In this document: positions 1 to 62,501 of the stretch, piece after piece | Layout: each line of letters opens with the position of its first letter | Numbering within the stretch: the first letter of the stretch is position 1 | Origin: a virus | Taxonomy: Duplodnaviria > Caudoviricetes | Length of the DNA stretch: 62,501 nucleotides | Virus record (IMG/VR): IMGVR_UViG_3300031772_000033 | Location: 1-62,501 of that record | Strand: one strand, 5' to 3' | Position numbers and translations under genes: made by a program | The notes under the pieces: generated by a model | Databases searched by the model: none | What the model was told of the DNA's origin: nothing | Seen by the model: the letters and a program-made list of their open reading frames with translations, nothing else

Positions 1-254
1 GGTTTCGGACACAACTTCACTTTATTAAGAGGCTATTAATGCTCAAAAAGATTCTCCTTTTCTCCTTCTTGTTTTGTGGTTTGGGTTGTTCTCAGGACGC
101 GGGGCCGAAAAGCCCCGCACCTGAGAGTGTTCCTTACGCACAATATCAGGAAACAAAAGACGCGCTCCACGATTACGTTTTAGAAAATCGCAGAGCCGCA
201 GAACTTAACAAAAAACTTATTAATGACATCAATGTTTTTGTCAATGAACTCAAA
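1..254. repeat. Terminal direct repeat, left copy (circular assembly overlap)
   Basis: Matches 62248-62501 except G127 vs C62374. Confidence 0.97.
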
Positions 255-359
255 GCAATAAAAACAGAAGATCCGGAACTCGACAAGGCATTGGCAAAAT
301 ATAACATTCAAAGAAATCCAGTCAAGTCAATCATTCCGCCTAAGCCAAAGGAAAAATAA
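39..359 (+). CDS. Exported or lipoprotein-like coiled-coil protein
   Basis: MLKK, hydrophobic stretch, GLG/C; follows the 61142 fibre-like gene on the circle. Confidence 0.6.
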   Translation: MLKKILLFSFLFCGLGCSQDAGPKSPAPESVPYAQYQETKDALHDYVLENRRAAELNKKLINDINVFVNELKAIKTEDPELDKALAKYNIQRNPVKSIIPPKPKEK

Positions 360-1072
360 TGGCAAGGTTTCCGTTCTGTGTAATAGAAGACGTTCAGCAA
401 CATAACCAGAGCAGGGCGACTTTTTCGGGAACTACTAAACCTACGTCTACGCAAGTTACGGCGTTCATGGACAATATCGCGGATGAAATAAAATCCATCG
501 CATCAACGTCTGGTTATAATATAAATAGTCTGCATGAAGTATCCGCGACCGTGGCTCTTGCTGTGACTACTGGAGCAAATAAGGCCGTAGTAGTTTCGAG
601 CACGGATGGATTTGTATTAGTTGACGATATACTAATGACCGGACTTACCGGAACTACGCGAGTTTGGCAAGTTACATATGTAACGGCTATAGTTCCTTCG
701 ACTAATACTATCACGCTTGCCAATGTTGCTACAGCCACGGATGCGGGAACTACTACTTTATATGTTTATAATTCAGCACTCAGGATTTTAAGGAATCTAA
801 ACGCGATTGGCGCGGCGGCGCAGGCGGAACAGGCGGCTTATCTCGGAACGTCTCAGGATAAATCCGAACATGCTGAAGCTCTTTGGATGCAATATTACGG
901 GAGTGAAGAAACACAGGGCGGACTTTGGGCGATCAAAAACATACCGAATTATCTGCTTGGTGCTACGGTTACTTCAAGTGCGGCGCATAGGGATACGATC
1001 ACAAGTTACGGTTCTGAACATTCAACCGATGACGATGTTGAGGCGGTTTTCACAAGAGAAACCGAATTTTAG
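359..1072 (+). CDS. Putative head-tail adaptor (Mu gp36-like) with inserted beta domain
   Basis: Position after the head module; N-terminal FCVIEDV...IADEIKSIAST.GY pattern; Thr/Val-rich insert. Confidence 0.55.
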   Translation: MARFPFCVIEDVQQHNQSRATFSGTTKPTSTQVTAFMDNIADEIKSIASTSGYNINSLHEVSATVALAVTTGANKAVVVSSTDGFVLVDDILMTGLTGTTRVWQVTYVTAIVPSTNTITLANVATATDAGTTTLYVYNSALRILRNLNAIGAAAQAEQAAYLGTSQDKSEHAEALWMQYYGSEETQGGLWAIKNIPNYLLGATVTSSAAHRDTITSYGSEHSTDDDVEAVFTRETEF

Positions 1073-1081
1073 AGGTGACTA

Positions 1082-1303
1082 ATGAAATTCAAAGGATTGA
1101 AAAATAGTGGCGTTTGTATGCCAGACGGGAAATCAATTTCTTTCGACGAAAATGGGATATTCGAAACTGAAAACAAAGACGAAATAAACTTCTTGAAAGC
1201 GTTGCAATACAAGGAATTTGTACCAGAACTTAAAATTGAAGTCAAGGAAATCAAAGAGAAACCCGATCCTAAAAAACCAGACATGAAGATTGCGGATAAA
1301 TAA
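1082..1303 (+). CDS. Hypothetical protein
   Basis: GAGGTG RBS, tightly packed ORF. Confidence 0.7.
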   Translation: MKFKGLKNSGVCMPDGKSISFDENGIFETENKDEINFLKALQYKEFVPELKIEVKEIKEKPDPKKPDMKIADK

Positions 1304-1819
1304 TGGATACGCAATGGCACGATGCGGAAATTTTAAAGCGTGTCAAACAAGTAGTCAATGTCAGGTTAAGACGGTCGGGTGAAGTATTACAAAAAGCTAT
1401 TCAAAAGAATATAACAACACAGGAACTTGTTGAATCGGGAAAGATGAGGGATTCGGTTTATCTGGATGAATTTCCTGAAGAATTAAGGGTCAGGGTTGGA
1501 GTTGGAAAGGAATTGGCATATCCGCATATACACGAATTCGGCGGAATAATCAAACAGACGGTGACGGATAAGCAAAGGAGATTCTTTATTGCCAAAGGCA
1601 TCGAAGCCCAAAAAGGCAACCGTAAAAAGAATAAAAAAGCATAGGCGCGGGCGTGCGGCTAACCCGGATGCGGCTCAATGGTTTGCAATGTCAAGAGCGA
1701 ATACTTTGACCATACCGATCAAAGCAAGACCGTTTGTAAGACCCGCGTTATATACTACCAAGACGAAGATTTTGAGTATCATGGGCGATTTGCAATACGG
1801 AACAACTTTAGGTGACTGA
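1303..1819 (+). CDS. HK97 gp10-like neck/tail-completion protein split by a +1 frameshift near 1633-1640
   Basis: SGKMRDSV and YPHIHEFGG in one frame, ARPFVRPA in the +1 frame; the frames join at an A6 run. Confidence 0.7.
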
Positions 1820-2223
1820 TGACTTCTGAACTTCGAAGCGCAATAGAGACTTTAGGCTTGACCGTTACTGGACTTTCGGCAAATAATTTCTTTTTTGATA
1901 AAGCACCGGAGGGTACGGTTTATCCCTGGGTAATTTATTCAGAGGTTGCGAACGTTCATTCATGGGATTCCGCATATTACTTCGAAGATAATTATTTTCA
2001 ATTCGACATAAGAAATGCCGGGAAAGAAACAGAATTAGATGCAAGCGAAACGCTCGAAGCGGCGATTATAGCAAAATTTGATTTTACAACAAGCTTATCT
2101 GTTACCGGATATGGAGTTGAAAAATGCTTCAGACAGGGAACACCTAAAAAAACAAGATTCGAAAATTCAGATATTTGGCAAACAGTCATTGAATATTGGG
2201 TTAGACTATCAAAAGCACGCTAA
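1819..2223 (+). CDS. Tail terminator-like protein
   Basis: Size, position before the tail tube genes, APEGTVYPWVIY and FQFDI motifs. Confidence 0.7.
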   Translation: MTSELRSAIETLGLTVTGLSANNFFFDKAPEGTVYPWVIYSEVANVHSWDSAYYFEDNYFQFDIRNAGKETELDASETLEAAIIAKFDFTTSLSVTGYGVEKCFRQGTPKKTRFENSDIWQTVIEYWVRLSKAR

Positions 2224-2241
2224 ACAAAGAAAGGTAATAAT

Positions 2242-2628
2242 ATGGCAAGTACAATTACAATTTCCGGCGCATCTGGCACTCTTACTGCCCAAGGTGGGGC
2301 CGTGCCAATTACAGCGTGGACAATTACTCAGAAGGGCGATACGCGCGAGGTAACGGATTCCAATTCAGGCGCGGTTTCAGAATTCATCCCAGAAGGGCAT
2401 ACTCAATGGGAAGGAACCGCAGAGGCTTGGGTTCAGGATGGGACGGCTACGCTCACGGTGGGCGCGGCGGCGGCGGCTGGAACATTTCTTGCAGTCACCG
2501 GAACTCAATGGGCTGGAAATATGATTCTTACCAACAAAAATATCGGCCTCCAAATCAAAGGTACGGACGCTGTTAAGGTTTCCTATACATTTCAGGGGAC
2601 AGGTGCGCTCACGGAAACCAACTCCTAA
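2242..2628 (+). CDS. Tail tube (major tail) protein, paralog 1
   Basis: ITAWTITQKGDTREVTDS...VSYTFQGTGAL tube-like pattern; position. Confidence 0.8.
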   Translation: MASTITISGASGTLTAQGGAVPITAWTITQKGDTREVTDSNSGAVSEFIPEGHTQWEGTAEAWVQDGTATLTVGAAAAAGTFLAVTGTQWAGNMILTNKNIGLQIKGTDAVKVSYTFQGTGALTETNS

Positions 2629-2639
2629 AGGGGGAATAA

Positions 2640-3236
2640 ATGGCATCAACAGTTACATATAGTGGCGCTTCCGGGTTCCTCCTTTACGGAGCATCAACAA
2701 ATATCACAGGTGCAACCGGAACGACTACGATCACCGTCACCGCATCCGGTCACGGTCTTGCGGTCAAGGATATGGTCAAGATTGTTTCGGTGGGAGGAAT
2801 GACTGATTTAAATGGTACTCATATTGTCACGGCCTCAGCCACGACCTTTGCAGTTGCGCTTGGAACAGCCACATCTCAGACATACACAAGTGGCGGATCG
2901 GTTTCGAGATGTGTGACGATTACGGGTTGGTCGCTCACGCAAAAAGCCGATACACGGGAAGTTACGGACTCCGGTTCTGGTGCGACATCCGAATTTATTG
3001 CAGAAGGCCATACTCAATTCGACGGTTCTTTTGAAGGCATTCTTCCGGATGGTGCGCTTCGTCCGTCCGTGGGTTCGTCTTATGCAATGACTCTTGACAT
3101 GGATGCCAGCGATTCATTTTCCGGTACGGTCAAAATCACGGGTATGACTCCGGTTCTGCAAATCAAAGGTACGGATGCGGTGAAAGTATCTTATACATTC
3201 CAAGGTACGGGTACGCTTACGGAGACAAATAGCTGA
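2640..3236 (+). CDS. Tail tube paralog 2 with inserted FCCH-like beta domain
   Basis: Shares DTREVTDS and GTDAVKVSYTFQGTG.LTETNS with 2242; insert GHGL..D.V.I..VGGMTDLNG...YTSGG. Confidence 0.75.
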   Translation: MASTVTYSGASGFLLYGASTNITGATGTTTITVTASGHGLAVKDMVKIVSVGGMTDLNGTHIVTASATTFAVALGTATSQTYTSGGSVSRCVTITGWSLTQKADTREVTDSGSGATSEFIAEGHTQFDGSFEGILPDGALRPSVGSSYAMTLDMDASDSFSGTVKITGMTPVLQIKGTDAVKVSYTFQGTGTLTETNS

Positions 3237-3559
3237 TGAAATCCATTGAGGTTGAGCTATTTAGGAAAAAGATTAAATTATATGAGCGGTCGGCATTGGA
3301 TGTTTTTCAGTTTTTTGAATTTGCTAAAGAACATCCCATAGAGAAAGAGAATAGCATTTGGATTTTGGAATGTGCAATGATGATTAGAGACGCACTTAAA
3401 CCAAATCTTAAATGGTACAATAAAATTCTTTTAAGTAGAAAAGTAAACATAAATTATTTATTGAAAAATCTTTCTCCCGCTCAACTCCTGAAACTTTCAG
3501 AAAAAATCAATGAATTGGAAGGGAATAAAAAAAAAGTAATATCGGAGGAAAACCCATAG
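3236..3559 (+). CDS. Tail assembly chaperone (G-like)
   Basis: Lies between tube and tape measure; slippery A9 run near the 3' end. Confidence 0.8.
   Translation: MKSIEVELFRKKIKLYERSALDVFQFFEFAKEHPIEKENSIWILECAMMIRDALKPNLKWYNKILLSRKVNINYLLKNLSPAQLLKLSEKINELEGNKKKVISEENP
3527..3536 (+). other. Programmed -1 ribosomal frameshift site
   Basis: AAT AAA AAA AAA G; the -1 frame is open (SNIGGKPIGRDASAGLISYF...) to 3792. Confidence 0.8.
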
Positions 3560-3792
3560 GTCGAGACGCATCGGCTGGGTTGATCTCATATTTTTTCGGA
3601 TATGTTTTTGATAAGGTAGAAGAACTACCAATAACATTTTATAGACGATTGCTTGAACAAGCTATGAACATTGGAAATCTTCTCAGGCAGGGCGAATTCA
3701 AAATGCAAACGGATGAGGAAATACAAGACACGGCTCTTGCGGAATATAATCAATTGATAAACTCAGGACGCATAAACTGGAAAAAGAAATAA
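3529..3792 (+). CDS. Tail chaperone frameshift extension (GT-like)
   Basis: Open -1 frame with no good start of its own, abutting the tape measure ATG. Confidence 0.75.
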   Translation, partial: KKSNIGGKPIGRDASAGLISYFFGYVFDKVEELPITFYRRLLEQAMNIGNLLRQGEFKMQTDEEIQDTALAEYNQLINSGRINWKKK

Positions 3793-5754
3793 ATGGCCGG
3801 TTCTGAAAAATTAGGTGAAGTCTACGTTGAGATTCGGGCGAAGATAGACAAACTTGAAGCCGAACTAAAAAAGGCACAAGGTACGGCACAAACTTCGGCT
3901 AAGAAAGTTGAGAATGAATTCAATAAGATTTCGCCCAAGGCTACGGGTATAAATAAATATATGGGAGATGCAACCGCTCAAACGGGAAAATTAGGCCATG
4001 CTCTTGACGGGTTGCAATCTAAATTTACCGGCGTTAGTGTCGCCTCGCTTTCAATGGCCGTTGGTGTTGGCCTTCTTGCCGGGGCACTGAAACGTGCCAT
4101 AACATCCGCCTTTGAATATCAAGATTCAATCGTTGATCTGTCTGAGCAAATGGGATTTCAAATTAGCACTACTCAGGCATTAGATTATATGATGAAGAAA
4201 GAAGGTAAGTCCGTGGAAAGCGTATCGGCTGGATTTACTATTTTAATGAGACAGATGCAAGAAGCAAAAACCAAGGGCGGCGAAGCTAAGGCAATGTTTG
4301 AAAAGTTAGGAGTTGCATTATACGATGACAATTTACAGGCCAGGTCAACTGAAGCAGTTTTTATGGATGTTAATGAAGCAATACATAATACCGTAAATCC
4401 ATCGGAAAGAGCAGGAAAGGCACTCGAAGTTTACGGAAGAGCATGGAAAAATATGGCTCCTCTTTTCCTCGAAGGTAAAGCAGGTGTTGCGGCGGCAAGC
4501 GCGGAACTTAAGGCGTTAAACGTGAATATTGACGTCGAAAGAACCAAGCGATATGAAGAAGCAGTTGCAAGAATGAAGATGACCTTTACCGGTTTAACCA
4601 CTCAGGTTTTCAGGGCGACTTTTGCGATTGGTGATTATTTAGGCAAGACGGCATTTTTCAACTGGCTCTTAATCAAGAATTTAGGAAATTATGGGAAAGC
4701 GGTTAAGGAATATAATGCAGCAAATGCCGAAGTAGATGCAGCGGAAAAGAAAAGATTCGATGATCGTATGGCAATGATAAATGCGGCAGGCGCGCAAAAA
4801 GAAGGACTAACGGAAGATGAGGTAAAAACAGAACAGAAGGTCGCAGAGGAAAAGGCAACCGCAATTAAAGCGTATTATGATACTATTAAATTTCTATCTG
4901 CCGATTATATGAATTACCGGATAGCTCAGATAAATATAGAGGCAATGGCATTAAAAGCAAAAGCCGGAAAAGAAATTGACATTGAAACTTGGAAATATAA
5001 TGAATTAAAGAAATTAGACAAGGAATATAAGGATTTAATTGGAGGCGTTGGCGCAAGACGTGGCGGGAAACCGGAACGCGGACTTCCTTCCGGAATTCCT
5101 GTCCCTTACATGCCAGGTGGTTCTAATTTGGGACCGGGTGGTGAAAATATAGATATAATAAAAGCCGAAGATGCGCAAAAACGATTCGAAGATACTTATA
5201 ATTTTGCAGAAGACAAAACATCCGCGTTTTTTAATGGAATGCTTCAAATCTCCATACAAACCGACAATAGGGTTGCGCAGGGTTTTGTCAATATGGCAAA
5301 CGCATTCACGGCTGAAGTTGAACGCATGATGGCAAAATGGGCGGCATTTCAGGCCTTGCGAGCAATTTCAAGTATACCGGGTTTGGGTTTTCTTTCGGCT
5401 TTAATTCCGGGTGGAGCGTCCGGAGGTGAATTCGTCGGCACTTCTTCGGGCGTTCGTAAGGTCGCGTCGTTCGCGGGCGGTGGTTCGTTTACTGTCCCGG
5501 CGGGCTTCAATAATGATTCCTTTCCGATGATGGTACAAACAGGCGAGCGCGTGAGCGTTACGCCTTCAGGAGGGACTGGAAAAGATATTCAAATGTTAAG
5601 TGAAATTAATAAATCAATTAAAATAATGAATCTTAATAATATGGCTATGCAGAAACAAATTAATGTCAATGCACAAGTGAGCGGAAATCTTCAGGGACGT
5701 GATCTTCAACTGGCAGTTGAAAAAAGTCAACGTTTCGATGACCGGACAAGATAA
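3793..5754 (+). CDS. Tape measure protein
   Basis: LGEVYVEIRA N-terminus; Ala-rich helical body; FAGGGSF...GERV C-terminal motif. Confidence 0.9.
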   Translation: MAGSEKLGEVYVEIRAKIDKLEAELKKAQGTAQTSAKKVENEFNKISPKATGINKYMGDATAQTGKLGHALDGLQSKFTGVSVASLSMAVGVGLLAGALKRAITSAFEYQDSIVDLSEQMGFQISTTQALDYMMKKEGKSVESVSAGFTILMRQMQEAKTKGGEAKAMFEKLGVALYDDNLQARSTEAVFMDVNEAIHNTVNPSERAGKALEVYGRAWKNMAPLFLEGKAGVAAASAELKALNVNIDVERTKRYEEAVARMKMTFTGLTTQVFRATFAIGDYLGKTAFFNWLLIKNLGNYGKAVKEYNAANAEVDAAEKKRFDDRMAMINAAGAQKEGLTEDEVKTEQKVAEEKATAIKAYYDTIKFLSADYMNYRIAQINIEAMALKAKAGKEIDIETWKYNELKKLDKEYKDLIGGVGARRGGKPERGLPSGIPVPYMPGGSNLGPGGENIDIIKAEDAQKRFEDTYNFAEDKTSAFFNGMLQISIQTDNRVAQGFVNMANAFTAEVERMMAKWAAFQALRAISSIPGLGFLSALIPGGASGGEFVGTSSGVRKVASFAGGGSFTVPAGFNNDSFPMMVQTGERVSVTPSGGTGKDIQMLSEINKSIKIMNLNNMAMQKQINVNAQVSGNLQGRDLQLAVEKSQRFDDRTR

Positions 5755-7022
5755 TGGCAACGAATCCTTATTATACTACAATTAACTTTCCAGTTGAAAC
5801 TCTTGGAACGGGTGAAACTTGGCAACTTATTTTAAAAATAACAACAGCTGTTTCGGGTGATACGGTTTCGGAAGATTCTTTCGATCATGGACTCACAATA
5901 ACGGATCATGGAACTTTGTCGTGGGAATATGATGTTGATAATCTGCTTTTAGTGCCGGGAGAAACACAATTAAAACTTGCCGATACGGAAAATTATTTAC
6001 ACGATTTTCTTTTTGCAATATCAACGATTTCGGATGCAACAGACAAAAAATTTGAAGTGACAATAAAAGTTGATACCGTCGAAGAATTTACAGGATATGT
6101 ACTTGAAGATGATTTATCATATGATGGAGTTACAAAAATAATTTCATTCTCAGCAGCATCCCAAATAACATTACTTAATAATACACCACTTTATGAAACG
6201 GGAGAAGCCATAAAAGATCCGATAGGTTATGGGGCAAATTTGACATCATATTACACAATAACTCAACTTATTTCTGATATTTACAGTTTTATGGGAGTTT
6301 CGAGTGGTTCTTTTTGGCAGGATTGGACATTTGGAGATGAAGATGGGACTGAAAGTATAACATTTGGTTCGTTGGAAATGCAACCAGGCGAAATTTATAA
6401 CAATTTATATATACAATTAGAAAATTTGGGTGATGTATTAAAATGTTTCGCAAATACCTTTTGTTGCAGAACAGGAATTAGAGACAATACACGTTTTTTC
6501 TTTGTAAAAAATAAATATTATAGTACGGTTTCTTCGCAGACGATTGTCCCATTTGAATATGATAAGGAATTCAAATATCCTAAAACACAATATTGTAAAT
6601 ATAGTTTTTATGAAGATGAAACAGCAACAGCGAAAAGTCATAATACCGGAGATTTTACGAATTTAGATTCTTCTAAAATAGAACGGACGGTTATTCCGTA
6701 TGGATATTACATCGATCCAATATATTATGCGAATATGTATTATGATAGCGGGGGATTTAAAAAACATATTTATCGCGCTAAAGACCCTATTTTTTGGGAT
6801 ACATATGCGTCTATTCCTCAAATATCTACTTCGGTTCAATGGATTACACGTCAGGACATGAGATATTTAATGGTACATAAATTTAAAGTTAAGGGTTTTA
6901 CTTATGATTTAACTACTACGGTTTTATATGATTCAAAATATTTTCAAATTACTTCCATGAGGAAAAACTGGAAGGCCGGATATACTGAAATGGAATGCTT
7001 TTACTGTGCGGCGGTGGCATAA
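5754..7022 (+). CDS. Tail tip/hub protein
   Basis: Directly after the tape measure; acidic, aromatic beta-type composition. Confidence 0.6.
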   Translation: MATNPYYTTINFPVETLGTGETWQLILKITTAVSGDTVSEDSFDHGLTITDHGTLSWEYDVDNLLLVPGETQLKLADTENYLHDFLFAISTISDATDKKFEVTIKVDTVEEFTGYVLEDDLSYDGVTKIISFSAASQITLLNNTPLYETGEAIKDPIGYGANLTSYYTITQLISDIYSFMGVSSGSFWQDWTFGDEDGTESITFGSLEMQPGEIYNNLYIQLENLGDVLKCFANTFCCRTGIRDNTRFFFVKNKYYSTVSSQTIVPFEYDKEFKYPKTQYCKYSFYEDETATAKSHNTGDFTNLDSSKIERTVIPYGYYIDPIYYANMYYDSGGFKKHIYRAKDPIFWDTYASIPQISTSVQWITRQDMRYLMVHKFKVKGFTYDLTTTVLYDSKYFQITSMRKNWKAGYTEMECFYCAAVA

Positions 7023-7441
7023 TGGCTATCTTCGGCACAGGCGCACCCAAGATCGTGAGTGGCGCGATAACGGTTGAACTGGATTACGCGGTTGTCCTCA
7101 AAAGTGAACCAGATGAAAGGTCGTTCGTTCAGGAAAACAAGTTGACAGGTGCGGACGGGCATGTTGATCGTGGTTATCATTGGGATTTTGAAATGCGTGA
7201 ACATATTTATAAATACGCAGATCCAATGGCGAAGTATTTAGCTCTGGTTGCATTGCTCGGAACCGAAGTAAATGTATTTCCGCATAGAGATGAACCGGCT
7301 TTGTCAAATGCATCAGGCGTGGTTCCGTTTCTATTTACTGAAATTGTCCCTGAATATCTGGAAACGGTTTCATATCGGGATGCGTTGGTTTTAAAGTTCA
7401 CAAGTTTGGCGTTTGTTGATTTATCATTATCATTAAGTTAA
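7022..7441 (+). CDS. Tail tip (Dit-like) protein, paralog 1
   Basis: Starts MAIFGTGAPKI; paralogous to 7451. Confidence 0.55.
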   Translation: MAIFGTGAPKIVSGAITVELDYAVVLKSEPDERSFVQENKLTGADGHVDRGYHWDFEMREHIYKYADPMAKYLALVALLGTEVNVFPHRDEPALSNASGVVPFLFTEIVPEYLETVSYRDALVLKFTSLAFVDLSLSLS

Positions 7442-7450
7442 GAACATGAA

Positions 7451-7948
7451 ATGGCAATATTTGGAACAGGCAGTCCGAAAATCATTACAAGCGCAAGCGT
7501 GGAAATCACGCTTACTTGTGCGAAAGTATTAAAAGATGAACCTGTATTTGACAACATCATTCATGAAAATCCGGTTTCAGGGGAACGGGTGTTTCTTGCC
7601 AAGGGTTACAGGTGGGAAGTACAACTCATGGCCTATATTTATAAGGACGCAGATCCCAAAGCATTGTATACATCCATCAACACGGCACTTTATGATGAAG
7701 TGACATATTATAGGCATTTAGACGCGGAACCAGTTTGCGATTCAGGTGGTTCCCCGGTTACATTCTGGTTAAAGAAAATAACTCCTGTTTACGTGGAAAC
7801 GGTTACATATAAGGATGCTTTAATATTGGATTTGGTTTCATTGAAGTATGTTGATTTAAGCAAAGCGGTATTCGGATATATTTCGGACGACACAACTGGC
7901 GGTCATCTCGTTGACGATGAGACAGGCGGAGCAATAACCACAGGATAA
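7451..7948 (+). CDS. Tail tip (Dit-like) protein, paralog 2
   Basis: Starts MAIFGTGSPKI; shares YIYK.ADP and ETV.Y.DAL motifs with 7022. Confidence 0.55.
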   Translation: MAIFGTGSPKIITSASVEITLTCAKVLKDEPVFDNIIHENPVSGERVFLAKGYRWEVQLMAYIYKDADPKALYTSINTALYDEVTYYRHLDAEPVCDSGGSPVTFWLKKITPVYVETVTYKDALILDLVSLKYVDLSKAVFGYISDDTTGGHLVDDETGGAITTG

Positions 7949-7951
7949 AAT

Positions 7952-10309
7952 ATGAAAAAACTACTTTTAATATTTTTGTTGTGTGTTTTCTCTGGGGTAT
8001 CTTTGGGTGCGGCGGACATTGCGGTTTCCAATCTCACGCATTTGCATACGCTTGGGGATTCGCTTCTGTTCGTTTCGTCTTATCGGACAAGTGCGGTTAA
8101 TTATACGAGACTGTTTTCTTATTGGGCCTTAAAACGTGCGCTCGCGGATACTGGGTTGACATATACAAAGAATAATAGTACGGGTTTACGTCTTGGACTT
8201 AATGTTATTAAGCGATGGCATTTAAATTCAAATGTTGTGGACGGAACTACTATGAGTTTAAATACCACTTCCAATGCAATTCAAATCAAGACGGACGGAA
8301 TAGACAGTACAAGAATGAAAGTTAATTCCATTCCTTCGGATAGGATTGTTGACAATTATCCGGGTGTTTATATTACGCCAACTTTTTATTGGAATTCAAC
8401 AAATGATACGGTAAAATGGGATGCGGGATATGTAATTCGAGGAACATTAACCACGGAAAGCAATAATTGGACAGCATATATAGCAGGTTCTCAGGCCGTG
8501 GGAGAGGCTGAATTGTTGGCAATGAATATAACAGACGGAACGATAGCTAAGAGAGCTTGGAATAGTGCAACCAATAAATATACACGAGGGAATAAATATA
8601 GAGTTCTTGCTTATCATTACGGCGGACTTCATACTATTGCGCAAGAATTAGATTCAAAGACATATCAAAGACATGCTGATTTATTCAATGCGGCATATCA
8701 TAAATATGAAAGTACCTATATTACACCAGTCTTTTATTGGAATTATAACTACACAAAAGTCTGCTGGCAGGCCGGAACCGTGATAAGAACAGGTGCGGAT
8801 TGGACGGCTTTCGGTGCGGATTCCGTAGCAATTGCAACATCTCAAATATTAGTGATGAATGACAGTAGTGCAACATTAGCGGTCTATGATTGGAACGGCG
8901 GATCAACGCCTTTTTTGAATTCAACCAGAAACAAACAAAAAGTGGTTGCATATGTTCTCGGTGGTAACCGATATATTGATCCGTCTTTGAATCATGATAT
9001 AGGAGATCAATATAATACTCATTATAATAGATATGAAAGCGTTTTTATTTCTCCGTCTTTTTATAGAACAGGACATACGGGAAATACAATTAAATGGGAT
9101 GATATATGGATTGTTGGTAAAGATCCTACGATTCACGCATGGACCAAAATTGATGCAGATGGAACCGGGATAACACTTTCGGCAGATTATACGCTTTTGG
9201 CGATTGATTTGTATGCTGGAACGGTAATTGTAAAACAATGGAACGCAGATACAACTCCCTATATTAGAGACCCAAGATATAGAGTTATCGCATTTCATAT
9301 TACATCAACAAATACGGTTATTGTGCCAGCCTATGAAAATCTTGATTGGCGGGAAAGCGTTGACGATGCTATCGAGGGATTAACGGCACTTACGGGTGGA
9401 CAATGGGACGGTGACTCATTAGTTTGGCTTGGTACGTCAATACCCGCCGGGGCGGATTATCCTTCAATAGTTTGTTCTAATGTAGGCGCGATACTTGTTA
9501 ATTTATCCCAAGGATCGTCTCACGTTAAAACACAATTGGATACATCCATAAAAAATTATTCCGGCGATTGGACGGCTTCACTTTCCCAATTATCCGAAAC
9601 CATTGCAGAGAAACAATTTGCCATAGATAGTTTTGCCGTTATCAGGCCATTATTACAAAATAATCCTCCTACCGTTTCGGCAATGGCGGCGGATTCGGGT
9701 GGTATTCAAACAACAATCAAGAATTGGAGTTATGAATATCTGATAAAATCTTACGTTGACACGGCAGATGCGGCTTTTATTTCAAAGGCTGACTTGATAG
9801 TATTCGATCATGGTTATAATGATGCGCCGGATTCAAGTGTTTATACCTTAGCGGAATTGATTAATTCAAGAGATTCGTGGAGAACGGGATACGCGGACTC
9901 AGTTGCGGCGAGTAGGAATCGAAAGAATTATATTTCGGCAATGAATTATATACTTGATAAAATTTACGAAAAAGACCCATATCAAAGGATATTACTAATA
10001 GGTCATTATTATAATTATGCAAATCAATGGTTAATTCCAACACAGGAAGAACTTGCGGAATATTGGCAAATACCGATCTGTTTAGTTCATAAAAAGATGA
10101 ATTTTACAGATCAAAAAGTTACCGGGAGTCAGGCCTTTTGGGCTATATCACCCTGGAGTCTTTATACTGCTGGACAGAATACCGGCGAAGACATGACACA
10201 GGAAAATGTTTATATACCGGATCGGGTTCATTTACATACAGATCCAAATTGCCGTGCGGATAGTTTGGTTGCGAAAGTAATAACATCATTTGTAAAAGAA
10301 GTTTTTTAA
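7952..10309 (+). CDS. Signal-peptide-bearing spike/fibre protein with C-terminal SGNH hydrolase
   Basis: MKKLLLIFLL signal; three (Y/F)I(T/S)P.FY repeats; WLGTSI, DHGYND and DRVH blocks. Confidence 0.75.
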   Translation: MKKLLLIFLLCVFSGVSLGAADIAVSNLTHLHTLGDSLLFVSSYRTSAVNYTRLFSYWALKRALADTGLTYTKNNSTGLRLGLNVIKRWHLNSNVVDGTTMSLNTTSNAIQIKTDGIDSTRMKVNSIPSDRIVDNYPGVYITPTFYWNSTNDTVKWDAGYVIRGTLTTESNNWTAYIAGSQAVGEAELLAMNITDGTIAKRAWNSATNKYTRGNKYRVLAYHYGGLHTIAQELDSKTYQRHADLFNAAYHKYESTYITPVFYWNYNYTKVCWQAGTVIRTGADWTAFGADSVAIATSQILVMNDSSATLAVYDWNGGSTPFLNSTRNKQKVVAYVLGGNRYIDPSLNHDIGDQYNTHYNRYESVFISPSFYRTGHTGNTIKWDDIWIVGKDPTIHAWTKIDADGTGITLSADYTLLAIDLYAGTVIVKQWNADTTPYIRDPRYRVIAFHITSTNTVIVPAYENLDWRESVDDAIEGLTALTGGQWDGDSLVWLGTSIPAGADYPSIVCSNVGAILVNLSQGSSHVKTQLDTSIKNYSGDWTASLSQLSETIAEKQFAIDSFAVIRPLLQNNPPTVSAMAADSGGIQTTIKNWSYEYLIKSYVDTADAAFISKADLIVFDHGYNDAPDSSVYTLAELINSRDSWRTGYADSVAASRNRKNYISAMNYILDKIYEKDPYQRILLIGHYYNYANQWLIPTQEELAEYWQIPICLVHKKMNFTDQKVTGSQAFWAISPWSLYTAGQNTGEDMTQENVYIPDRVHLHTDPNCRADSLVAKVITSFVKEVF

Positions 10310-10326
10310 TTTAATCGGAGGATAAA

Positions 10327-10791
10327 ATGAAATTCAAAAGTTTAATATTAATCCTGTTCTGCGTGGGGCTTTACGCGCAAGGCGTGCATCAAGACATCAA
10401 TGTTCTAACGCCCGAAGGCAGTTCAACATTCAGAATCAAGTATAATGCATCTGACACTTCGGCGGTTTACCATACCTATGAAATAATGAGCGCGCGGTTC
10501 TGGGTGGGCGATTCAATCGGCGGAGCGACTGATTCGGCATACGTTACTTTCATACTGCAAATTGGCCCTGGCGATAATGCTTCTGGAGTCATGGCCGGTT
10601 ATACGACCGTTGAATCGTGGGTAGTCTCAACCGATTCCACGTTTTCAACTCAAATGATTACAGACAATGCAATCCCGAATGGTTCGCATTTCAGGTATAT
10701 TTTAACTGGAAGTACAACCAACAGACAGGAATATTCGGGGTCATTGGCAAAGATTCTTCATATGAATTATGAAAGTGATCCGAGAAATTAG
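10327..10791 (+). CDS. Exported beta-rich protein
   Basis: Signal peptide ending LYA/Q; DSI, DSA, DST sequons. Confidence 0.75.
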   Translation: MKFKSLILILFCVGLYAQGVHQDINVLTPEGSSTFRIKYNASDTSAVYHTYEIMSARFWVGDSIGGATDSAYVTFILQIGPGDNASGVMAGYTTVESWVVSTDSTFSTQMITDNAIPNGSHFRYILTGSTTNRQEYSGSLAKILHMNYESDPRN

Positions 10792-10850
10792 AAAAATCAT
10801 TTTCTTTTAAAGAAAATGAAATTAAAATAAACAAAATCAATTTATAACAT

Positions 10851-10905
10851 AGAGGCGTTTAATGCCCGACCGTCCGCAAGGATGAATCGGGTTTATTTTT
10901 GGAGG
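10851..10905 (+). promoter_or_regulatory. Leader hairpin motif, copy 1
   Basis: AGAGGCG..GCCCGA..TCC-GCAA-GGATG..TCGGGT..GGAGG; similar to 57242-57301. Confidence 0.6.
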
Positions 10906-10909
10906 AAAT

Positions 10910-12727
10910 ATGAAAAAATTAATTATCTTTTTGACATTTCTGCCCTTGTTTATTTTCGCACAAGGGCCATTCGGACATGGTATCAATAAGGATTCGACTT
11001 GGGCAGTAGTCGGAGTGGATACGTTGGAACCATTAAATAATTCTACAATTTACATGCAACATTTCACGGTAGACACGGCGGTTGTGCAAAAGTACATTCA
11101 AGAAAAACGTATTACTCGGGTGGATTCGCTGACCAGATGGGTGCGGGATGGAGATACGTTGACGATTGACGCAAGTAAAGATTTACGTTTGCTTTCGTTA
11201 CGTGTTGGCGGAGTAATGAAATTCCAGGTGGATTCAGCGGGGAATTCCATGACTGCCGGAAAGGTTACAACCAATGACTCTCTTGCTAATGTCAAAGGAA
11301 TCCGTACCGAAGGTATTAGTTTACTTAAAGGTAAGGTAACTACGAATGATTCGCTTGCAAATATTAAAGGAATCAGGACAGAAGGGATCTCCTTACTGAA
11401 AGGCAAGGTCACGGCCTCGGATTCAATCGTGGTTACGAAAGGTATCCGTAATGAAGGTCCAAATCTTTTCAAAGGCAAAACAATTCAACGTGATACATTG
11501 CAAGTCAATTCTTTTGAAAATGTAGGTAATGCGAATGCAGGTGCACTTGTTTCTCCCATGACAGTTACTACTAATGCAATTGGTACAATGTCCACTACGG
11601 CGGCCACGGCAAATGCTTATGGATTGTCTTTACGTAATATGACGCCTGCAATTAATGGTACGCAACAGGACAGTCCTCCTATTAGATTCAGAGGATATGG
11701 TTATGGCACTACTGCAAGTACAAGTCAAAGTGGGGATTGGCGTATATATAATCAGATGACACAGAGTACAGTTCCAGCGAGTAAGTTGATGTTTGACTAT
11801 TCAGCAAATAGTGCAGCTTATGTAAATGTATTTAATGTAAGAAAAGATGGACTTATATATTCAGCTTCAGATATTACTACAATTGGAGCATTAACGAGTT
11901 ATCCTGTTGTATCTTCATCTTCAACTGATGGCATTGTGGGCTATTCAAGTGCAGCGGCTTCTGCGGGCGGCACTATTAGAATGTCTCCGCGTGTTCGTCT
12001 AACCGCTAACGTCTGGGATTCTACCGCAACCGCCGCAAGCAAGACGCAGAACTTTACCCAAGAAGTCATCCCTGTCTCCGGTGGCGGTGGCGGTGGAGTC
12101 CCCGCTCCTTCTGCTTCAACCGCAAGACTGCGTTGGAGTTTTGACCATAATGGGGGTGGGTATAGTGAGATTCTTGCGTTGACTGGCGATGGGCGACTGA
12201 TAAAGACGAATGGTGCAACCCTCAACAATACAGGGTATAAACTCACAACCGTAAACTCAATAAGCGGGTGCAATAAAACAACCGTGACCTTTACAGCTTA
12301 TAGTTTGGCAATCACAGACGCTGGAGCGAACGGGGCTCATGGTTCAGTTAAACTTATTGATTTCCCCGAAGGCCATATCAAACTGATCGGAGCGCACCAA
12401 GTCCTTACGCTTACAAGAGTAGGTACGGCAATTGACGCTGACGCTGTTTTCGACGCAGGCATAGGATCGATAACTGCTGGCGTGGATAATGAGGAACTGG
12501 CTGGCACGGAAACCGAGATAACCGGAGTTGAGGACGAGGCTGTTCTTGCTGCCGGAACTCTTACTTTTGATACGCTGAACGGCGTTGACCAACTACTTGA
12601 TGGATCAGGAACTTCATCGGATGCGTGGCTTAATGTTGCTGTGGCTGCCGCTGACTGTTCTGGTAACGATGCGTTTTTAGTTACCGGAACCGTGACGATT
12701 ACGTGGGTATTACTTGGAGACGATTAA
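10910..12727 (+). CDS. Signal-peptide-bearing fibre-like protein
   Basis: Signal ending IFA/Q; 24-aa repeats [18 protein letters not shown]; beta-rich C-terminal domains. Confidence 0.75.
11258..11500 (+). repeat. 72-bp coding repeat (three copies plus a partial)
   Basis: Units start at 11258, 11330, 11402 and 11474; synonymous divergence between copies. Confidence 0.85.
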
Positions 12728-12728
12728 T

Positions 12729-13673
12729 ATGAAACGGTTCATATTTATAATCCTATTTCTGCCTGTTTTATTGCTTGGGCAGATGACCTCCGAATTCATC
12801 CCGATAAAAGGTTTATCTCATTGGGATGAACAAAGCGGGAAATGGTATATCGAATTTGATCGTTTTAAGTTGGCATATAAAATTCCAAGTATAAAAGTAT
12901 ATAACTTATCTAATATAGATACTACCGGAATTATTGAAAATAAAGAATATGGTTATAATAATATCCTCGATGATTGGAAACCGAAAGAAGTTTTTTCTGC
13001 GGGTGGAACAGGTCCTCCCGGTCCCCAGGGCGATCCGGGTGAACCGGGACCACAGGGCGAGCAAGGCATACAAGGTATCCCCGGAAACGACGGCGCACCG
13101 GGATCAAAAGGTGACACAGGGGAACAGGGAATTCAAGGCATTCAGGGCATACAGGGTCCACCGGGAGCGGACGGTAGTGTGGTTTTGGTCCTTTCCCTTA
13201 CGTCAAACGCTCCCACAAACAGTACCGCGACAGGCGTTGAGATTCTTGGGCTGAATAAAACCTTAACAGCCGGAACCTACGTCTTTAAATATTACATAAT
13301 TTACCAAGCAGGCGCCGCGACAACAGGAGTTCAGTTCGGAGTAAATTATACAGGCACAGCCAAGGCCTTCGTCGTCAATATGTCTTTTGCCGGAACGGGA
13401 ACTACTGCCTCTACGGGTGCGGCGTCTCAGGTTGCTTCGGGAGCCACAGGGAATGTCGGGGAAACCTTCGCCGCAAGAGCGGAAAGCACAACCGCGCCGA
13501 ATCTTGGGGCGACCGTGAGCGTGGACGCACTTGGCAGTAATATGTTAGCCATAATCGAAGGGGTCATGGTTGTGAGCGATGGCGGTGATTTGGAATTATG
13601 GCACGCCTCGGAAGTTGCGGCGGCCTCGACCGTGATGGCCGGAACATCTCTGATTCTTACAAAAACAAATTGA
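12729..13673 (+). CDS. Signal-peptide-bearing collagen-like fibre protein
   Basis: [18 protein letters not shown]; about 19 Gly-X-Y triplets; beta-sandwich-like C-terminus. Confidence 0.85.
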
Positions 13674-13680
13674 GGACATT

Positions 13681-14064
13681 ATGAAAAGACTATTATTTTT
13701 ACTTTTTCCGTTTGCGCTTTTCGGACAAGGTCAAATAGAGGAACCGATTGAAGATCCTATACCGATAGTAAAGACACAACTCATTATTGATCACCAGAAT
13801 GTAATAATTGATGCGGTTCAGTATGTGGATGCAAAGTTGGTCTACGAATGCAATCCGATCATGATAAAGAATTGCGATAAGAAAAAATTCGTAACCAGAG
13901 TTGATGCGATCAAGACAACCGCTCAAAAGTTGACCGTGGAATACAGGGATCCAAGACTCGGAAAGATGTCTCAGGTGTTTCTCGGAGCCATGCCGGTGGT
14001 GACAGAAATAAAAGAAGACAATATTATTATGGATTCGGGCGAAAATATAATTATTTTAAAATAA
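13681..14064 (+). CDS. Exported hypothetical protein
   Basis: MKRLLFLLFPFALFG/Q signal. Confidence 0.7.
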   Translation: MKRLLFLLFPFALFGQGQIEEPIEDPIPIVKTQLIIDHQNVIIDAVQYVDAKLVYECNPIMIKNCDKKKFVTRVDAIKTTAQKLTVEYRDPRLGKMSQVFLGAMPVVTEIKEDNIIMDSGENIIILK

Positions 14065-14094
14065 TTTGAATATGGAAATTAACGGAGCCATACT

Positions 14095-14463
14095 ATGATG
14101 ATTGAAAAAAAAGAAGACGGAAACGGCGGAACCCATCTTTCCGCTCATCTTAAAAGAATCAAACCGGAATATATAGGACCTTTTGTTTCTTTGCTTGTGG
14201 CATTCTTTTCAATAGCTGGTTTTTTTATTGCGATTGGGATTAATAAGGCCACAAGAGATTCGGAAATTGAAACCCTGAAACAAAACTGCATTATCATTAA
14301 TCAAAGTATCGGGAAATTAGAAGAAGGACGTAGAGATAACCGGACGAAAATCGACACCCTGATTATACGTACAAGCGTTCTTTCTGTTCAAATGGGACAA
14401 TTAATAGATAATCAGTCTAAACAGTATAATCTTTTAATGGCACATATCATACCCAAGAATTAA
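14095..14463 (+). CDS. Single-TM coiled-coil protein (holin-like)
   Basis: One hydrophobic helix plus coiled coil at the end of the late operon. Confidence 0.5.
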   Translation: MMIEKKEDGNGGTHLSAHLKRIKPEYIGPFVSLLVAFFSIAGFFIAIGINKATRDSEIETLKQNCIIINQSIGKLEEGRRDNRTKIDTLIIRTSVLSVQMGQLIDNQSKQYNLLMAHIIPKN

Positions 14464-14486
14464 ATTCCATCTCCTCTCCTCCTCTC

Positions 14487-14518
14487 AACGGTCTGCAAAA
14501 TATCGCAGGCCGTTTTTT
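14487..14518 (+). terminator. Rho-independent terminator ending the late operon
   Basis: AACGGTCTGC/GCAGGCCGTT stem with T run. Confidence 0.85.
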
Positions 14519-14714
14519 ATGAACCGAAGTTGTCAAAGTTCTAAATATTAATCTTACAAATTAAGCCTTGATTTTCATTTATTAATTTATTAACTTCTTT
14601 TGCGCGGAATTCAAAGAAAAGCTCAAAAGAAATTAACGCAGGCATTCAAGGAATCAGGGCTTTTCCGATTCGCGCACTTGGATGCCTGTTTCATTTTATA
14701 GGAGGAAATTACTA

Positions 14715-15890
14715 ATGATAATTGACAAAGAATTTAAATCATTAATTTTCAGTTTATCAAAAGACGAACTTGCTATTTTGGAAGAAAATATTATAAAGGA
14801 TGGATGCAGAGATGCCCTTGTTGTTTGGAAAGAAGAAGATATTTTACTGGATGGACACAATAGATATGAAATATGTACAAAACATAAAATCGATTATAAA
14901 ATAAAAGCAATAAATTTGCCGAACCGAATGGCTGCCGCTGATTGGATAGATTCCAATCAACTCGGAAGGCGTAATTTATCGCCGGATATGATGAGATTAA
15001 TCCGGGGCCGATTGTATAATCGAATAAAAAAAGAACAAGGAGGAGATCATAAATCAAAGGATCAAATTGATACTTTGATAAATTCTGCCGATAAAATATC
15101 CAAACAGTATGGAATATCTTCGGCAACAATTAAACGCGATGCGAAATTTGCAAAAGAGGTGGAATCGGATTTAAATTTATTGAAAGCAATTCAGAAACGT
15201 ACCCCTATTAATAAAATTAAAAAGGAAATTAAAAAAGAACAGGACAAAAAAGAACTTAAACAGGCACAAGATAAAATCACAGATGAAATTCGAAAGGATA
15301 TTAAAAAAATATGTGATATACGACATTGTTCCATGAAGGATTTACTCGCAAGCGAAATAAAACCGGATTGTATTATTACCGATCCCCCTTATCCTAAAAA
15401 GTTTCTGGAACTCTACGGAGAACTTGCGGAATATTCCCGAAAAATTCCATTTGTTGCGGTTATGGTAGGACAGTCATATTTACCTGAAATACTTTCCGCA
15501 ATGTGCAAGCATTTAAAATACCGATGGACTCTTGCTTATTTAACCCCCGGGGGTCAAGCCGTTCAACAATGGGAAACAAAAATAAATGCCTTTTGGAAAC
15601 CCGTTTTATTATTCGGAGAATCAATTGACTGGATTGGTGATGTTTGCCGTTCAGACGTAAATGATAACGATAAAAGATTTCATGGATGGGGACAATCCGA
15701 AAGTGGTATGGCCGATTTAATTGAAAGATTAAGCAAGCCGGATCAATTAATATGCGATCCGTTTGTCGGCGGAGGAACTACGGCTTTAATTTCATTGCGT
15801 CTTGGACGAAGATTCGTCGGATGTGATATCGATGAAAATTCTTGTAAAAAAGCGATTCAGAGATGCGAGGTGGATTTTGCCGGAAGTTAA
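14715..15890 (+). CDS. ParB/Srx-like N-domain fused to N4/N6 DNA methyltransferase
   Basis: LLDGHNRY and NQLGRRNL; TDPPY; DPFVGGGTT. Confidence 0.85.
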   Translation: MIIDKEFKSLIFSLSKDELAILEENIIKDGCRDALVVWKEEDILLDGHNRYEICTKHKIDYKIKAINLPNRMAAADWIDSNQLGRRNLSPDMMRLIRGRLYNRIKKEQGGDHKSKDQIDTLINSADKISKQYGISSATIKRDAKFAKEVESDLNLLKAIQKRTPINKIKKEIKKEQDKKELKQAQDKITDEIRKDIKKICDIRHCSMKDLLASEIKPDCIITDPPYPKKFLELYGELAEYSRKIPFVAVMVGQSYLPEILSAMCKHLKYRWTLAYLTPGGQAVQQWETKINAFWKPVLLFGESIDWIGDVCRSDVNDNDKRFHGWGQSESGMADLIERLSKPDQLICDPFVGGGTTALISLRLGRRFVGCDIDENSCKKAIQRCEVDFAGS

Positions 15891-16302
15891 AAAGGAAATA
15901 ACCAGATGGAGGGATTTAGATTTTAATGATAGGCATAGATTATATGGGTTTGATTGCCCGGCACTTGATTTGGATTTTTTAGAATATGATAATAAAAAGG
16001 CAGTTGCCCTTATAGAATACAAAAACGAGAATGCACCAGAAATCAATCCGGTTGAATTGTCGGCCAATCTTTTAGCATTAATTGATTTAGGGAATAAAGC
16101 AAATATTCCAGTATTTTTTTGTAGATATTGGAAGGATTATTCTAAATTTAGAATTGTTCCATTAAATAATATTGCTAAGACAATATTATCGGCAAAACAA
16201 GAATTAACGGAATATGGATTTGTAAAATTTCTATATGAAATGAGAAATAGAGAAATTCCAGACGGATTATTCGATGACATGGGAAAACTTATTGTGAAAT
16301 AA
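15877..16302 (+). CDS. Putative PD-(D/E)xK-fold protein
   Basis: DLDFLEY...ALIEYK; TTG start after GAGGTGG (start uncertain). Confidence 0.5.
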   Translation: MPEVKKEITRWRDLDFNDRHRLYGFDCPALDLDFLEYDNKKAVALIEYKNENAPEINPVELSANLLALIDLGNKANIPVFFCRYWKDYSKFRIVPLNNIAKTILSAKQELTEYGFVKFLYEMRNREIPDGLFDDMGKLIVK

Positions 16303-16644
16303 AGTGCAATAACTTATTGTGAAAAAAGGTTTATTAAATAAGTCTTGACAATGATAAAATAAATCGCTTAATTGTTCTTGTATTCCGTGACACACAGGAG
16401 AACGAATGAACTCCACAAAAGACATTTTCAAATTAAAAGCAGACGCGGCTGGCCCTGCCGGTTCTCCCAGTGTCACGATTGGTTTGTTCCTGCTTGTCAG
16501 CCCGTCTGTATTCTTTCTCCCAAACCCCGGCCTCGGAAGGTCGGGCGTCAATTCCTCTTCACCCTCTTATACATCTCCCCCCGCTTGGGCTTGCTCCATG
16601 ATCCACACCGATGCGGGGGATGCGAATCATGCCGTGAGGCGATT

Positions 16645-16908
16645 ATGAAATACAAACAAAAAATGGGTTGTGTCTGGTTTACGGTCGGTGCGCAAGGGGG
16701 AGAATATCAACCTCCTTATGCGATATTTTATAAAAATCGTTGGTATCATACAAATCCCTCTAATTTATTGACAGATCAAGAAAGAACGATAATAAATACA
16801 CTTCCCAGGTTGGATTATGGGGTGATTCGTTGTATGGATTATCTTTCCAGGAACAATAAGCATTTTAATGATTTACCACCTTTTGATTTCAAACGGTTTA
16901 TAACATGA
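16645..16908 (+). CDS. Hypothetical protein
   Basis: ATG after GAGG; first ORF after the structured intergenic region. Confidence 0.5.
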   Translation: MKYKQKMGCVWFTVGAQGGEYQPPYAIFYKNRWYHTNPSNLLTDQERTIINTLPRLDYGVIRCMDYLSRNNKHFNDLPPFDFKRFIT

Positions 16909-17169
16909 ATTTACCTTCAGATATTGCCGGGCAGACGTTACCAATGAACACAAGGGACGTTCCCTCTTTGGAGGTATGGAAACACGCAGAGGCCATGACT
17001 GCCCGGTTAAATTTAAGCACCCCATCCGCGCCGGGACTTGGCGGTCAGACGCGGACGGGGCTGAGTACCCCTTCAAATATTTAGATGAAGAACTCAGCAA
17101 GAAACTGGCCGAAATACTTTGCATGAAATAATCTTTATTATAACCAATTATAAACCAGAGGAGAAAGCC

Positions 17170-17382
17170 ATGGACGATACAATGAAGTACAGAGCCTTAG
17201 CAAGCAAGGTGTTGGCGGTTGCGGTAGTGAGCGTCGATGGTTTACGGGTTTATGTCGATGCAGTTCCCGGCTATGACCACAAAGAGGAATGGGAGGCAGT
17301 AGCCCGGCACGGGGATAAGCAGTCAAAGGAAATTGCCAAGGCCATATTCCCGGAATATTCCGAACTACCTTATGTGCATTAA
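17170..17382 (+). CDS. Hypothetical protein
   Basis: GAGGAG RBS. Confidence 0.65.
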   Translation: MDDTMKYRALASKVLAVAVVSVDGLRVYVDAVPGYDHKEEWEAVARHGDKQSKEIAKAIFPEYSELPYVH

Positions 17383-17920
17383 AGAGGACTCCATGACTGA
17401 CGAACAAGAGAAATGGATTGAGATCTTCGCCCGTCCCGATCCGCAGACCGCCGAGGACATCCGGGAATACGTCAAGCGGTTTAACGCATGGTATTTTATC
17501 ATTCACATGGAGGTGTTCAATGCCTGAATATTTCAATAGAGAAAAAGACGAAGAACCGGAACGCTTTGTTCTGCGCGTTCGCGCCTATCTGGGAAAATGT
17601 CATCATTGCGGAATCTCTTGGTATTGGGGCGGCAATACATATCCGATTTCGGCCATTATCGACAAAGTAAAACTTTAATCCGCGAGGTGAGCTATGCCTG
17701 ACATCCAAACCATTTTCTGGAATTGCGATTGTTCCCTCAACGCAACGGAACATGACATCGAATTGGGCGACAATGTAATCATCTGCCTCGACTGCCTATC
17801 TCATAAACGGATTACGGAGGAAATCAAGGAGGAAATCAATCACCCGACAAATCCGATGGCCGAAGTCAACGAACAAATCTGCTTTTGTACGGAATAACAT
17901 CAAATCGAGGAGGAAGGACT

Positions 17921-18676
17921 ATGTGTCAACACAAATCAGCAATCTGGACGCGCAAGGGATTGTTATATTCCTTACGATGGGATTCACACGAAAAAATCAT
18001 CGAAGAAAATAAATTGAAAGACAATTCGATGAATCCTGATTTTGTGCGCATTGAATTCTTGCCGAAAAACGGGATTTGGGAAGATTACTTGAAACCGGAA
18101 AATTATCGAATCCAAATTGACCAAGATTTTAGGCCGGATTGGTTTTCGGTGGATGATCCCAAACTCAAAAAACAATGCGTCGAAATGATCAAAAAGGTAT
18201 GGGACGAAACCTTCATCATAGACAAGGAAGGATTAGAATTAAAAGACAAATTATTTTATATCAAAAACAGCAAAAGAATCGTGGCGTGGGGAAACAGTTC
18301 CGTCGTGGCGCGGGGAAACAGTTCCGTCGTGGCGTGGGGAAACAGTTCCGTCGTGGCGCGGGGAAACAGTTCCGTCGAGGCGTGGGAAAACAGTTCCGTC
18401 GTGGCGTGGGAAAACAGTTCCGTCGTGGCGCGGGGAAACAGTTCCGTCGAGGCGTGGGAAAACAGTTCCGTCGTGGCGTGGGAAAACAGTTCCGTCGTGG
18501 CGCGGGGAAACAGTTCCGTCGTGGCGTGGGAAAACAGTTCCGTCGAGGCGTGGGAAAACAGTTCCGTCATATTATATGATAACTCGAAAATCAAACAATT
18601 GAATGACAATGCAACATACTTGAAAGATAATATCAGATATGTTGTAAATATTAAAAATGTCAAAACACACAAATAA
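17921..18676 (+). CDS. Octapeptide-repeat (beta-helix-like) protein
   Basis: MCQHKS start; 12 x V(V/E)A(W/R)(G/E)NSS. Confidence 0.85.
   Translation: MCQHKSAIWTRKGLLYSLRWDSHEKIIEENKLKDNSMNPDFVRIEFLPKNGIWEDYLKPENYRIQIDQDFRPDWFSVDDPKLKKQCVEMIKKVWDETFIIDKEGLELKDKLFYIKNSKRIVAWGNSSVVARGNSSVVAWGNSSVVARGNSSVEAWENSSVVAWENSSVVARGNSSVEAWENSSVVAWENSSVVARGNSSVVAWENSSVEAWENSSVILYDNSKIKQLNDNATYLKDNIRYVVNIKNVKTHK
18278..18565 (+). repeat. 24-bp coding tandem repeat, 12 copies
   Basis: Unit GTCGWGGCGYGGGRAAACAGTTCC. Confidence 0.95.
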
Positions 18677-18719
18677 TCTAATTTGCGCGGCATAATACAC
18701 CAATCAAAGGAGGAAGACC

Positions 18720-18929
18720 ATGAACAATCTATACGAAAAACTGCAAGCGATTCGCGAGGCGAACGACCAGAGGAAACGAGGAACCGTCCGCGAGATGATA
18801 ATGAAACTTCAGCGGGAGATCACAATCGGGGAGGTGACACCGGAACAGAAACTTCAATCCGGCGTCCTTGGCGCACTTTCCTTGTTCAGGGCCACCCACG
18901 ACCGCAATCACGAAGTTACAGGCGAGTAG
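18720..18929 (+). CDS. Hypothetical protein
   Basis: AAGGAGG RBS. Confidence 0.6.
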   Translation: MNNLYEKLQAIREANDQRKRGTVREMIMKLQREITIGEVTPEQKLQSGVLGALSLFRATHDRNHEVTGE

Positions 18930-18937
18930 GAGGAATT

Positions 18938-19747
18938 ATGAGAACCGCAGAAACAAAAACACCCATCACAAAAGAGATTGCCGTTGTTCAGGTGACAGCC
19001 GAGAAAATTTCAGTTCTTACGGGATTTCCGGTTGAGGCAATCGCAGTAATTAAAAATACAGTTGCCAAAAATACAACAGATACAGAACTGGCATATTTCC
19101 TTTCTGTTGCCAAGTCCGTGAATCTGAACCCGCTTAATAAGGAAATTTGGTGCTACAAGGACAACAAGGGAAATCTCCTTGTATTTGCGGGACGTGATGG
19201 ATTTTTAAAACGCGCACAGGAAAGTCCGAATTGGAATGGTATGACTTCCTTTGAAGTCTGTTTCAATGATTTTTTTGAAATAGAATTGACTGTCGGAAAA
19301 GCCAGCATTGTGCATCGTCCAAATTTCAAGGATCGCGGAAAAATCATTGGAGCGTATGCAATAGTCCATCCGAAGGGTTGCAATTTACCAACAATTGAAT
19401 GGGCAGAATTTTCGGCTTACGACAAGGGATGGAATGTTTGGAAAGACAATCCTGCCGCAATGATCAAGAAAGTTGCAGAGGCTCATGTTCTCAAGAAAGC
19501 ATTCGGGATTACGATCCTTCAGGCCGAATACGATTATGAAGTCAAGGATGAAATCGTTTCCGCCGTTGATCATGCTCCAAAAACGGATCTTGAAATTGCA
19601 TCAAAAAAGATCGTTGATGCTTTGGATGATTACAAAGGAGAGGACAAGGAAACCCTCAAAACCATGTGCGCGGAAAAACAACAAGCCGGAGAGTTGACGG
19701 TTGAAATTTTGCAAAATGTTGGCAAACAGATTGGGTTAGCGTTATGA
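18938..19747 (+). CDS. bet: Red-beta/RecT-family single-strand annealing protein
   Basis: LNPLNKEIW, GRDGF, W...PAAMIKKVAEAHVLKKAF. Confidence 0.9.
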   Translation: MRTAETKTPITKEIAVVQVTAEKISVLTGFPVEAIAVIKNTVAKNTTDTELAYFLSVAKSVNLNPLNKEIWCYKDNKGNLLVFAGRDGFLKRAQESPNWNGMTSFEVCFNDFFEIELTVGKASIVHRPNFKDRGKIIGAYAIVHPKGCNLPTIEWAEFSAYDKGWNVWKDNPAAMIKKVAEAHVLKKAFGITILQAEYDYEVKDEIVSAVDHAPKTDLEIASKKIVDALDDYKGEDKETLKTMCAEKQQAGELTVEILQNVGKQIGLAL

Positions 19748-20334
19748 TCATCCACGACATGCAACAAGGAACGGTTGAATGGCATGAGGTCCGTAGAGGT
19801 AAGTTTACCGCATCTGAATTCGGCGATCTGTTCATGGGAAAGTCAACCAAGGGCTATAACAATCTAATTAATCGAGTAGTTTTCGAACGTATGACCGGAG
19901 AGATTGCAGAATCGTTTTCGAACGGATGGACGGAGCGTGGGAAGGCATTGGAACCTGAAGCGCGTGAAGCCTACGAAATGCAGACGTTCAACAAGGTCCA
20001 TCAAATCGGGTTCATGGAACTTGACGAATGGATAGGTTGTTCCACGGATGGCCTGATTGGAGAGAATGGCATCGTATCTATTAAATGCCCCAAGTATTCC
20101 ACGTTGATTGATTATCACCTTTCTGGAAAAATCCCACCTGAATATGCATGGCAGATGCAGGGTGAACTTTGGATTTCCGAACGTGCTTGGTGCGATTTCT
20201 ATGTTTGGCATCCGAAGATGAAGCCCCTATTAAAGCGCATGGAATGGGATGAAAAAAGCATTATAGCCTTGACCTTGGAATTGGGACAGGCTATTTCAGC
20301 GGCAAAAGAACGAATGCTTAAAGTGGGGAGTTAA
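19744..20334 (+). CDS. exo: Lambda-exonuclease/YqaJ-family exonuclease
   Basis: QGTVEWHEVRRGKFTAS, G..LEPEAR, STDG, IKCP, WQMQG. Confidence 0.9.
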   Translation: MIIHDMQQGTVEWHEVRRGKFTASEFGDLFMGKSTKGYNNLINRVVFERMTGEIAESFSNGWTERGKALEPEAREAYEMQTFNKVHQIGFMELDEWIGCSTDGLIGENGIVSIKCPKYSTLIDYHLSGKIPPEYAWQMQGELWISERAWCDFYVWHPKMKPLLKRMEWDEKSIIALTLELGQAISAAKERMLKVGS

Positions 20335-20336
20335 TA

Positions 20337-21047
20337 ATGGACGATCCTAAAATTCAAGAGGTCGAGCAGGGCGTCCGGGTTTTCATCGGCGAGCACCAGC
20401 AGATCGTTATTGCCGACAATGAACAATTCGCCCAGGTTGAGGAATTGCGGAAGGAAGTCAAGCGCCGACTGAAGGTGATCAATGACGTTCTGGATCCGTT
20501 CCGAGCGACAGCATATGAGGCGTACCAAAAAGCCAAAAAGAGAGTTGATGACAATAAAGGACCTCTCGAAAAACTCGAAAAAATGATTGTCACTGAGCAG
20601 AAACGGTATTTGGACGAACAGGAAACGATCCGCCTTGAAGCAAAACGCAAGGCCGATGCCGAACAGGCCGAAATCGACCGTAAGCGGAAGATCGAGGCGG
20701 ACCGGATTGAGAACGACCGCCTGGCCGCCGCTGCGGAACTGGAAAGGAAGGGCGACAATAAGGGCGCGGAGGCCGTATTGGAATCCGCATTAAAAGCCGA
20801 GGAAGACGTTCCTCCGCCTCCGCCGTTTGTCGCTACGGTCGTTCCAAGAGCGCCGGAAGTGGACCGACGGACTTTCCGGAAGTTCTGGTTGGTGGAGGTT
20901 TCGGATCTTCGGGTACTCTGTGCCGCGATTGGCGCGGGGACCGTCCCGGTGGATGCGGTGACCCCGAACTACACCCGGTTGAATCAGATGGCCAGGGATT
21001 TCAAGGACAAGATGAATATCCCGGGCGTGAAGGCAATCGAGAGATAA
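20337..21047 (+). CDS. Coiled-coil protein of the recombination module
   Basis: Charged helical body, poly-Pro stretch, IPGV C-terminus. Confidence 0.7.
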   Translation: MDDPKIQEVEQGVRVFIGEHQQIVIADNEQFAQVEELRKEVKRRLKVINDVLDPFRATAYEAYQKAKKRVDDNKGPLEKLEKMIVTEQKRYLDEQETIRLEAKRKADAEQAEIDRKRKIEADRIENDRLAAAAELERKGDNKGAEAVLESALKAEEDVPPPPPFVATVVPRAPEVDRRTFRKFWLVEVSDLRVLCAAIGAGTVPVDAVTPNYTRLNQMARDFKDKMNIPGVKAIER

Positions 21048-21133
21048 GAATTCCGGCGCGGCGGGACAAGGCATCCACGGCGGCCTTCCTCCCTTTGGAT
21101 GCTCTCCCGCTGGCCGGGTAAAAGGAGAATGAA

Positions 21134-21361
21134 ATGAGAATCACGAGGGTAGGAGTTACTTACGGAGAACTCAGAAGTTCCGGATATCCGAATTTTAGCA
21201 ATAAAAAATATGAGATAGTCCTCATTGCGGCTTTAGAAGAAGGCGAAACGGCGCGAGAGGTAAAGGAAAAATTGACGGCACAACTCCAAAAAGAAGTCAA
21301 GAAGTTTTTCGGCGACGATATCAAAGACGACGAACTAAACGAACCATACCAAAAACCATGA
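21134..21361 (+). CDS. Hypothetical protein
   Basis: AAGGAG RBS. Confidence 0.7.
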   Translation: MRITRVGVTYGELRSSGYPNFSNKKYEIVLIAALEEGETAREVKEKLTAQLQKEVKKFFGDDIKDDELNEPYQKP

Positions 21362-21825
21362 TCTGGAAAGACCCCACAACTCCCGACGAATGGACTGAAC
21401 TTTTTAAGCAAGTCCAGATCGATTTCGAGAAAATCGAAATCCCCGACGTGATGAGCATTCAGCCGGGGGAAGTATTGGAACCCTCCGAGATCAACGTCGA
21501 GATTGTCAAGACGGCCAAGGCATTCAGAGAAACCGGATCAATCAAGGATCGGGCGCGACGGTTGGAAGCGATTGCCAAGCGGTGGTACGAACAGGCCAAA
21601 GCAAAGGCGGTCCTCGAACTCCGGTCCGCCGCAAACCGGGAAATCTATTCATCCGATGAACTCCGGAAGGCATATGCCGAAGATCAGGCCGCAGCGGTCC
21701 GCGGACTGTGGGACGCCTCCCGCGTCTTGGCCGCTTCGATAAAGGATGAACGCCAGCGCATTTATCAATATCGGAAGGATCTTGAAAATATTGGTAATAA
21801 CGCCCGATGGACACCGAGGGCATGA
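21358..21825 (+). CDS. Hypothetical helical protein
   Basis: ATGA overlap coupling. Confidence 0.65.
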   Translation: MIWKDPTTPDEWTELFKQVQIDFEKIEIPDVMSIQPGEVLEPSEINVEIVKTAKAFRETGSIKDRARRLEAIAKRWYEQAKAKAVLELRSAANREIYSSDELRKAYAEDQAAAVRGLWDASRVLAASIKDERQRIYQYRKDLENIGNNARWTPRA

Positions 21826-21844
21826 ACCACAAAGGAGGAAAGTC

Positions 21845-22336
21845 ATGATTATCACATTAGATTGGTTGAAAAAACACAGTGCCTGCGTCGAAGGCATCAG
21901 ATGGTTCGGCTTAGAAAATCGTGATGCGAAAGAGGTCATTGAAAGCCTTATCGCTGATCATCCTAAAAATTCGGACGCCTTGCAATGGGCGAACTGGGCA
22001 ATCACGAGAATACTGGATCGTCCCGACAAAATCCGGTATGCCGTTTTCGCCGCAGAACAGGTCATTGATATTTTCGAAAAAAAATATCCAGATGACAAAC
22101 GACCAAGAAATGCGATAGAAGCGGCGAAAAAGGTGATTGAGGCAGATACGCAGGAAAACAGGAACGCCGCCTACGCCGCCGCCGACGCCGCCGCCTACGC
22201 CGCCGCCGACGCCGCCGACGCCGCCTACACCGCCGCCGCCGCCTACACCGCCGCCGCCGCCTACACCGCCGCCGCCGCCTACACCTACGAAATGAGGATA
22301 AAAATTTTACGCTATGGGATAACGTTGCTGAAGTGA
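21845..22336 (+). CDS. Hypothetical protein with Ala/Tyr low-complexity tract
   Basis: WLKKHSAC.EG..WF, DKRPR.AIEAA; GCC-rich tract near 22165-22285. Confidence 0.8.
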   Translation: MIITLDWLKKHSACVEGIRWFGLENRDAKEVIESLIADHPKNSDALQWANWAITRILDRPDKIRYAVFAAEQVIDIFEKKYPDDKRPRNAIEAAKKVIEADTQENRNAAYAAADAAAYAAADAADAAYTAAAAYTAAAAYTAAAAYTYEMRIKILRYGITLLK

Positions 22337-22532
22337 ATACGATCATCGAAAAAATCTGCCGCCATTGCGGCGCTGAAATCCGTCGTTGGATAGGTGGGTT
22401 TACGGATGGACGGAAACTATACGGCTGTTGCCCAAAGAAGTCATGCCAGAAAAAGGAGAAATCATGGCCCTAACCGTGCAAATCAACAGACGCGAAAAGG
22501 CGAATGAAAATCCAAACTTTCAAGGCTAAAAC

Positions 22533-23024
22533 ATGACGAACAAGGGAAACATCGTCCGGACTCCAAACTCTGCGCGGCGCGGACTTTCCGGCGATTCCAA
22601 GGCCTATTGCGAGGAATGCTCGGATGTGATCTCAGATTTTCGGCAAAAGTACAAAGCAAAGACTTGCGGAAACGCATGTAAACGCGAAAGAGATAAAAGA
22701 CTTAAACGTGAAAAAGCAAAGCAGATCAATGAATTACTTGGAATTCGCCCGATTAAAAAGGTTACTTCTTTCCCTGATCGCAGGCGAATAAAGGCCATAA
22801 ACCTAATTCAATTACATCCCGAAATAATTATCTTCATTGCCAAAAGGATTGAGATTGACGTTAAGCATAGCATTGACATTCGATTCGATTTTTACATTGA
22901 ACTGGCAAAACGAAAATTTAAGTTGAATTTTGGAAATAATCACAAACGATATTTCAAGGAAAATATTCTCCGTACATATCCGGATCTGAGACAGTACATC
23001 AAAATGAAGGAGAGGAAGCCATGA
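22533..23024 (+). CDS. Cys-motif hypothetical protein
   Basis: CEEC...CGNAC. Confidence 0.55.
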   Translation: MTNKGNIVRTPNSARRGLSGDSKAYCEECSDVISDFRQKYKAKTCGNACKRERDKRLKREKAKQINELLGIRPIKKVTSFPDRRRIKAINLIQLHPEIIIFIAKRIEIDVKHSIDIRFDFYIELAKRKFKLNFGNNHKRYFKENILRTYPDLRQYIKMKERKP

Positions 23025-23374
23025 AGAAATTCACCTTTGAAAATTGTCAGACTATCCATAAACAGCTTTGGAATTGGCTTGCCGAGACAGGAAAACCACA
23101 TAAGCCTGATTGGTTGGAATGGAAGAAGATCACGGAGGAGTATGGAACTACGCCTATTTTCTTTTGTCCGGCGTGTGAATATGCAGAGTCCATCGCCGGG
23201 TCTGGGAGTAAATGCCGTAAATGCCCGATTAAACGGAAGGGTGGTGGTAATTGCGAATTGTCCGGTGCTGAGTTTGATGAATGGAGAAGTTCTAAGGGGA
23301 GCGGCGCTGAACTCAAACGCAGAAAGGAACTCGCTCGTATCATTGCCAACAAGAAATGGACGGATAAGAAATAA
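23021..23374 (+). CDS. Cys-rich hypothetical protein
   Basis: HKQLWNWLA, CPAC, CRKCP. Confidence 0.7.
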   Translation: MKKFTFENCQTIHKQLWNWLAETGKPHKPDWLEWKKITEEYGTTPIFFCPACEYAESIAGSGSKCRKCPIKRKGGGNCELSGAEFDEWRSSKGSGAELKRRKELARIIANKKWTDKK

Positions 23375-24057
23375 TGACGAAAGACTTTGCATTTATGTTT
23401 TTACCCGGTGATTATCTTAGGGATACTCAATGTCTTTCCGAAAAAACACAAGTTGCTTACGACCGTATCATGTGTGAACATATGAGAAACATATGCGTTT
23501 CACAGCAACAACTAAAATTCTTCACAAAACGGTTGAGTGATGAGGAAATGGCTGAATTGAAATTGGTTCTTACTAAGGTTGATGGTGGTTTTCAGATATC
23601 TTGGGTGGCAGAAAGTATAATGAAAAGAATGGCTTACAGCGAATCAAGAAGTAGAAACAGAACAAAATCATATGATATACATATGGAAGATGAAGATAAA
23701 AATAAAGATAAAGATGAAAAAGTAAATGAAAAAGAAATTGAAATAGATAATGTCATTCAGGAATTTAATAAAATCGTCGGATCAAATTATCAAACAAAAT
23801 CGAAAGCAATCCGAGAATACATCCGAGCACGATTAACTGAAGGATATTCGAAAGACGATTGTATAAAGGTCATCCAAATCAAATCAAGAGATTGGAAGGG
23901 TACGGACATGGAAAAGTATCTTCGCCCTTCGACGCTTTTTAGGCCAACTAAATTTCCGGAATATCTGAATCAGAAAGAACAAACCAAATCAACGCCACAA
24001 AGTCGGCATGAAGAATTTATAAAGAGGCAAAATGAATCTCACGTTAATAAACCTTAG
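23374..24057 (+). CDS. Replication initiator (lambda O-like position) with conserved phage C-terminal domain
   Basis: F.F.PGDYL.DT N-terminus; YLRPSTLF..TKF.EYLNQ. Confidence 0.8.
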   Translation: MTKDFAFMFLPGDYLRDTQCLSEKTQVAYDRIMCEHMRNICVSQQQLKFFTKRLSDEEMAELKLVLTKVDGGFQISWVAESIMKRMAYSESRSRNRTKSYDIHMEDEDKNKDKDEKVNEKEIEIDNVIQEFNKIVGSNYQTKSKAIREYIRARLTEGYSKDDCIKVIQIKSRDWKGTDMEKYLRPSTLFRPTKFPEYLNQKEQTKSTPQSRHEEFIKRQNESHVNKP

Positions 24058-24583
24058 CGTATTACTTGAAACCTTTTATGAGGTTTCGGTTAAAACATCA
24101 AAGTCCGAACCGCCTTCCGATGCGATGAAACAACTTTATTTTGAAATTTTAAAAGACTTAGATTTTGAAACCGTAAATAAAAACGGCTTTGACCATTTTA
24201 AAAAGAACAGATATTTCCCTGCTGCCTGTGATTTACGTGGAGAGATAGACAAGATAAATGAAGCGAAGGCTGACCACGCATACCGAATTATTGAATTTGT
24301 TATGAAAAAATATTTTATCCCGGAATTTCCACAAACAAGCATGAATATAATCAAACATAAATTAAATTTATGGAATGAATCGGCTTTACTGCCATTGGCA
24401 GACAGATGGGGGATGGAAATATTCGAAGGTTCAAATCCTTCTGCAACTCGCGCTCAATTTCTGAAAAGTTACCTGATTGAAAACGGGGAATATTATCAAC
24501 TCGCAGAACACAAGCAAAAAGAAATATCAGATAGGGCATTAGAACTTATTTCTCCACTTATCAAAGAAAAAATCGACGGCTGA
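24032..24583 (+). CDS. Putative helicase loader/inhibitor
   Basis: Follows the initiator; YF..LKDL...YFPA.CDL pattern. Confidence 0.55.
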   Translation: MNLTLINLSVLLETFYEVSVKTSKSEPPSDAMKQLYFEILKDLDFETVNKNGFDHFKKNRYFPAACDLRGEIDKINEAKADHAYRIIEFVMKKYFIPEFPQTSMNIIKHKLNLWNESALLPLADRWGMEIFEGSNPSATRAQFLKSYLIENGEYYQLAEHKQKEISDRALELISPLIKEKIDG

Positions 24584-25876
24584 ATCATGAAAACAAAACC
24601 AATCCAATGGGTACAAAGTAAAGCGCAATATTCCAATTCCTTAAATGCGATGATTGAACATATTCGGATTGGTTATGTATGTTATGATTCGGCGACATCA
24701 CGAGAGCAAACGAAATTTTACAAGGCATGGTTTTTATTGGGTGGATATAAACAACCCAAAGATAATTTTGAAACCGAAGATCAAGGGAAGGCATGGGTTG
24801 AAAAGAGTTTCAAATTATGGATAGAAAAAATATCAGAGTAATCGACGGTTGAATCAGAAAGGGGAAGGGAATATGGATTACATAAAAGCGATTGAAAAAG
24901 AAATTGAATGGTGCAAATCTCATCCAGGGGAATCCGCAAAAGGGGTGGAATTTGAAAAGGCATTTATTTTGGGATTAACGCAAGCAATATATATAATTAA
25001 CAAAGTGATCAGAATACGTGATCAGAAAGAGGAATGACATGCCAAATAATTTTGAAGAAATAGATGAAATCGAAATAGATGAGGACGATATTTTTGAACG
25101 AGAACAAGAACGAAGAGCGGAATGTGTCTGTGGAGCTTATCAATATTCAGTAAAACGCGGAGAATTTATTCATGTCGCGGATTGTTGTTGCGGAAGAACC
25201 TGAAGAAAGGGGAATGAGATGGATGAATATGATTGTGCACAGATAGACAAAGCAATGTCAAAAAAAATTGACGCAATTTACAGAAATCCGGCAAAGCATA
25301 AATTTTATTCGCAGTTTGAGGCATTTAAAGAAGATTATCGCCATGGTCCGCGAGGTGGACGTATTGTTGGGAAAAAACGTATTTGCTATCATTGTGGATC
25401 CAAAAAGAAATATCATGCAGACATAACGGAATTATTATAAATGAGGCGGGAAAATGAATGAACTTGAAATGCTCCAAGCAATGGGCGGTATTGATGAACC
25501 ATTCTTGACGGGTAGGTTTTTAGGAATCGGTCCATGCGCAGACGATCAGACGAAATACTTGATGCTCAGGCGCGACTTGGAAGATTTCTGTAAATCTCTA
25601 AAAGGAAGCGATCAAGCAAGACTATCTATGATGCTTGATGTTTATGACGAGGAAATAAAATGATCAATTCTCCCAAGACACTCGATGAGGCGATTAAACA
25701 TTACAAAGAGTCGAACTATTCTCAGGGCTATTATGTCAAAGGGTATTGTGCGCATCCGGTCATGGCGAGAAATAGGATATGGCGTCAATGTTCCCGTTGT
25801 AACGGTCACGGCCCGAATAAACTATACTGCAAACAACATAGTCGTAAAGTATTGGCAAGTCAAGGAGAAACTTAAA

Positions 25877-26368
25877 ATGGGATGCAAAAACAAAAATATA
25901 ACACAAGGAGAATTAAGGAGAATAGTCGATTATGATCCCGAAACTGGAAAATTTTACTGGAAGGCGAGAGGACAAGGCAGAAAAATTGGATTTCCGTGCG
26001 GTAATTTAAATAATGGTTACATCAGAATTTATATAAATGGAATGTCTTATATGGCTCATCGTCTCGCTTGGTTATGGAAAACCGGTTATTTCCCTGAAAA
26101 AAGCATGGATTACAAGAATGGAATAAGACATGATAATAAAATATCTAATCTTAGACTTGCTACTCATTCGCAAAATCAGGCGAATAAAAAAGGTATGAGT
26201 AAATATGGAGTTAAGGGAGTTTGCAGGGATCGTCACAAATGGGTTGCCAGAATAATGCATGATAAAGTAAGGTATTATTTAGGAACTTTTAATACATTAA
26301 AAGAAGCTAATAGAGCATATTTTAAGGCAGCATTGAAATATCACGGCGAATTTGCGAGAAGAAAATAA
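25877..26368 (+). CDS. HNH-AP2 homing endonuclease-like protein with catalytic His replaced by Tyr
   Basis: YDPETGKF, AHRLAW, DYKNG..DN.ISNLR, YLG.F...EA..AY..AA...HGEF. Confidence 0.85.
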   Translation: MGCKNKNITQGELRRIVDYDPETGKFYWKARGQGRKIGFPCGNLNNGYIRIYINGMSYMAHRLAWLWKTGYFPEKSMDYKNGIRHDNKISNLRLATHSQNQANKKGMSKYGVKGVCRDRHKWVARIMHDKVRYYLGTFNTLKEANRAYFKAALKYHGEFARRK

Positions 26369-26567
26369 CAACACGCAAAGAAAGTGGAGGCATGAAATGA
26401 TTACCTTAAAAGAATTAAACACGAATAAAAAATATCGTAGCCTGTCCATCGAGAAACTTGCCAGACTCATTGACGGTTATAGGTTTACGTTTGTGGATTA
26501 TTCAAAATTACCAGGTGAAGGACCAATAGGCAAAGCCGAAAACTTAAAAAAGAAATGGAGGCATGAA

Positions 26568-27014
26568 ATGATCCGAAGAAAGAACATCCTGCCGGCGGTG
26601 ATCTGTTTCATCATTGCCATTTTTGGTACTTGGTGGATGGCTGAGAATGTCTATCCACAGACACCAACAGTCACCCTCGAATTTACCTGGACCAATACCA
26701 ACACGACAACTGTTGGCTTTGACATAATGGAGGTGTACGCTCCACCAGACACTAACCGAATGTGTTTCTATGTAAACAGCACAGCTGGATTACTACCAAA
26801 CTGTGCCGGTGATTGTAGCTTTGAGACAATAGCACAAGCTGATAACAAGGTGCATTACTACCGCATGAGCGCCTACGATGCAAGGGCAGGTAAGGAATCA
26901 CCCTGGTCAAATGTTGCAAGCTGCCTTCTGCCAATATCAGGAACTACAGCACCTCCAGTGCAGAGCGGTTTGACTGCGCCGATTAATTTTAAGGTTGTGG
27001 TAAAGAAACAATAA
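26568..27014 (+). CDS. Exported or membrane-anchored FN3-like protein
   Basis: Hydrophobic N-terminus ending P/Q; YYRMSAYD...ESPWSN FN3-type C-terminus. Confidence 0.6.
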   Translation: MIRRKNILPAVICFIIAIFGTWWMAENVYPQTPTVTLEFTWTNTNTTTVGFDIMEVYAPPDTNRMCFYVNSTAGLLPNCAGDCSFETIAQADNKVHYYRMSAYDARAGKESPWSNVASCLLPISGTTAPPVQSGLTAPINFKVVVKKQ

Positions 27015-27045
27015 GGCTCGGGGCGAAGGCTCCGCCGTCTGCACC
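27013..27045 (+). repeat. 33-bp intergenic hairpin repeat, copy 1
   Basis: AAGGnTCGGGGCGAAGGCTCCGCCGnnTGCACC; 3 mismatches vs 27525-27557. Confidence 0.85.
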
Positions 27046-27087
27046 TGTACTTAATATCAAAGTAAATCAATAAAAGGGAGAGGTAAA

Positions 27088-27507
27088 ATGAAAGTCGCAA
27101 TCAATAAATGTTGGGGCGGATTTGGTTTGAGCCATGAGGCAATTATGCTTTATGCCAAATTTGCCGGCTTTAAATTGTATCCCTTTATCGATAAACGTGG
27201 TACAGATGGGAGTTTACTTTTTAATAAGTTTCTTCCTTATGTCGGACAAAAAGATGTTTTTTTAATTCATTATTCAAAAAAGCCATTGACTAAATCCGGA
27301 ACTTACGTGAATGATTCTTATTTTTCAGATCGTGATATTGAACGTACCGATCCATTACTTATCAAAGTTATCGAAAAATTACATACCAAAGCAAATGGAC
27401 AACATGCCAAAATTCGTATCGTTGAAATACCGGATGGGACGAAATGGGAATTAGATGAATATGATGGTCAAGAATCTATCCATGAGGTTCATAGATCGTG
27501 GGGTTGA
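27088..27507 (+). CDS. Conserved phage hypothetical protein
   Basis: INKCWGGFGLS...RTDPLL...IVEIPD...EYDG.E. Confidence 0.8.
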   Translation: MKVAINKCWGGFGLSHEAIMLYAKFAGFKLYPFIDKRGTDGSLLFNKFLPYVGQKDVFLIHYSKKPLTKSGTYVNDSYFSDRDIERTDPLLIKVIEKLHTKANGQHAKIRIVEIPDGTKWELDEYDGQESIHEVHRSWG

Positions 27508-27524
27508 GTAGGTTCCAACTGTCC

Positions 27525-27557
27525 AAGGATCGGGGCGAAGGCTCCGCCGAATGCACC
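27525..27557 (+). repeat. 33-bp intergenic hairpin repeat, copy 2
   Basis: See 27013-27045. Confidence 0.85.
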
Positions 27558-27757
27558 AATATTGGGAGTGAGGTAAGTTATGGCTAAATATTTTGGAGGT
27601 TTATTGCAAGGCATTGTACTGACAGTTACTATTGGAGGTGCCATTGTTTTCAAGTTTCCCGTGTTAGTTGTTGCAGCAATACTTGCGGGCCTTTTTACTG
27701 TGTGCGCTTGGATTGTTTGCATATTTGAAAATTGGGATTAAACGTGAGGATAACGCC

Positions 27758-28081
27758 ATGAACGTAGAAGTGACTGATGATCCAAGACCTATGTCTCGAA
27801 TTCTACAGGAAACCGCTGCCGAACTGGAACTGGCGAAAGGTGAAATTAAGTCACTCAGGCTTTCACTTGAAAGTGAAACGGAACGTATCGGCAGAGATGC
27901 CATGCGGTACATGACCGAGAGGGACAGGCTGAAGGCGGTCAATGCGGAGTTGATTGAGGCATGTGAATTGGCGTTGATGGTAGGTACATCATATCCAAAA
28001 GGCACAGGAGCAAGAATGGATTCAAAAACAGAAGAAGTTTTACGAAATGCTGTTACCAAAGCCAAGGAGATCCAGCCATGA
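27758..28081 (+). CDS. Hypothetical coiled-coil protein
   Basis: GAGGA RBS. Confidence 0.65.
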   Translation: MNVEVTDDPRPMSRILQETAAELELAKGEIKSLRLSLESETERIGRDAMRYMTERDRLKAVNAELIEACELALMVGTSYPKGTGARMDSKTEEVLRNAVTKAKEIQP

Positions 28082-30051
28082 CAAGCAGGCAAGCCGATTT
28101 GATTCTGCAAGAACTTGACATTTATTCAATGCTCGAAAATACGGAAGAAGTTGATTGTTTGGCTGAAAATAATCCAGAATTACTCGATGCTTATAAAGCA
28201 ATGATTAAATTTGCAAAGCGTAAAGATAAGGGATAAGGAGTGAGAGATGATCAAACTGAAAATAACATGGAAAAAGTTTTCCGAAATATGCCCGCACTCT
28301 TACGATTACAACGGGAGACGATGCTTGATACCTCGACACAATTTAGCTTGTAGTGAAAAATGTACACAAAAAAATTGTCCGTTATTGGTAAGGGATAAGG
28401 AGTGAGACGATGACTTGGGCTAAACCCGATCTATACTACGGATTATACTGGTCAGGATTAAGCACAACCATTAAGAGGTTTTAAGGAAATGACCAATGAC
28501 GTGCGGCAGGCAAGCATAATGCTGTCCCTGAAGAGCCTCTGACGGATGCCAAGCATCTTGTTAAGCGCAACCCCTTGCCGAGAATTCCGGCTCGCACGTT
28601 TTCATTAACAGATTAAAGATGGAGGTTGAGATGACCGTTTTGGAATTTATTTTATACCCCGGACTGTTTACTGAATTACATGGCGGGAAGAAAGATGATA
28701 GAACTTCTGAATTGTTAAATAAGTTTGGCCGCGCACAACTTGGAATAGACGGAAATTGCGGGTTTGCGCTTTTGGGTGGAGATCTTCAAGAAGGAGAATC
28801 TGAATTTGTGGAAATAAAAGGCGATAAAATTGACGATCAATTAAGGGCTTGCAGTTTTGCATTAAACAAATTGCGAGAGCGCATTGATGCACCTGGTATG
28901 AGTTACTATTTTGGCCCAAGTCATCCGTACGGTAACTAACCCTACTCCGTAAGCGCGGGAGGGAGGAAAAGTGAGAAAAAATAAATGGTATGTATTACAA
29001 GATTCATATCATCTTGCCCTAATGGAAAGTCGTGAGTGCGGAGGTTGGACTGTGTGGCGGAGAATTTATATGCTAATAGCAAATACAATATATTATTATC
29101 AAGAACATTTTGAATGGCTAACAGAAAAACACGTGCGTTTTACTGGTGGAGGAAGAAATGAGTACAATAAATGTCCTCGCCGCTAAAATTATGTTACTTA
29201 CTATGATGATTTTTGTTGCATACCAAGAGGTGGCAAATAAAAAAATAAGCCACGATACATTAATAATCTGTTTAATAGTCATAATGTGTTTTTTGTCGCT
29301 TTTACAAGCCGTTACTCCATTGAAAAGCGCAACGAAGAAAAAAGTTTGCAGCATGTGCAAAGGCAAAAAAAAAGTTGATCTTGTCGGGCATGGCATAGGT
29401 CTCATGGGTGAGACGTGCCCGAAGTGTCACGGGACCGGGAAACGAAAGGGGAAAGCGTGAAAGCTTGTATGGGTTGTAAGTACGCCGTATGGGATCTAAC
29501 AAAAGTCGGTAGGCTTCATCCGTCTGGTGATGGACATTGTGAATATGCGTATAAATTACCGGAACTGCCAAATTCAAGGTATTGGATTATAAGCGATCCG
29601 AGACCAGCGGGCGGATATATATCAAGAAAAAAGGAGTATCCAAACCATTGCCCATATTATATGCGTCAACCCGCCCAATCAGAGAGCAAGGAGAAACCAT
29701 GAAACGCGTATTAATTTTCGCTGGAATGCAATTAAAAAAATTGGTAATTGTTACTACCGTAATAAGTCTCTTTATTGGATGGGTATATCTATTTGCACTT
29801 TCCCTGAAGCATGATTTATATATTCTCTCGGCCGCTTGGGTGCTACTTTCTTTTATTGCAATTTTTGGGAAGGAAATTACTGAGCGGATTCAATCTGAGT
29901 GGCACAAGGCTGGGGAGATCGAAAAGAAATGGAGCAAGAAATGAAAATTGAGATTGTATTATTTATTATAAGTATGACGGCTTTTTTGGTTTGGGGCTAT
30001 TGTTCTTATCTTTTATTGATAAGTGATCGTAAAAATTGGAGGAAGCAAGAA

Positions 30052-30360
30052 ATGAAACGTATATTGACCATTACTCTGCTTGCCACTATGCTGGCGGGAT
30101 GTAAGAAAGTACGGATAGAACAGGAAGTTAAAACTCAAAGTTTTATAAATTGTACTTATCGAGTTTCGACATGGCTTTGGATTTACGATTTTCCTTGGTG
30201 TTTAGGTAGTACAATCGAACACTCTTTTTATAATTATAATGTTACTAAAGATAGTGTTTGCGCCGTAAAGGTGAGACAACTTAAAGCAATGCTTCCGTAT
30301 TATATAAAAGCAAAACAGATACTCAAAGACGGTATTGATCCGTGTAAGGAGAGACCATGA
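30052..30360 (+). CDS. Lipoprotein
   Basis: MKRILTITLLATMLAG/C lipobox; GGAGG upstream. Confidence 0.7.
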   Translation: MKRILTITLLATMLAGCKKVRIEQEVKTQSFINCTYRVSTWLWIYDFPWCLGSTIEHSFYNYNVTKDSVCAVKVRQLKAMLPYYIKAKQILKDGIDPCKERP

Positions 30361-30761
30361 AGAAGCTTATAATCTACATTTTTTTGTTGATGTTCTCAGG
30401 ATGTGCATGGGGACAGATTCTAAGCGATCCAGGCATTAATGACACGCGAGAGAATATTCAAACAGAGAATACTCAGATAAAGATATTTCGTGCCAATGAT
30501 CCTTATGATATGGGCCGCTCGTTCGAGCGTTGGCTTAGACTTTCCGACCTTGTGGATTATTGGGATGAGTACAAGGAATGGACGAAAGTGAACCCAATAA
30601 AATATGCAACTGGTACGTGGACCTGTGTTTTGGATTCTATGAGCAACGGTCGAATAATAGGGAGAAATTATCCAGATTCTTGCACGATGCAAAGACCGAT
30701 TAGTGCGGAAGATTTTATTGAGAACTTTCTACGCGGCAAACTGCGAGAGGCAAAGCCATGA
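30357..30761 (+). CDS. Exported hypothetical protein
   Basis: Signal ending AWG/Q (or SG/C lipobox). Confidence 0.65.
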   Translation: MKKLIIYIFLLMFSGCAWGQILSDPGINDTRENIQTENTQIKIFRANDPYDMGRSFERWLRLSDLVDYWDEYKEWTKVNPIKYATGTWTCVLDSMSNGRIIGRNYPDSCTMQRPISAEDFIENFLRGKLREAKP

Positions 30762-31073
30762 CTAAGTTAAAGAAGTGCAATTTATGCAACAAACCATTAG
30801 GAAACGACAAAATGATTTACAATTACAAGAATGAGAAAGCTCATTGGCATTGTATCATGAATCAATCAAGAAAGAATGAGGAGGCAAAGCGATGAGTTGG
30901 GCACATCGGCTTCACGCCAGTCATATAACCGGCAAGCAGTACATTCCTCCCGTCGGCAACGTCTGGCTATTCGTGTTCAGTTCGGGCGGTAAATTACTTC
31001 GTGCTTATCGTTATCCAAAGGCAGGAAGTTCGGCTAAAATTCGAATCTGGTAAACTGAAAGGTTGCCATTCTG

Positions 31074-31619
31074 ATGAAAATTTTAATTGCATGCGAATTT
31101 TCTGGAATTGTCCGCGATGCTTTTAAGGAAAAAGGTCACGATGCTTGGAGTTGTGATTTATTGCCAACTGAAAAACCGGGTCAACATATTCAAGGTGATG
31201 TTTTAGAGATTTTAAATGATGGATGGGACTTAATGATTGCGCATCCTCCGTGTACTCATTTAGCGGTTAGTGGGGCGCGGTGGTTCAAATTTAAGGTCAT
31301 AGAACAGGCGGAAGCATTGGAATTTGTGCGGAGACTTTTAGATGCGTCCGTTTACAAAATCGCCCTTGAAAATCCCGTAAGTATTATTTCGTCTACAATA
31401 CGAAAGCCGGATCAAATTATTCAGCCTTGGATGTTTGGGCACGGAGAAACAAAAGCAACCTGTTTGTGGCTGAAAAATTTACCACTATTAAATCCGACAA
31501 ATATTGTAGAGGGAAGAACGGCGCGGGTTCATTTTGAATCGCCGGGGCCGGAGCGATGGAAGAACAGAAGCCGTACCCTGCAAGGCATAGCCGATGCAAT
31601 GGCAACTCAATGGTCGTAA
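31074..31619 (+). CDS. Short phage DNA cytosine methyltransferase-like protein
   Basis: ILIACEFSG, SCDL, AHPPCT, ENPVS, ADAMATQW. Confidence 0.8.
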   Translation: MKILIACEFSGIVRDAFKEKGHDAWSCDLLPTEKPGQHIQGDVLEILNDGWDLMIAHPPCTHLAVSGARWFKFKVIEQAEALEFVRRLLDASVYKIALENPVSIISSTIRKPDQIIQPWMFGHGETKATCLWLKNLPLLNPTNIVEGRTARVHFESPGPERWKNRSRTLQGIADAMATQWS

Positions 31620-31630
31620 GGGATAATAAA

Positions 31631-32194
31631 ATGAGAAAATATCACATACAACCAGGAAACAAATTTAATAGATTAACAGCAATAAAATTAGATCATATTG
31701 GGAAACACAATAGATCGTATTTCTTATTTAAATGTGAATGCGGAAAAACTAAAATAATATTGGGTTCATTGGTTAGGTCGGGCAACACAAAAAGTTGCGG
31801 TTGTCTTTCAATGGAAAAGAAAAAATCAAAACTTTTACCAGAGAACATGGGAGTTATTAATCAAATAATTTTAGGTTATAAGCGCCATGCAAAACGTAGA
31901 GGGCTTTTATGGGAATTGACCTTTAATGATGTGTCTGTCATAATTAAAAAGCCGTGTCGTTATTGCGGATTAATTCCTTCTAATAATAAAATTACTAAAA
32001 ATTGTAACGGGTTTTTATATAGCGGAATAGACCGCGTTGATTCTTCCGTGGGATACGTAAAGGTAAATGTTGTTTCTTGTTGTAGTCAATGCAATAAATC
32101 AAAAATGGCATTATCGAAAAACGAATTTTTATCTTGGATTATTCGTGTTTACAAACACCAAGATGCAATGGCCGATCAATGGGGAATTAATTAA
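31631..32194 (+). CDS. HNH-like homing endonuclease
   Basis: CECG...SCGC; CRYCG; GIDRVDSS.GY...NVV.CC..CN..K. Confidence 0.85.
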   Translation: MRKYHIQPGNKFNRLTAIKLDHIGKHNRSYFLFKCECGKTKIILGSLVRSGNTKSCGCLSMEKKKSKLLPENMGVINQIILGYKRHAKRRGLLWELTFNDVSVIIKKPCRYCGLIPSNNKITKNCNGFLYSGIDRVDSSVGYVKVNVVSCCSQCNKSKMALSKNEFLSWIIRVYKHQDAMADQWGIN

Positions 32195-32517
32195 TGGCAA
32201 TTGATCTGAATAAAGAAATCCAGACACTTCGCGAGGCGGCGGCTATCGGTACGAAATATCAATGGTCGAAAGTGACATCCGAGAATATGCGCCTCGCGAA
32301 TCATCTTAAAAAACTCCTCGCCGAGCAGCAGGCGGAGGCGGCGGGGAAACAGGGGAGATTGCTGTGAAGGCGTTAAAGAAATGTAGAATTAAGGATTGCG
32401 GTGAGCCAGTTGATCGGTTGTATTTCGATCTCTGCCGTAAATGCGCTCAGGAAATAATTGCAATGCACGAGGCGGGGGAATGGTTGGATATACCTGTGAA
32501 AATAAAGGAGAATTGAA

Positions 32518-33312
32518 ATGTTTGATCTTTACAAAATGAAACAATGTCTGAGATGTAAAAATGAATTTAAATCTAATTCGATGATTCACGGTGATGATGT
32601 TTGCTCTACCTGTGAAAGAATGAACAGTATAACATTTTGGTTGCCAAAACTTCAAAACGTACAATGCCCTATTCCTAAAACAATAATGATAAATGCGGAT
32701 ATTGATTTAGGCCCGATGGTTGACGGGGTAGAAGTCGAAGGAACGGATAGATTTTTTAATGAATTAAATAACGCCGCAAATATATTAGGTTTTCCTGTAT
32801 TTCTTAGAACTGAAATGTTAAGCAATAAGCATGACTGGATAAATTCTTGCTTTATTGAAAATGAAAAACAATTTCCGAGTCATATAGTAAATTTACTTGA
32901 AATGAGCGCAGTAGTAACAATTGACCGATTCAAGGATTGCAATTTTTTTGCTATCCGAAAAATGATTGAAACCGAAAAAGCATTCACATATTTCAATGGA
33001 ATGCCAATCACGAAAGAAATTAGAGTTTTTATACGAAACGGCAAAATAGAATGTCAACATCCTTATTGGCCTAAAGATGTTTTTGAAAAAATAGACGATA
33101 CGCTTATTAAAAAAGTACAAGAATTGAATGATGATGATAAAGATATAATTAATAAATACGGAAATTATTTAGCAAAAATATTTCATGGATGGTGGTCTGT
33201 TGATTTTCTTAAATCAAAGAAAGGCGATTGGTATTGTACGGATATGGCCATCGGGGAAAGTTCATGGCATGATGAAAAATGTATTAATAAAATCAAGGAA
33301 CATTTGATTTGA
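32518..33312 (+). CDS. ATP-grasp-like (R2K-type) protein
   Basis: PVFLRT, EIRVFI, WSVDF......WYCTDM. Confidence 0.6.
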   Translation: MFDLYKMKQCLRCKNEFKSNSMIHGDDVCSTCERMNSITFWLPKLQNVQCPIPKTIMINADIDLGPMVDGVEVEGTDRFFNELNNAANILGFPVFLRTEMLSNKHDWINSCFIENEKQFPSHIVNLLEMSAVVTIDRFKDCNFFAIRKMIETEKAFTYFNGMPITKEIRVFIRNGKIECQHPYWPKDVFEKIDDTLIKKVQELNDDDKDIINKYGNYLAKIFHGWWSVDFLKSKKGDWYCTDMAIGESSWHDEKCINKIKEHLI

Positions 33313-33490
33313 GGTTATAAGTGGATGAGCAAAGACTCAATGCCATAATCATCGGCAAACTCGGAGTGGAAGGTCTATCCATACAATCGCCTTGGGAGGA
33401 AATCGAAACCTGTCTGTCTCGGACCGTCAGACCTGATTTGTGCATTTCGGTTGCCCGCAGATTGAAAGCGGAGGATGAGGGGAAACTATT

Positions 33491-33991
33491 GTGATCAAAC
33501 CACGTGAAGGGGAAGTCAATCCATATTTACTGAAAAAGTTGGATGCAAGAATAGCCACCCAAAAACGAATTATGGAACGTACAAAACCTATTTGGAACAG
33601 ACAAGGGGCAATTCCCGGCCCACTTGCTACCGGCAGAAGTGGCTATTCAATGGGGAAAAAACTCGATGCTCAGAATGATAGAATGTCTCGTGCTTTTAGT
33701 GAATATCAAACAGCAGAAAAAGAATTTAATAATCTCACGAAAAGACGCAAAGATTTTATTACTGGAAAGGTTAATTACAACGGACAACCCAAAGCGCATA
33801 AAACAGGAGATTATGCACAATCTCAATTTGACAAAATAGAGATTGGCGATAAAATCGACATTGGCGGTAACGTTCCATTGAAAGTTATCAAGAAAAACAA
33901 ATCAACAGTCGTAACGGAAGGTGGGTCAAAGTGGAATGTGCGGGAGATTGAGGAATTAATTAAATCTGAATCCATTAGGGAGAATCTATGA
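33491..33991 (+). CDS. Hypothetical protein, possibly linked to the adjacent methylase
   Basis: ATGRSG motif, coiled coil, SH3-like end; coupled to 33988. Confidence 0.55.
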   Translation: MIKPREGEVNPYLLKKLDARIATQKRIMERTKPIWNRQGAIPGPLATGRSGYSMGKKLDAQNDRMSRAFSEYQTAEKEFNNLTKRRKDFITGKVNYNGQPKAHKTGDYAQSQFDKIEIGDKIDIGGNVPLKVIKKNKSTVVTEGGSKWNVREIEELIKSESIRENL

Positions 33992-34737
33992 AGATCGAAA
34001 CAAGCATTCTCGAAATCATCGAACGTGGCAGGACGGAAGGAAGTCTTTATTATCTGCCCGAAGGTCAACTTGACCGTGCAACATACGTGGCCGTCAACAA
34101 GGTCTTGGAATGCCTCGGAGGAAAATGGAACAGGAAAGAAAAAGCGCACGTCTTTGAATCGGATATTTCGGAACGCATTGACGATGTGCTTTTAACCGGC
34201 GAAGTCATTGACAAGAAAAAGGAATTTCAATTTTTTGAAACACCGCCTAAAATTGTTGCACAATTAATTCAACTCGCAGACATTCAGCCGGGGCAAATGT
34301 GCCTTGAACCTTCAGCCGGGAAAGGTGCGATTGCAGAGGCTTTGAGGAAAAAGGCCGGCGGTGGAGTTTTCTGTTGTGAATTGAATCCGGAAAACGTATC
34401 CGACTTGAGAGCAGACGGATTCTATGTTTTCGAAGGTGATTTTCTACAATTTTCAGAAACAGCGAAATATGACCGGATTGTGATGAATCCGCCGTTTCAA
34501 AAACAATTTGACCTCGATCACGTCCTGAAGGCGTTGGAGTTCCTGAAAGACGGTGGGATTTTGGTTTCCGTAATGTCCGTCGGGGTGACATTCAGGACGA
34601 ACAAAAAGACGTTGGATTTCTGGAAAGTGATTGATAAATATGACAAAGAAGTGATCGTCTTGGAACCGGGCGCATTCAAAGTATCGGGAACATCGGTCAA
34701 CGCGATTATTCTGAAAGTGAAGGCCGCGAATGTCTGA
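33988..34737 (+). CDS. SAM-dependent adenine methyltransferase-like protein
   Basis: QFFETP, LEPSAGKG, MNPPF. Confidence 0.85.
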   Translation: MKIETSILEIIERGRTEGSLYYLPEGQLDRATYVAVNKVLECLGGKWNRKEKAHVFESDISERIDDVLLTGEVIDKKKEFQFFETPPKIVAQLIQLADIQPGQMCLEPSAGKGAIAEALRKKAGGGVFCCELNPENVSDLRADGFYVFEGDFLQFSETAKYDRIVMNPPFQKQFDLDHVLKALEFLKDGGILVSVMSVGVTFRTNKKTLDFWKVIDKYDKEVIVLEPGAFKVSGTSVNAIILKVKAANV

Positions 34738-35023
34738 TTTTGTCGGATTTCATCATGCGATAATTGGCCTTGTCTTAATGCTTATCGGCTTCATCATTTT
34801 AATCTCAGGGCGAAAGACAAAGACGCGCAAACGAATTGCCTTGGTCATTATCGCCCTTGGTGCTTTGATTTTCGCGGATGATGTTTTTCAGCATTACATG
34901 CAGTACACCGATCCGAGTTACCGAAGTCCGCTTCATAAACTTTACGGCGCGACTTTTTGGAAATGGCATTGGATTCAGAAAATCAATGAATGGTTTGATA
35001 AAGTTTTCGGGAGGAAAGTATGA
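34730..35023 (+). CDS. Small two-TM membrane protein
   Basis: Two hydrophobic helices. Confidence 0.65.
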   Translation: MSDFVGFHHAIIGLVLMLIGFIILISGRKTKTRKRIALVIIALGALIFADDVFQHYMQYTDPSYRSPLHKLYGATFWKWHWIQKINEWFDKVFGRKV

Positions 35024-35793
35024 ACGAAGGAAAGTGGTGGACGGCGACTTGGAATCCAGTGACGGGATGTTCGCCCGTTTCATCTGGTTGCGATCATTGT
35101 TGGGCACGAAGTATGGCGAAACGGTTCAGAGGACCCGATGGGTTCAAGGTGAAATTTCATTCAAATCATATTCATGATCCATTTTATTTAAAAAAGCCAC
35201 ACCAATTTTTTGTCTGTAACATGGGTGATTTATTTTATGATGAAGTACCGGAAAATTTCATTAATACTGTGATGAGCATCATGTTCAATTCTAAGCAACA
35301 CACATTTTATTTATTGACAAAACGCCCTGAACGTATGGCCGAATACATGAAAAATGTTCGCGGGGAGGATCGTGTCATTGAAAATTTGTGGCTTGGCACA
35401 TCTGTCGAAGATCAAAAGACCGCAGACAAGCGTATTCCGATTCTTCTGTCAATCCCCGGATTCAAGAAATTTGTTTCCGTGGAGCCGATGTTGGGACCGG
35501 TGAATGTTAAAAGGTGGCTTAGAGATCCCGAATGCACTTGCTATGAAATTATAGGAGGACATCAACAGGGATGTTATTATTATAATCATAGTACTTTTCC
35601 CCCCTTACTTGACTGGATTATTTGTGGCGCAGAAACGGGCCCCGGGGCCAGACCGATGAATTTAGATTGGGCGCGGACGATCAGGGATCAATGTCGATTC
35701 GCCAGCGTCCCGTTCTTTTTCAAATCAGTCGGGCCGAAAATTGAAATACCAAGTGATCTTTTAATTCGCGAATATCCAGGGGACGTAAAATGA
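35020..35793 (+). CDS. Phage Gp37/Gp68 (DUF5131) family protein
   Basis: TWNPVTGC..VS.GC.HCWA, MGDLF, LLTKRP, S.EP.LG, WII.GAETG. Confidence 0.9.
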   Translation: MNEGKWWTATWNPVTGCSPVSSGCDHCWARSMAKRFRGPDGFKVKFHSNHIHDPFYLKKPHQFFVCNMGDLFYDEVPENFINTVMSIMFNSKQHTFYLLTKRPERMAEYMKNVRGEDRVIENLWLGTSVEDQKTADKRIPILLSIPGFKKFVSVEPMLGPVNVKRWLRDPECTCYEIIGGHQQGCYYYNHSTFPPLLDWIICGAETGPGARPMNLDWARTIRDQCRFASVPFFFKSVGPKIEIPSDLLIREYPGDVK

Positions 35794-36386
35794 GACCATG
35801 CCCTAAGCCAACTCCACGCGAAAAGAAGTCGAAGCCATTGCGTAAGCCATACGTGAGGCCGGAAACAATCAAGCATTACTTTGGACTTCCTATAATTATT
35901 AAACGGCTGAACGAAAGAACCGAGTCAATTTATCCATGTTCAAAGCAAAAACAACTTGCATGGAAAGATTCTGATTGTTTAGTAGCTCAATGCGATGATT
36001 TATGGCGTGAGATTATAAAGGCAAAGGCAGGCTATCGATCAGAACTTTCAGGCAAAATGGCTGACCCGGAAAATGGGATTTATCTTCAATCGCATCATAT
36101 TTTACAAAAGCCCAATCGAAGGTTAAGATATGAACTGGAAAACGGAATTTGCATTACCAAGGGTGAACATAATTGGGGAGCACACGGGGGAAGACAAGAG
36201 GAATTTCGAAGAAAGATTCAGGCGATACGGGGTGCGGATATTTTTGATAGACTCTATTTACTGAAAAACCAGAAACCTCCGGACATGATAATGCTAAAAA
36301 TTTATCTCACGAAGGAATTGGAAAAATTAAAAGTTGAAACCCACAAAGGACAAAAACAAGCAAAATCATCCTCATGGCAAGGATAA
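35790..36386 (+). CDS. NinG-like/HNH nuclease
   Basis: D.LW...IK, QSHHI, LRYELENG.C....H. Confidence 0.6.
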   Translation: MRPCPKPTPREKKSKPLRKPYVRPETIKHYFGLPIIIKRLNERTESIYPCSKQKQLAWKDSDCLVAQCDDLWREIIKAKAGYRSELSGKMADPENGIYLQSHHILQKPNRRLRYELENGICITKGEHNWGAHGGRQEEFRRKIQAIRGADIFDRLYLLKNQKPPDMIMLKIYLTKELEKLKVETHKGQKQAKSSSWQG

Positions 36387-36801
36387 GATGATTCATGCAA
36401 AATCAAGAAAGTGTTGTAAATGCAAAATACAACAGGCTGTTGCTTTTTGGCAGTGAAATGGATTTGCAAGATTTAAAATGCGAAGCAGAAACAGACGCGG
36501 GGAAACCATGTCGATATAAGCCGAAATTTATTTATAAGGTTGTGGCCGGGGATTGCCAGTTACTTTGCAGAAGACATGCGAAAAGATTTTTTAAATCGAA
36601 ATCAATCAGAAAAATAACGGAAAAATAAAATGGATCTACCTCCAAGATTTGATGCTTTATTTAAACATTTTAAGCAACCAGATTCAAGTGCTTGGTGTCT
36701 TGATTGCAAATGGAAAGGCAAGTTAAGCGAGACGAAATATAAAGATAAGACTCAGGTTTGTCCGGTGTGCAATGGATTCGTAAAGTGGTCGGAAAAATGA
36801 A

Positions 36802-36913
36802 TGCCGCCCGTGGCGAAATTATTAAAAGCTACCTGACAGAGGGCAGACCCCGAATAACCATGCCGGTTAGGCGAATAAGGGGCACTTGCGGGTGCAAATC
36901 CCGTCGGGCGGCA
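36802..36913 (+). ncRNA. tRNA-like RNA with aberrant core
   Basis: 9-bp closing stem TGCCGCCCG/CGGGCGGCA; TGGCGAAATT D-arm-like start; GCGGG-TGCAAAT-CCCGT T-arm. Confidence 0.6.
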
Positions 36914-36917
36914 ACAA

Positions 36918-36989
36918 GGGACGGAAGTGTAACGGTCGCACCTCTGGCTGTGGCCCAGAGAGCACTCGGTTCGACTCCGAGCCGCCCCT
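36918..36989 (+). tRNA. tRNA-His(GUG), atypical
   Basis: Cloverleaf: D stem GTGT/GCAC, anticodon arm TCTGG-CTGTGGC-CCAGA, T arm CTCGG-TTCGACT-CCGAG; A8, A4.C69, no CCA. Confidence 0.85.
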
Positions 36990-37017
36990 CAACGAATTTA
37001 AAAAAAAGGAGAATAAA

Positions 37018-37926
37018 ATGACTTCATGGCATTCTTATCCAAGTGTTTTTGCAATGGGACACAAGGCCATTGAAAATCTTTTTAATGGGCCTGTTTTATG
37101 CGAAGAAAAAATTGATGGATCGCAATTCTCTTTCGGAAGATTTGATGGTATTTTAAAAGTCAAATCCAAGGGGAAGGAAATTATCCCGGAAGCACCAGAG
37201 AAACTATTTTGCGAAGCCATTGAAACCGTAAGTAAATTAGACCTTATTGAAGGACGTACTTATCGTGGAGAAGTTTTACAGAAACCTAAACATAATGCGA
37301 TTGCCTATGACCGCATTCCCAAGGGGAATGTTATTTTATTTGATATAAATATTAACGAAGAAGAATATCTATCTTACGATGAAAAAAAACAAGAAGCCGA
37401 CAGGATAGGACTTGAAGTTGTTCCGATTCTATATTACGGAGAAATTAAAGAACAGAAAATCATTCTTGATATGCTTGAAACAATTTCAATTCTTGGAGGC
37501 CAGAAAATTGAGGGCGTTGTAATTAAAAATTATGCACAATTCGGCAGAGACAAGAAAGTATTAATGGGGAAATATGTTTCCGAGGCATTTAAGGAAGTTC
37601 ATAAAAAGGAATGGGGTGAATCAAATCCCGGCCAGAATGATATTCTCACAAGATTAATTACAATGTTAAAAACTCCAGCACGATGGGACAAATCTGTTGT
37701 CCATTTACGTGAACGCGGGGAACTTGAAAGCAGCCCAAGAGACATTGGAAAACTAATCCCGGAAATCAAGCACGATGTTGAAACCGAATGCGAATCCGAG
37801 ATGAAAGAGGTTTTATATAAATGGGCTAAAGATCATGTTTTGCGCGGAGTAACGGGAGGCGTAGCCGAATGGTACAAAAAGAAACTTTTGGAAAGTCAAT
37901 TCGAGAATAATGACACGGTATTATAA
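37018..37926 (+). CDS. RNA ligase (Rnl2-like nucleotidyltransferase)
   Basis: EEKIDGSQ, RGE, LFDI, EGVVIK, K.VSEAFKE. Confidence 0.85.
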   Translation: MTSWHSYPSVFAMGHKAIENLFNGPVLCEEKIDGSQFSFGRFDGILKVKSKGKEIIPEAPEKLFCEAIETVSKLDLIEGRTYRGEVLQKPKHNAIAYDRIPKGNVILFDININEEEYLSYDEKKQEADRIGLEVVPILYYGEIKEQKIILDMLETISILGGQKIEGVVIKNYAQFGRDKKVLMGKYVSEAFKEVHKKEWGESNPGQNDILTRLITMLKTPARWDKSVVHLRERGELESSPRDIGKLIPEIKHDVETECESEMKEVLYKWAKDHVLRGVTGGVAEWYKKKLLESQFENNDTVL

Positions 37927-37963
37927 GAGCACATTATAAGCTTGGAGGAAAAAGAAAAAAACA

Positions 37964-38230
37964 ATGCCAATAAAATTAACCGAAAACCACAGGGTAGGCC
38001 GGGGAATACGCGAGGTTCTTGCGAATTTCGTTTTGACTATCCCCGACGGAATGGCCTACACGATTCAGGAGGTGGGTGAGAAGTTAGGACATCGTCCAGA
38101 CATCATCCGACGTACAGCCAAAGAACTTGACGCATATATGATCGTCCATTCTCCGGCTCAAGGACAAATGTGCGTAGTAGCAAACCAGAAGACCATAAAG
38201 GAGAAATTGGATGCCAATAGAGCTAAATAA
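37964..38230 (+). CDS. Small HTH-like protein
   Basis: TIQEVGEKLGHRPDIIRR; overlaps the phosphoesterase start. Confidence 0.5.
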   Translation: MPIKLTENHRVGRGIREVLANFVLTIPDGMAYTIQEVGEKLGHRPDIIRRTAKELDAYMIVHSPAQGQMCVVANQKTIKEKLDANRAK

Positions 38231-39317
38231 AACGGAAATGCTAACATCCAAGAATGATTTCACCAAAGATCAATACAGGGAATTACAATTCGAAAACAAG
38301 CGGTTATCTTCTCGACTTGTGAAAATCGCCGCAGTTCAGGAGAATATCATTGAGGCGATAACATCCACCTGTAAAGCACTTCCAAGTGAAAACCCTCCAA
38401 AGATAGACGTAGGGAAGGCTCCGAAACGTTATCCCGAAGAACGTGCCGTTTTGAATATTTCGGATTCACAGATAGGATCGTATGTCAGCAAATATTTAAC
38501 TGGCGGACTTTGCGAATATAATAAAACGGAATTTGTGAAACGCATAAAACGGCTAACTCATAATATGCTTGAGATTACGCGCATTCAGAGAACTGGCGGG
38601 GTTCCGGTGAAGAAATTAAACCTTCATTTTCTCGGCGATGTTGTGCAAGGAGAATCAATATATCCGGGTCAAGGGTTTTATCTTGATGCATTGTTGCTTG
38701 AACAAACTTTCGAATTGGCATCCCGTTTTGTATTTGATGTGATAATTCCTCTAAGCAGGGAATTCGAACAGGTAGAGATTTTCTGTATTCCTGGAAATCA
38801 CGGCAGGCAGGCAGGACCAAGGAATTCTTCGCGTGAAGCAAACTGGGATTATGTTGCATATATTTTTTGGAGGCAATTACTCAAAGAATATAAGCATATA
38901 AAATTATATATATCGCAAAGTCCATTCTTGATTTATGAATTATTCCCAGGACAACTTCATGCTCTCATTCACGGGAACCAGGCAAAGGGTTGGATGGGAT
39001 TTCCGTATTATGGAATTGATCGGGTATTCGGACGGCTTAAAACCTTGACTAATCTTCCGATTCAGTATTTATATCATGGACATCATCACCAACCAGCAAG
39101 CATGGATGCGCATATCGGACGAAAAATCGGTAACGGTTCAATCGAGGGCGGATCCGAGTATTCGGTATGCGATTTAGTTACCGCTAATGTTCCGCAACAG
39201 TTTTATTGCGGTGTAAATTCTAAAGGGATCACTTGGGAATATTGGATTAGATTGGCCGATGTTCCGAAAATGATCGCGGATGATCATGGGATTTTTACGC
39301 CGATTATGAAAGAATAA
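38211..39317 (+). CDS. Calcineurin-like metallophosphoesterase
   Basis: SDSQIG, LGD.V.GE, GNHGR, HG, GHHH. Confidence 0.9.
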   Translation: MPIELNKTEMLTSKNDFTKDQYRELQFENKRLSSRLVKIAAVQENIIEAITSTCKALPSENPPKIDVGKAPKRYPEERAVLNISDSQIGSYVSKYLTGGLCEYNKTEFVKRIKRLTHNMLEITRIQRTGGVPVKKLNLHFLGDVVQGESIYPGQGFYLDALLLEQTFELASRFVFDVIIPLSREFEQVEIFCIPGNHGRQAGPRNSSREANWDYVAYIFWRQLLKEYKHIKLYISQSPFLIYELFPGQLHALIHGNQAKGWMGFPYYGIDRVFGRLKTLTNLPIQYLYHGHHHQPASMDAHIGRKIGNGSIEGGSEYSVCDLVTANVPQQFYCGVNSKGITWEYWIRLADVPKMIADDHGIFTPIMKE

Positions 39318-39346
39318 TTAATAATCAGGCGTGTTCACTAAAAAGC

Positions 39347-39369
39347 CTTGCTCAGTCAGACTGAGCAAG
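39347..39369. promoter_or_regulatory. Perfect 11-bp inverted repeat (operator-like)
   Basis: CTTGCTCAGTC-A-GACTGAGCAAG, intergenic. Confidence 0.55.
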
Positions 39370-40230
39370 TCAAAAGACTGAACAGTTTAAAAAAATGCAC
39401 ACAGGTAAACTAAAGGTAGACCAATGAGTAAATACGAAGACTGGAAATCGGGTGAATGGGAGAGGGTTAAGAAGAAGGGTTTCAAGCTCATGTGTTGCTC
39501 TTGCAGTCTTGTCCACGTTTTAGATTTCAAAGTGGAAAAATGCGGTCGGGAATTGCACGTATATGTTAGGGTGCGTCGTGATGATCAGGCGACGGCGGCG
39601 GCGCGCAGAGGCAAGGTAAAGACAATCGTGGTAACGGATTAGGAGGGATTCACGATGCAAAGCCCATGCAGGTATGACGTTCTCGATGCGGATAGTAGTC
39701 TTGTGCTTATATTTGATTCTAACGATGAATATATCTGTCAAACAAGTTCAGAGGAAAAGGCTAAAATGATTATTCAGAAATTAGACACTAACGGAGGATT
39801 AAAGGAACATGACGGATGACCTTGACCGCTTAACGCTTCAAGCTGAGATTTCAAACTGGAAATCCTGCCTATTGGACCCTGTGACAACAAACGGCGAGCG
39901 TCGGGTATTGCAGAAATTAATTGCGGATGCGGAAAAAGCTTTGAAAACCGGAGAACCTGTAAAATATAAGAAATTAAAAATAATAGAACTATAAGGTTAA
40001 CTCACAACTCACAAAAGGAGAAAGAAGATGGACAGATTCGGAACGGTCGGTATCGTGGTGGTGATTATTCTCATCCTTCTTGCGGTATTTGGATATGTGT
40101 CCAATATCGTAAAACTTATCGGATGCGATTTCGCCTCACCGTATAAGGCGGAAATCTTCAGGATTGTCGGAATTATTATGCCGCCGGTAGGAGTTATCAT
40201 AGGTTACTGTAATTTAGGTAAGTAATTAAT

Positions 40231-40305
40231 CGAGCGGATACGCGCGTTTCGTATGGAGCCATACTCACGGAAGCAAGGGTCATAACCTTGACCGCGCTCC
40301 GCTTG
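40231..40305 (+). ncRNA. Structured intergenic RNA with a Met-anticodon-like hairpin
   Basis: CGAGCGGA/TCCGCTTG, GCGCG/CGCGC, GTATGG/CCATAC, CAAGG-GTCATAA-CCTTG. Confidence 0.5.
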
Positions 40306-40535
40306 AATTAAATTTAAAGGAGGTAAATGTGATACCTGAAGTCATGAAGGTTGATCGGTTCGGGTTAAACTCCACAACCAGATTCAAACCGAAACCGCGA
40401 TTCCAGGAGAAACAACTTGTATGCGAGATTCGTGCTTTGACTGAGGGCGTCTGCTACAGTCACGCTCATTGCCACCGAGGCGACGGGATAGGCGGAGAAC
40501 TCAAATGCCAAATCGTGAAACGCGAGGAATAAAGC

Positions 40536-40742
40536 ATGAGATGTCCTAATCCTGCATGTGGCAGTAATGATTTGGCAGTCGAAACAACGCGCGAAGATCC
40601 GGATAATCCTAAAATATTGGAACGCAAGCGATATTGTAAAAAATGCGGCCAACGATTATTTTGCGTGGATGAAATCAAATATTTACTTCCACCGAAACGG
40701 CCATACAAACGTCATGGGATACTGAGCATGGAAAGGTCATAG
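40536..40742 (+). CDS. NrdR-N/Ogr-like zinc-ribbon protein
   Basis: MRCPNPACGS...TR...RKRYCKKCG. Confidence 0.7.
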   Translation: MRCPNPACGSNDLAVETTREDPDNPKILERKRYCKKCGQRLFCVDEIKYLLPPKRPYKRHGILSMERS

Positions 40743-41080
40743 TAATACATTGCCTGTTTTTACGGATCGCCCTACGAGCCTCTAATGCGTTCACTTAATT
40801 TTATATATTTCAATAACTTAACTATTGTTTATAAATTTATCAAATTTGCATGAGGATTTTTTGAAGACCTATAATTCGCACATAACCTATTATTTTCTTT
40901 AAATTCAATATTATCAAACAATTAAGACGGTGTATTATATGGCTTGTGGCGAGAGTTAATTTCTTAAAAGTACGCTTTCCCTTGCTATAATGATTATAGT
41001 TATAGCAATTTATTTTCAAATGCCTCAATAAAAACAATAACTTATAACCTTTTAATATCCCTTAAAAAATACGATTTCCC

Positions 41081-41109
41081 TTGACATTGACAGTATAATG
41101 ATGTATATT
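41081..41109 (+). promoter_or_regulatory. Sigma70-type promoter
   Basis: TTGACA-N17-TATATT after a long AT-rich stretch. Confidence 0.75.
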
Positions 41110-41154
41110 ATATCAATAGATAAGACAGACAAAACCCAAACCAAGGAGAGAGCC

Positions 41155-41394
41155 ATGAAAACCATCGCAACCGCAAAGATTGCAAAGGCGCAGGGTTATG
41201 AGTATGTCGCCTCCGTCGTCAAGAGTGTATTCCGGACAACCTATTACCACGTTATCAAGTTGTCCGATCTCATCGAGGTGGGCAAATGGATACCGGCAAA
41301 TAAGGGACAATATAATAACTGGCATGGTCGCATCGGGACCAGTCATCTGCCGGAAAAAACAATATTGCGCTCTGATATGTTTAATCTAATATAA
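41155..41394 (+). CDS. Hypothetical protein
   Basis: AAGGAG RBS downstream of the promoter. Confidence 0.7.
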   Translation: MKTIATAKIAKAQGYEYVASVVKSVFRTTYYHVIKLSDLIEVGKWIPANKGQYNNWHGRIGTSHLPEKTILRSDMFNLI

Positions 41395-41405
41395 GGAGAT
41401 CAATC

Positions 41406-41720
41406 ATGATACTCTGTGACGCTTGCGGATCGCCCAAAACGGGCGTGTATATGGGCGGTGCTTTTATCTGCCGGGATTGTGATCTGCCGGTCCGCGAGGC
41501 GATGGACAAACTTCGGGCCGACGGCAAATCCGTCAATGTCCTGCACATTGCAAAAAAGTTATTTAGAGAGGTAAACAACGGAGGCGACTATCTACTTCGG
41601 GAGATTCCCGCCGATCTTAAGTTGATGCTGGAGCATCGGGCGGTGGACGACAACGCGAGCATCCGGGATGTGATACTGATTGCGCTCCACAAATACCTTT
41701 CAGTCAAGGCCCCCAAGTAG
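41406..41720 (+). CDS. Zinc-finger plus ribbon-helix-helix regulator
   Basis: CDAC...CRDC; YLLREIPADL...L..RA......IRDVI..AL..YL. Confidence 0.7.
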   Translation: MILCDACGSPKTGVYMGGAFICRDCDLPVREAMDKLRADGKSVNVLHIAKKLFREVNNGGDYLLREIPADLKLMLEHRAVDDNASIRDVILIALHKYLSVKAPK

Positions 41721-41731
41721 GGGGCTTTTTT
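41706..41731 (+). terminator. Rho-independent terminator
   Basis: GCCCCC-AAGTA-GGGGGC with T6. Confidence 0.85.
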
Positions 41732-41866
41732 ATTGATACAATCACGACAATATTTTTCCCTCAATTCTCCCTAAAAGACACAACAAATGACTATATAGCC
41801 ACTTTCAAATCAACAAATGTACATATACGGTGATTGGTTGTCAATTTTCTTTATTATATTTATACC

Positions 41867-42286
41867 ATGCCTGAACCCGGAATCCCATTGAGAAAGTTAA
41901 AGTTAAAACGTATTTCCGCGACAAGTGACGGCACATGGGGCGCGCTTCTCAAGGAATCAGGAAACCCGCTTTGCCTCACCGCAGAAATTCCAAATACTTT
42001 TGTTCCATGTGGAACGTATATTTGTAAATTACAAACTCACAATCAAGAGAACGGTCGCAGTTATCCCGCTTACGAGATTATGAATGTTGCGGGACATAAG
42101 GATATCGAAATCCATATCGGCAACTCGCCTGTTCTGGATTCCAAGGGTTGTGTACTTTTAGGCATGGAATTCGGAACAGTTTTAGGAAATAGACCGGCGG
42201 TATTATTCAGTACTTCAGCCTACGAGACATTTATGAATTATGTTGGACGAGTTCCGGAATTTGAACTGACAATAGAGGATCCATAA
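41867..42286 (+). CDS. DUF5675-like putative endolysin (L,D-transpeptidase-like)
   Basis: T.G.L...CLT.E, P.GTY, IEIHIGN...DSKGCVLLG. Confidence 0.75.
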   Translation: MPEPGIPLRKLKLKRISATSDGTWGALLKESGNPLCLTAEIPNTFVPCGTYICKLQTHNQENGRSYPAYEIMNVAGHKDIEIHIGNSPVLDSKGCVLLGMEFGTVLGNRPAVLFSTSAYETFMNYVGRVPEFELTIEDP

Positions 42287-42287
42287 A

Positions 42288-42929
42288 ATGTCCGATCCAA
42301 ACCTTCAACTCAACGGAAAGATATTCACGCCAGCATCCGCGCAACCGACAACTGAGATCCCGATGATTCCGGAACTTCCAACTCTTCCTTTAAAGCCTCA
42401 AAAAATAAAGTGGTACGATAGACTTATCCTTTGGCTAAAAAGCAAGAAAGTTGCATCAAAAGCCACGCAGTTGATCGAATGGATCATTACTATTTTCTTT
42501 CCAGAAGGGAAAGTAGCCCTTGTAATCGCAAGGCTTACCGAAAATTTTGCTAAGAAATTTGAAGAGATAAAACAACGTAACTCACAAATCCTAACAAATG
42601 GAGGAACTATGTTGAAGGGCAAAAAAACTTTCATCCTTGCCGGTCTCCTGCTTGTTGCCGTTCTGGTCCCGATTGTCCTGAAGGTCCCGGTCCCGGAAGC
42701 GGCCTACGCTGTACTCGCAGCTCTTGGCCTTGGAGCGGTCCGTTTGGCATTGGCAGACTTGAGCCAAAACCAAGGATGGAAAACCTATGCGGCAGTTGGC
42801 CTTGTCATTCTTGTGGCCGTACTCGAAACCATCGGCGTGAAAATTCCCTATGACTTGCTCTATGGGTTCGCCGGCGTGATTGGACTGGTCGGCATCCGGG
42901 ACGCGGTCGGGAAGTTGGAACAACCGTAA
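42288..42929 (+). CDS. Holin-like multi-TM protein (possible internal start at 42609)
   Basis: Duplicated KGKKTF/QGWKTY helix pairs; GGAGG before the internal ATG. Confidence 0.6.
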   Translation: MSDPNLQLNGKIFTPASAQPTTEIPMIPELPTLPLKPQKIKWYDRLILWLKSKKVASKATQLIEWIITIFFPEGKVALVIARLTENFAKKFEEIKQRNSQILTNGGTMLKGKKTFILAGLLLVAVLVPIVLKVPVPEAAYAVLAALGLGAVRLALADLSQNQGWKTYAAVGLVILVAVLETIGVKIPYDLLYGFAGVIGLVGIRDAVGKLEQP

Positions 42930-42934
42930 CGGCA

Positions 42935-43095
42935 TTGCGGGAGGCTATATCGGAGAGGATTGAGGCATACTACAAGGGGACTCGATCAATCCGAACCTCC
43001 CGCGACAAAATGCGGACGGTCAAGGGTAAGTCGCCGGTCGCCACGGCGGAGGACCTGAGAACCATGTACGGTATAGGCCGTATCTGTCCGCGCCA
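42935..43095 (+). ncRNA. Two tandem structured RNAs, the second ending in an acceptor-like stem plus GCCA
   Basis: GCGGGAGG/CCTCCCGC with inner GATTGA/TCAATC; GCGGACGG/CTGTCCGC-GCCA with inner CGCCG/CGGCG and TACGG/CCGTA. Confidence 0.55.
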
Positions 43096-43123
43096 AATTT
43101 AAAACAGAGGAACGGAGGAGAAG

Positions 43124-43453
43124 ATGAGAAATGGAATCAAGTATTTCAATGAAGTTGATGACCAAGGTAATCCCACGGGCGGAACAGTAACGGGGGTTGG
43201 TATTGGGATTGCATGGCAGAACGGTCCTCTTGGTCGAGGAACAGAGCGGAAGGAACCGAACGGTGCATTTGTGGAGGATGTCATTGATGCATGCGCTAAA
43301 CGGATTCGGTTTTATCAAGAAACCAAGGGCGGTATTTTTGCTTGTCGTCAGAATGCTCTTGCCTTAACAAAACTCGAAGAGGCTCTGCATTGGCTTGATG
43401 ATCGGACCAAGGAACGGGAAGAACGTCTTGTCGAAGGAACACACATTCCGTAA
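43124..43453 (+). CDS. tad1: Tad1-family nucleotide-signal sponge (anti-Thoeris/anti-CBASS)
   Basis: I.WQ.GP...NG....D.I.....R...YQ....F.CRQNA.ALT.LEEAL.WL..R...R..R.VEGT matches the Tad1 pattern as recalled. Confidence 0.8.
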   Translation: MRNGIKYFNEVDDQGNPTGGTVTGVGIGIAWQNGPLGRGTERKEPNGAFVEDVIDACAKRIRFYQETKGGIFACRQNALALTKLEEALHWLDDRTKEREERLVEGTHIP

Positions 43454-43466
43454 TTCTACTTTCAAA

Positions 43467-43767
43467 GCGGAGGAGGGAACGCGCGGACATGGCCGGAGGT
43501 GGTATAAATCTTGTTGGACTTATATTGAGATTCATTCCTCAAGGCATGAGTGACGCGGCCCTCCGCCGTGTAATTGTAACTACTTTTAATAGTAATAATT
43601 GCGTAAATCGGAAAGTTAAAGGCGGGGTCTCGACGTTCAGGTTCGGTGTTGCTTGTAAATTGAAGGAGATGGGCCCGTGGCAGGGAATGCCGGACGGGAA
43701 TTTACGAAAGCAAGTTAGCTACTGGATGGAGAAAAGGGAACACGAAACTAACCTTTTCTACCTCGCC
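43467..43767 (+). ncRNA. Two multi-stem structured elements
   Basis: GCGGAGG/CCTCCGC (43467-43566); GGCGGGG/CCTCGCC (43621-43767) with TTGCTTGTAAATT/AATTTACG..AGCAA, CCCGT/ACGGG and AGAAAAGG/CCTTTTCT. Confidence 0.5.
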
Positions 43768-44116
43768 GTAATGTATAATATACCAATAGCAGTTTAAAAC
43801 GAAAGTGACATTAGTATATATTGATTGACAACTTTGTAGTTGTACAACTCGCGAGGTGAGAAACAAATGATAACTCGTGAAGTTTACGAAACCATTCTCG
43901 CAACTATGATTCTTTTAACAAATATTTTTATCGGAATAGGTATATGGGTGATTCTCTTCAAAGTCAATCAAGCATTCAGGAAAGATATTTTTGATTTGAG
44001 ACTTAGAATGGAAATAATTAAGGACATGAAGAAGTATAAATTAACCTTGCAGGAAGTTATGTATTGTTGGCAATGTGGTTTGACGGCACTTCTGGAAATT
44101 AGGCAGATAAAAAAAC

Positions 44117-44773
44117 ATGCTTAATCACGGTTATGGCATTCTTAAAAGACTCAAAAAAGGTATACGGATTTATATCTTCGTAACGTTTCATTGTCAATTG
44201 AATTGTTCGTATTGCAGTAATAAGCCATTCGAAGGCGACGAATTAGAGCCCGATCCACAAATGAATTTTGTTCCCGAAATGGATTGGCGGAAATGGGTTG
44301 ACTTGATTGAGACTTTTCCGGTGCGCGTGCGCGAGATTGTGATCGAAGGCGGTGAAACTTTACTTTATCCGGGAATTGGAAATCTTATCAATGCCTTAAT
44401 TGCAAGTGGGCGATTCGTAACATTATATACAAATCTTGAATTACTCAATGATGATTTAGGGATTGAACCAAGCAATAAGTTGAGGATTCAAGCATCGGCA
44501 CATCTGCAAGGACGGAATGAAATTTCTAACGAATTTTGTAAGGCATACACCGAAAATGAAAATAAATACAGAATCGATGTTGATGTTTTGGGAAATGAAA
44601 CAAGAAAAACAAATGGATTAGTACGTTTTAATAAAATCCTATCTCCGAAAGAATTGCGTGAAAGTCCCGAATGGACGGCAAAACAATTCAGGATATTGCC
44701 AAATGGTGAAATACATATAAGCAAAGGTCGTTTATTATCCGCCGTTTACGAAAAAGAATATGAAACTTTATAA
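44117..44773 (+). CDS. Radical SAM protein
   Basis: CQLNCSYC, EGGETLL, YTN. Confidence 0.85.
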   Translation: MLNHGYGILKRLKKGIRIYIFVTFHCQLNCSYCSNKPFEGDELEPDPQMNFVPEMDWRKWVDLIETFPVRVREIVIEGGETLLYPGIGNLINALIASGRFVTLYTNLELLNDDLGIEPSNKLRIQASAHLQGRNEISNEFCKAYTENENKYRIDVDVLGNETRKTNGLVRFNKILSPKELRESPEWTAKQFRILPNGEIHISKGRLLSAVYEKEYETL

Positions 44774-45575
44774 TAAATTCACGAAATTTAAAAGTATTTT
44801 CAAATTGTCCGTTATTTATCGGTTCAGTCCGGTTAAGATTTTCCGTGCAATTAAGGAAATTATACGGTTTATAAATGATTTCACATTATTCGATAATCAA
44901 CGTAAACAGTCAACATATAAATTTCCATACGGAAATTTGAATCCCTGTATGGGCGAACGGGACAGAGACGGGATTAATTCGAAGGAGTATTTTTATCAGG
45001 ATTTTCATGTTGCAAAAAGAATACTTGAAAACAAACCAGAGAAACATGTTGATATCGGATCGCGATTTGATGGATTCATTACTCATTTGTGCCTATTCCG
45101 TGAGGTTGAAGTTTTCGATATCCGGCCCTTGACCGTGACTTTGCCAAATTTGAAATTTATTCAGGCTGACATGATGGAATCTATAAGTAAATCATTTCTT
45201 GATTATGCCGATTCAATTTCATGCCTTCACGCCTTGGAACATTTCGGCCTTGGCAGGTATGGAGATCCGATTGATTATGATGGACACTTAAAGGGACTTG
45301 ATAATATTTACAGGATTTTAAGGAAAGGTGGAAAATTTTATTTATCCGTGCCAATAGGCGAAGATAGGATTGAGTTTAATGCTCATCGAGTATTTTCGCT
45401 TGGTTATCTCTATGCCTTATTCGAAGATAAATATAAAATTAATAATTTCTCATATATAGATAATACCGGCCCGTTAGGAAATTTTCATGAAAATATTTTT
45501 GTATTTGCGCATGATATAAATAATAATTTTGGTATTGTTCAGGGATGCGGAATATTTGAAATGACCAAATTATGA
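44760..45575 (+). CDS. DUF268-like SAM-dependent methyltransferase
   Basis: YFYQD, HVDIGSR.DGF, SCLHALEHFGLGRYGDPID, FNAHR. Confidence 0.85.
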   Translation: MKLYNKFTKFKSIFKLSVIYRFSPVKIFRAIKEIIRFINDFTLFDNQRKQSTYKFPYGNLNPCMGERDRDGINSKEYFYQDFHVAKRILENKPEKHVDIGSRFDGFITHLCLFREVEVFDIRPLTVTLPNLKFIQADMMESISKSFLDYADSISCLHALEHFGLGRYGDPIDYDGHLKGLDNIYRILRKGGKFYLSVPIGEDRIEFNAHRVFSLGYLYALFEDKYKINNFSYIDNTGPLGNFHENIFVFAHDINNNFGIVQGCGIFEMTKL

Positions 45576-45955
45576 AATATTTTATATTATTTATTATGTT
45601 ATTAATAAGCATGGTGAATGCACAAGTTATGTGCAAAAAATCGTGGGATTCTTGTGATGGAGCATTTTTCAAATATGATAAATCCGAACATTTAATCGGT
45701 TCCGCAATTTTATATCAAGGTTTTCGAACATATAATTGGGAACCTAAAAAGCGATTATTGTATTCTGTTTTATCTGGTTTTCTTTGGGAGGTTAAAGATT
45801 CGTTAATTTCTTATAAGGATTTTGGTAGAATGGGTGGTGATGGATTTGATTATAAGGATTTTTTGGCCGATTGTGCGGGTATATTCTTATCATATGAATT
45901 AGAAAAGATTCATATTAATATAACATTTAGATTATACCTGGAAAAGGAAATTTAA
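45572..45955 (+). CDS. YfiM/VanZ-like exported or membrane protein
   Basis: Signal ending VNA/Q; DKSEH, WEVKD, GF...D..AD..G. Confidence 0.65.
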   Translation: MKYFILFIMLLISMVNAQVMCKKSWDSCDGAFFKYDKSEHLIGSAILYQGFRTYNWEPKKRLLYSVLSGFLWEVKDSLISYKDFGRMGGDGFDYKDFLADCAGIFLSYELEKIHINITFRLYLEKEI

Positions 45956-46911
45956 TGTTTCAGCATTTGCAAATTTGCCCGACATGGCGCTGTAATCTCA
46001 AATGTCCTACTTGTGATTCATGGCAAAGGGATCAAAAGATCGAACTTTCCAAGGGGCAGATTGATCAAATTGCAAAAGATGAATTATTTGGAAGAGTTAA
46101 ACATCTAATCATCGAAGGCGGGGAACCGTTTACATTTACTAATTTGGATTATTTCATTGACAAAATGTCACGGGTATACGATAAGATAGCCATTATCACA
46201 AGCGGTTATTTATACGCAAGAATCGGCATGTTTTTAGAGAAATATGCGGGGATCAAAAATCGTTTGCGATTTGTAGTTTCGCTCAATGGGATAGATAAAT
46301 ATCACGACGAAACAAGGGGAAAAGACGGGGTATATGCCCATGTTATAAATACAATCGCATTATTACAAAGTCATGGATATGCTTTTAATTTGCAATTTCT
46401 TCCGACTGAAACGAATCAAGGCCAGTATTGGGAGGTAAAAGAATTTGCGGATAAATTAGGTGTGAGCGTAAATGTCTGTCATCCCTCAAAGATCGGCAAA
46501 TATGCAATTGAATCTACCGAGGGGATGTTGAAAGAATATGATATCATCAAGGCTGAACAGGCAAAGTCTTTACCTTGGAGAAGTAGATGGGAATTTGAAT
46601 GTTTCAATGACATGAAGAAACGCAAAAAATTCATGCCATGTTGGGCTGGAAAGAAAATGATTTATATTGATCCAAGAGGAACAATTCGACCTTGCGCCAT
46701 TAACGAGGAAATGTCATTGGGAATTATTTATGATCATGAAATTTTTATGAAAAGCGGAGAAAGATATCAAGATGAACTTGATTTAATCCCTGAATATTGC
46801 CAATACCGAACTGGGCAGGTTTGTAATCAGACATATATTGGATATACGCTTCATCGCAAACCATTTTATCTATTAAAATGGAGGCTCGGAAAATGGCTAA
46901 GAAAAAAGTAG
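45955..46911 (+). CDS. Radical SAM/SPASM-twitch protein
   Basis: CNLKCPTC, GGEPF, SLNG...HD..RG, CWAG....IDP.G...PC. Confidence 0.9.
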   Translation: MFQHLQICPTWRCNLKCPTCDSWQRDQKIELSKGQIDQIAKDELFGRVKHLIIEGGEPFTFTNLDYFIDKMSRVYDKIAIITSGYLYARIGMFLEKYAGIKNRLRFVVSLNGIDKYHDETRGKDGVYAHVINTIALLQSHGYAFNLQFLPTETNQGQYWEVKEFADKLGVSVNVCHPSKIGKYAIESTEGMLKEYDIIKAEQAKSLPWRSRWEFECFNDMKKRKKFMPCWAGKKMIYIDPRGTIRPCAINEEMSLGIIYDHEIFMKSGERYQDELDLIPEYCQYRTGQVCNQTYIGYTLHRKPFYLLKWRLGKWLRKK

Positions 46912-46917
46912 AATTCA

Positions 46918-47664
46918 ATGATAATCATTAAGATAGTTGGCGGTCTCGGAAATCAGTTGTTTCAGTATGCTTACGGCCTTGCACTTGCGAAACGGAACAA
47001 TACCGATCTCTACCTTGATTTGTCATGGTACGAGACAGGCAAGGATTTGGAGTGGTTCGGGAAGCACAACGATAGGCCATTTCTTCTGAGCGGACTGTTT
47101 GGCGTTCATGTTGTATCACCGTTTAATATTTTAAAATATATTAGAAAAGTAAAAGAAACGCAATTTCAATTTGATCAAAGTCTTTATGATTTAGGCAACA
47201 ATCATTATATCAGGGGGTATTTTCAAAGCGAGCAATACTTCGATAATATCAAGGATGAGATGAAATCTATATCCAGATTTGGAGAATTTTACGATATAAG
47301 AAGACGGATTAAAGAGGGAGGTTTTGATACAGCTATTCATGTCCGTCGCAGTGATTATCTGACCAATCCAGTTAATTACGTACTTCCAGAAACATATTAT
47401 CGAGAAGCCAAGGAAATACTGGAAAGTAAAAAGGTTATAGTTTTTTCAGATGATCCAGATTATTCCGATTGGAACTCCATTGATCCCATTCATGACATGA
47501 TTGCGATGTCATGCTTCCCGAAGATCATTACGGCAAATAGTTCATATTCATGGTGGGCCGCATGGCTTTCGGATGCGCAAGTTGTATGTCCCAAGAAATA
47601 CTTCGCAACTGGACATGATAAGAATATGAGTGATTTCTGGCCAAAAACATGGATTCAAATATGA
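46918..47664 (+). CDS. GT11 alpha-1,2-fucosyltransferase-like protein
   Basis: GGLGNQLFQYA, GYFQS..YF, HVRRSDY, FSDD, NSSYSWWAAWL. Confidence 0.92.
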   Translation: MIIIKIVGGLGNQLFQYAYGLALAKRNNTDLYLDLSWYETGKDLEWFGKHNDRPFLLSGLFGVHVVSPFNILKYIRKVKETQFQFDQSLYDLGNNHYIRGYFQSEQYFDNIKDEMKSISRFGEFYDIRRRIKEGGFDTAIHVRRSDYLTNPVNYVLPETYYREAKEILESKKVIVFSDDPDYSDWNSIDPIHDMIAMSCFPKIITANSSYSWWAAWLSDAQVVCPKKYFATGHDKNMSDFWPKTWIQI

Positions 47665-48374
47665 ACCCGAAAGTCTCAATCATAATAACCAATTTTCGAC
47701 ATGATGCTTATTTGCCATTTGCTGTGATGTCGGTATTGAACCAGACCTTTAAAGATTGGGAATTGATAATCGCAAACGATAATCCAGATTCTAAAACGCC
47801 TTATTATGATCGGATAGACAAAAGAATATTAGTCATGGATGCGAAAAAAAATATTGGACAGCCAGCACGTATTAACTTTTGCATTCCGTGGTTGCGCGGA
47901 GAATTCACGGCTTTTCTGGATGCAGATGATTATTGGCTACCGTGGAAGTTAAATTACCAACTCGGATTTGATTTTGATATGACATACGGGGATTGTCTCG
48001 TAAAGCAAGCAGACGGAAAGACGCGATTGGTACATACAAAGCCCTGGGACAGGGATATGGTTTTACATAAACAATGCTTGACAACTTTTTCAAGTATAAT
48101 TGTGAAAACCGAACTACTGAAACGATGTCCTTTTCCCGAAGACATTGGAAATGGAAATGATAGGGTATGGACTTTAGATCTTTCGTTATTGACGGACAAT
48201 ATTTTATATACACCCTTGCCGCTTTTCGTTTACAGGGACTATACATCACAGTTCAGAAAACAGTTCAATTTTAATCCAATTACGAAATTTAATACTTTAT
48301 TGAAACGAGTTGAGCGGAGAAAGAAAAACAAAGTGCTTCAGGATTACATTAACAGGCGATATGATGTTAAGTAA
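47661..48374 (+). CDS. GT2 glycosyltransferase
   Basis: VSIII, SVLNQT..DWELII.ND, FLDADD. Confidence 0.92.
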   Translation: MNPKVSIIITNFRHDAYLPFAVMSVLNQTFKDWELIIANDNPDSKTPYYDRIDKRILVMDAKKNIGQPARINFCIPWLRGEFTAFLDADDYWLPWKLNYQLGFDFDMTYGDCLVKQADGKTRLVHTKPWDRDMVLHKQCLTTFSSIIVKTELLKRCPFPEDIGNGNDRVWTLDLSLLTDNILYTPLPLFVYRDYTSQFRKQFNFNPITKFNTLLKRVERRKKNKVLQDYINRRYDVK

Positions 48375-48683
48375 ATTAACTGAATATTACATAATTTGCA
48401 CTAACCGTCTGGATTACGGTTTTAGGAATATAGGGAATTTCTCGCGGTTTCTTCAGATGGGCGCGACTGCCGCATTAGTTCTAAAAGTTTTCGGAGTAAC
48501 GACAAACAAATCAATTATAATACCATTAGTTGCCATGCTTATCATTGTGACGATTTCGTGGATGTTAGGTAAAACTAAACTTCAGGCTAAGCAATTGAAA
48601 TATGACTCAGAGAGAAATCGTGCGTGGGTGGAATTAGTTGAACAGGTTAAGAGACTTGAAAATAAAATCGATGAGTTAAGAAA

Positions 48684-48947
48684 ATGAACAACAATGCATT
48701 TGAAAGAGGATTGCTTTTAATCTTTTTGGTTTTATTTGAAATGATGATACTTGTTGTAATTGCCAATTACAATTCAATCCCTCCGCATACATGGATTGGT
48801 GGGTTTGTTTATCGTTGGATGGAAGCACTTTGTATGCCTGAGTATAAGGGTTTTGATCGGATATTTTTATTTATGAATTGGGGATTAATACTGTTCTTTA
48901 TCGCGCAATCGTATTTTTTGAATAGATTATTGAAAGGCAAGCATTGA
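48684..48947 (+). CDS. Small membrane protein
   Basis: Two hydrophobic helices. Confidence 0.55.
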   Translation: MNNNAFERGLLLIFLVLFEMMILVVIANYNSIPPHTWIGGFVYRWMEALCMPEYKGFDRIFLFMNWGLILFFIAQSYFLNRLLKGKH

Positions 48948-49312
48948 ATGAATAAATTGATATGGTTTTTACTTTTTATAGTTATATTGGGTATTCCTTT
49001 AATAGCTATTATTTTGGCTTTACTGGAATTGTAAAAAAGAACGTTTTAAACCAAGAGGAGAGACAAATGAAGACAGGTGACACGGTAAAACTGAAAGACG
49101 GGTTGAAGGTCGGACGGAAATACGGGGAAATAGAATTATTGGAAAGCATGATCTTCGAAGGTGAAAAGAAAATCGAAACAGATAAGGAAGGCGATATTTA
49201 TATTGATGGTTGGTACTATTCTATCGAAATGTTGGATATATTAACAGGGTAGAGGTTAAACGTTCTTATTTATATGGGGAAGAGTGATAACTCACAAGGG
49301 AATAAAGACTCG

Positions 49313-50470
49313 ATGGTACAATACCAATTAAAACTTAAACTAAACAAAAAACAAGAAACCACACTTAATGAATGGTTGTGGAATCTTACTGGAGTTTGGA
49401 ATTGGGCTATTCGTAAAATAGAACTTGATGCTCAATATGGAATATATTACAGTAAATTCACTTTTCAAAATATACTTGCGAATCATAGCAAAAAAATTTG
49501 TATTCCAAGCCATGTTTTAGGTGGTATACTTTCACAGGCACATCTCGCATGGTCTCGATGCTTTAAAAGGAAAGCAAAAAAACCACACTTTAAGGGACAA
49601 CGAAACAAATTAAATAGTATCCCATTTCCCGATCCCATTAGATCACCCAAAGAAAACCACATTACTCTTTTGGGTATTGGAAAGATACGTTTTCATAAAC
49701 AGAAATTACCAGAAGGAAAAATTAAATGTGGCCGGATTATTAAAAGGGCAAGCGGGTGGTATTTATGTGTTTTTATTGATGCCGAACGAAAATCGATTGA
49801 ACGCAAAGCATTTGGACGAATAGGCATTGATCCGGGATTTAAAAATCTTTTAACATTATCAACCGGCGAAAAAATAGAACATCCAAGAGAATTAGAGGCA
49901 ACAGAAAAACGTTTAGGACAAGCACAAAGAGGACACAATAAAAAATTAGCATCACGTCTTTCGGAACGCAGAGCCAATAGAACGAAAGACAGGAATCATA
50001 AACTTTCACATAAACTTATCGGTGAAAATATTTTTATTGCATTTAGTGCGGACAAACATCAGAACATAGCAAGAAAATTCGGGAAGTCAGTTTCCAGTTC
50101 TTCCCATTATCAGTTAAGACAGATGCTTTCCTACAAGAGCCATTCAGGCGGTACGGAATACGTTGAGACTGATTCGAGAAATTCCACCAAGACCTGTTCG
50201 AACTGTGGGGCCTTAACCGGTCCTACGGGCTTGAGCGGCTTGTCGGTAAGGCAATGGGTGTGTGTTGCTTGTGGGGCAGAACATGACCGCGATATAAATG
50301 CGGCACGGAATACGCTCATTGTCGGGGCCGGAATGGCCCACGAGGTGCATAATGTAAAAGCATTATGCAGTCCGAAATCTTATGCAACTGGGTTCAAATC
50401 TTTCGCGCTTGCGGGTGCGGATTCGTTAGTATTGAGCCCATGCGCAAAGGAAGTTCAATTATTCGCCTGA
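49313..50470 (+). CDS. tnpB: TnpB (IS200/IS605 RNA-guided nuclease family), RuvC-II Glu apparently absent
   Basis: N-terminal VWNWA, P.FK, GWY, GIDPG, TCSNCG, W.C..CG..HDRDINAARN; IAFSAD in place of IxxED. Confidence 0.9.
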   Translation: MVQYQLKLKLNKKQETTLNEWLWNLTGVWNWAIRKIELDAQYGIYYSKFTFQNILANHSKKICIPSHVLGGILSQAHLAWSRCFKRKAKKPHFKGQRNKLNSIPFPDPIRSPKENHITLLGIGKIRFHKQKLPEGKIKCGRIIKRASGWYLCVFIDAERKSIERKAFGRIGIDPGFKNLLTLSTGEKIEHPRELEATEKRLGQAQRGHNKKLASRLSERRANRTKDRNHKLSHKLIGENIFIAFSADKHQNIARKFGKSVSSSSHYQLRQMLSYKSHSGGTEYVETDSRNSTKTCSNCGALTGPTGLSGLSVRQWVCVACGAEHDRDINAARNTLIVGAGMAHEVHNVKALCSPKSYATGFKSFALAGADSLVLSPCAKEVQLFA

Positions 50471-50478
50471 GATGCTGG
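50322..50478 (+). ncRNA. Putative omegaRNA/right end with flanking guide
   Basis: Hairpins GGGCC/GGCCC, TGCATAATG/CATTATGCA, TGGGTTCAA/TTGAGCCCA; TTCAA at 50454-50458 as candidate right end. Confidence 0.55.
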
Positions 50479-51583
50479 ATGTGCGGGAATAACCATGAAA
50501 TATAATTTTGAATTTAATCTATCCGACAAAGTAAAAATTATTCCCCTTGAATGTGAAGGCAGGATTATTTCAGTCTGGATAACGGAATGCGGGATAAAAT
50601 ATGAAGTTAGATATTTTGATAAAGCTGAAGCCCAAACCGTTTATTTTTATGCGGATGAATTGAAGGCAATGATATGAGGAAAATCCGAGCCTTGAAACTC
50701 AGACGGGCCGCAAACAAGGAAGCGCGGTTCTTCGAGAATACCTTAAAGCCAGGTACGCAAAGGGAATACGTCAAGGGTTGTCCGCGAGAACTGTATAAAA
50801 GTAAGAAAAGGGAATATCTGAAGGGTGAATGATGAAAAGGGAATTTGACTATTCATCCTACATTCAAGTTAGACCGGAACCGGATACGGAACTGCCAACA
50901 GAAAGGGTATTTGATTATTCTAATATACCTTCCTTAGATGAGGCGACAAGTGGAAATGTAATTGGATATATGACCGAAGTAAAATATAAAAAAGACGGCC
51001 TATATGCTACAATAATTTTAATCGAACTCGACCCGCAGATGCCAAACATAGCACCAAGCATGGATAGGGTACTTTAAATGGAATTATTAAAAAATAAACT
51101 TTATGTAAAACTTACGATAGAAGGCGTGGATAGAATTACGTTTAGATTAAAACTTTATAAATTAATATTTTCCTTGATGCAGATATTCTTTCCCTTGGAA
51201 TTGACCATAAAGGCCGAATAAAATAAATGGGTAAGACCCACAGGAAAGAATACGATCCGGTTCTTAAATTTAAAAAGAAACAAAAAAGAATTAAGATAGT
51301 TAAACCGGAACAGGTTTCAGATGATTTCGCATTATTCGAGTTTAGTAAAAATAAACGAGGTATTGTAAAATGAAACTTCCGAGGTGGATTCATAAGCTTT
51401 ACGCTAATGCTTTTGGATACTTTTGGCTTCCATGCCCTATTTGCGGAAGGAAGTTTGGAGGCCATGAGTGGGATATCGAAAGAAATAATAATTCTATCAA
51501 GGAGACTGAAAGTTCAGGTTCCGGTGTTTGTCCCAATTGTCATGCATTTGCATTTTTTTATAATTTAATGTGGGATAGGGAAA

Positions 51584-52006
51584 ATGAAATCAACAAGGCG
51601 TAATTTTTTAAAAGGAATACTGGGTTCAAGCATGGCCGTTGCGGTTATGCCTAAGTTATTCGAGAAGAATATAGAATTAAATGAATTAGATAAAGAAAAA
51701 CTGTTATCTGAGCATGATTCATGGCAAATCAATGAAGATGATTCCGATATTATTAAATTAATGAAACTGGCAGAGTCGGATCATATACATGATAGGTTTA
51801 TAACAGTAAAGGCACTTGAAAATATAAAAACAGGTTATCTTGTTAATATTTCTAAACGTTTCACTGTTAAAAAAGCAAACAATAAAAGCAAGTTCATTGG
51901 TGGTGCAGTAGAAGATATACGTAAAGGACAAACCGGTAAAATAATGATTTGTGGAAGTTTTGAAGCTAAAATTAATACAAGAAAATATAAAGATATTATA
52001 ATTTAA
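51584..52006 (+). CDS. Twin-arginine-signal protein with decoration-like C-terminal domain
   Basis: STRRNFLK; ALENI..G..V...IG.A.EDI..G..G.I...G. Confidence 0.55.
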   Translation: MKSTRRNFLKGILGSSMAVAVMPKLFEKNIELNELDKEKLLSEHDSWQINEDDSDIIKLMKLAESDHIHDRFITVKALENIKTGYLVNISKRFTVKKANNKSKFIGGAVEDIRKGQTGKIMICGSFEAKINTRKYKDIII

Positions 52007-52057
52007 TATTTAGAATGCAACATTTTAATTAATAATAAAATAGATACTAACAAAATC

Positions 52058-52423
52058 ATGCAAAATAAAATAAAAAAAATATCAAACAAAGAAATAATTA
52101 AGGCGATAAAAAATTCAGCAGGGAATATGACTGAAATTGCCAAACGTTTAGGTATTCATAGAGTTACGGTAGTCAAATATATCGAAACCATTCCCGAAGT
52201 CAAGCAAGCATACCAGGATGAGGTTGACTCCTTAAAAGAGAAAGCCGTAACTAATATAGCCGATGCAATCAATAGAAAAGAAGGCGATTTCGATACTGCA
52301 CTTGATACGTCTAAGTGGTATGTTTTAAAGCGCAGGAAGGATGGAGAGTTTGCGGATAAGCAAGAGGTTGAGCATTCGGGTGATGTAGCATTCACCTACA
52401 AATGGGAAGTTGAAAAGGAATGA
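52058..52423 (+). CDS. terS: Terminase small subunit
   Basis: HTH IAKRLGIHRVTV, C-terminal QEVEHSG, coupled to TerL. Confidence 0.8.
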   Translation: MQNKIKKISNKEIIKAIKNSAGNMTEIAKRLGIHRVTVVKYIETIPEVKQAYQDEVDSLKEKAVTNIADAINRKEGDFDTALDTSKWYVLKRRKDGEFADKQEVEHSGDVAFTYKWEVEKE

Positions 52424-53781
52424 TTGAGATTAAGACAGTCTGGAATAAGTGGCAATGGAAATTTCTAATGTCCCAGGCAAAGCATCGGGCTTTGTTTGCG
52501 GAGTTCAGAAGTGGGAAGACAAAGGCCGCAGGTGCGGACTTATTCAAACATCTAAGCGAATATCCGGGTACAAGGGCTGCGGTGATTCGAAACATCCACC
52601 AAGAGCTAATTGATTCAACAATCCCACAGTTGAAAGAAGTCCATGACTGGGATGTGACGGGCGAGAAATTCAATAAGTCTACGAAGATATTAGAGTTGAA
52701 TAACGGTTCGATCATAGAATGTTTTGCCCTGGATAGACCGGATGATGTGAAGAAACTGAAGAATGTGGCTCTTGGGTATGTCATGTTAGACCAGGGTGAA
52801 GAGATCCATCCGGACATTTACGACATGGCTTTAGGTAGGATGTCTCAGAAGAATGCTCCCAACAGATCGGTAGTGATCGGTAACTTCGAAGGCAAGGGTT
52901 GGTATTGGGATAAGTTCTATGCTCAACCAGTAGAGGTCGAAACTGGGACCTTTAAAGGCAAACAGAGAGACTTCGGGATATATCGCGGACAGGATGAAAA
53001 CTTTATCGGTTTCTGGCCGCCGCCATTTCTCAATGTAAAGAACCTTCCGGACGGATATTATGATGAGCAGATTAAAAACCATTCCCAAGATTGGAATGAT
53101 AAGTATATGTGGGGCTTGCCTACGGGTAACGCAGGTCTTATCCACAAGGATTATAACGAGCAACGTCACTTAATTAGAGCTGAGAATTATTTTACCATTC
53201 CACCCAGACAAGAGCATGCATGGTCAATTTATGAGGGCATGGACTATGGAGTATCTAATCCCACCTGCTGGCTGTTCGTGGCGTATTCACGCGAAGATGA
53301 TACAATCTATTTTCTGGATGAGTATTATCAAAGCGGGGAGAACATCTACTTTCATGGGCCTAAGATCAAGAAATTCAGGGAGGAGTACGGACGGCCTATC
53401 TGGACAATCGGATGTCCTCGAGCTTTTCAAACCGAACGGGACAGCAAATGTCCATCCGATGAATATGCCAGCAAGTATAATATATCCTTGATTCAATATC
53501 CCGTAGGCATTGAGGCACGGATCGAAGTTGTCAATCGCAGATTCAAACTTAACAAAATCAAGATATTCGACCGCTGCCAGTTCCTTAAACGACAGATCGA
53601 GGGCACGACTTGGAAGAACATGGAGAACACAGAGAACCATGCGCTTGAGCCGTTTCACCGGATAGTTGCCAAGATAGATGCTGAATCCAATTCGAGCAAG
53701 ATGCGCGATATACTGAAGGCCGAGCCGTCAAAGAAGATAGAGCAGCCGGTGAGCGCGGGAATAATGTCAATGGATTTTTAG
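52420..53781 (+). CDS. terL: Terminase large subunit
   Basis: RSGKT Walker A, MLDQGEE Walker B variant, GR, GMDYG..NP, DEYY. Confidence 0.9.
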   Translation: MIEIKTVWNKWQWKFLMSQAKHRALFAEFRSGKTKAAGADLFKHLSEYPGTRAAVIRNIHQELIDSTIPQLKEVHDWDVTGEKFNKSTKILELNNGSIIECFALDRPDDVKKLKNVALGYVMLDQGEEIHPDIYDMALGRMSQKNAPNRSVVIGNFEGKGWYWDKFYAQPVEVETGTFKGKQRDFGIYRGQDENFIGFWPPPFLNVKNLPDGYYDEQIKNHSQDWNDKYMWGLPTGNAGLIHKDYNEQRHLIRAENYFTIPPRQEHAWSIYEGMDYGVSNPTCWLFVAYSREDDTIYFLDEYYQSGENIYFHGPKIKKFREEYGRPIWTIGCPRAFQTERDSKCPSDEYASKYNISLIQYPVGIEARIEVVNRRFKLNKIKIFDRCQFLKRQIEGTTWKNMENTENHALEPFHRIVAKIDAESNSSKMRDILKAEPSKKIEQPVSAGIMSMDF

Positions 53782-54001
53782 GAGGAGAAAAGGAAATGGA
53801 TATCGAAGTAATTAGAGAAAAAAAGAAAGCAGTCGAATCAGAAATACAAAGATTGCTTAATGATTTTCAATTAAGTACACAATTACAAATTAGAAACATT
53901 AAAGTTGAAGCATGGAATGTTACGGATAGTGCATCCACGAGACACGAAAGCATTACCAAGGTGAGTTTGGATATAAGATTCTAATAGGGATGGATTTCTA
54001 A

Positions 54002-54253
54002 ATGAAACTTGTCTATATCCAATGGTATGACAGTCAAGCAAGCCAAGGCGGATGGAGGTCCACGGAAGATTCTATTTGCACTAAACCATTGATTATAGAA
54101 TCCATTGGATGGGTTTTGCATGAGGGGAAAGATTCGATCTGCATTGTTTCTCACAGGGGCGGCTATGTTGATAATGATGATTACAAGCAAGCAAATGGGG
54201 ATATGACAATTCCCAAATGTGCTATTCGTAAACTTAAAGTAATTAAACTATGA
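54002..54253 (+). CDS. Conserved phage hypothetical protein
   Basis: LVYIQWYDS...SIGWV...IPK.AI. Confidence 0.7.
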   Translation: MKLVYIQWYDSQASQGGWRSTEDSICTKPLIIESIGWVLHEGKDSICIVSHRGGYVDNDDYKQANGDMTIPKCAIRKLKVIKL

Positions 54254-54572
54254 TTCTTCCCGGCATTACAACATGGCAAATAATGAATTCCGATCTTATT
54301 GTGGACACGGAAACAAGAACAGAAATATATTCAGATGAGAAAATTTTCAATGTAAAATTAATAGAAAAAGAATATGATGATAAAAGCATAACGTTGCATT
54401 TCAAAATTTTGCAAACATTTCAAGATAAGCACAGATATGCCACGCATAAGAATACAAACAAAGAAATAATTTTTCGTATTATTGGACTGTTTTTATTTTT
54501 TGCAATATTTTGTTGTTTGGTAATTTTAATGGAAACTAAATAGGCTTAATATTTAACTGTAAAGGAATAAAT

Positions 54573-56912
54573 ATGAGCGGAACTAAAGGTCACTCAGGGC
54601 GCAAGAAAACAATCAAATTGATTGATACTAAGCGAGTTGGCAAGACTTCTGAGGTCGGCACGGTAGGTACTCAGATATATGGTGGGTACATCACAGGCGA
54701 GGAGTTCAACGCAGAACTTCGTGAAAGTACCGCTGTTGATACTTTCGACAAGATGATTCGGACGGACGCGCAGGTAAAGGCTACAATTCAGTTGATGGCA
54801 TTGCCTTTGCGATCAGCTTCATGGGACGTGGAACCGGCAAGCGAGGACACGGCGGACGTTGAGATACGGGATGAGGTACACGATCAATTATTTCAGAACG
54901 ATAATTTCACCTGGGATTCCATAATAAGAAATATTCTTTATTACTTGGTTTACGGATTCTATGTCTTCGAGAAAGTCTGGACAAATAAAGACGGCAAATA
55001 CAGGCTATCCAATTTAGCCCCGCGCAAACCTAAGACGATCACTAAGTGGATTCAGGATGTCAATGGAAAACTTTCAGACGTTGAGCAATCAAGCCAGTTT
55101 CCGGATGGCAAGTACAGGACCGTACAGATTCCAAATGACAAACTGTTAATTTTCACTAACGAGCAAGAGGGCAATAATTGGCGAGGCATATCCGTACTCA
55201 GGACAATATACAAGAACTGGAAAGCCAAGGATATGTTGGTGCGTCTCGATGTGATGAAGCATGAACGATTCGGCATGGGTGTACCAATGGTTACACTTCC
55301 AGAGGGCGAACAAAAAGAGGGAGACCTTCAGGCTGCCATAGATGTTTGCGAGACGTTCAGGGCGCATGAAAAGGGATACGTTATCAAACCGTCTAATTTT
55401 GAGTTTGAAGTGCTTGACATGAAGGCACAGACTACCACCAATGTCATAGAATCAATCAAATATCACGATACGGAAATCACTTCCAATATCTTGGCTCAAT
55501 TTCTCAGCCTTGGTAAGACAGAGACGGGTTCGCGGGCTTTGGGCGGATCGTTGCAGGATACGTTTTACAATGCCTTGCAATCAGTAGCACGTTATATAAC
55601 GGACGTTATGAACGGAGGCATGGAAGGACGAAGGTTGGTCAAGGATATAGTTGATTATAATTTTGCTAATGTAGAGGCATATCCGAAGATCGTCTGCTCC
55701 AAGATAGCCAATATCGACTATAGTGCATTATCGGCCACGCTGAAAACTCTTACGGATGGCAAGATCATCCGGCCTTCATTCAATTTAGAAAAGTGGATCA
55801 GCAAAGAAATGAATCTGCCCGAACCAGAGGAGCCAGAGGAGGGCGAGCCGTTCATTCCTGAGCCCAAGCCGCCTGTCATTCCCGGCCAAGAGCCAGAGGA
55901 CGAACCACCGAAACCGGGTAAGGGTAAGTCTGCGCAGAAGGCAGACGAAAAGCCGCCCGTTGATATACCCAAGGAAAAGAAGAAACCACCCGAAGAACTT
56001 AGGGAACATCCTCACATCCATCTTCAGGAGCGCAAGCCCGGCGAATACTGGAGGCCGTTAACCGCACTTGAAAAAAGCGTCGGCTTAAAAGAAATGGATT
56101 CAAAGATTAACGAGTATTATGATTTAGCCATAGGGATCGGCGACAAATACAGACAGGACATGATAAATGCCTTAACCGAGAAAGGCGTTGCATTACTCAC
56201 AAAGAAAATAGGTATAGACGAATTCAGCCAGGCATTGATTGAAACCAAAGTTCCCGGCAAGGGCAAAATGGCAAGCGAACTGTCCGGCGCATTGCGTGAG
56301 GTTTATTACTATTCACGGATGAAATTGAGAAATGAGTTATTCAAGGAGCCGGTTGAGTTCATGGATGTTGAACTTCAAAATGATGTTTGGTATCCAGAAG
56401 ATGAAACACCTCCACCCGAAAAGAAAAAGCGCAAAGGCTTGCTGATTCCTATATTCTTCGATGATAAAGAAGTACGCAAATTGTCCTCCGCATTGGCTGA
56501 TGTGGCCGTGTCCGTCCTAACCGTGAAACTCTGGAATGAGTGGCGCAAAGAGATGATCGTTCAGAAGTCCACCGGAATTGTGAATACGGAAACCATAAAG
56601 CAAAGCCTGCTTGATTTGAGTAAGAATGATTTTAAGGCAGAGATTCAGGTTGATGTAAACAAAGTATTCGGACTCAGCCGTGCAGCCGAAGCACAGAAGG
56701 AAAAGGACAAGATTGCCTTGATTACTCATTCCGAAATTCTTGACGATGCCACGTGTCAGGCTTGCGAGGAAGTTGACGGCTGGCAGTTTGACGGTGTTGA
56801 TGATCCGGACTTTCAACCGTTCGCGACCGGACAGTACGATAAATGCGAAGGGAATGTCGGCGGAATTAATCGTTGCCGTGGCATAAACTTTTATCAATTA
56901 CAGCAGGAGTAA
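54573..56912 (+). CDS. Mu gp29/DUF935-like portal fused to a gpF-like head morphogenesis domain
   Basis: YGFYVFEKVW, G.S.LR, ERFG.G.P, ILAQFL...GSRAL; Pro-rich linker; D..TC..C...C.G...CR. Confidence 0.85.
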   Translation: MSGTKGHSGRKKTIKLIDTKRVGKTSEVGTVGTQIYGGYITGEEFNAELRESTAVDTFDKMIRTDAQVKATIQLMALPLRSASWDVEPASEDTADVEIRDEVHDQLFQNDNFTWDSIIRNILYYLVYGFYVFEKVWTNKDGKYRLSNLAPRKPKTITKWIQDVNGKLSDVEQSSQFPDGKYRTVQIPNDKLLIFTNEQEGNNWRGISVLRTIYKNWKAKDMLVRLDVMKHERFGMGVPMVTLPEGEQKEGDLQAAIDVCETFRAHEKGYVIKPSNFEFEVLDMKAQTTTNVIESIKYHDTEITSNILAQFLSLGKTETGSRALGGSLQDTFYNALQSVARYITDVMNGGMEGRRLVKDIVDYNFANVEAYPKIVCSKIANIDYSALSATLKTLTDGKIIRPSFNLEKWISKEMNLPEPEEPEEGEPFIPEPKPPVIPGQEPEDEPPKPGKGKSAQKADEKPPVDIPKEKKKPPEELREHPHIHLQERKPGEYWRPLTALEKSVGLKEMDSKINEYYDLAIGIGDKYRQDMINALTEKGVALLTKKIGIDEFSQALIETKVPGKGKMASELSGALREVYYYSRMKLRNELFKEPVEFMDVELQNDVWYPEDETPPPEKKKRKGLLIPIFFDDKEVRKLSSALADVAVSVLTVKLWNEWRKEMIVQKSTGIVNTETIKQSLLDLSKNDFKAEIQVDVNKVFGLSRAAEAQKEKDKIALITHSEILDDATCQACEEVDGWQFDGVDDPDFQPFATGQYDKCEGNVGGINRCRGINFYQLQQE

Positions 56913-56913
56913 T

Positions 56914-57117
56914 ATGAATCCAGTCCGTTGTAAATGCGGTCATATGTTGGCAGATAAAGGCGAGAAAGTATACGAGATCAAAATCAAATCAGGCAAAAAC
57001 ATAGACGTTTCTTTCCCTGAAGGCGTGGTAAAATGTCCCGGATGCGGCACGGTTTACTTTCTTCCAAGGTGCGAGACAAACACAATAGGCGAGGCGGTTG
57101 AGATAAAGTATAATTAA
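56914..57117 (+). CDS. Com-like zinc-ribbon protein
   Basis: VRCKCGHMLA...VKCPGCG. Confidence 0.65.
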   Translation: MNPVRCKCGHMLADKGEKVYEIKIKSGKNIDVSFPEGVVKCPGCGTVYFLPRCETNTIGEAVEIKYN

Positions 57118-57241
57118 AATATTATTACGGGATATAAGAATTAACTTGATTTTAATATTAAGAATCGTTAAATTTCCATGCCAAAAGTTTAGGAAAAAGA
57201 ATATAAAACAAATTAATAAGTCAATAATATAATTTAATATC

Positions 57242-57301
57242 AGAGGCGCGTGAAGCCCGATCACTCCGAAAGGATGGTCGGGCTTTTTTGTTTTATGGAG
57301 G
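57242..57301 (+). promoter_or_regulatory. Leader hairpin motif, copy 2 (terminator-like)
   Basis: AAGCCCGATCA-CTCCGAAAGGA-TGGTCGGGCTT with T run, then GGAGG. Confidence 0.65.
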
Positions 57302-57306
57302 TCAAT

Positions 57307-58716
57307 ATGCCTTTTACGATTGCGGATGTTGAGAAACACAAGAAAGGATTAAGTCCGAAAGAGGCGGAGGCGTGGGTGGGCGTGGCTAACGGGGTTTATG
57401 ATACTTGCATGAAAGACGGCGATGACAAGAAATGCGCTCCAATGGCTATTATGACGGCCAATTCTAAGGCAGGCAAGAAGGCAATGGAACCACATCTCTT
57501 GATTGCTTTAACCGAAGGCGACCTGACTGAAGTCAAGTTACTCTATCCCGGTTATTTCGAGCATGATCTTTACGGCAAGTTCGAGATTACGGAAAAGGAT
57601 ATTGATAAGGCGATTAAAAACTGGATTGAAAAGGTTGCGGTTCGCTTTGATGAAAACGGGTCTCCGCAGTTGCCTTTTTCTTATCAGCACGCCGGCCACG
57701 AGGCGGATCCCGAAAAAGCCAAGGCTTCGGGATGGATCAAGGAACTATTCAAAAAGGGCGAGGAGCTTTGGGGCAAAGTCGAATGGACGCCCAAGGCGCA
57801 GGAATACATTGCAAATAAAGAATTTCAATATCAGTCACCTGAATTTACGGATAACTGGGACGATGAAAGCGGCGAGGCTCACGGGTTCACGCTTACGGGC
57901 GCGACACTTACCAATTACCCCCACCTAAAAAAGAATCAATTGGCAATTGCATTAACTGATAAAGATACGATTATATTTGACGCGGCTAATATTAACGATC
58001 TGCCGGACGGTTCCGAGGCCAACGGGAAGGATGGAACTAAACCGAGATCGTTGAACGAACTTCCCGGTAACGGAACTAAAAAGGCGAATGCAAAGGAAGC
58101 CGAAAATAGTAAACAATCAAATAAAAACATAAGGAACAAAATCATGGACGAGAAACAATTGCGTGAAATCCTGAATCTTCAGGAGGGTGACATCCTTGAC
58201 GCGGTGAAGAAACTGATGCAAGAGAAAGTTGATTCTGATGCGAAGATCAAGGAACTCACTGAACAGGTCAATGCAAAAGAAAACGAAAAGAAGGAACTCA
58301 TGGAATCAAATAAAGACAATGTGATTCTATCCAAAGAGAATTATAAGGAACTCATGGACGGAGCAAAGGCCGGATTGGATGTTTCCAAAAAGATGGAACG
58401 CATGGAAGCCGAAAAGCTCGTGGATGAATACGTGGCGAAGGGTGTGGTGCTTCCTGCTCAGAAGGAAAAAACAATCAATCTGTATTTGATGGACAAGGAA
58501 AACATGGGCGACTGGTTGAAGAATGCGAAACCCGTGATTGAATTCAAGGAACACGGATCGAGCAACGATACTGAAACCAAGTCCGCTAACGAACAAATTC
58601 TCGAAGGCGCGCAGAAACTTGCCAAGGAAAAGGGCATCTCCTTTGAAATCGCGCTGAAAGAATTTTCCAAAAATAACAAAGAACTCATTGAACAGCGTAA
58701 AACGGAACAGGAGTAA
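57307..58716 (+). CDS. Mu I/Z-like prohead protease plus scaffold (possible internal scaffold start at 58144)
   Basis: YQH, ASGWI, VEWTP.A...I...EF.Y.SPEF, LTNYP; coiled-coil C-terminal half. Confidence 0.88.
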   Translation: MPFTIADVEKHKKGLSPKEAEAWVGVANGVYDTCMKDGDDKKCAPMAIMTANSKAGKKAMEPHLLIALTEGDLTEVKLLYPGYFEHDLYGKFEITEKDIDKAIKNWIEKVAVRFDENGSPQLPFSYQHAGHEADPEKAKASGWIKELFKKGEELWGKVEWTPKAQEYIANKEFQYQSPEFTDNWDDESGEAHGFTLTGATLTNYPHLKKNQLAIALTDKDTIIFDAANINDLPDGSEANGKDGTKPRSLNELPGNGTKKANAKEAENSKQSNKNIRNKIMDEKQLREILNLQEGDILDAVKKLMQEKVDSDAKIKELTEQVNAKENEKKELMESNKDNVILSKENYKELMDGAKAGLDVSKKMERMEAEKLVDEYVAKGVVLPAQKEKTINLYLMDKENMGDWLKNAKPVIEFKEHGSSNDTETKSANEQILEGAQKLAKEKGISFEIALKEFSKNNKELIEQRKTEQE

Positions 58717-58720
58717 ATAA

Positions 58721-59119
58721 ATGGCAGAAGGTGGATATTTTCTCGATACAACCTTCAAAGCCACCGCGACTCTTGCCGCTTACCAGTATCATGCTATGGT
58801 TTTGAGTGCCGCGAATACCGTCAATGTTGCCGGTGCGAATGCGATTGTAATTGGCATCTTACAGAACAAACCCGACGCCGCAGGTGAAGCGGCCATTGTA
58901 AGGGTTTGCGGTGAATCAAAATTGGTTATTGGTGAACGGATGGATCTCGGAACTATGATAACCTCTAAATCGGACGGTCACGGGGAAAGAGCGGATGCAA
59001 ATGCAGAACATTGCTTCGCTATTGCCCTGGAGTCTGGTACTACGGATGGCGATATTGTTTCGGTCCTACTGAATCATTGCGATGCGTATGCTACAGACGA
59101 CACCGCTCCGACCGCATAA
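58721..59119 (+). CDS. Capsid decoration/cement protein (DUF2190-like), paralog 1
   Basis: IGILQN.P.AAGEAA.V...G.SKL; position before the capsid gene. Confidence 0.8.
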   Translation: MAEGGYFLDTTFKATATLAAYQYHAMVLSAANTVNVAGANAIVIGILQNKPDAAGEAAIVRVCGESKLVIGERMDLGTMITSKSDGHGERADANAEHCFAIALESGTTDGDIVSVLLNHCDAYATDDTAPTA

Positions 59120-59130
59120 AGGAGGAAATC

Positions 59131-59532
59131 ATGGCAGAAGGTCATTATGGTTTTGATAAAGCTTTCAAGGCATATGGAGACTTGTCGAGTTATCAATATC
59201 ACTTTGTGAGTCTATCATCTTCGGGAACCGTGAATCTGTCCAGTAATAACGGACGGGCTATCGGTATCCTGCAAAACGTACCCAATGCGGCTGGCGAGGA
59301 TGCGATTGTTCGCCTTCTCGGAGTTTCCAAGCTTGCCGCAGGGGAAGCGATTGACGAAGGTACAATGCTTACGTCCAAATCGGACGGACACGGCGAGGAA
59401 GCGGATGCCGCGAGTGAATGGTATTCCGCCATTGCGATTCAGTCCGCTGCCGGCACTTCCGGCGAACTTATTTCAGTGTTGCTCAGACATGGCGATTCTT
59501 ACGCGGCTGACACCACAGAACCTACGGCTTAG
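59131..59532 (+). CDS. Capsid decoration protein, paralog 2
   Basis: MAEG start; same motifs as 58721. Confidence 0.8.
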   Translation: MAEGHYGFDKAFKAYGDLSSYQYHFVSLSSSGTVNLSSNNGRAIGILQNVPNAAGEDAIVRLLGVSKLAAGEAIDEGTMLTSKSDGHGEEADAASEWYSAIAIQSAAGTSGELISVLLRHGDSYAADTTEPTA

Positions 59533-59540
59533 GAGGAAAC

Positions 59541-59927
59541 ATGGCTGAAGGATCAACTGGTTTAAACATTACTTTCAAGGCCGCGCGCGATTTGTCTTCA
59601 TATCAGTATCATTTCGTTTCCGTTTCCGCCGCGAATACGGTTGACTATTCCGGCGATAAGGGACGATGTATTGGTATTTTGCAGAACGCCCCAAATGCAG
59701 CGGGTGAGGCAGCGGTTGTCATGGTGGAAGGTATTTCCAAGCTCCGCGCTTACGGCGCGGTTAACCGTTTGGAAAAACTTATGTCTTCCGCACAATCGGG
59801 ATATGCGGCGCATGGTGAAGTTGCCGCTACCGCAAGTACCTGGGTTGGCGCGATTGCCTTGGAAACCGGAACAGCATCGGACGATCTTCTGACCGTGCTG
59901 ATTACCGGATTTGAATTACAAGCTTAA
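59541..59927 (+). CDS. Capsid decoration protein, paralog 3
   Basis: MAEG start; same motifs as 58721. Confidence 0.8.
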   Translation: MAEGSTGLNITFKAARDLSSYQYHFVSVSAANTVDYSGDKGRCIGILQNAPNAAGEAAVVMVEGISKLRAYGAVNRLEKLMSSAQSGYAAHGEVAATASTWVGAIALETGTASDDLLTVLITGFELQA

Positions 59928-59945
59928 ACATAAAGGATTACTAAT

Positions 59946-60896
59946 ATGCCTTACAGAGAACAAGTTCATTCCGACGCGATTCTTTCCAATGTCGCCTTGC
60001 AGTATTCGCAGGACTGGTTCATTGCGAATCAGGCACTTCCGCAAGTCAACGTTGCAAAAGAATCAGACAAATATTTTCAGTTTTATCTGAAAGACGCGCT
60101 CAATTTTCCAGCCCGAACACTCAGGGGCGATGGAGCCGAATCCGCAGAGACGACCTGGGACGTGACATCCAGTACGTATCAGTGCGAAGAGTACGCGCTG
60201 AAGGACATCGTTACGGACAGAGCGCGGAAGAATGCGGATAGTCCTATTGACATGGACGTTGACACAACCAAATTTCTCACGGGCCAGCTTCTGCTCGACT
60301 ATGAGAAACGGGTTGCCGATCTTCTGTTCAGCACGACCACGTTTACATCGTATTATTCCGCTTTGACGGGTGATGATATGTGGGATGTGTATACGGCGGC
60401 AGGTGCGGATTCCGATCCTATTGCGGACATTGAGACGGCTAAGGATTCAGTCATGAAAAACTCGCTTCGTCCCGCGAACACGATCATTATGGGTTACGAA
60501 GTATTCAAGAAGGTCGTTCATCATCCTTCAATTCTTGCCCGTATTCAGTACGGTGGAACTCCCGCTGATCCCGCGACTGTCACCCCGAAGGCTCTGGCGC
60601 AGGTGTTCAACGTGTCCCAGGTGCTCGTCGGTAAAGCCGTGTATAATTCGGCGGTTGAAGGCGCGACGGTTGTCCCGGCTTACGTGTGGGGCAAGTACGT
60701 ACTCACCGCCTACGTCGAAAATCCCGTTCCGCGCAAGGGCGTGACGCTGGGAGCGACTTTCCAGGCTCAGCCGTTTCAGGTTGTGACTTGGAGGGAACCC
60801 AAGCGCAAGGGCGACATGATCGAGGTTTCGATGGTTGAGGATGAAGTCTGTATAGCGGCTGGCGCCGGCTATCTATTTTCAACGGTTGTTACCTAA
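59946..60896 (+). CDS. Major capsid protein
   Basis: D..LSNVA..Y...FIA...LP.V.V, E.RVA, DPI.DI, PANT..MG, HP.I, VWG, AGYL. Confidence 0.9.
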   Translation: MPYREQVHSDAILSNVALQYSQDWFIANQALPQVNVAKESDKYFQFYLKDALNFPARTLRGDGAESAETTWDVTSSTYQCEEYALKDIVTDRARKNADSPIDMDVDTTKFLTGQLLLDYEKRVADLLFSTTTFTSYYSALTGDDMWDVYTAAGADSDPIADIETAKDSVMKNSLRPANTIIMGYEVFKKVVHHPSILARIQYGGTPADPATVTPKALAQVFNVSQVLVGKAVYNSAVEGATVVPAYVWGKYVLTAYVENPVPRKGVTLGATFQAQPFQVVTWREPKRKGDMIEVSMVEDEVCIAAGAGYLFSTVVT

Positions 60897-60935
60897 TCTA
60901 ATACGGGGGAGGCAACTCCCCCACATTGGAGGAAT

Positions 60936-61145
60936 ATGAAGTATAAAGTTTTAAGACCCGTAATAGCAAAAAAGAAACTCTATGCGATAGGGAGCACGGT
61001 GGATATGAAAGAATCTCCGGTCCACGTTGCATTGGGGTATCTTGAAGTTATCGGGGAAAGCGAACCAGCCGCAGAACCTAATTTTGAGGCTGAACCGGAA
61101 CCTAAAATTCCAAAGGCAACGGTTAAACGTGGAGGCAAAGAATGA
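60936..61145 (+). CDS. Small head-associated protein
   Basis: GGAGG RBS after the capsid hairpin (60905-60922). Confidence 0.65.
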   Translation: MKYKVLRPVIAKKKLYAIGSTVDMKESPVHVALGYLEVIGESEPAAEPNFEAEPEPKIPKATVKRGGKE

Positions 61146-62275
61146 AAAAATATTTGATTCTATTCATGGTTTTCGTTGTGGGTTATGCAATCGCTCAACC
61201 CACGGTCGTCCAGAATGCGCAAGTTTTTTCAAGCAAGGTGTATCTACGCGGCGGGATAACGGCATACAGAGGCATGACACTTTCCGCAAACAACTCCTAT
61301 AATAATCTGTTTGTGGTTTCCGATGCGGATTCGTTCAAGGTGCGGATGTTTCAGTATCTTTATCCCCTTGAAATCGAAATTGGGAACTCTCAGATTTTTG
61401 CCGTGGACTCGACTGGCATCGCTCTTCCCAAGGCCCTTAACGTAACGGGCAACAGTGGACTTGCGAACATTTTTGTTGTATCCGATGGCGATTCCACTAA
61501 AATAAGAATGTACAAGTATCTATATCCGTTGGAAATCGAAATCGGAAACACACAGAAGGCCGCGATTGATTCCGCCGGTAATGCTGTTTTTGCCGGGACC
61601 GTTTCGGCGGCTGCATTCAGTCCCACGGCCACGTCCGATATTCAATCGAGATATATTTTGATTCTTTCGGACGGAGATTCTACTACTATCGATCCGAGAT
61701 CGGCTCAATATATGTTCAGGATCGGTCTTGGCGGGGCGAAGAAATTTGCGGTTGATAGTGCGGGTAATGCTTATGCTGTTTCGTTGCAAACTCCGACGCT
61801 TAACGGTGTGTCTAACGCAATGGCCGTCACTACTAAAATGACTATTGCAAACAACTATCCACTTATTACGACCAGTTCGATTACGGCTGATTCAGTCAAT
61901 ATCACCACTCTGGCCGGTTCAGCGGGTGCAATGGCGATCAATACCAAGATGACGATTGCCAATAATTACCCGTTCGTAACCAACAGCACCATTACGGCGG
62001 ATTCCATTATCGTTCCGGTAATCGCCGGAGTTGCAAACGCTATGGCAGTTAATGCCAAACTGAATATCGCGGCGAATTATCCGCTTGTATCGAGTTCTTC
62101 AATCGCAGCGGATACTCTCAAGGCAACATCGGGAAATGTTCAAATTATTGACATTGACACCGTGGCAACTGCCGGTCTGGTTAAGCGATGGTTAAAACTT
62201 ACCGTTACCAAAGCGACGGGAGCGGGAAAACCTGAAACTTATTATATGGTTTCGGACACAACTTCACTTTATTAA
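61142..62275 (+). CDS. Signal-peptide-bearing repeat (head-fibre-like) protein
   Basis: Signal ending AIA/Q; three SD.DS...(V/I)DS.G modules and three K..IA.NYP....I.AD(S/T) repeats. Confidence 0.8.
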   Translation: MKKYLILFMVFVVGYAIAQPTVVQNAQVFSSKVYLRGGITAYRGMTLSANNSYNNLFVVSDADSFKVRMFQYLYPLEIEIGNSQIFAVDSTGIALPKALNVTGNSGLANIFVVSDGDSTKIRMYKYLYPLEIEIGNTQKAAIDSAGNAVFAGTVSAAAFSPTATSDIQSRYILILSDGDSTTIDPRSAQYMFRIGLGGAKKFAVDSAGNAYAVSLQTPTLNGVSNAMAVTTKMTIANNYPLITTSSITADSVNITTLAGSAGAMAINTKMTIANNYPFVTNSTITADSIIVPVIAGVANAMAVNAKLNIAANYPLVSSSSIAADTLKATSGNVQIIDIDTVATAGLVKRWLKLTVTKATGAGKPETYYMVSDTTSLY

Positions 62276-62501
62276 GAGGCTATTAATGCTCAAAAAGATT
62301 CTCCTTTTCTCCTTCTTGTTTTGTGGTTTGGGTTGTTCTCAGGACGCGGGGCCGAAAAGCCCCGCACCTGAGACTGTTCCTTACGCACAATATCAGGAAA
62401 CAAAAGACGCGCTCCACGATTACGTTTTAGAAAATCGCAGAGCCGCAGAACTTAACAAAAAACTTATTAATGACATCAATGTTTTTGTCAATGAACTCAA
62501 A
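62248..62501. repeat. Terminal direct repeat, right copy
   Basis: Matches 1-254 with one mismatch. Confidence 0.97.

Follow-up and report, generated by a model that had tools for sequence, protein, structure and literature searches.

Why do the fibre-type genes of this tailed phage begin with export signals, when its particle is built in the cytoplasm? The window, that is, the whole stretch of 62,501 nucleotides analyzed, ends in a 254-base terminal repeat with one mismatch, indicating that the genome is probably complete, as that of a siphophage of about 62.2 kb; the most likely host belongs to the Bacteroidota. Genes are named here by their first nucleotide.

39..359, plus strand: 106-aa lipoprotein-like protein (GLGC/SQ), Pro-rich and then coiled-coil, downstream of 61142 on the circular map
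5754..7948, plus strand: signal-less tail tip genes, encoding a 422-aa tip/hub-like protein and two Dit/tube-like paralogues (7022-7441, 7451-7948)
7952..10309, plus strand: 785-aa protein with a Sec-type signal, about three internal repeats and a probable C-terminal SGNH/GDSL-like esterase
10327..10791, plus strand: 154-aa protein, signal LYA/Q, no family; may assist the fibre before it as partner or chaperone, from position only
10910..12727, plus strand: 605-aa fibre-like protein, signal IFA/Q, with a conserved N-terminal stalk, short tandem repeats and a C-terminal jelly-roll tip (residues ~450-605)
12729..13673, plus strand: 314-aa collagen-stalk fibre, signal LLG/Q, with Gly-X-Y repeats (92-149) and a C-terminal tail-fibre tip domain
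13681..14064, plus strand: 127-aa acidic protein, signal LFG/Q, no family; a partner or chaperone role is possible, from position only
14095..14463, plus strand: 122-aa holin or i-spanin candidate, with a single transmembrane segment plus a coiled-coil-like tail
14487..14514, plus strand: terminator-like hairpin (10-bp stem, six G-C pairs, T-run) that ends the late operon
61142..62275, plus strand: 377-aa repeat-built fibre-like protein, signal AIA/Q, directly after the capsid gene and sharing a repeat with 10910

Sec-type N-termini occur, as the first-pass annotation had claimed, in the five consecutive late genes 7952, 10327, 10910, 12729, and 13681 (the cassette) and in 61142, and are missing from the capsid (59946), tube (2242, 2640), tape measure (3793), and tip (5754, 7022, 7451) proteins. 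The lipoprotein-like signal assigned to 39..359 is likewise present, a lipobox-like GLGC being followed by SQ. Five of the six Sec-type proteins have Gln at +1, the junctions reading GLYA/QG (10327), FIFA/QG (10910), LLLG/QM (12729), ALFG/QG (13681), and YAIA/QP (61142); the exception is 7952, with the N-terminus MKKLLLIFLLCVFSGVSLGA/AD. Gln in this position fits the Bacteroidetes Q-rule, as given in the accessible part of its source (PMC5837995). Signals were scored with a heuristic of our own (basic n-region, uncharged hydrophobic core of at least nine residues, small -3/-1 site), which flags 12 of 111 plus-strand ORFs of at least 50 aa, two of them doubtful (27668-28081 and 29158-29460). 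The longest flagged run is the cassette itself, and a run of five arose in 0.06% of 200,000 label shuffles (permutation p ~6e-4). Eight of the 12 flagged ORFs have Gln at +1, a count somewhat favored by construction because the heuristic prefers Gln among candidate sites; the A/Q and G/Q junctions right behind the hydrophobic core are legible in the sequence whatever this bias. Signal-type N-termini that the first-pass annotation did not name are seen in 30357-30761 (FSGC/AWGQ) and 45572-45955 (VNA/Q), and 51584-52006 has one of twin-arginine type (STRRNFLKG).

The signals look real: homologues that have diverged still keep them, and the Ala-Gln junction does not vary. A/Q-type signals are present in all five near homologues of 10910; just seven alignment columns are invariant, M1, A17, and Q18 among them, in proteins that are otherwise 32–47% identical and whose remainder diverges or is swapped. 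Gln directly follows the core in 31 of 49 signal-like homologues of 10910 and in four of the five cassette proteins, which is unexplained unless the signals are cleaved. This conservation at the protein level makes it very improbable that the signals do not work, whether as wrong starts, as uncleaved helices inside the particle, or through a late shut-off of export, with the fibres assembling in the cytoplasm in the ordinary way. Cassette starts also lie mostly close behind the preceding stops. Such a reading could draw on the missing Gln of 7952 and on a Met at residue 19 of 12729, exactly at the predicted mature end, which could yield a signal-less isoform; 12729 is, however, the sole cassette protein with an internal Met at the junction.

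The annotation of the cassette proteins as fibre or receptor-binding types is borne out by a jelly-roll in 10910, a collagen stalk and tip in 12729, and the probable SGNH esterase of 7952. The tip of 10910 is modeled confidently by AF2, with 10-residue block means of ~94–98 over residues 461-600 and 86–87 at 451-460 and 601-605 (below 60 elsewhere). The jelly-rolls that it matches in Foldseek come from phage fibres and from carbohydrate-binding domains, among others; they include part of a short tail fibre from a cyanophage, CBM4, CBM15, lambda gpJ, and Bdellovibrio Bd1399, which we take to be a MAT fibre. It also matches uncultured Caudovirales proteins, and in PHROG 10910 is matched by phrog_11997. 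The collagen repeat of 12729 is detected as PF01391 (36.9 bits vs. a cut-off of 27.2), and the protein matches 31 PHROG families, mostly tail fibre. Of 85 homologues of its tip domain, 75 are unflagged for a signal and many begin like ordinary tail fibres; the two closest (85% and 65% identity) bear S/Q signals. For 7952, the SGNH-like blocks GTSIPA, GSS, DHGxND, and DxxHxH are invariant in an alignment with homologues P0002-P0005; P0003 has a sub-threshold Lipase_GDSL_2 match (E 0.0014, 19.6 bits vs. a cut-off of 32.9), 7952 itself has no Pfam match, and its PDB profile match is 4q7q (E 0.47). An SGNH esterase is a probable assignment; the AF2 model is poor (mean pLDDT 36.5). In the head module, 61142 shares 42% identity over 43 aa with the N-terminal repeat of 10910, a tail-module protein, so that gene position may not indicate the docking site. 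Its sole Pfam match is sub-threshold (PF08077, E 0.052, 14 bits vs. a cut-off of 25), and it has no PHROG or NCBIfam family and no phage match.

A new lead for export is provided by the Bacteroidota O-glycosylation sequon, D-(S/T)-(A/I/L/V/M/T), which only exported proteins can use. Four signal-bearing proteins, with ~10% of residues, hold 34 of the 72 sequons in the proteome, counts that internal repeats inflate; 10327 has three (0.7 expected) and 61142 has 10 (1.6 expected). The stalk of 10910 is rich in D-S/T-hydrophobic sequons, many of them at aligned positions within the N-terminal stalk of its family. In a set of 151 homologues of 10910, sequons reach an observed/expected ratio of 1.27 where both signal and Gln are present (31 proteins) and 0.75 where there is no signal (102 proteins), and four control motifs do not split the groups in this way. 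Sequons are at or below expectation in 12729, 13681, and the homologues L002 5768, L004 8453, and L005 5306; depletion in these three other-phage proteins makes the sequon evidence mixed, and the enrichment is not general. As every fibre-like gene found in the genome starts with an export signal, maturation probably takes place outside the cytoplasm, the compartment in which the particle is assembled. Export and periplasmic maturation, taken on their own, are quite likely.

The cassette consists of integral late genes, as also proposed at first pass, and not of a moron-like island. Its intergenic gaps are 3, 17, 1, and 7 nt and one of 118 nt, the start codon of 7952 lying 3 nt beyond the stop of 7451-7948; its GC resembles the remaining genome; and the single strong terminator is 3' of 14463, behind the final late-operon gene (14095..14463, weak phrog_3999 match). 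No promoter or terminator of its own was found for the cassette, which is packed behind the tail genes, and scans of GC, promoters, and terminators gave no moron features. Signal peptide or lipoprotein genes are known beside fibre or lysis genes in other phages (lambda Lom and Bor, T5 Llp, Cor), and lambda lom, T5 llp, and cor count towards a role of the exported proteins in or on the host cell, be it infected or lysogenic. Each of these precedents is one small outer-membrane protein or lipoprotein, often transcribed from a promoter of its own; the present phage has six proteins, as long as 785 aa and built like fibres, and moron features are absent. Action in the envelope, as an esterase on nascent surface polysaccharide in the periplasm, by blocking receptors against superinfection, or as cell-surface adhesins, seems unlikely. 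The late-operon position would leave little time for envelope remodeling before lysis. Neither a T9SS C-terminal sorting domain nor a lipobox was found in the five cassette proteins, so that no recognized way of crossing the Bacteroidota outer membrane is left, and a lysogenic role is unsupported, with no integrase or repressor among 30 proteins scanned from the non-structural part. Consistent with action in the envelope are a glycan-modification island in the same phage and two published systems.

The first is found in phages of Porphyromonas gingivalis, for which Q-rule genes have already been published. In the accessible text, Matrishin et al. (2023) describe genes in which predicted signal peptidase I cleavage exposes Gln, and infer that the phages use the general secretion system of the host (PMC10367356). 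The genes concerned, five in number and functionally uncharacterized, belong to temperate phages and are read as modifiers of the host envelope, proposed to act on its outer membrane (PMC10367356, same portion). The signal-bearing genes here are, by contrast, the fibre or receptor-binding type genes of the late operon, six in one genome, with no signal-less alternative found. The second comprises the MAT fibres of Bdellovibrio bacteriovorus (Caulton et al., 2024), Sec-exported, phage-fibre-like trimeric cell adhesins with variable tips and, as in this phage, a conserved β-rich domain right behind the signal (PMC10769870, available part). Unlike the phage-encoded proteins of this genome, they are encoded by a cell and serve that same cell or vesicles from it; the S74 chaperone-protease domain in which many of them terminate was not found here with Pfam. 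Bd1399 is not mentioned in the available part of the text (PMC10769870).

The leading reading, put forward tentatively, is a chain of export, periplasmic maturation, and docking on the virion after lysis. The fibre-type proteins (7952, 10910, 12729, and 61142) and small partners (10327 and 13681) would be substrates of Sec and signal peptidase I. Co-transcribed with the tail genes, at the 3' end of the late operon, they would cross unfolded to the periplasm and be cut at A/Q or G/Q, a host cyclase would turn the new Gln into pyroglutamate, and some would probably be O-glycosylated on their sequons; translocation, cleavage, pyroglutamate formation, and glycosylation are predicted from signals, conservation, and sequons. 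Folding and trimerization would follow in the periplasm, beside the co-exported partners. Family profile searches found no family for 10327 or 13681. Both follow fibres, the usual place of fibre chaperones, and carry signals, so that the set would share one compartment. Contact with heads and tails built in the cytoplasm would come only once lysis breaches the inner membrane, the proteins then docking outside finished particles as add-on fibres.

Docking is favored by the completeness of the genome, the lack of any signal-less fibre-like gene in its ORF list, and the nature of the tip protein: all 422 residues align with just part of viral proteins of 645–779 aa, suggesting that it may lack a binding extension. 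The Dit/tube-like paralogues are 42% identical and look like bare Dit/tube folds (atlas look-alikes), and no PHROG or Pfam family was found for the genes in 5754..7948. Four ORFs of at least 200 aa with no family (359-1072, 26352-27014, 32518-33312, and 42288-42929) could hide a conventional receptor-binding protein. Two N-termini count against docking. In ordinary fibres the classic N-terminus is the anchoring end, and in 12729 the signal stands in its place. In 7952, residues 1-100 are the least conserved against the likewise signal-bearing orthologue P0002 (60% identity overall; 30–36% vs. 48–82% elsewhere), the reverse of the usual fibre pattern.

Both observations would suit proteins that are exported and matured in the same way but stay unattached after lysis, as soluble lectins and an esterase on glycans of neighboring cells and debris, an alternative we consider possible though rather doubtful. 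By stripping or masking receptors these would keep progeny from being trapped; alternatively, they would clear a way through capsule or slime ahead of the next infection. Pyroglutamate and glycan would give them durability outside the cell. Plaque-diffusing free phage depolymerases are established, and Q-rule processing reportedly makes extracytoplasmic proteins more stable (PMC6116005 and PMC10653852, accessible parts of each). Other phages also speak against docking: in two readable in full (G001 and G002) the signal-bearing genes lie outside the tail module, after the capsid gene or between lysis genes and terminase, and signal-less fibre candidates are present as well; in Bacteroides phage B124-14 the pattern is absent (three of 59 ORFs flagged, the annotated tail fibre not among them). 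This arrangement in G001 and G002 suggests that the signal-bearing class may be accessory cargo, and gene positions vary across four phage backbones. Against free helpers, the signal-bearing fibre-type genes take up ~7 kb (11% of the genome), unusual for non-structural use, and are packed tightly behind the tail genes; the phage would be left with no recognizable receptor-binding protein; and the mosaic structure of 10910, N-terminal part conserved and tip swapped, is typical of attached fibres.

Sec-exported virion parts are not known to us from any tailed phage, and no such case was found in the literature searched. The add-on fibres of the leading reading would need a capability seen in T4 tail fibres, phage L Dec, and lambda gpD, exterior parts that can bind finished particles in vitro, although their synthesis is cytoplasmic and they normally attach ahead of lysis. 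Sec-exported or SAR endolysins and spanins are late proteins of tailed phages that pass through Sec before lysis and wait in an envelope compartment; in the accessible part of the source they differ in being lysis proteins that act on the wall, none of them a fibre or virion part (PMC6116005).

Export signals were called with a rule-based heuristic: the n-region must be basic, the core must be uncharged over nine or more residues, seven or more of them hydrophobic, and positions -3 and -1 must carry small residues. It flags 12 of 111 plus-strand ORFs, among them all five proteins of the cassette (the consecutive late genes starting at 7952, 10327, 10910, 12729 and 13681) and the product of 61142. 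No flagged run is longer than that of the five cassette genes; among 200,000 shuffles, 0.06% give a run of five. The N-termini are exactly as the first-pass annotation had read them, and its statement that capsid, tube, tape measure and tip proteins lack signals agrees with the heuristic, which flags none of these. Gln at position +1 of the predicted site, reported there for five of six signal genes, is confirmed in four of the five cassette proteins (10327, 10910, 12729, 13681) and in 61142, the exception being 7952; the heuristic prefers Gln among alternative sites, and this count is thus not independent. The LYA/Q, IFA/Q, LLG/Q, LFG/Q, and AIA/Q junctions are placed directly at the end of the hydrophobic core. 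Three more signal-type N-termini are found, at 30357, at 45572 and, of twin-arginine type, at 51584. The last (51584-52006) belongs to a 140-aa protein with STRRNFLKG preceding a hydrophobic core. In its C-terminal half this protein gives a match (E 7.8e-5) to the PHROG "head fiber protein", and its gene lies immediately upstream of the candidate small terminase.

Judged from the alignments, conservation provides the best evidence that the signals are real. In a word-indexed search, all five non-self matches to 10910 (a 605-aa fibre-like protein) begin with a signal ending in A/Q. Only seven columns are invariant when these are aligned with 10910, among them M1, A17, and Q18; the bodies are 33–47% identical and the tips are swapped. 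This mosaic with a conserved N-terminal part is a point in favor of the proposal, made in the first-pass annotation, that the exported proteins dock on particles. An exhaustive search returned 982 relatives of 10910 at E up to 1e-3; the best 151 other sequences comprise 31 with a signal and Gln at +1, 18 with a signal lacking Gln, and 102 with no signal. The orthologue of 7952 (60% identical) also has a signal, likewise without Gln. Three distant homologues have ordinary fibre-like N-termini. The poor conservation of the 7952 N-terminus counts against docking. The C-terminal domain of 12729 has 85 relatives, of which 10 are flagged as signal-like (four with Gln). S/Q signals occur in the two closest relatives, which share 85% and 65% identity and come from contigs of 59 and 57 kb. 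Most of the 85 homologues start with a classic fibre N-terminus that lacks a signal; the signal of 12729 takes the place of such an N-terminus, which again speaks against docking. The ATG at 12783 is codon 19 of 12729-13673 and coincides with the predicted mature end (LLLG/Q-M); for this gene alone, internal initiation could conceivably yield an isoform without the signal.

According to PMC5837995, Gln is exposed in the majority of signal peptidase I substrates of Bacteroidetes, and by this Q-rule a Bacteroidota host and real cleavage are the simplest reading. It is very improbable, in our judgment, that the N-terminal signals are non-functional. A type IX C-terminal sorting domain (TIGR04183-type) was absent from ten signal-bearing proteins searched with NCBIfam and Pfam at E up to 0.1, and the reading of these proteins as type IX secretion cargo was rejected on that ground. 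Along known routes, the exported proteins would remain periplasmic until the cell lyses. Support for export and for maturation in the periplasm is good, and we consider both likely. Docking on particles is the leading reading of their destination, though a tentative one that we would not call probable.

The modules of the genome, assigned by PHROG matches, are as follows.

Modules and genes of the window (start coordinate or range, assignment)
51.5-62.3 kb, head module
52058, small terminase candidate
52420, large terminase
54573, portal
57250, protease
59011 and 59541, scaffold-like
59946, major head protein
0.3-7.9 kb, neck and tail module
1303, Neck1-like
1819, tail terminator
2242 and 2640, major tail
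3793, tape measure
Between the modules, replication and recombination genes: RecT, exonucleases, replication initiator, HNH endonucleases, methyltransferases, RNA ligase

Every long ORF of the window is on the plus strand. IMG/VR lists the record as a linear virus contig, 66% complete. The first 254 bases recur as the last 254 (62248-62501) with a single mismatch at position 127; on account of this recurrence, the genome is most likely complete and circularly closed, at approximately 62,247 bp, with all of its genes in view. On the circular map, the capsid gene is followed by 61142-62275 and then by 39-359. No signal-less gene with fibre features was found in the window, and a probably complete genome in which no other fibre gene was found favors docking. 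The signal-less tail tip genes encode a 422-aa protein and two paralogues that are 42% identical. The full length of the 422-aa protein aligns with part of viral proteins of 645-779 aa (TM 0.73-0.76), and this apparent lack of an extension is also in keeping with appendages docking on the particle. The two paralogues (7022-7441 and 7451-7948) are in tandem, both begin MAIFGTG and have Dit-like or tube proteins as look-alikes; they come after the 422-aa protein rather than before it, an odd order for a siphophage tip.

The cassette lies directly behind the tail genes, with gaps of 3, 17, 118, 1, and 7 nt, and its GC content (0.40-0.48) is within the range of the genome (0.34-0.51). Next come the gene of a small membrane protein (14095-14463) and the one strong terminator-like hairpin found in this region (14487-14514). 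Four other plus-strand terminator-like matches within the cassette have 5-bp stems and no T-run; terminator-like matches of all kinds number 10 versus 9.5 in shuffles. Promoter-like matches are not above shuffles, with Bacteroidota promoters only crudely covered, and the Bacteroidota -7 motif TAnnTTTG is not enriched (55 matches vs. 61 expected). The tight coupling of the cassette to the operon is consistent with docking. Independent cargo, or a moron, was rejected as a reading given the ordinary base composition and operon structure.

The collagen fibre named at 12729 is borne out by a collagen repeat (PF01391, residues 92-149, 36.9 bits vs. a gathering score of 27.2) and by matches to many tail-fibre PHROGs. 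In the AF2 model of 10910, high confidence is confined to roughly the final 150 residues (block means of approximately 94-98 over 461-600, whole-protein mean 58.3), and this modelled tip is a jelly-roll that matches viral jelly-rolls, carbohydrate-binding modules, a cyanophage short tail fibre domain, Bdellovibrio Bd1399, the lambda gpJ tip, and uncultured Caudovirales proteins. The tip recurs across 982 proteins; in Pseudomonas phage Rollin, the domain is a 201-aa signal-less protein adjoining the annotated tail fibre gene; with the modelled fold, this agrees with the fibre-like character given to 10910 in the first-pass annotation. SGNH/GDSL sequences are recognized by blocks I (G-x-S), II (G), III (G-x-N-D), and V (D-x-x-H). 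In 7952, which had been called an SGNH spike, GTSIPA, GSS, DHGxND, and DxxHxH are invariant in five of five aligned sequences, so that all four SGNH-type blocks are kept with its homologues. Profile support is sub-threshold: 7952 has no Pfam match, its homologue P0003 reaches 19.6 bits against a cut-off of 32.9, and the PDB profile match to 4q7q is weak (E 0.47). The AF2 model, built from a five-row alignment, has a mean pLDDT of 36.5, too poor for a fold search. With profile support below threshold and a failed model, 7952 is only probably an SGNH esterase. The small proteins 10327 and 13681 have no family match; co-export of these putative small partners is a further point for docking. The 61142 protein (377 aa) is made of repeats, one of them common to 10910, and this sharing between a head-module and a tail-module gene fits poorly with docking. 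Four ORFs of at least 200 aa lack any family match.

The 10910 tip domain occurs behind a signal in three other viral contigs. In the first (L002/G002, 91% complete), genes with signals stand three in a row between the lysis genes and the terminase; one of the three encodes a 670-aa protein that is read as β-helix-like from its repeat pattern alone. In the second (L004/G001, 79% complete), the homologue with a signal is flanked by a capsid-like gene and the connector genes, and upstream of it lie two further genes with signals; in the third (L005), two capsid-like paralogues precede two signal-bearing genes. Such varying gene positions argue against docking, as does the presence of ordinary fibres alongside: G001 and G002, both read fully, also hold signal-less fibre candidates. 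In a distant phage (L014), a 12729-type domain is on a signal-less protein. The heuristic flags 3 of 59 ORFs in Bacteroides phage B124-14, and the gene annotated there as tail fibre is not one of them. The survey of related phages thus finds the pattern recurring in one uncultured set, but it is not general for Bacteroides phages. That the exported proteins act as free helpers is a doubtful reading, yet one that deserves weight. On the minus strand of G002 (35973-36707, inside locus L012), a 244-aa ORF opens with a lipoprotein-like signal (LVLSC), and PQGPKG, a start of collagen type, comes directly after it; the product resembles a further exported collagen-like protein, here from another phage.

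Other searches returned little. Megablast of 20 kb of the window against phages gave no match, nor did tblastn against phages with the products of 5754, 61142, and 12729; 10910 gave one distant match, and no cultured relative was found by nucleotide or tblastn searches. Related-locus searches found none for 7952, none for 5754 in viral or genome contigs, and none with protein alignment A3. One homologue is labelled Neomegalonema sp. and is on a phage-sized contig. Alignment A2 had no match in genome contigs, so that neither a host genome nor a prophage turned up, and the host phylum is therefore read from the Q-rule pattern alone.

O-glycosylation in Bacteroidota acts on exported proteins. The general system targets D-(S/T)-(A/I/L/V/M/T) (PMC8550257), and the sequon count of each protein was compared with 500 shuffles of it, internal repeats inflating the counts. 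Observed and shuffled values are 10 versus 1.6 for 61142, 12 versus 3.4 for 10910, 9 versus 3.9 for 7952, and 3 versus 0.7 for 10327. These four, all signal-bearing, are the most enriched ORFs above 100 aa, and together they hold 34 of the 72 proteome sequons in approximately 10% of residues. An 83-aa ORF (54002-54253, 2 vs. 0.2) also ranks among the most enriched, and 12729 and 13681 are not enriched. Ten sequons of 10910 fall within its first 195 residues, with 8-9 at largely aligned places in three N-terminal relatives. Among the best 151 of the 982 homologues, observed/expected is 1.27 for those that have a signal plus Gln, 1.13 for those with only a signal, and 0.75 for those lacking one; four control motifs failed to separate the groups as the sequon did. 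The tip-domain homologues are sequon-depleted (L002, 1 vs. 3.6; L004, 2 vs. 6.3; L005, 0 vs. 1.9); this, like the counts in 12729 and 13681, weighs against the suggestion that the exported proteins are O-glycosylated. One may picture a Bacteroidota phage lineage with cytoplasmic heads and tails, in which all fibres are Sec-exported, pyroglutamate-capped and, on their dense D-S/T-hydrophobic sequons, O-glycosylated with host-type glycans in the periplasm, and attach only once the inner membrane opens at lysis; as a whole this scheme is possible but rather unlikely. Under such two-compartment assembly, the appendages of the virion would bear the protein glycan of the host itself.

Tailed phage assembly is taught as wholly cytoplasmic, and pipelines commonly take a signal peptide as the mark of a non-structural protein. 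If the signals work on the phage's only fibre-like genes, either the cytoplasmic rule is broken or a sizeable class of secreted fibre-derived helpers is revealed. Either outcome bears on receptor-binding protein prediction in metagenomic phages, on host-range engineering of Bacteroidota phages in laboratory strains, and on host O-glycosylation of phage appendages, hence their stability and recognition in gut or sediment. No precedent for docking is known, which counts against it: a search of titles and abstracts returned nothing relevant on exported virion fibres, no tailed phage whose fibre-type genes bear export signals as a set, and no suggestion that export gives phage fibres access to the glycosylation machinery of the host. 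Sec-exported phage lysis proteins are established (PMC6116005). Bdellovibrio makes mosaic adhesins that resemble phage fibres, are exported through Sec, and have a conserved domain behind the signal (PMC10769870), a likeness to the proteins seen here. Porphyromonas phage genes obeying the Q-rule have been read as envelope modifiers (PMC10367356); that the present proteins act on the envelope is improbable. The remaining probability falls to some other explanation.

Several minor features accompany these genes. A glycan-modification island (44117-48374) encodes two radical SAM proteins, a methyltransferase (DUF268), and family 11 and family 2 glycosyltransferases, with a 127-aa signal-bearing ORF (45572-45955, VNA/Q) in its middle; it may alter a surface or protein glycan of the host. 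According to PMC8698959, a putative fucosyltransferase family is widespread in the O-glycosylation loci of Bacteroidetes. No endolysin was identified in the window. The 39-359 product is lipoprotein-like, Pro-rich, and coiled-coil, and 14095-14463 encodes a single-span membrane protein with a coiled-coil tail; they resemble the two partners of a spanin pair, or else a holin, and are ~14 kb apart on the map. ORF 41834-42286 is a DUF5675 protein, and a TnpB/Cas12f-like protein (OrfB_IS605 and TNB domain) is encoded at 49274-50470. A tRNA-His gene (anticodon GTG, 36918-36990) overlaps the 5' end of the called ORF 36886-37926, whose true start is probably downstream, since its RNA ligase match begins only at residue 50.

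Follow-up and report, generated by a model that had tools for sequence, protein, structure and literature searches.

An open reading frame (ORF) shortly downstream of the major capsid gene in this phage raises the question of whether a fiber-like protein encoded in the head module is exported from the host cell and coated there with host glycans. The window, i.e., the whole 62,501-nucleotide stretch that we analyzed, represents a siphovirus-like phage of ~62.2 kb from sediment, and the ORF of interest (hereafter, the target) lies in its late structural module. The first-pass annotation had described the target as a head-fiber-like protein and proposed that it is exported and then glycosylated by the periplasmic general O-glycosylation system of a Bacteroidota host.

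Genomic context and relatives of the target

Table 1. Positions of the target, its parts, and other features of the window
Feature	Coordinates	Strand	Remarks
Tail-fiber-region ORFs (five, consecutive)	7952..14064	+	785, 154, 605, about 314 (collagen-like), and 127 aa; all with signal peptides
Membrane protein and lipoprotein pair	29899..30761		4-nt overlap
Glycan-related cluster	44117..48374		two radical-SAM proteins, DUF268 methyltransferase, GT11, GT2
Cement proteins	58721..59927
Major capsid protein gene	59946..60896	+	316 aa; phrog_1005 major head protein, E 1.1e-66; upstream neighbor that defines the head module
GC-rich hairpin	60905..60922	+	7-bp stem, GCAA loop, no T run; directly after capsid gene stop; read from sequence
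69-aa ORF	60936..61145	+	stop overlaps target start; 64-aa counterpart in the same place in locus L003
Shine-Dalgarno-like GGAGG	61131..61135	+	six bases 5' of target ATG; read from sequence
Target ORF	61142..62275	+	377 aa; ATG at 61142, stop codon 62273..62275
Signal peptide, aa 1-19	61142..61198	+	two Lys, hydrophobic core, A-I-A before Gln20; called by our own hydrophobicity rule
Three ~50-aa A modules, aa 52-101, 106-155, 168-217	61295..61792 (linkers included)	+	two D-S sites each, in register: 63/89, 117/143, 179/205
Three 37-aa B repeats, aa 218-254, 255-291, 292-328	61793..62125	+	ends ADSV, ADSI, ADTL; core of predicted trimer interface
C-terminal beta-rich domain, aa 329-377 plus stop	62126..62275	+	sequons DTV339, DTT372; best-modeled part of monomer, pLDDT 68-77 per block
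Lipoprotein-like ORF (106 aa), start	62286..62501	+	L-G-C lipobox; full copy at 39..359

The start codon of the target overlaps the stop codon of a 69-aa ORF (ATGA) for which Pfam and PHROGs gave no family match, and the GGAGG motif upstream supports a start codon whose product includes the signal peptide. The hairpin that follows the capsid gene was not called by the terminator scan. The lipoprotein-like ORF downstream of the target appears in full at the other end of the window because the ends of the record overlap. The pairing of the target with this lipoprotein as spanins was rejected by eye, given that a membrane protein and lipoprotein pair is encoded elsewhere in the window (Table 1) and that the target is a 377-aa beta-rich repeat protein.

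Profile searches of Pfam, PHROGs, and NCBIfam with the target returned nothing significant, its best match among PDB sequences had an E value of only 0.16, and TBLASTN found nothing among 50,697 phage records. A metagenome scan for relatives confirmed one of 533 candidate stretches, a 1.8-kb contig. Scans of GTDB with module A1 (0 of 29 candidates confirmed, no positive-control genome), of five Acidobacteriota genomes with A1 and with the capsid protein (0 of 5, no positive control), and of 301 Acidobacteriota genomes with A2 (0 matches, no positive control) are blanks that carry no information.

In 10 loci (the window, L003, and L041 to L048), which range from 35 to 59% GC, a member of the target family lies directly after the major capsid gene or the best candidate for it; the capsid gene was identified by a family hit in the window only and by similarity or by position and size elsewhere, and in L045 the family ORF is absent from the output of the gene caller. 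Two capsid-gene types are represented, as the gene in the capsid position of L041 to L048 is unrelated to that of the window. This conserved gene order supports the placement of the putative fiber in the head module; attachment to the capsid is suggested by gene order only. The target belongs to an undescribed family of modular, signal-bearing fibers whose genes neighbor that for the capsid protein in several lineages of phages.

Sequons and the export signal

The tripeptide D-(S/T)-(A/I/L/V/M/T) is described as the O-glycosylation sequon of Bacteroidota in the available text of three sources (PMC8550257, PMC8729774, PMC12871550), one of which describes in that text the sites of exported proteins as "generally nearly fully substituted" and reports glycosylation of engineered motifs (PMC12871550). 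In the target, 11 of 17 Asp residues are followed by Ser or Thr, in exactly the order listed by the first-pass annotation (DSF63, DST89, DST117, DSA143, DST179, DSA205, DSV250, DSI287, DTL324, DTV339, and DTT372). Ten of these 11 sites fit the strict sequon D[ST][AILVMT], whereas DSF63 fits only an extended motif that the available text of PMC8729774 reports for Porphyromonas gingivalis and T. forsythia; DSI, DTV, DST, and DTL are also among the sites mapped directly in P. gingivalis according to the same text. The 10 strict sites fall within 358 mature residues at a spacing of 15-45 residues. Residue shuffles of the target gave 1.62 ± 1.20 strict sequons, so that the observed count is ~six times that expected by chance, and none of 20,000 shuffles reached 10 sequons or 11 D[ST] dipeptides; the enrichment proposed earlier thus survives shuffling controls. 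Two sites in register per N-terminal module and an AD(S/T)(V/I/L) ending on each C-terminal repeat, as had also been claimed, were both found. The earlier comparison with the capsid protein, which had been credited with about two such motifs among more than 20 Asp residues, holds as well: it has 24 Asp residues and two sequons against 1.45 expected.

Signal-peptide calls throughout this study come from in-house hydrophobicity rules rather than from a dedicated predictor. By these rules, a predicted signal peptide is present in all 14 close homologues of the target and an N-terminal hydrophobic signal in 70 of 78 family members, the target included; by eye, the other eight are fragments, have truncated N termini, or were missed by the filter. 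Signal-less homologues that keep the D-(S/T) motifs were sought as a refutation of glycosylation, and no real signal-less homologue was found among the 78 members.

A composition-corrected comparison of signal-bearing and other ORFs, as proposed with the original claim, placed the excess of sequons exclusively in ORFs with signal peptides. The nine signal-peptide ORFs of the window hold 37 sequons against 11.4 expected (3.2-fold; 0 of 300 shuffles), or 27 against 10.0 when the target is left out (0 of 300 shuffles), whereas the other 102 ORFs hold 35 against 35.0 expected. The contrast was replicated in eight loci of six related phages, in which eight signal-peptide proteins carry 34 sequons versus 13.7 expected (0 of 300 shuffles) and 129 other ORFs carry 99 versus 101.5. 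Among the tail-fiber-region ORFs, observed and expected counts are, in order, 9/3.7, 3/0.7, 12/3.4, 1/0.9, and 0/0.2, and a module resembling A3 is common to the 605-aa protein and the target (E 2.9e-5). Control motifs in the window were flat (E/N/G-[ST]-hydrophobic, D-[AG]-hydrophobic, and the reversed motif), as was D[ST] followed by a nonhydrophobic residue (16 vs. 16.4), and no family protein was depleted in control motifs. In the signal-peptide ORFs of two Acidobacteriota genomes, which served as a negative control, sequons numbered 29 against 23.8 expected and 30 against 33.4. These counts show that the sequon excess in these phage genomes follows the export signal.

Compartment and fold are nevertheless confounded here because every sequon-rich exported protein is fiber-like. 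It is possible, albeit on the less probable side, that D-(S/T)-hydrophobic is simply a turn or strand-start motif of a repeating trimeric fold and that no glycan is added, for example, if the host lies outside the glycosylating lineage. The long tail fibers of T4 (gp34-37), which are cytoplasmic, have a 1.7-fold excess of sequons (19 vs. 11.3) and likewise favor a hydrophobic residue in third position (14 vs. 18.0 with a nonhydrophobic one), the target family as a whole also has an excess of D-[AG]-hydrophobic (296 vs. 204), and the 10 target sequons are not independent events because they sit in repeats and share descent. The Acidobacteriota sample has no general sequon excess, which means that in such a host the excess would be structural. 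Against this explanation, pooled signal-less tail and fiber proteins reach only 1.3-fold (49 vs. 38.2) compared with 2.8-fold (71 vs. 25.1) for pooled signal-bearing proteins of the window and related phages; moreover, the bias of Asp toward a following Ser or Thr is 3.1-fold in the target and 1.9-fold in exported proteins but 1.1-fold in T4. N-[ST]-hydrophobic is not enriched in the window or in related phages, which also counts against a purely structural role. Part of the sequon excess may be due to fiber architecture.

Site conservation among homologues bears on the same point. At eight shared sites, 12-15 of 13-15 sequences retain D-[ST]; Ser and Thr interchange at four of the sites, and the third residue and the flanks vary. 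Across 15 sequences, D117-S118, D143-S144, and D205 never vary, and S206 and D179 almost never do; D339 is likewise constant and D372 is present in 14, with S/T swaps at both. Site 179 is Asn in one distant member, and no change from Asp to Glu occurs at any of the shared sites. In the 14 closest sequences, neither Asn nor Glu replaces Asp at the eight sites, although Asn is usually tolerated in Asx turns. Some large relatives lack the sequon altogether (0 vs. 6.8 expected in P0030 and 0 vs. 5.3 in P0057), and such total loss is hard to explain if the motif serves structure only.

A predicted trimeric fiber and its destination

The AlphaFold2 monomer model of the target was poor (pLDDT 50.2, pTM 0.22). 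A three-copy model of aa 100-377 scored 0.81 (runs 0.79-0.82) against 0.00 for the best control, with a partner pLDDT of at least 77 and runs that agree in at least 96% of contacts; the mark for this score is reached by 20 of 30 pair-solved and 1 of 23 single-chain proteins in a two-copy calibration, which differs from this three-copy job. The modeled interface is nearly continuous over aa 206-340. The model supports an intertwined homotrimer, i.e., a fiber, and backs the fiber-like character claimed at the outset. In the ESM Atlas, the clusters closest to the target, whether by features or by structure, all consist of phage fibers, albeit with scores below the tool's bar (0.89; TM 0.31-0.44). 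In its predicted intertwined homotrimer and its nearest Atlas clusters, the target resembles trimeric tail fibers (clusters of Pfam Phage_fiber_2, Gp34_trimer, Phage_tail_fib, and Peptidase_S74), but HMM searches gave no hit for it.

Like phage head fibers and decoration proteins (phi29 gp8.5, T4 Hoc, and the cement proteins of the window), the target is encoded next to the capsid gene. It further resembles head fibers in that it is predicted to be trimeric, with a lineage-specific N-terminal part and apparently exchangeable distal modules, but it has no sequence or family match to described head fibers or decoration proteins. To our knowledge, known head fibers lack a signal peptide and assemble in the cytoplasm, whereas an exported target would be separated from cytoplasmic capsids until lysis, which is a difficulty for capsid attachment.

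That separation favors a different destination, in which the target would be an exported and glycosylated trimer that never joins the virion and acts with the neighboring lipoprotein in the envelope, vesicles, or debris as a receptor mask, a decoy, or a means of superinfection exclusion; we regard this as a minority possibility. Coliphage tail regions hold small signal-bearing genes among the structural genes; examples of their products are lambda Lom and Bor, T5 Llp, and phi80/N15 Cor, none of which is known as a virion protein. A lipoprotein gene follows the family gene both here and in L003 (105 aa in the latter), and prophages of P. gingivalis encode Q-rule signal-peptide proteins of unknown function that, as the available text of PMC10367356 suggests, may modify the outer membrane. 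However, the conserved position after the capsid gene in 10 loci of widely differing GC is unlike that of typical morons, and the target gene shows no GC break, has no promoter of its own, and is translationally coupled. As in virion fibers, each of the two capsid-gene types comes with an N-terminal domain of its own, while the distal modules are common to both. In addition, all ORFs of the window in a receptor-binding position bear signal peptides, and some exported fibers should therefore belong to the virion. Phages of other phyla encode signal-less homologues of the C-terminal domains of the tail-fiber-region proteins, in one case beside a tail-fiber gene.

Glycans could also be added to virion proteins in the cytoplasm by the phage's own GT11 and GT2, with the D-(S/T) motif being incidental, an explanation that we consider very improbable. 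Freeman et al. are said to have described in 2023 glycosylated virions of the mycobacteriophages Che8 and Corndog. The outcome proposed for the target, a glycan coat on virion surface proteins, is like that reported for these two phages; unlike in mycobacteriophages, where the enzymes are phage encoded and cytoplasmic, the enzyme proposed here is the periplasmic system of the host. The window does encode both glycosyltransferases (Table 1), and the available text of mycobacteriophage genome notes links two such enzymes to capsid glycosylation (PMC11256854). The cluster lies 13 kb away among nonstructural genes, however, and is as likely to alter host surface polysaccharide or a lipid-linked glycan; cytoplasmic glycosylation would explain neither the signal peptide nor an excess limited to exported proteins.

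Host indicators and the proposed pathway

Indications of the host point in two directions. In 58 of 70 relatives, the first polar residue that follows the hydrophobic core is Gln, which fits a Bacteroidota host, and by eye Gln follows the signal in six of seven nonlipoprotein signal peptides of the window. According to the available text of PMC10653852, Gln follows signal-peptide cleavage in ~71% of cases across the phylum and does so "exclusively" in Bacteroidetes; by our crude measure, Gln after the hydrophobic core is also common, at about a third, in the Acidobacteriota sample. A T9SS C-terminal sorting domain was not found in the target (searches of NCBIfam and Pfam with E cutoffs of 0.05 or 0.1 returned nothing).

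Frequent Shine-Dalgarno use and the relatives of the phage TnpB conflict with a Bacteroidota host. Shine-Dalgarno-like motifs precede 49 of 111 genes in the window and 28-60% of genes in related loci against a background of 9-16%, whereas the two Bacteroidota phage controls are at or below background (B124-14, 12 of 64; 11b, 3 of 56), and TAnnTTTG, the promoter box of Bacteroidota, shows no enrichment in the intergenic DNA of the window (1 vs. 1.8). Classes outside Bacteroidia, for example, Ignavibacteria, Rhodothermia, or Chlorobia, might reconcile Shine-Dalgarno use with the Q-rule. The closest genome relatives of the phage TnpB are in Acidobacteriota MAGs (61-71% identity, 12 of 13 close hits, 14 loci in all), albeit with a GC content of 52-55% compared with 40% for the phage. 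The contigs of relatives carry discordant bin labels (Terriglobia, Neomegalonema, Williamwhitmania). The bacterial proteins closest to GT11 share no more than 37% identity with it and are spread over several phyla, and the capsid protein has at most 32% identity to phages of many phyla. The claim of glycosylation in a Bacteroidota host is supported in part, by the export signal and the restriction of the sequon excess to exported proteins, and Shine-Dalgarno use, TAnnTTTG, and TnpB speak against such a host; these host doubts also favor the purely structural explanation of the motif.

We see a roughly even prospect that the target is a Sec-exported trimeric fiber glycosylated by the host. The target is translated from a strong ribosome-binding site in coupling with the small ORF after the capsid gene, and it begins with a textbook Sec signal peptide, which under this proposal would direct it out of the cytoplasm. 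Signal peptidase I would probably cut after A-I-A and expose Gln20, a putative "Q-rule" N terminus of the Bacteroidota type that would be cyclized to pyroglutamate. The periplasmic general O-glycosylation system of the host could then glycosylate up to 10-11 D-(S/T)-hydrophobic sites, or ~30 glycans per trimer. More tentatively, the N-terminal part might attach to the phage head when the compartments merge at lysis.

With a predicted export signal and sequons in its soluble region, the target resembles the O-glycosylation substrates of Bacteroidota (B. fragilis, T. forsythia, P. gingivalis, and F. johnsoniae). Unlike those glycoproteins, it is phage encoded, is a fiber built of repeats, and is far denser in sites. 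By description, the nearest phage parallel is with the Q-rule proteins of the P. gingivalis prophages ("Nixviridae"; Matrishin et al. 2023), likewise products of phage genes with a signal that exposes an N-terminal Gln, which the available texts read as an adaptation to the host secretion system (PMC10367356, PMC10653852). The word "phage" does not appear in the available text of the O-glycosylation review (PMC12871550), nor do "glycosylation" and "tail fiber" in that of PMC10367356. In the open-access literature searched, we found no description of phage fibers that are exported or O-glycosylated by the host and no precedent for an exported virion fiber.

Since the tail-fiber-region proteins also bear signals, this phage seems to send its fibers through the periplasm as a class. 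A broader version of the proposal, which we think unlikely although it deserves mention, is that this phage group routes both a head-side fiber and tail-tip receptor-binding proteins through Sec, that the host adds pyroglutamate and dense O-glycans, and that the fibers are mounted on heads and tails only at lysis, which would constitute a periplasmic branch of virion assembly and give particles covered with host glycans. If host glycosylation of the exported fiber is true, phages would use the periplasmic protein-glycosylation machinery of their hosts to coat their own fibers, and one step of virion assembly would take place outside the cytoplasm. This would bear on phage stability and on evasion of immunity and proteases in sediments and guts, and the combination of sequon excess with Gln after the signal in exported phage proteins would provide a sequence rule for host prediction.

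Sequon content, architecture and relatives

The fibre-like protein encoded next to the major capsid gene contains 17 Asp residues, 11 of which are followed by Ser or Thr, exactly as counted by hand, and in the same order, in the first-pass annotation. Ten of the 11 sites fit the strict sequon of the Bacteroidota general O-glycosylation system, D-(S/T)-(A/I/L/V/M/T), and DSF63 fits only the extended motif. Based on shuffling of the protein's residues, 1.62 ± 1.20 sequons are expected, and 0 of 20,000 shuffles reached 10; the excess persists under the shuffling control for which that annotation had asked. A signal peptide (aa 1–19) and a short N-terminal segment precede three A modules of ~50 aa, each with two D-S sites in a common register, three B repeats of 37 aa, each ending in A-D-(S/T)-(V/I/L), and a C-terminal beta domain with two further sites. 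The fixed repeat positions originally claimed for the sequons are thus seen in both repeat types; because the sites sit in repeats, the ten are not ten independent events.

Using a word-indexed search, we identified 14 homologues, all 14 with an N-terminal signal peptide. At the eight sites common to the alignment, D-[ST] is kept in 12–15 of 13–15 sequences, with S/T interchange at sites 179, 324, 339 and 372, and the third residue varies inside the extended permitted set (12/13 to 15/15 sequences); the flanking columns are often much less conserved. The site Asp is never replaced by Glu and only once by Asn, in the most distant member. An exhaustive profile search of 1.84 billion representatives identified 68 proteins (E up to 0.001); most of the 68 share only the signal peptide and an N-terminal domain of ~50 aa, and continue into unrelated C-terminal regions as long as 1,466 aa. 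The family is without a Pfam, PHROG or NCBIfam model, and a Pfam search of 10 members gave no family matches.

Sequon enrichment at p<0.01 was seen in 13 of the 57 members that are 272 aa or longer, 10 of these 13 being close relatives of the fibre-like protein and hence not independent. Two of the 57 have no sequon at all (5–7 expected) and two more avoid D-[ST]; control motifs were depleted in none of the 57. Large signal-bearing relatives (P0030, P0057, P0047 and P0035) have no or almost no D-[ST], with, for example, 0 sequons where 6.8 are expected, or S/T after only 3 of 72 Asp. Such a pattern suggests motif purging, the opposite of what the fibre-like protein displays, and resembles the Porphyromonas gingivalis gingipains, which, in the part of PMC8729774 cited here, lack the motif entirely and are read by the authors as under selection against glycosylation.

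Sequons in exported and signal-less proteins

On the + strand of the window, 111 non-overlapping ORFs of 50 aa or more were called, and our own hydrophobicity filter flagged 14. Nine were assigned by eye as signal peptides or lipoproteins (ORFs at 39, 7952, 10327, 10910, 12714, 13681, 30357, 45572 and 61142); five membrane-helix-like ORFs (27668, 29146, 29899, 40028 and 48684; two sequons in total) were counted in the other group. The exported-versus-other comparison proposed in the first-pass annotation revealed the enrichment: the nine exported ORFs contain 37 sequons versus 11.4 expected, the eight left without the fibre-like protein 27 versus 10.0 (0 of 300 shuffles reached the observed number in either case), and the 102 other ORFs 35 versus 35.0, which is not significant. 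Neither is the 20 versus 16.2 in the signal-less structural proteins of the window. Within the exported set, the control motifs (E-, N- or G-[ST]-hydrophobic, D-[AG]-hydrophobic and the reversed motif) were not enriched, nor was D[ST] followed by a non-permitted residue (16 versus 16.4).

A search with the A2 profile of the family's conserved N-terminal domain identified eight viral loci. Six of these, plus two extra stretches of the same records, formed the replication set; L044 and L047, having several predicted proteins in common with L041 and L045, were dropped. Of 10 ORFs flagged by the predictor, the eight of at least 150 aa contain 34 sequons versus 13.7 expected (0/300 shuffles), and the 129 other ORFs, among which are two family members missed by the predictor (185 aa, 2 versus 1.8; 335 aa, 4 versus 2.4), contain 99 versus 101.5; control motifs were flat again. 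In a negative control covering 400 kb of two Acidobacteriota genomes, signal-bearing ORFs showed no excess (29 versus 23.8; 30 versus 33.4).

The D-(S/T)-hydrophobic sites could also be a structural motif, a less likely reading that remains live because the host indications conflict and fibres in general show a weaker form of the same bias. Signal-less tail and fibre proteins sum to 49 sequons versus 38.2 expected (1.3-fold), comprising T4 gp34–37 (19 versus 11.3), the tail fibre of Bacteroides phage B124-14 (8 versus 6.5) and its 724-aa neighbour (3 versus 2.3), three large tail proteins of Flavobacterium phage 11b (5 versus 7.9), and the tail-tip-like proteins of two related-phage stretches, L053 (4 versus 5.3) and L054 (10 versus 4.9). 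The signal-bearing sets of the window and related phages sum to 71 versus 25.1 (2.8-fold). The preference for a hydrophobic third residue is seen in T4 fibres as well; S/T after Asp is without excess in them (33 versus 29.6), compared with 53 versus 28.1 in the exported set of the window and 11 versus 3.5 in the fibre-like protein. Because T4 fibres lack this excess and the signal-less proteins reach 1.3-fold, fibre architecture explains the sequon excess in part, not fully; fold and compartment are not fully separated, as all exported proteins rich in sequons here are fibre-like.

Following the tail-tip genes, five ORFs in a row begin with signal peptides, with Gln after the hydrophobic core in four of them, and one encodes a collagen-repeat protein. 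Of the 12 sequons in the 605-aa protein, several recur at a fixed position of a 24-aa repeat, and this protein has an A3-like module in common with the capsid-adjacent protein. The C-terminus of the 605-aa protein matches a protein encoded beside a Pseudomonas phage tail fibre gene, and the 785-aa protein ends in a domain that matches SGNH-esterase proteins from Vibrio and Microcystis phages; the two homologues of these domains that we examined (Pseudomonas phage and Microcystis phage) have no signal peptide. Related phages also encode signal-bearing proteins downstream of the tape measure; B124-14 and 11b have none there. Every window ORF in receptor-binding position is signal-bearing: exported fibres would then reach the virion, or else the phage is without a recognisable receptor-binding protein.

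Gene neighbourhood and predicted fibre form

The window spans an entire IMG/VR record of 62,501 bases. The last 254 bases of the record (62248–62501) repeat the first 254 (1–254), differing in a single position (base 127 of the repeated stretch), which points to a circular or terminally redundant genome of ~62.25 kb that is probably complete, despite the 66% completeness estimate and linear class given for the record. Nearly all genes lie on the + strand.

Features of the window, with the basis of each assignment where given
Feature	Position	Basis or remark
Signal-bearing ORFs after tail-tip genes	7952–14064	five consecutive ORFs
Possible lysis cassette	29146–30761	by eye; weak PHROG matches
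Glycan-modifying cluster	44117–48374	includes signal-peptide protein, 45572–45955
TnpB/IS605-family gene	49274–50470	Cas12f1-like TNB domain
Terminase	52420	
Mu-type portal	54573	Pfam/PHROG-type family searches
Mu-like protease/scaffold	57250	family searches
Three tandem cement-like paralogues, 128–133 aa	58721, 59131, 59541 (58721–59927)	phrog_673; one reaches Pfam Phage_cement_2 cut-off
Major capsid protein	59946–60896	phrog_1005, E 1.1e-66
GC-rich hairpin, 7-bp stem, GCAA loop, no T run	60905–60922	directly after capsid gene stop
69-aa ORF	60936–61145	
Fibre-like protein	61142–62275	
Lipoprotein-like ORF, 106 aa	62286 onward; full copy 39–359	
237-aa ORF	359–1072	family searches without match
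Neck1-like protein	1303	
Tail terminator	1819	
Two major-tail-like proteins	2242, 2640	
Tape measure	3793	

Gene order places the fibre-like protein within the late structural operon, between capsid and connector genes. GGAGG lies six bases ahead of its ATG, its start codon and the stop of the small upstream ORF overlap, and a scan around the gene found no promoter-like or terminator-like site setting it apart; the hairpin may be a transcript-stabilising or attenuating element. The related locus L003 likewise has three cement-like paralogues ahead of the capsid gene, then a 64-aa ORF, the homologue and a lipoprotein. In L041–L048 (GC 35–59%), the family match directly follows the capsid-position gene, with an adaptor-like gene next where the locus extends that far; the capsid-position protein, assigned by position and size with no family match, has no blastp similarity to the window capsid protein, and the L045 family ORF was not listed by the gene caller. 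It is gene order only that points to a head location. Flavobacterium phage 11b, a known Bacteroidota phage, has a small lipoprotein-like ORF (88 aa; 12286–12552) between capsid gene and head-tail adaptor, echoing the lipoprotein found here.

The monomer was modelled poorly (pLDDT 50.2). A three-copy model of aa 100–377 scored 0.81 versus 0.00 for the best of three controls, the score being model confidence, not measurement; partner pLDDT was at least 77, three runs agreed in at least 96% of contacts, and the interface is almost continuous over residues 206–340. In the tool's calibration, which three copies and our own alignment do not resemble, 20 of 30 pair-solved and 1 of 23 single-chain proteins attained the mark. 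ESM Atlas neighbours were all phage fibre clusters, with scores below the tool's bar. The N-terminal segment of the fibre-like protein and its relative P0003 differs from that of relatives such as P0002–P0013 sharing its A and B modules; a backbone-specific N-terminus with exchangeable distal modules, here from two backbone types only, would suggest a virion fibre.

Elsewhere, the possible lysis cassette comprises small membrane proteins followed by a 153-aa protein that has a membrane helix at its N-terminus and overlaps a 134-aa lipoprotein by 4 nt, in a spanin-like layout. The glycan-modifying cluster encodes a radical-SAM protein, a DUF268 methyltransferase, the signal-peptide protein, a second radical-SAM protein, GT11 (a fucosyltransferase family; relatives of mixed phyla) and GT2, and could alter host surface polysaccharide or the lipid-linked O-glycan itself.

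Host indications and most likely reading

Of 70 family members, 58 have Gln as the first polar residue beyond the hydrophobic core (50 of 62 when identical N-termini are counted once), which favours Bacteroidota; by a crude measure of our own, the share in Acidobacteriota MAGs is about a third. This Q-rule applies to ~71% phylum-wide, up to 88%, and 'exclusively' to Bacteroidetes, according to the cited part of PMC10653852. The confinement of the sequon excess to exported proteins and the window GC of 41% are counted on the same side. Against Bacteroidota, Shine-Dalgarno-like motifs precede 44% of window genes and 28–60% in related loci, versus about 18–19% and 5% in two Bacteroidota phage controls, the TAnnTTTG box shows no excess, and the closest genome relatives of the TnpB gene are in Acidobacteriota MAGs (61–71% identity, often several copies per genome; GC 52–58% versus 40% in the phage copy). 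The conflict might be resolved if the host belonged to a Bacteroidota class other than Bacteroidia or to a sister phylum; Fibrobacterota are named as similarly motif-enriched in the portion of PMC12871550 used here. Bin labels disagree for phage-sized contigs of three relatives.

Mycobacteriophage virions are glycosylated by phage-encoded enzymes. Our search of open-access literature yielded no account of tailed-phage fibres that are exported or O-glycosylated by the host. The nearest precedent is five Q-rule signal-peptide proteins without assigned function in P. gingivalis prophages, for which the text of PMC10367356 mentions neither glycosylation nor tail fibres. As described in the sections of PMC8729774 and PMC12871550 drawn on here, the motif and its extended form are glycosylated only in non-cytoplasmic proteins, with nearly full site occupancy, and motifs introduced by engineering are glycosylated as well.

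The sequon observation is real and withstood the refutation tests set by the first-pass annotation. The most likely reading, with chances that we judge to be close to even, is a homotrimeric fibre that would be exported via Sec and whose D-(S/T)-hydrophobic sites would then be used by host periplasmic O-glycosylation. A signal-bearing architecture found in the head module as well as in the tail module is unusual.
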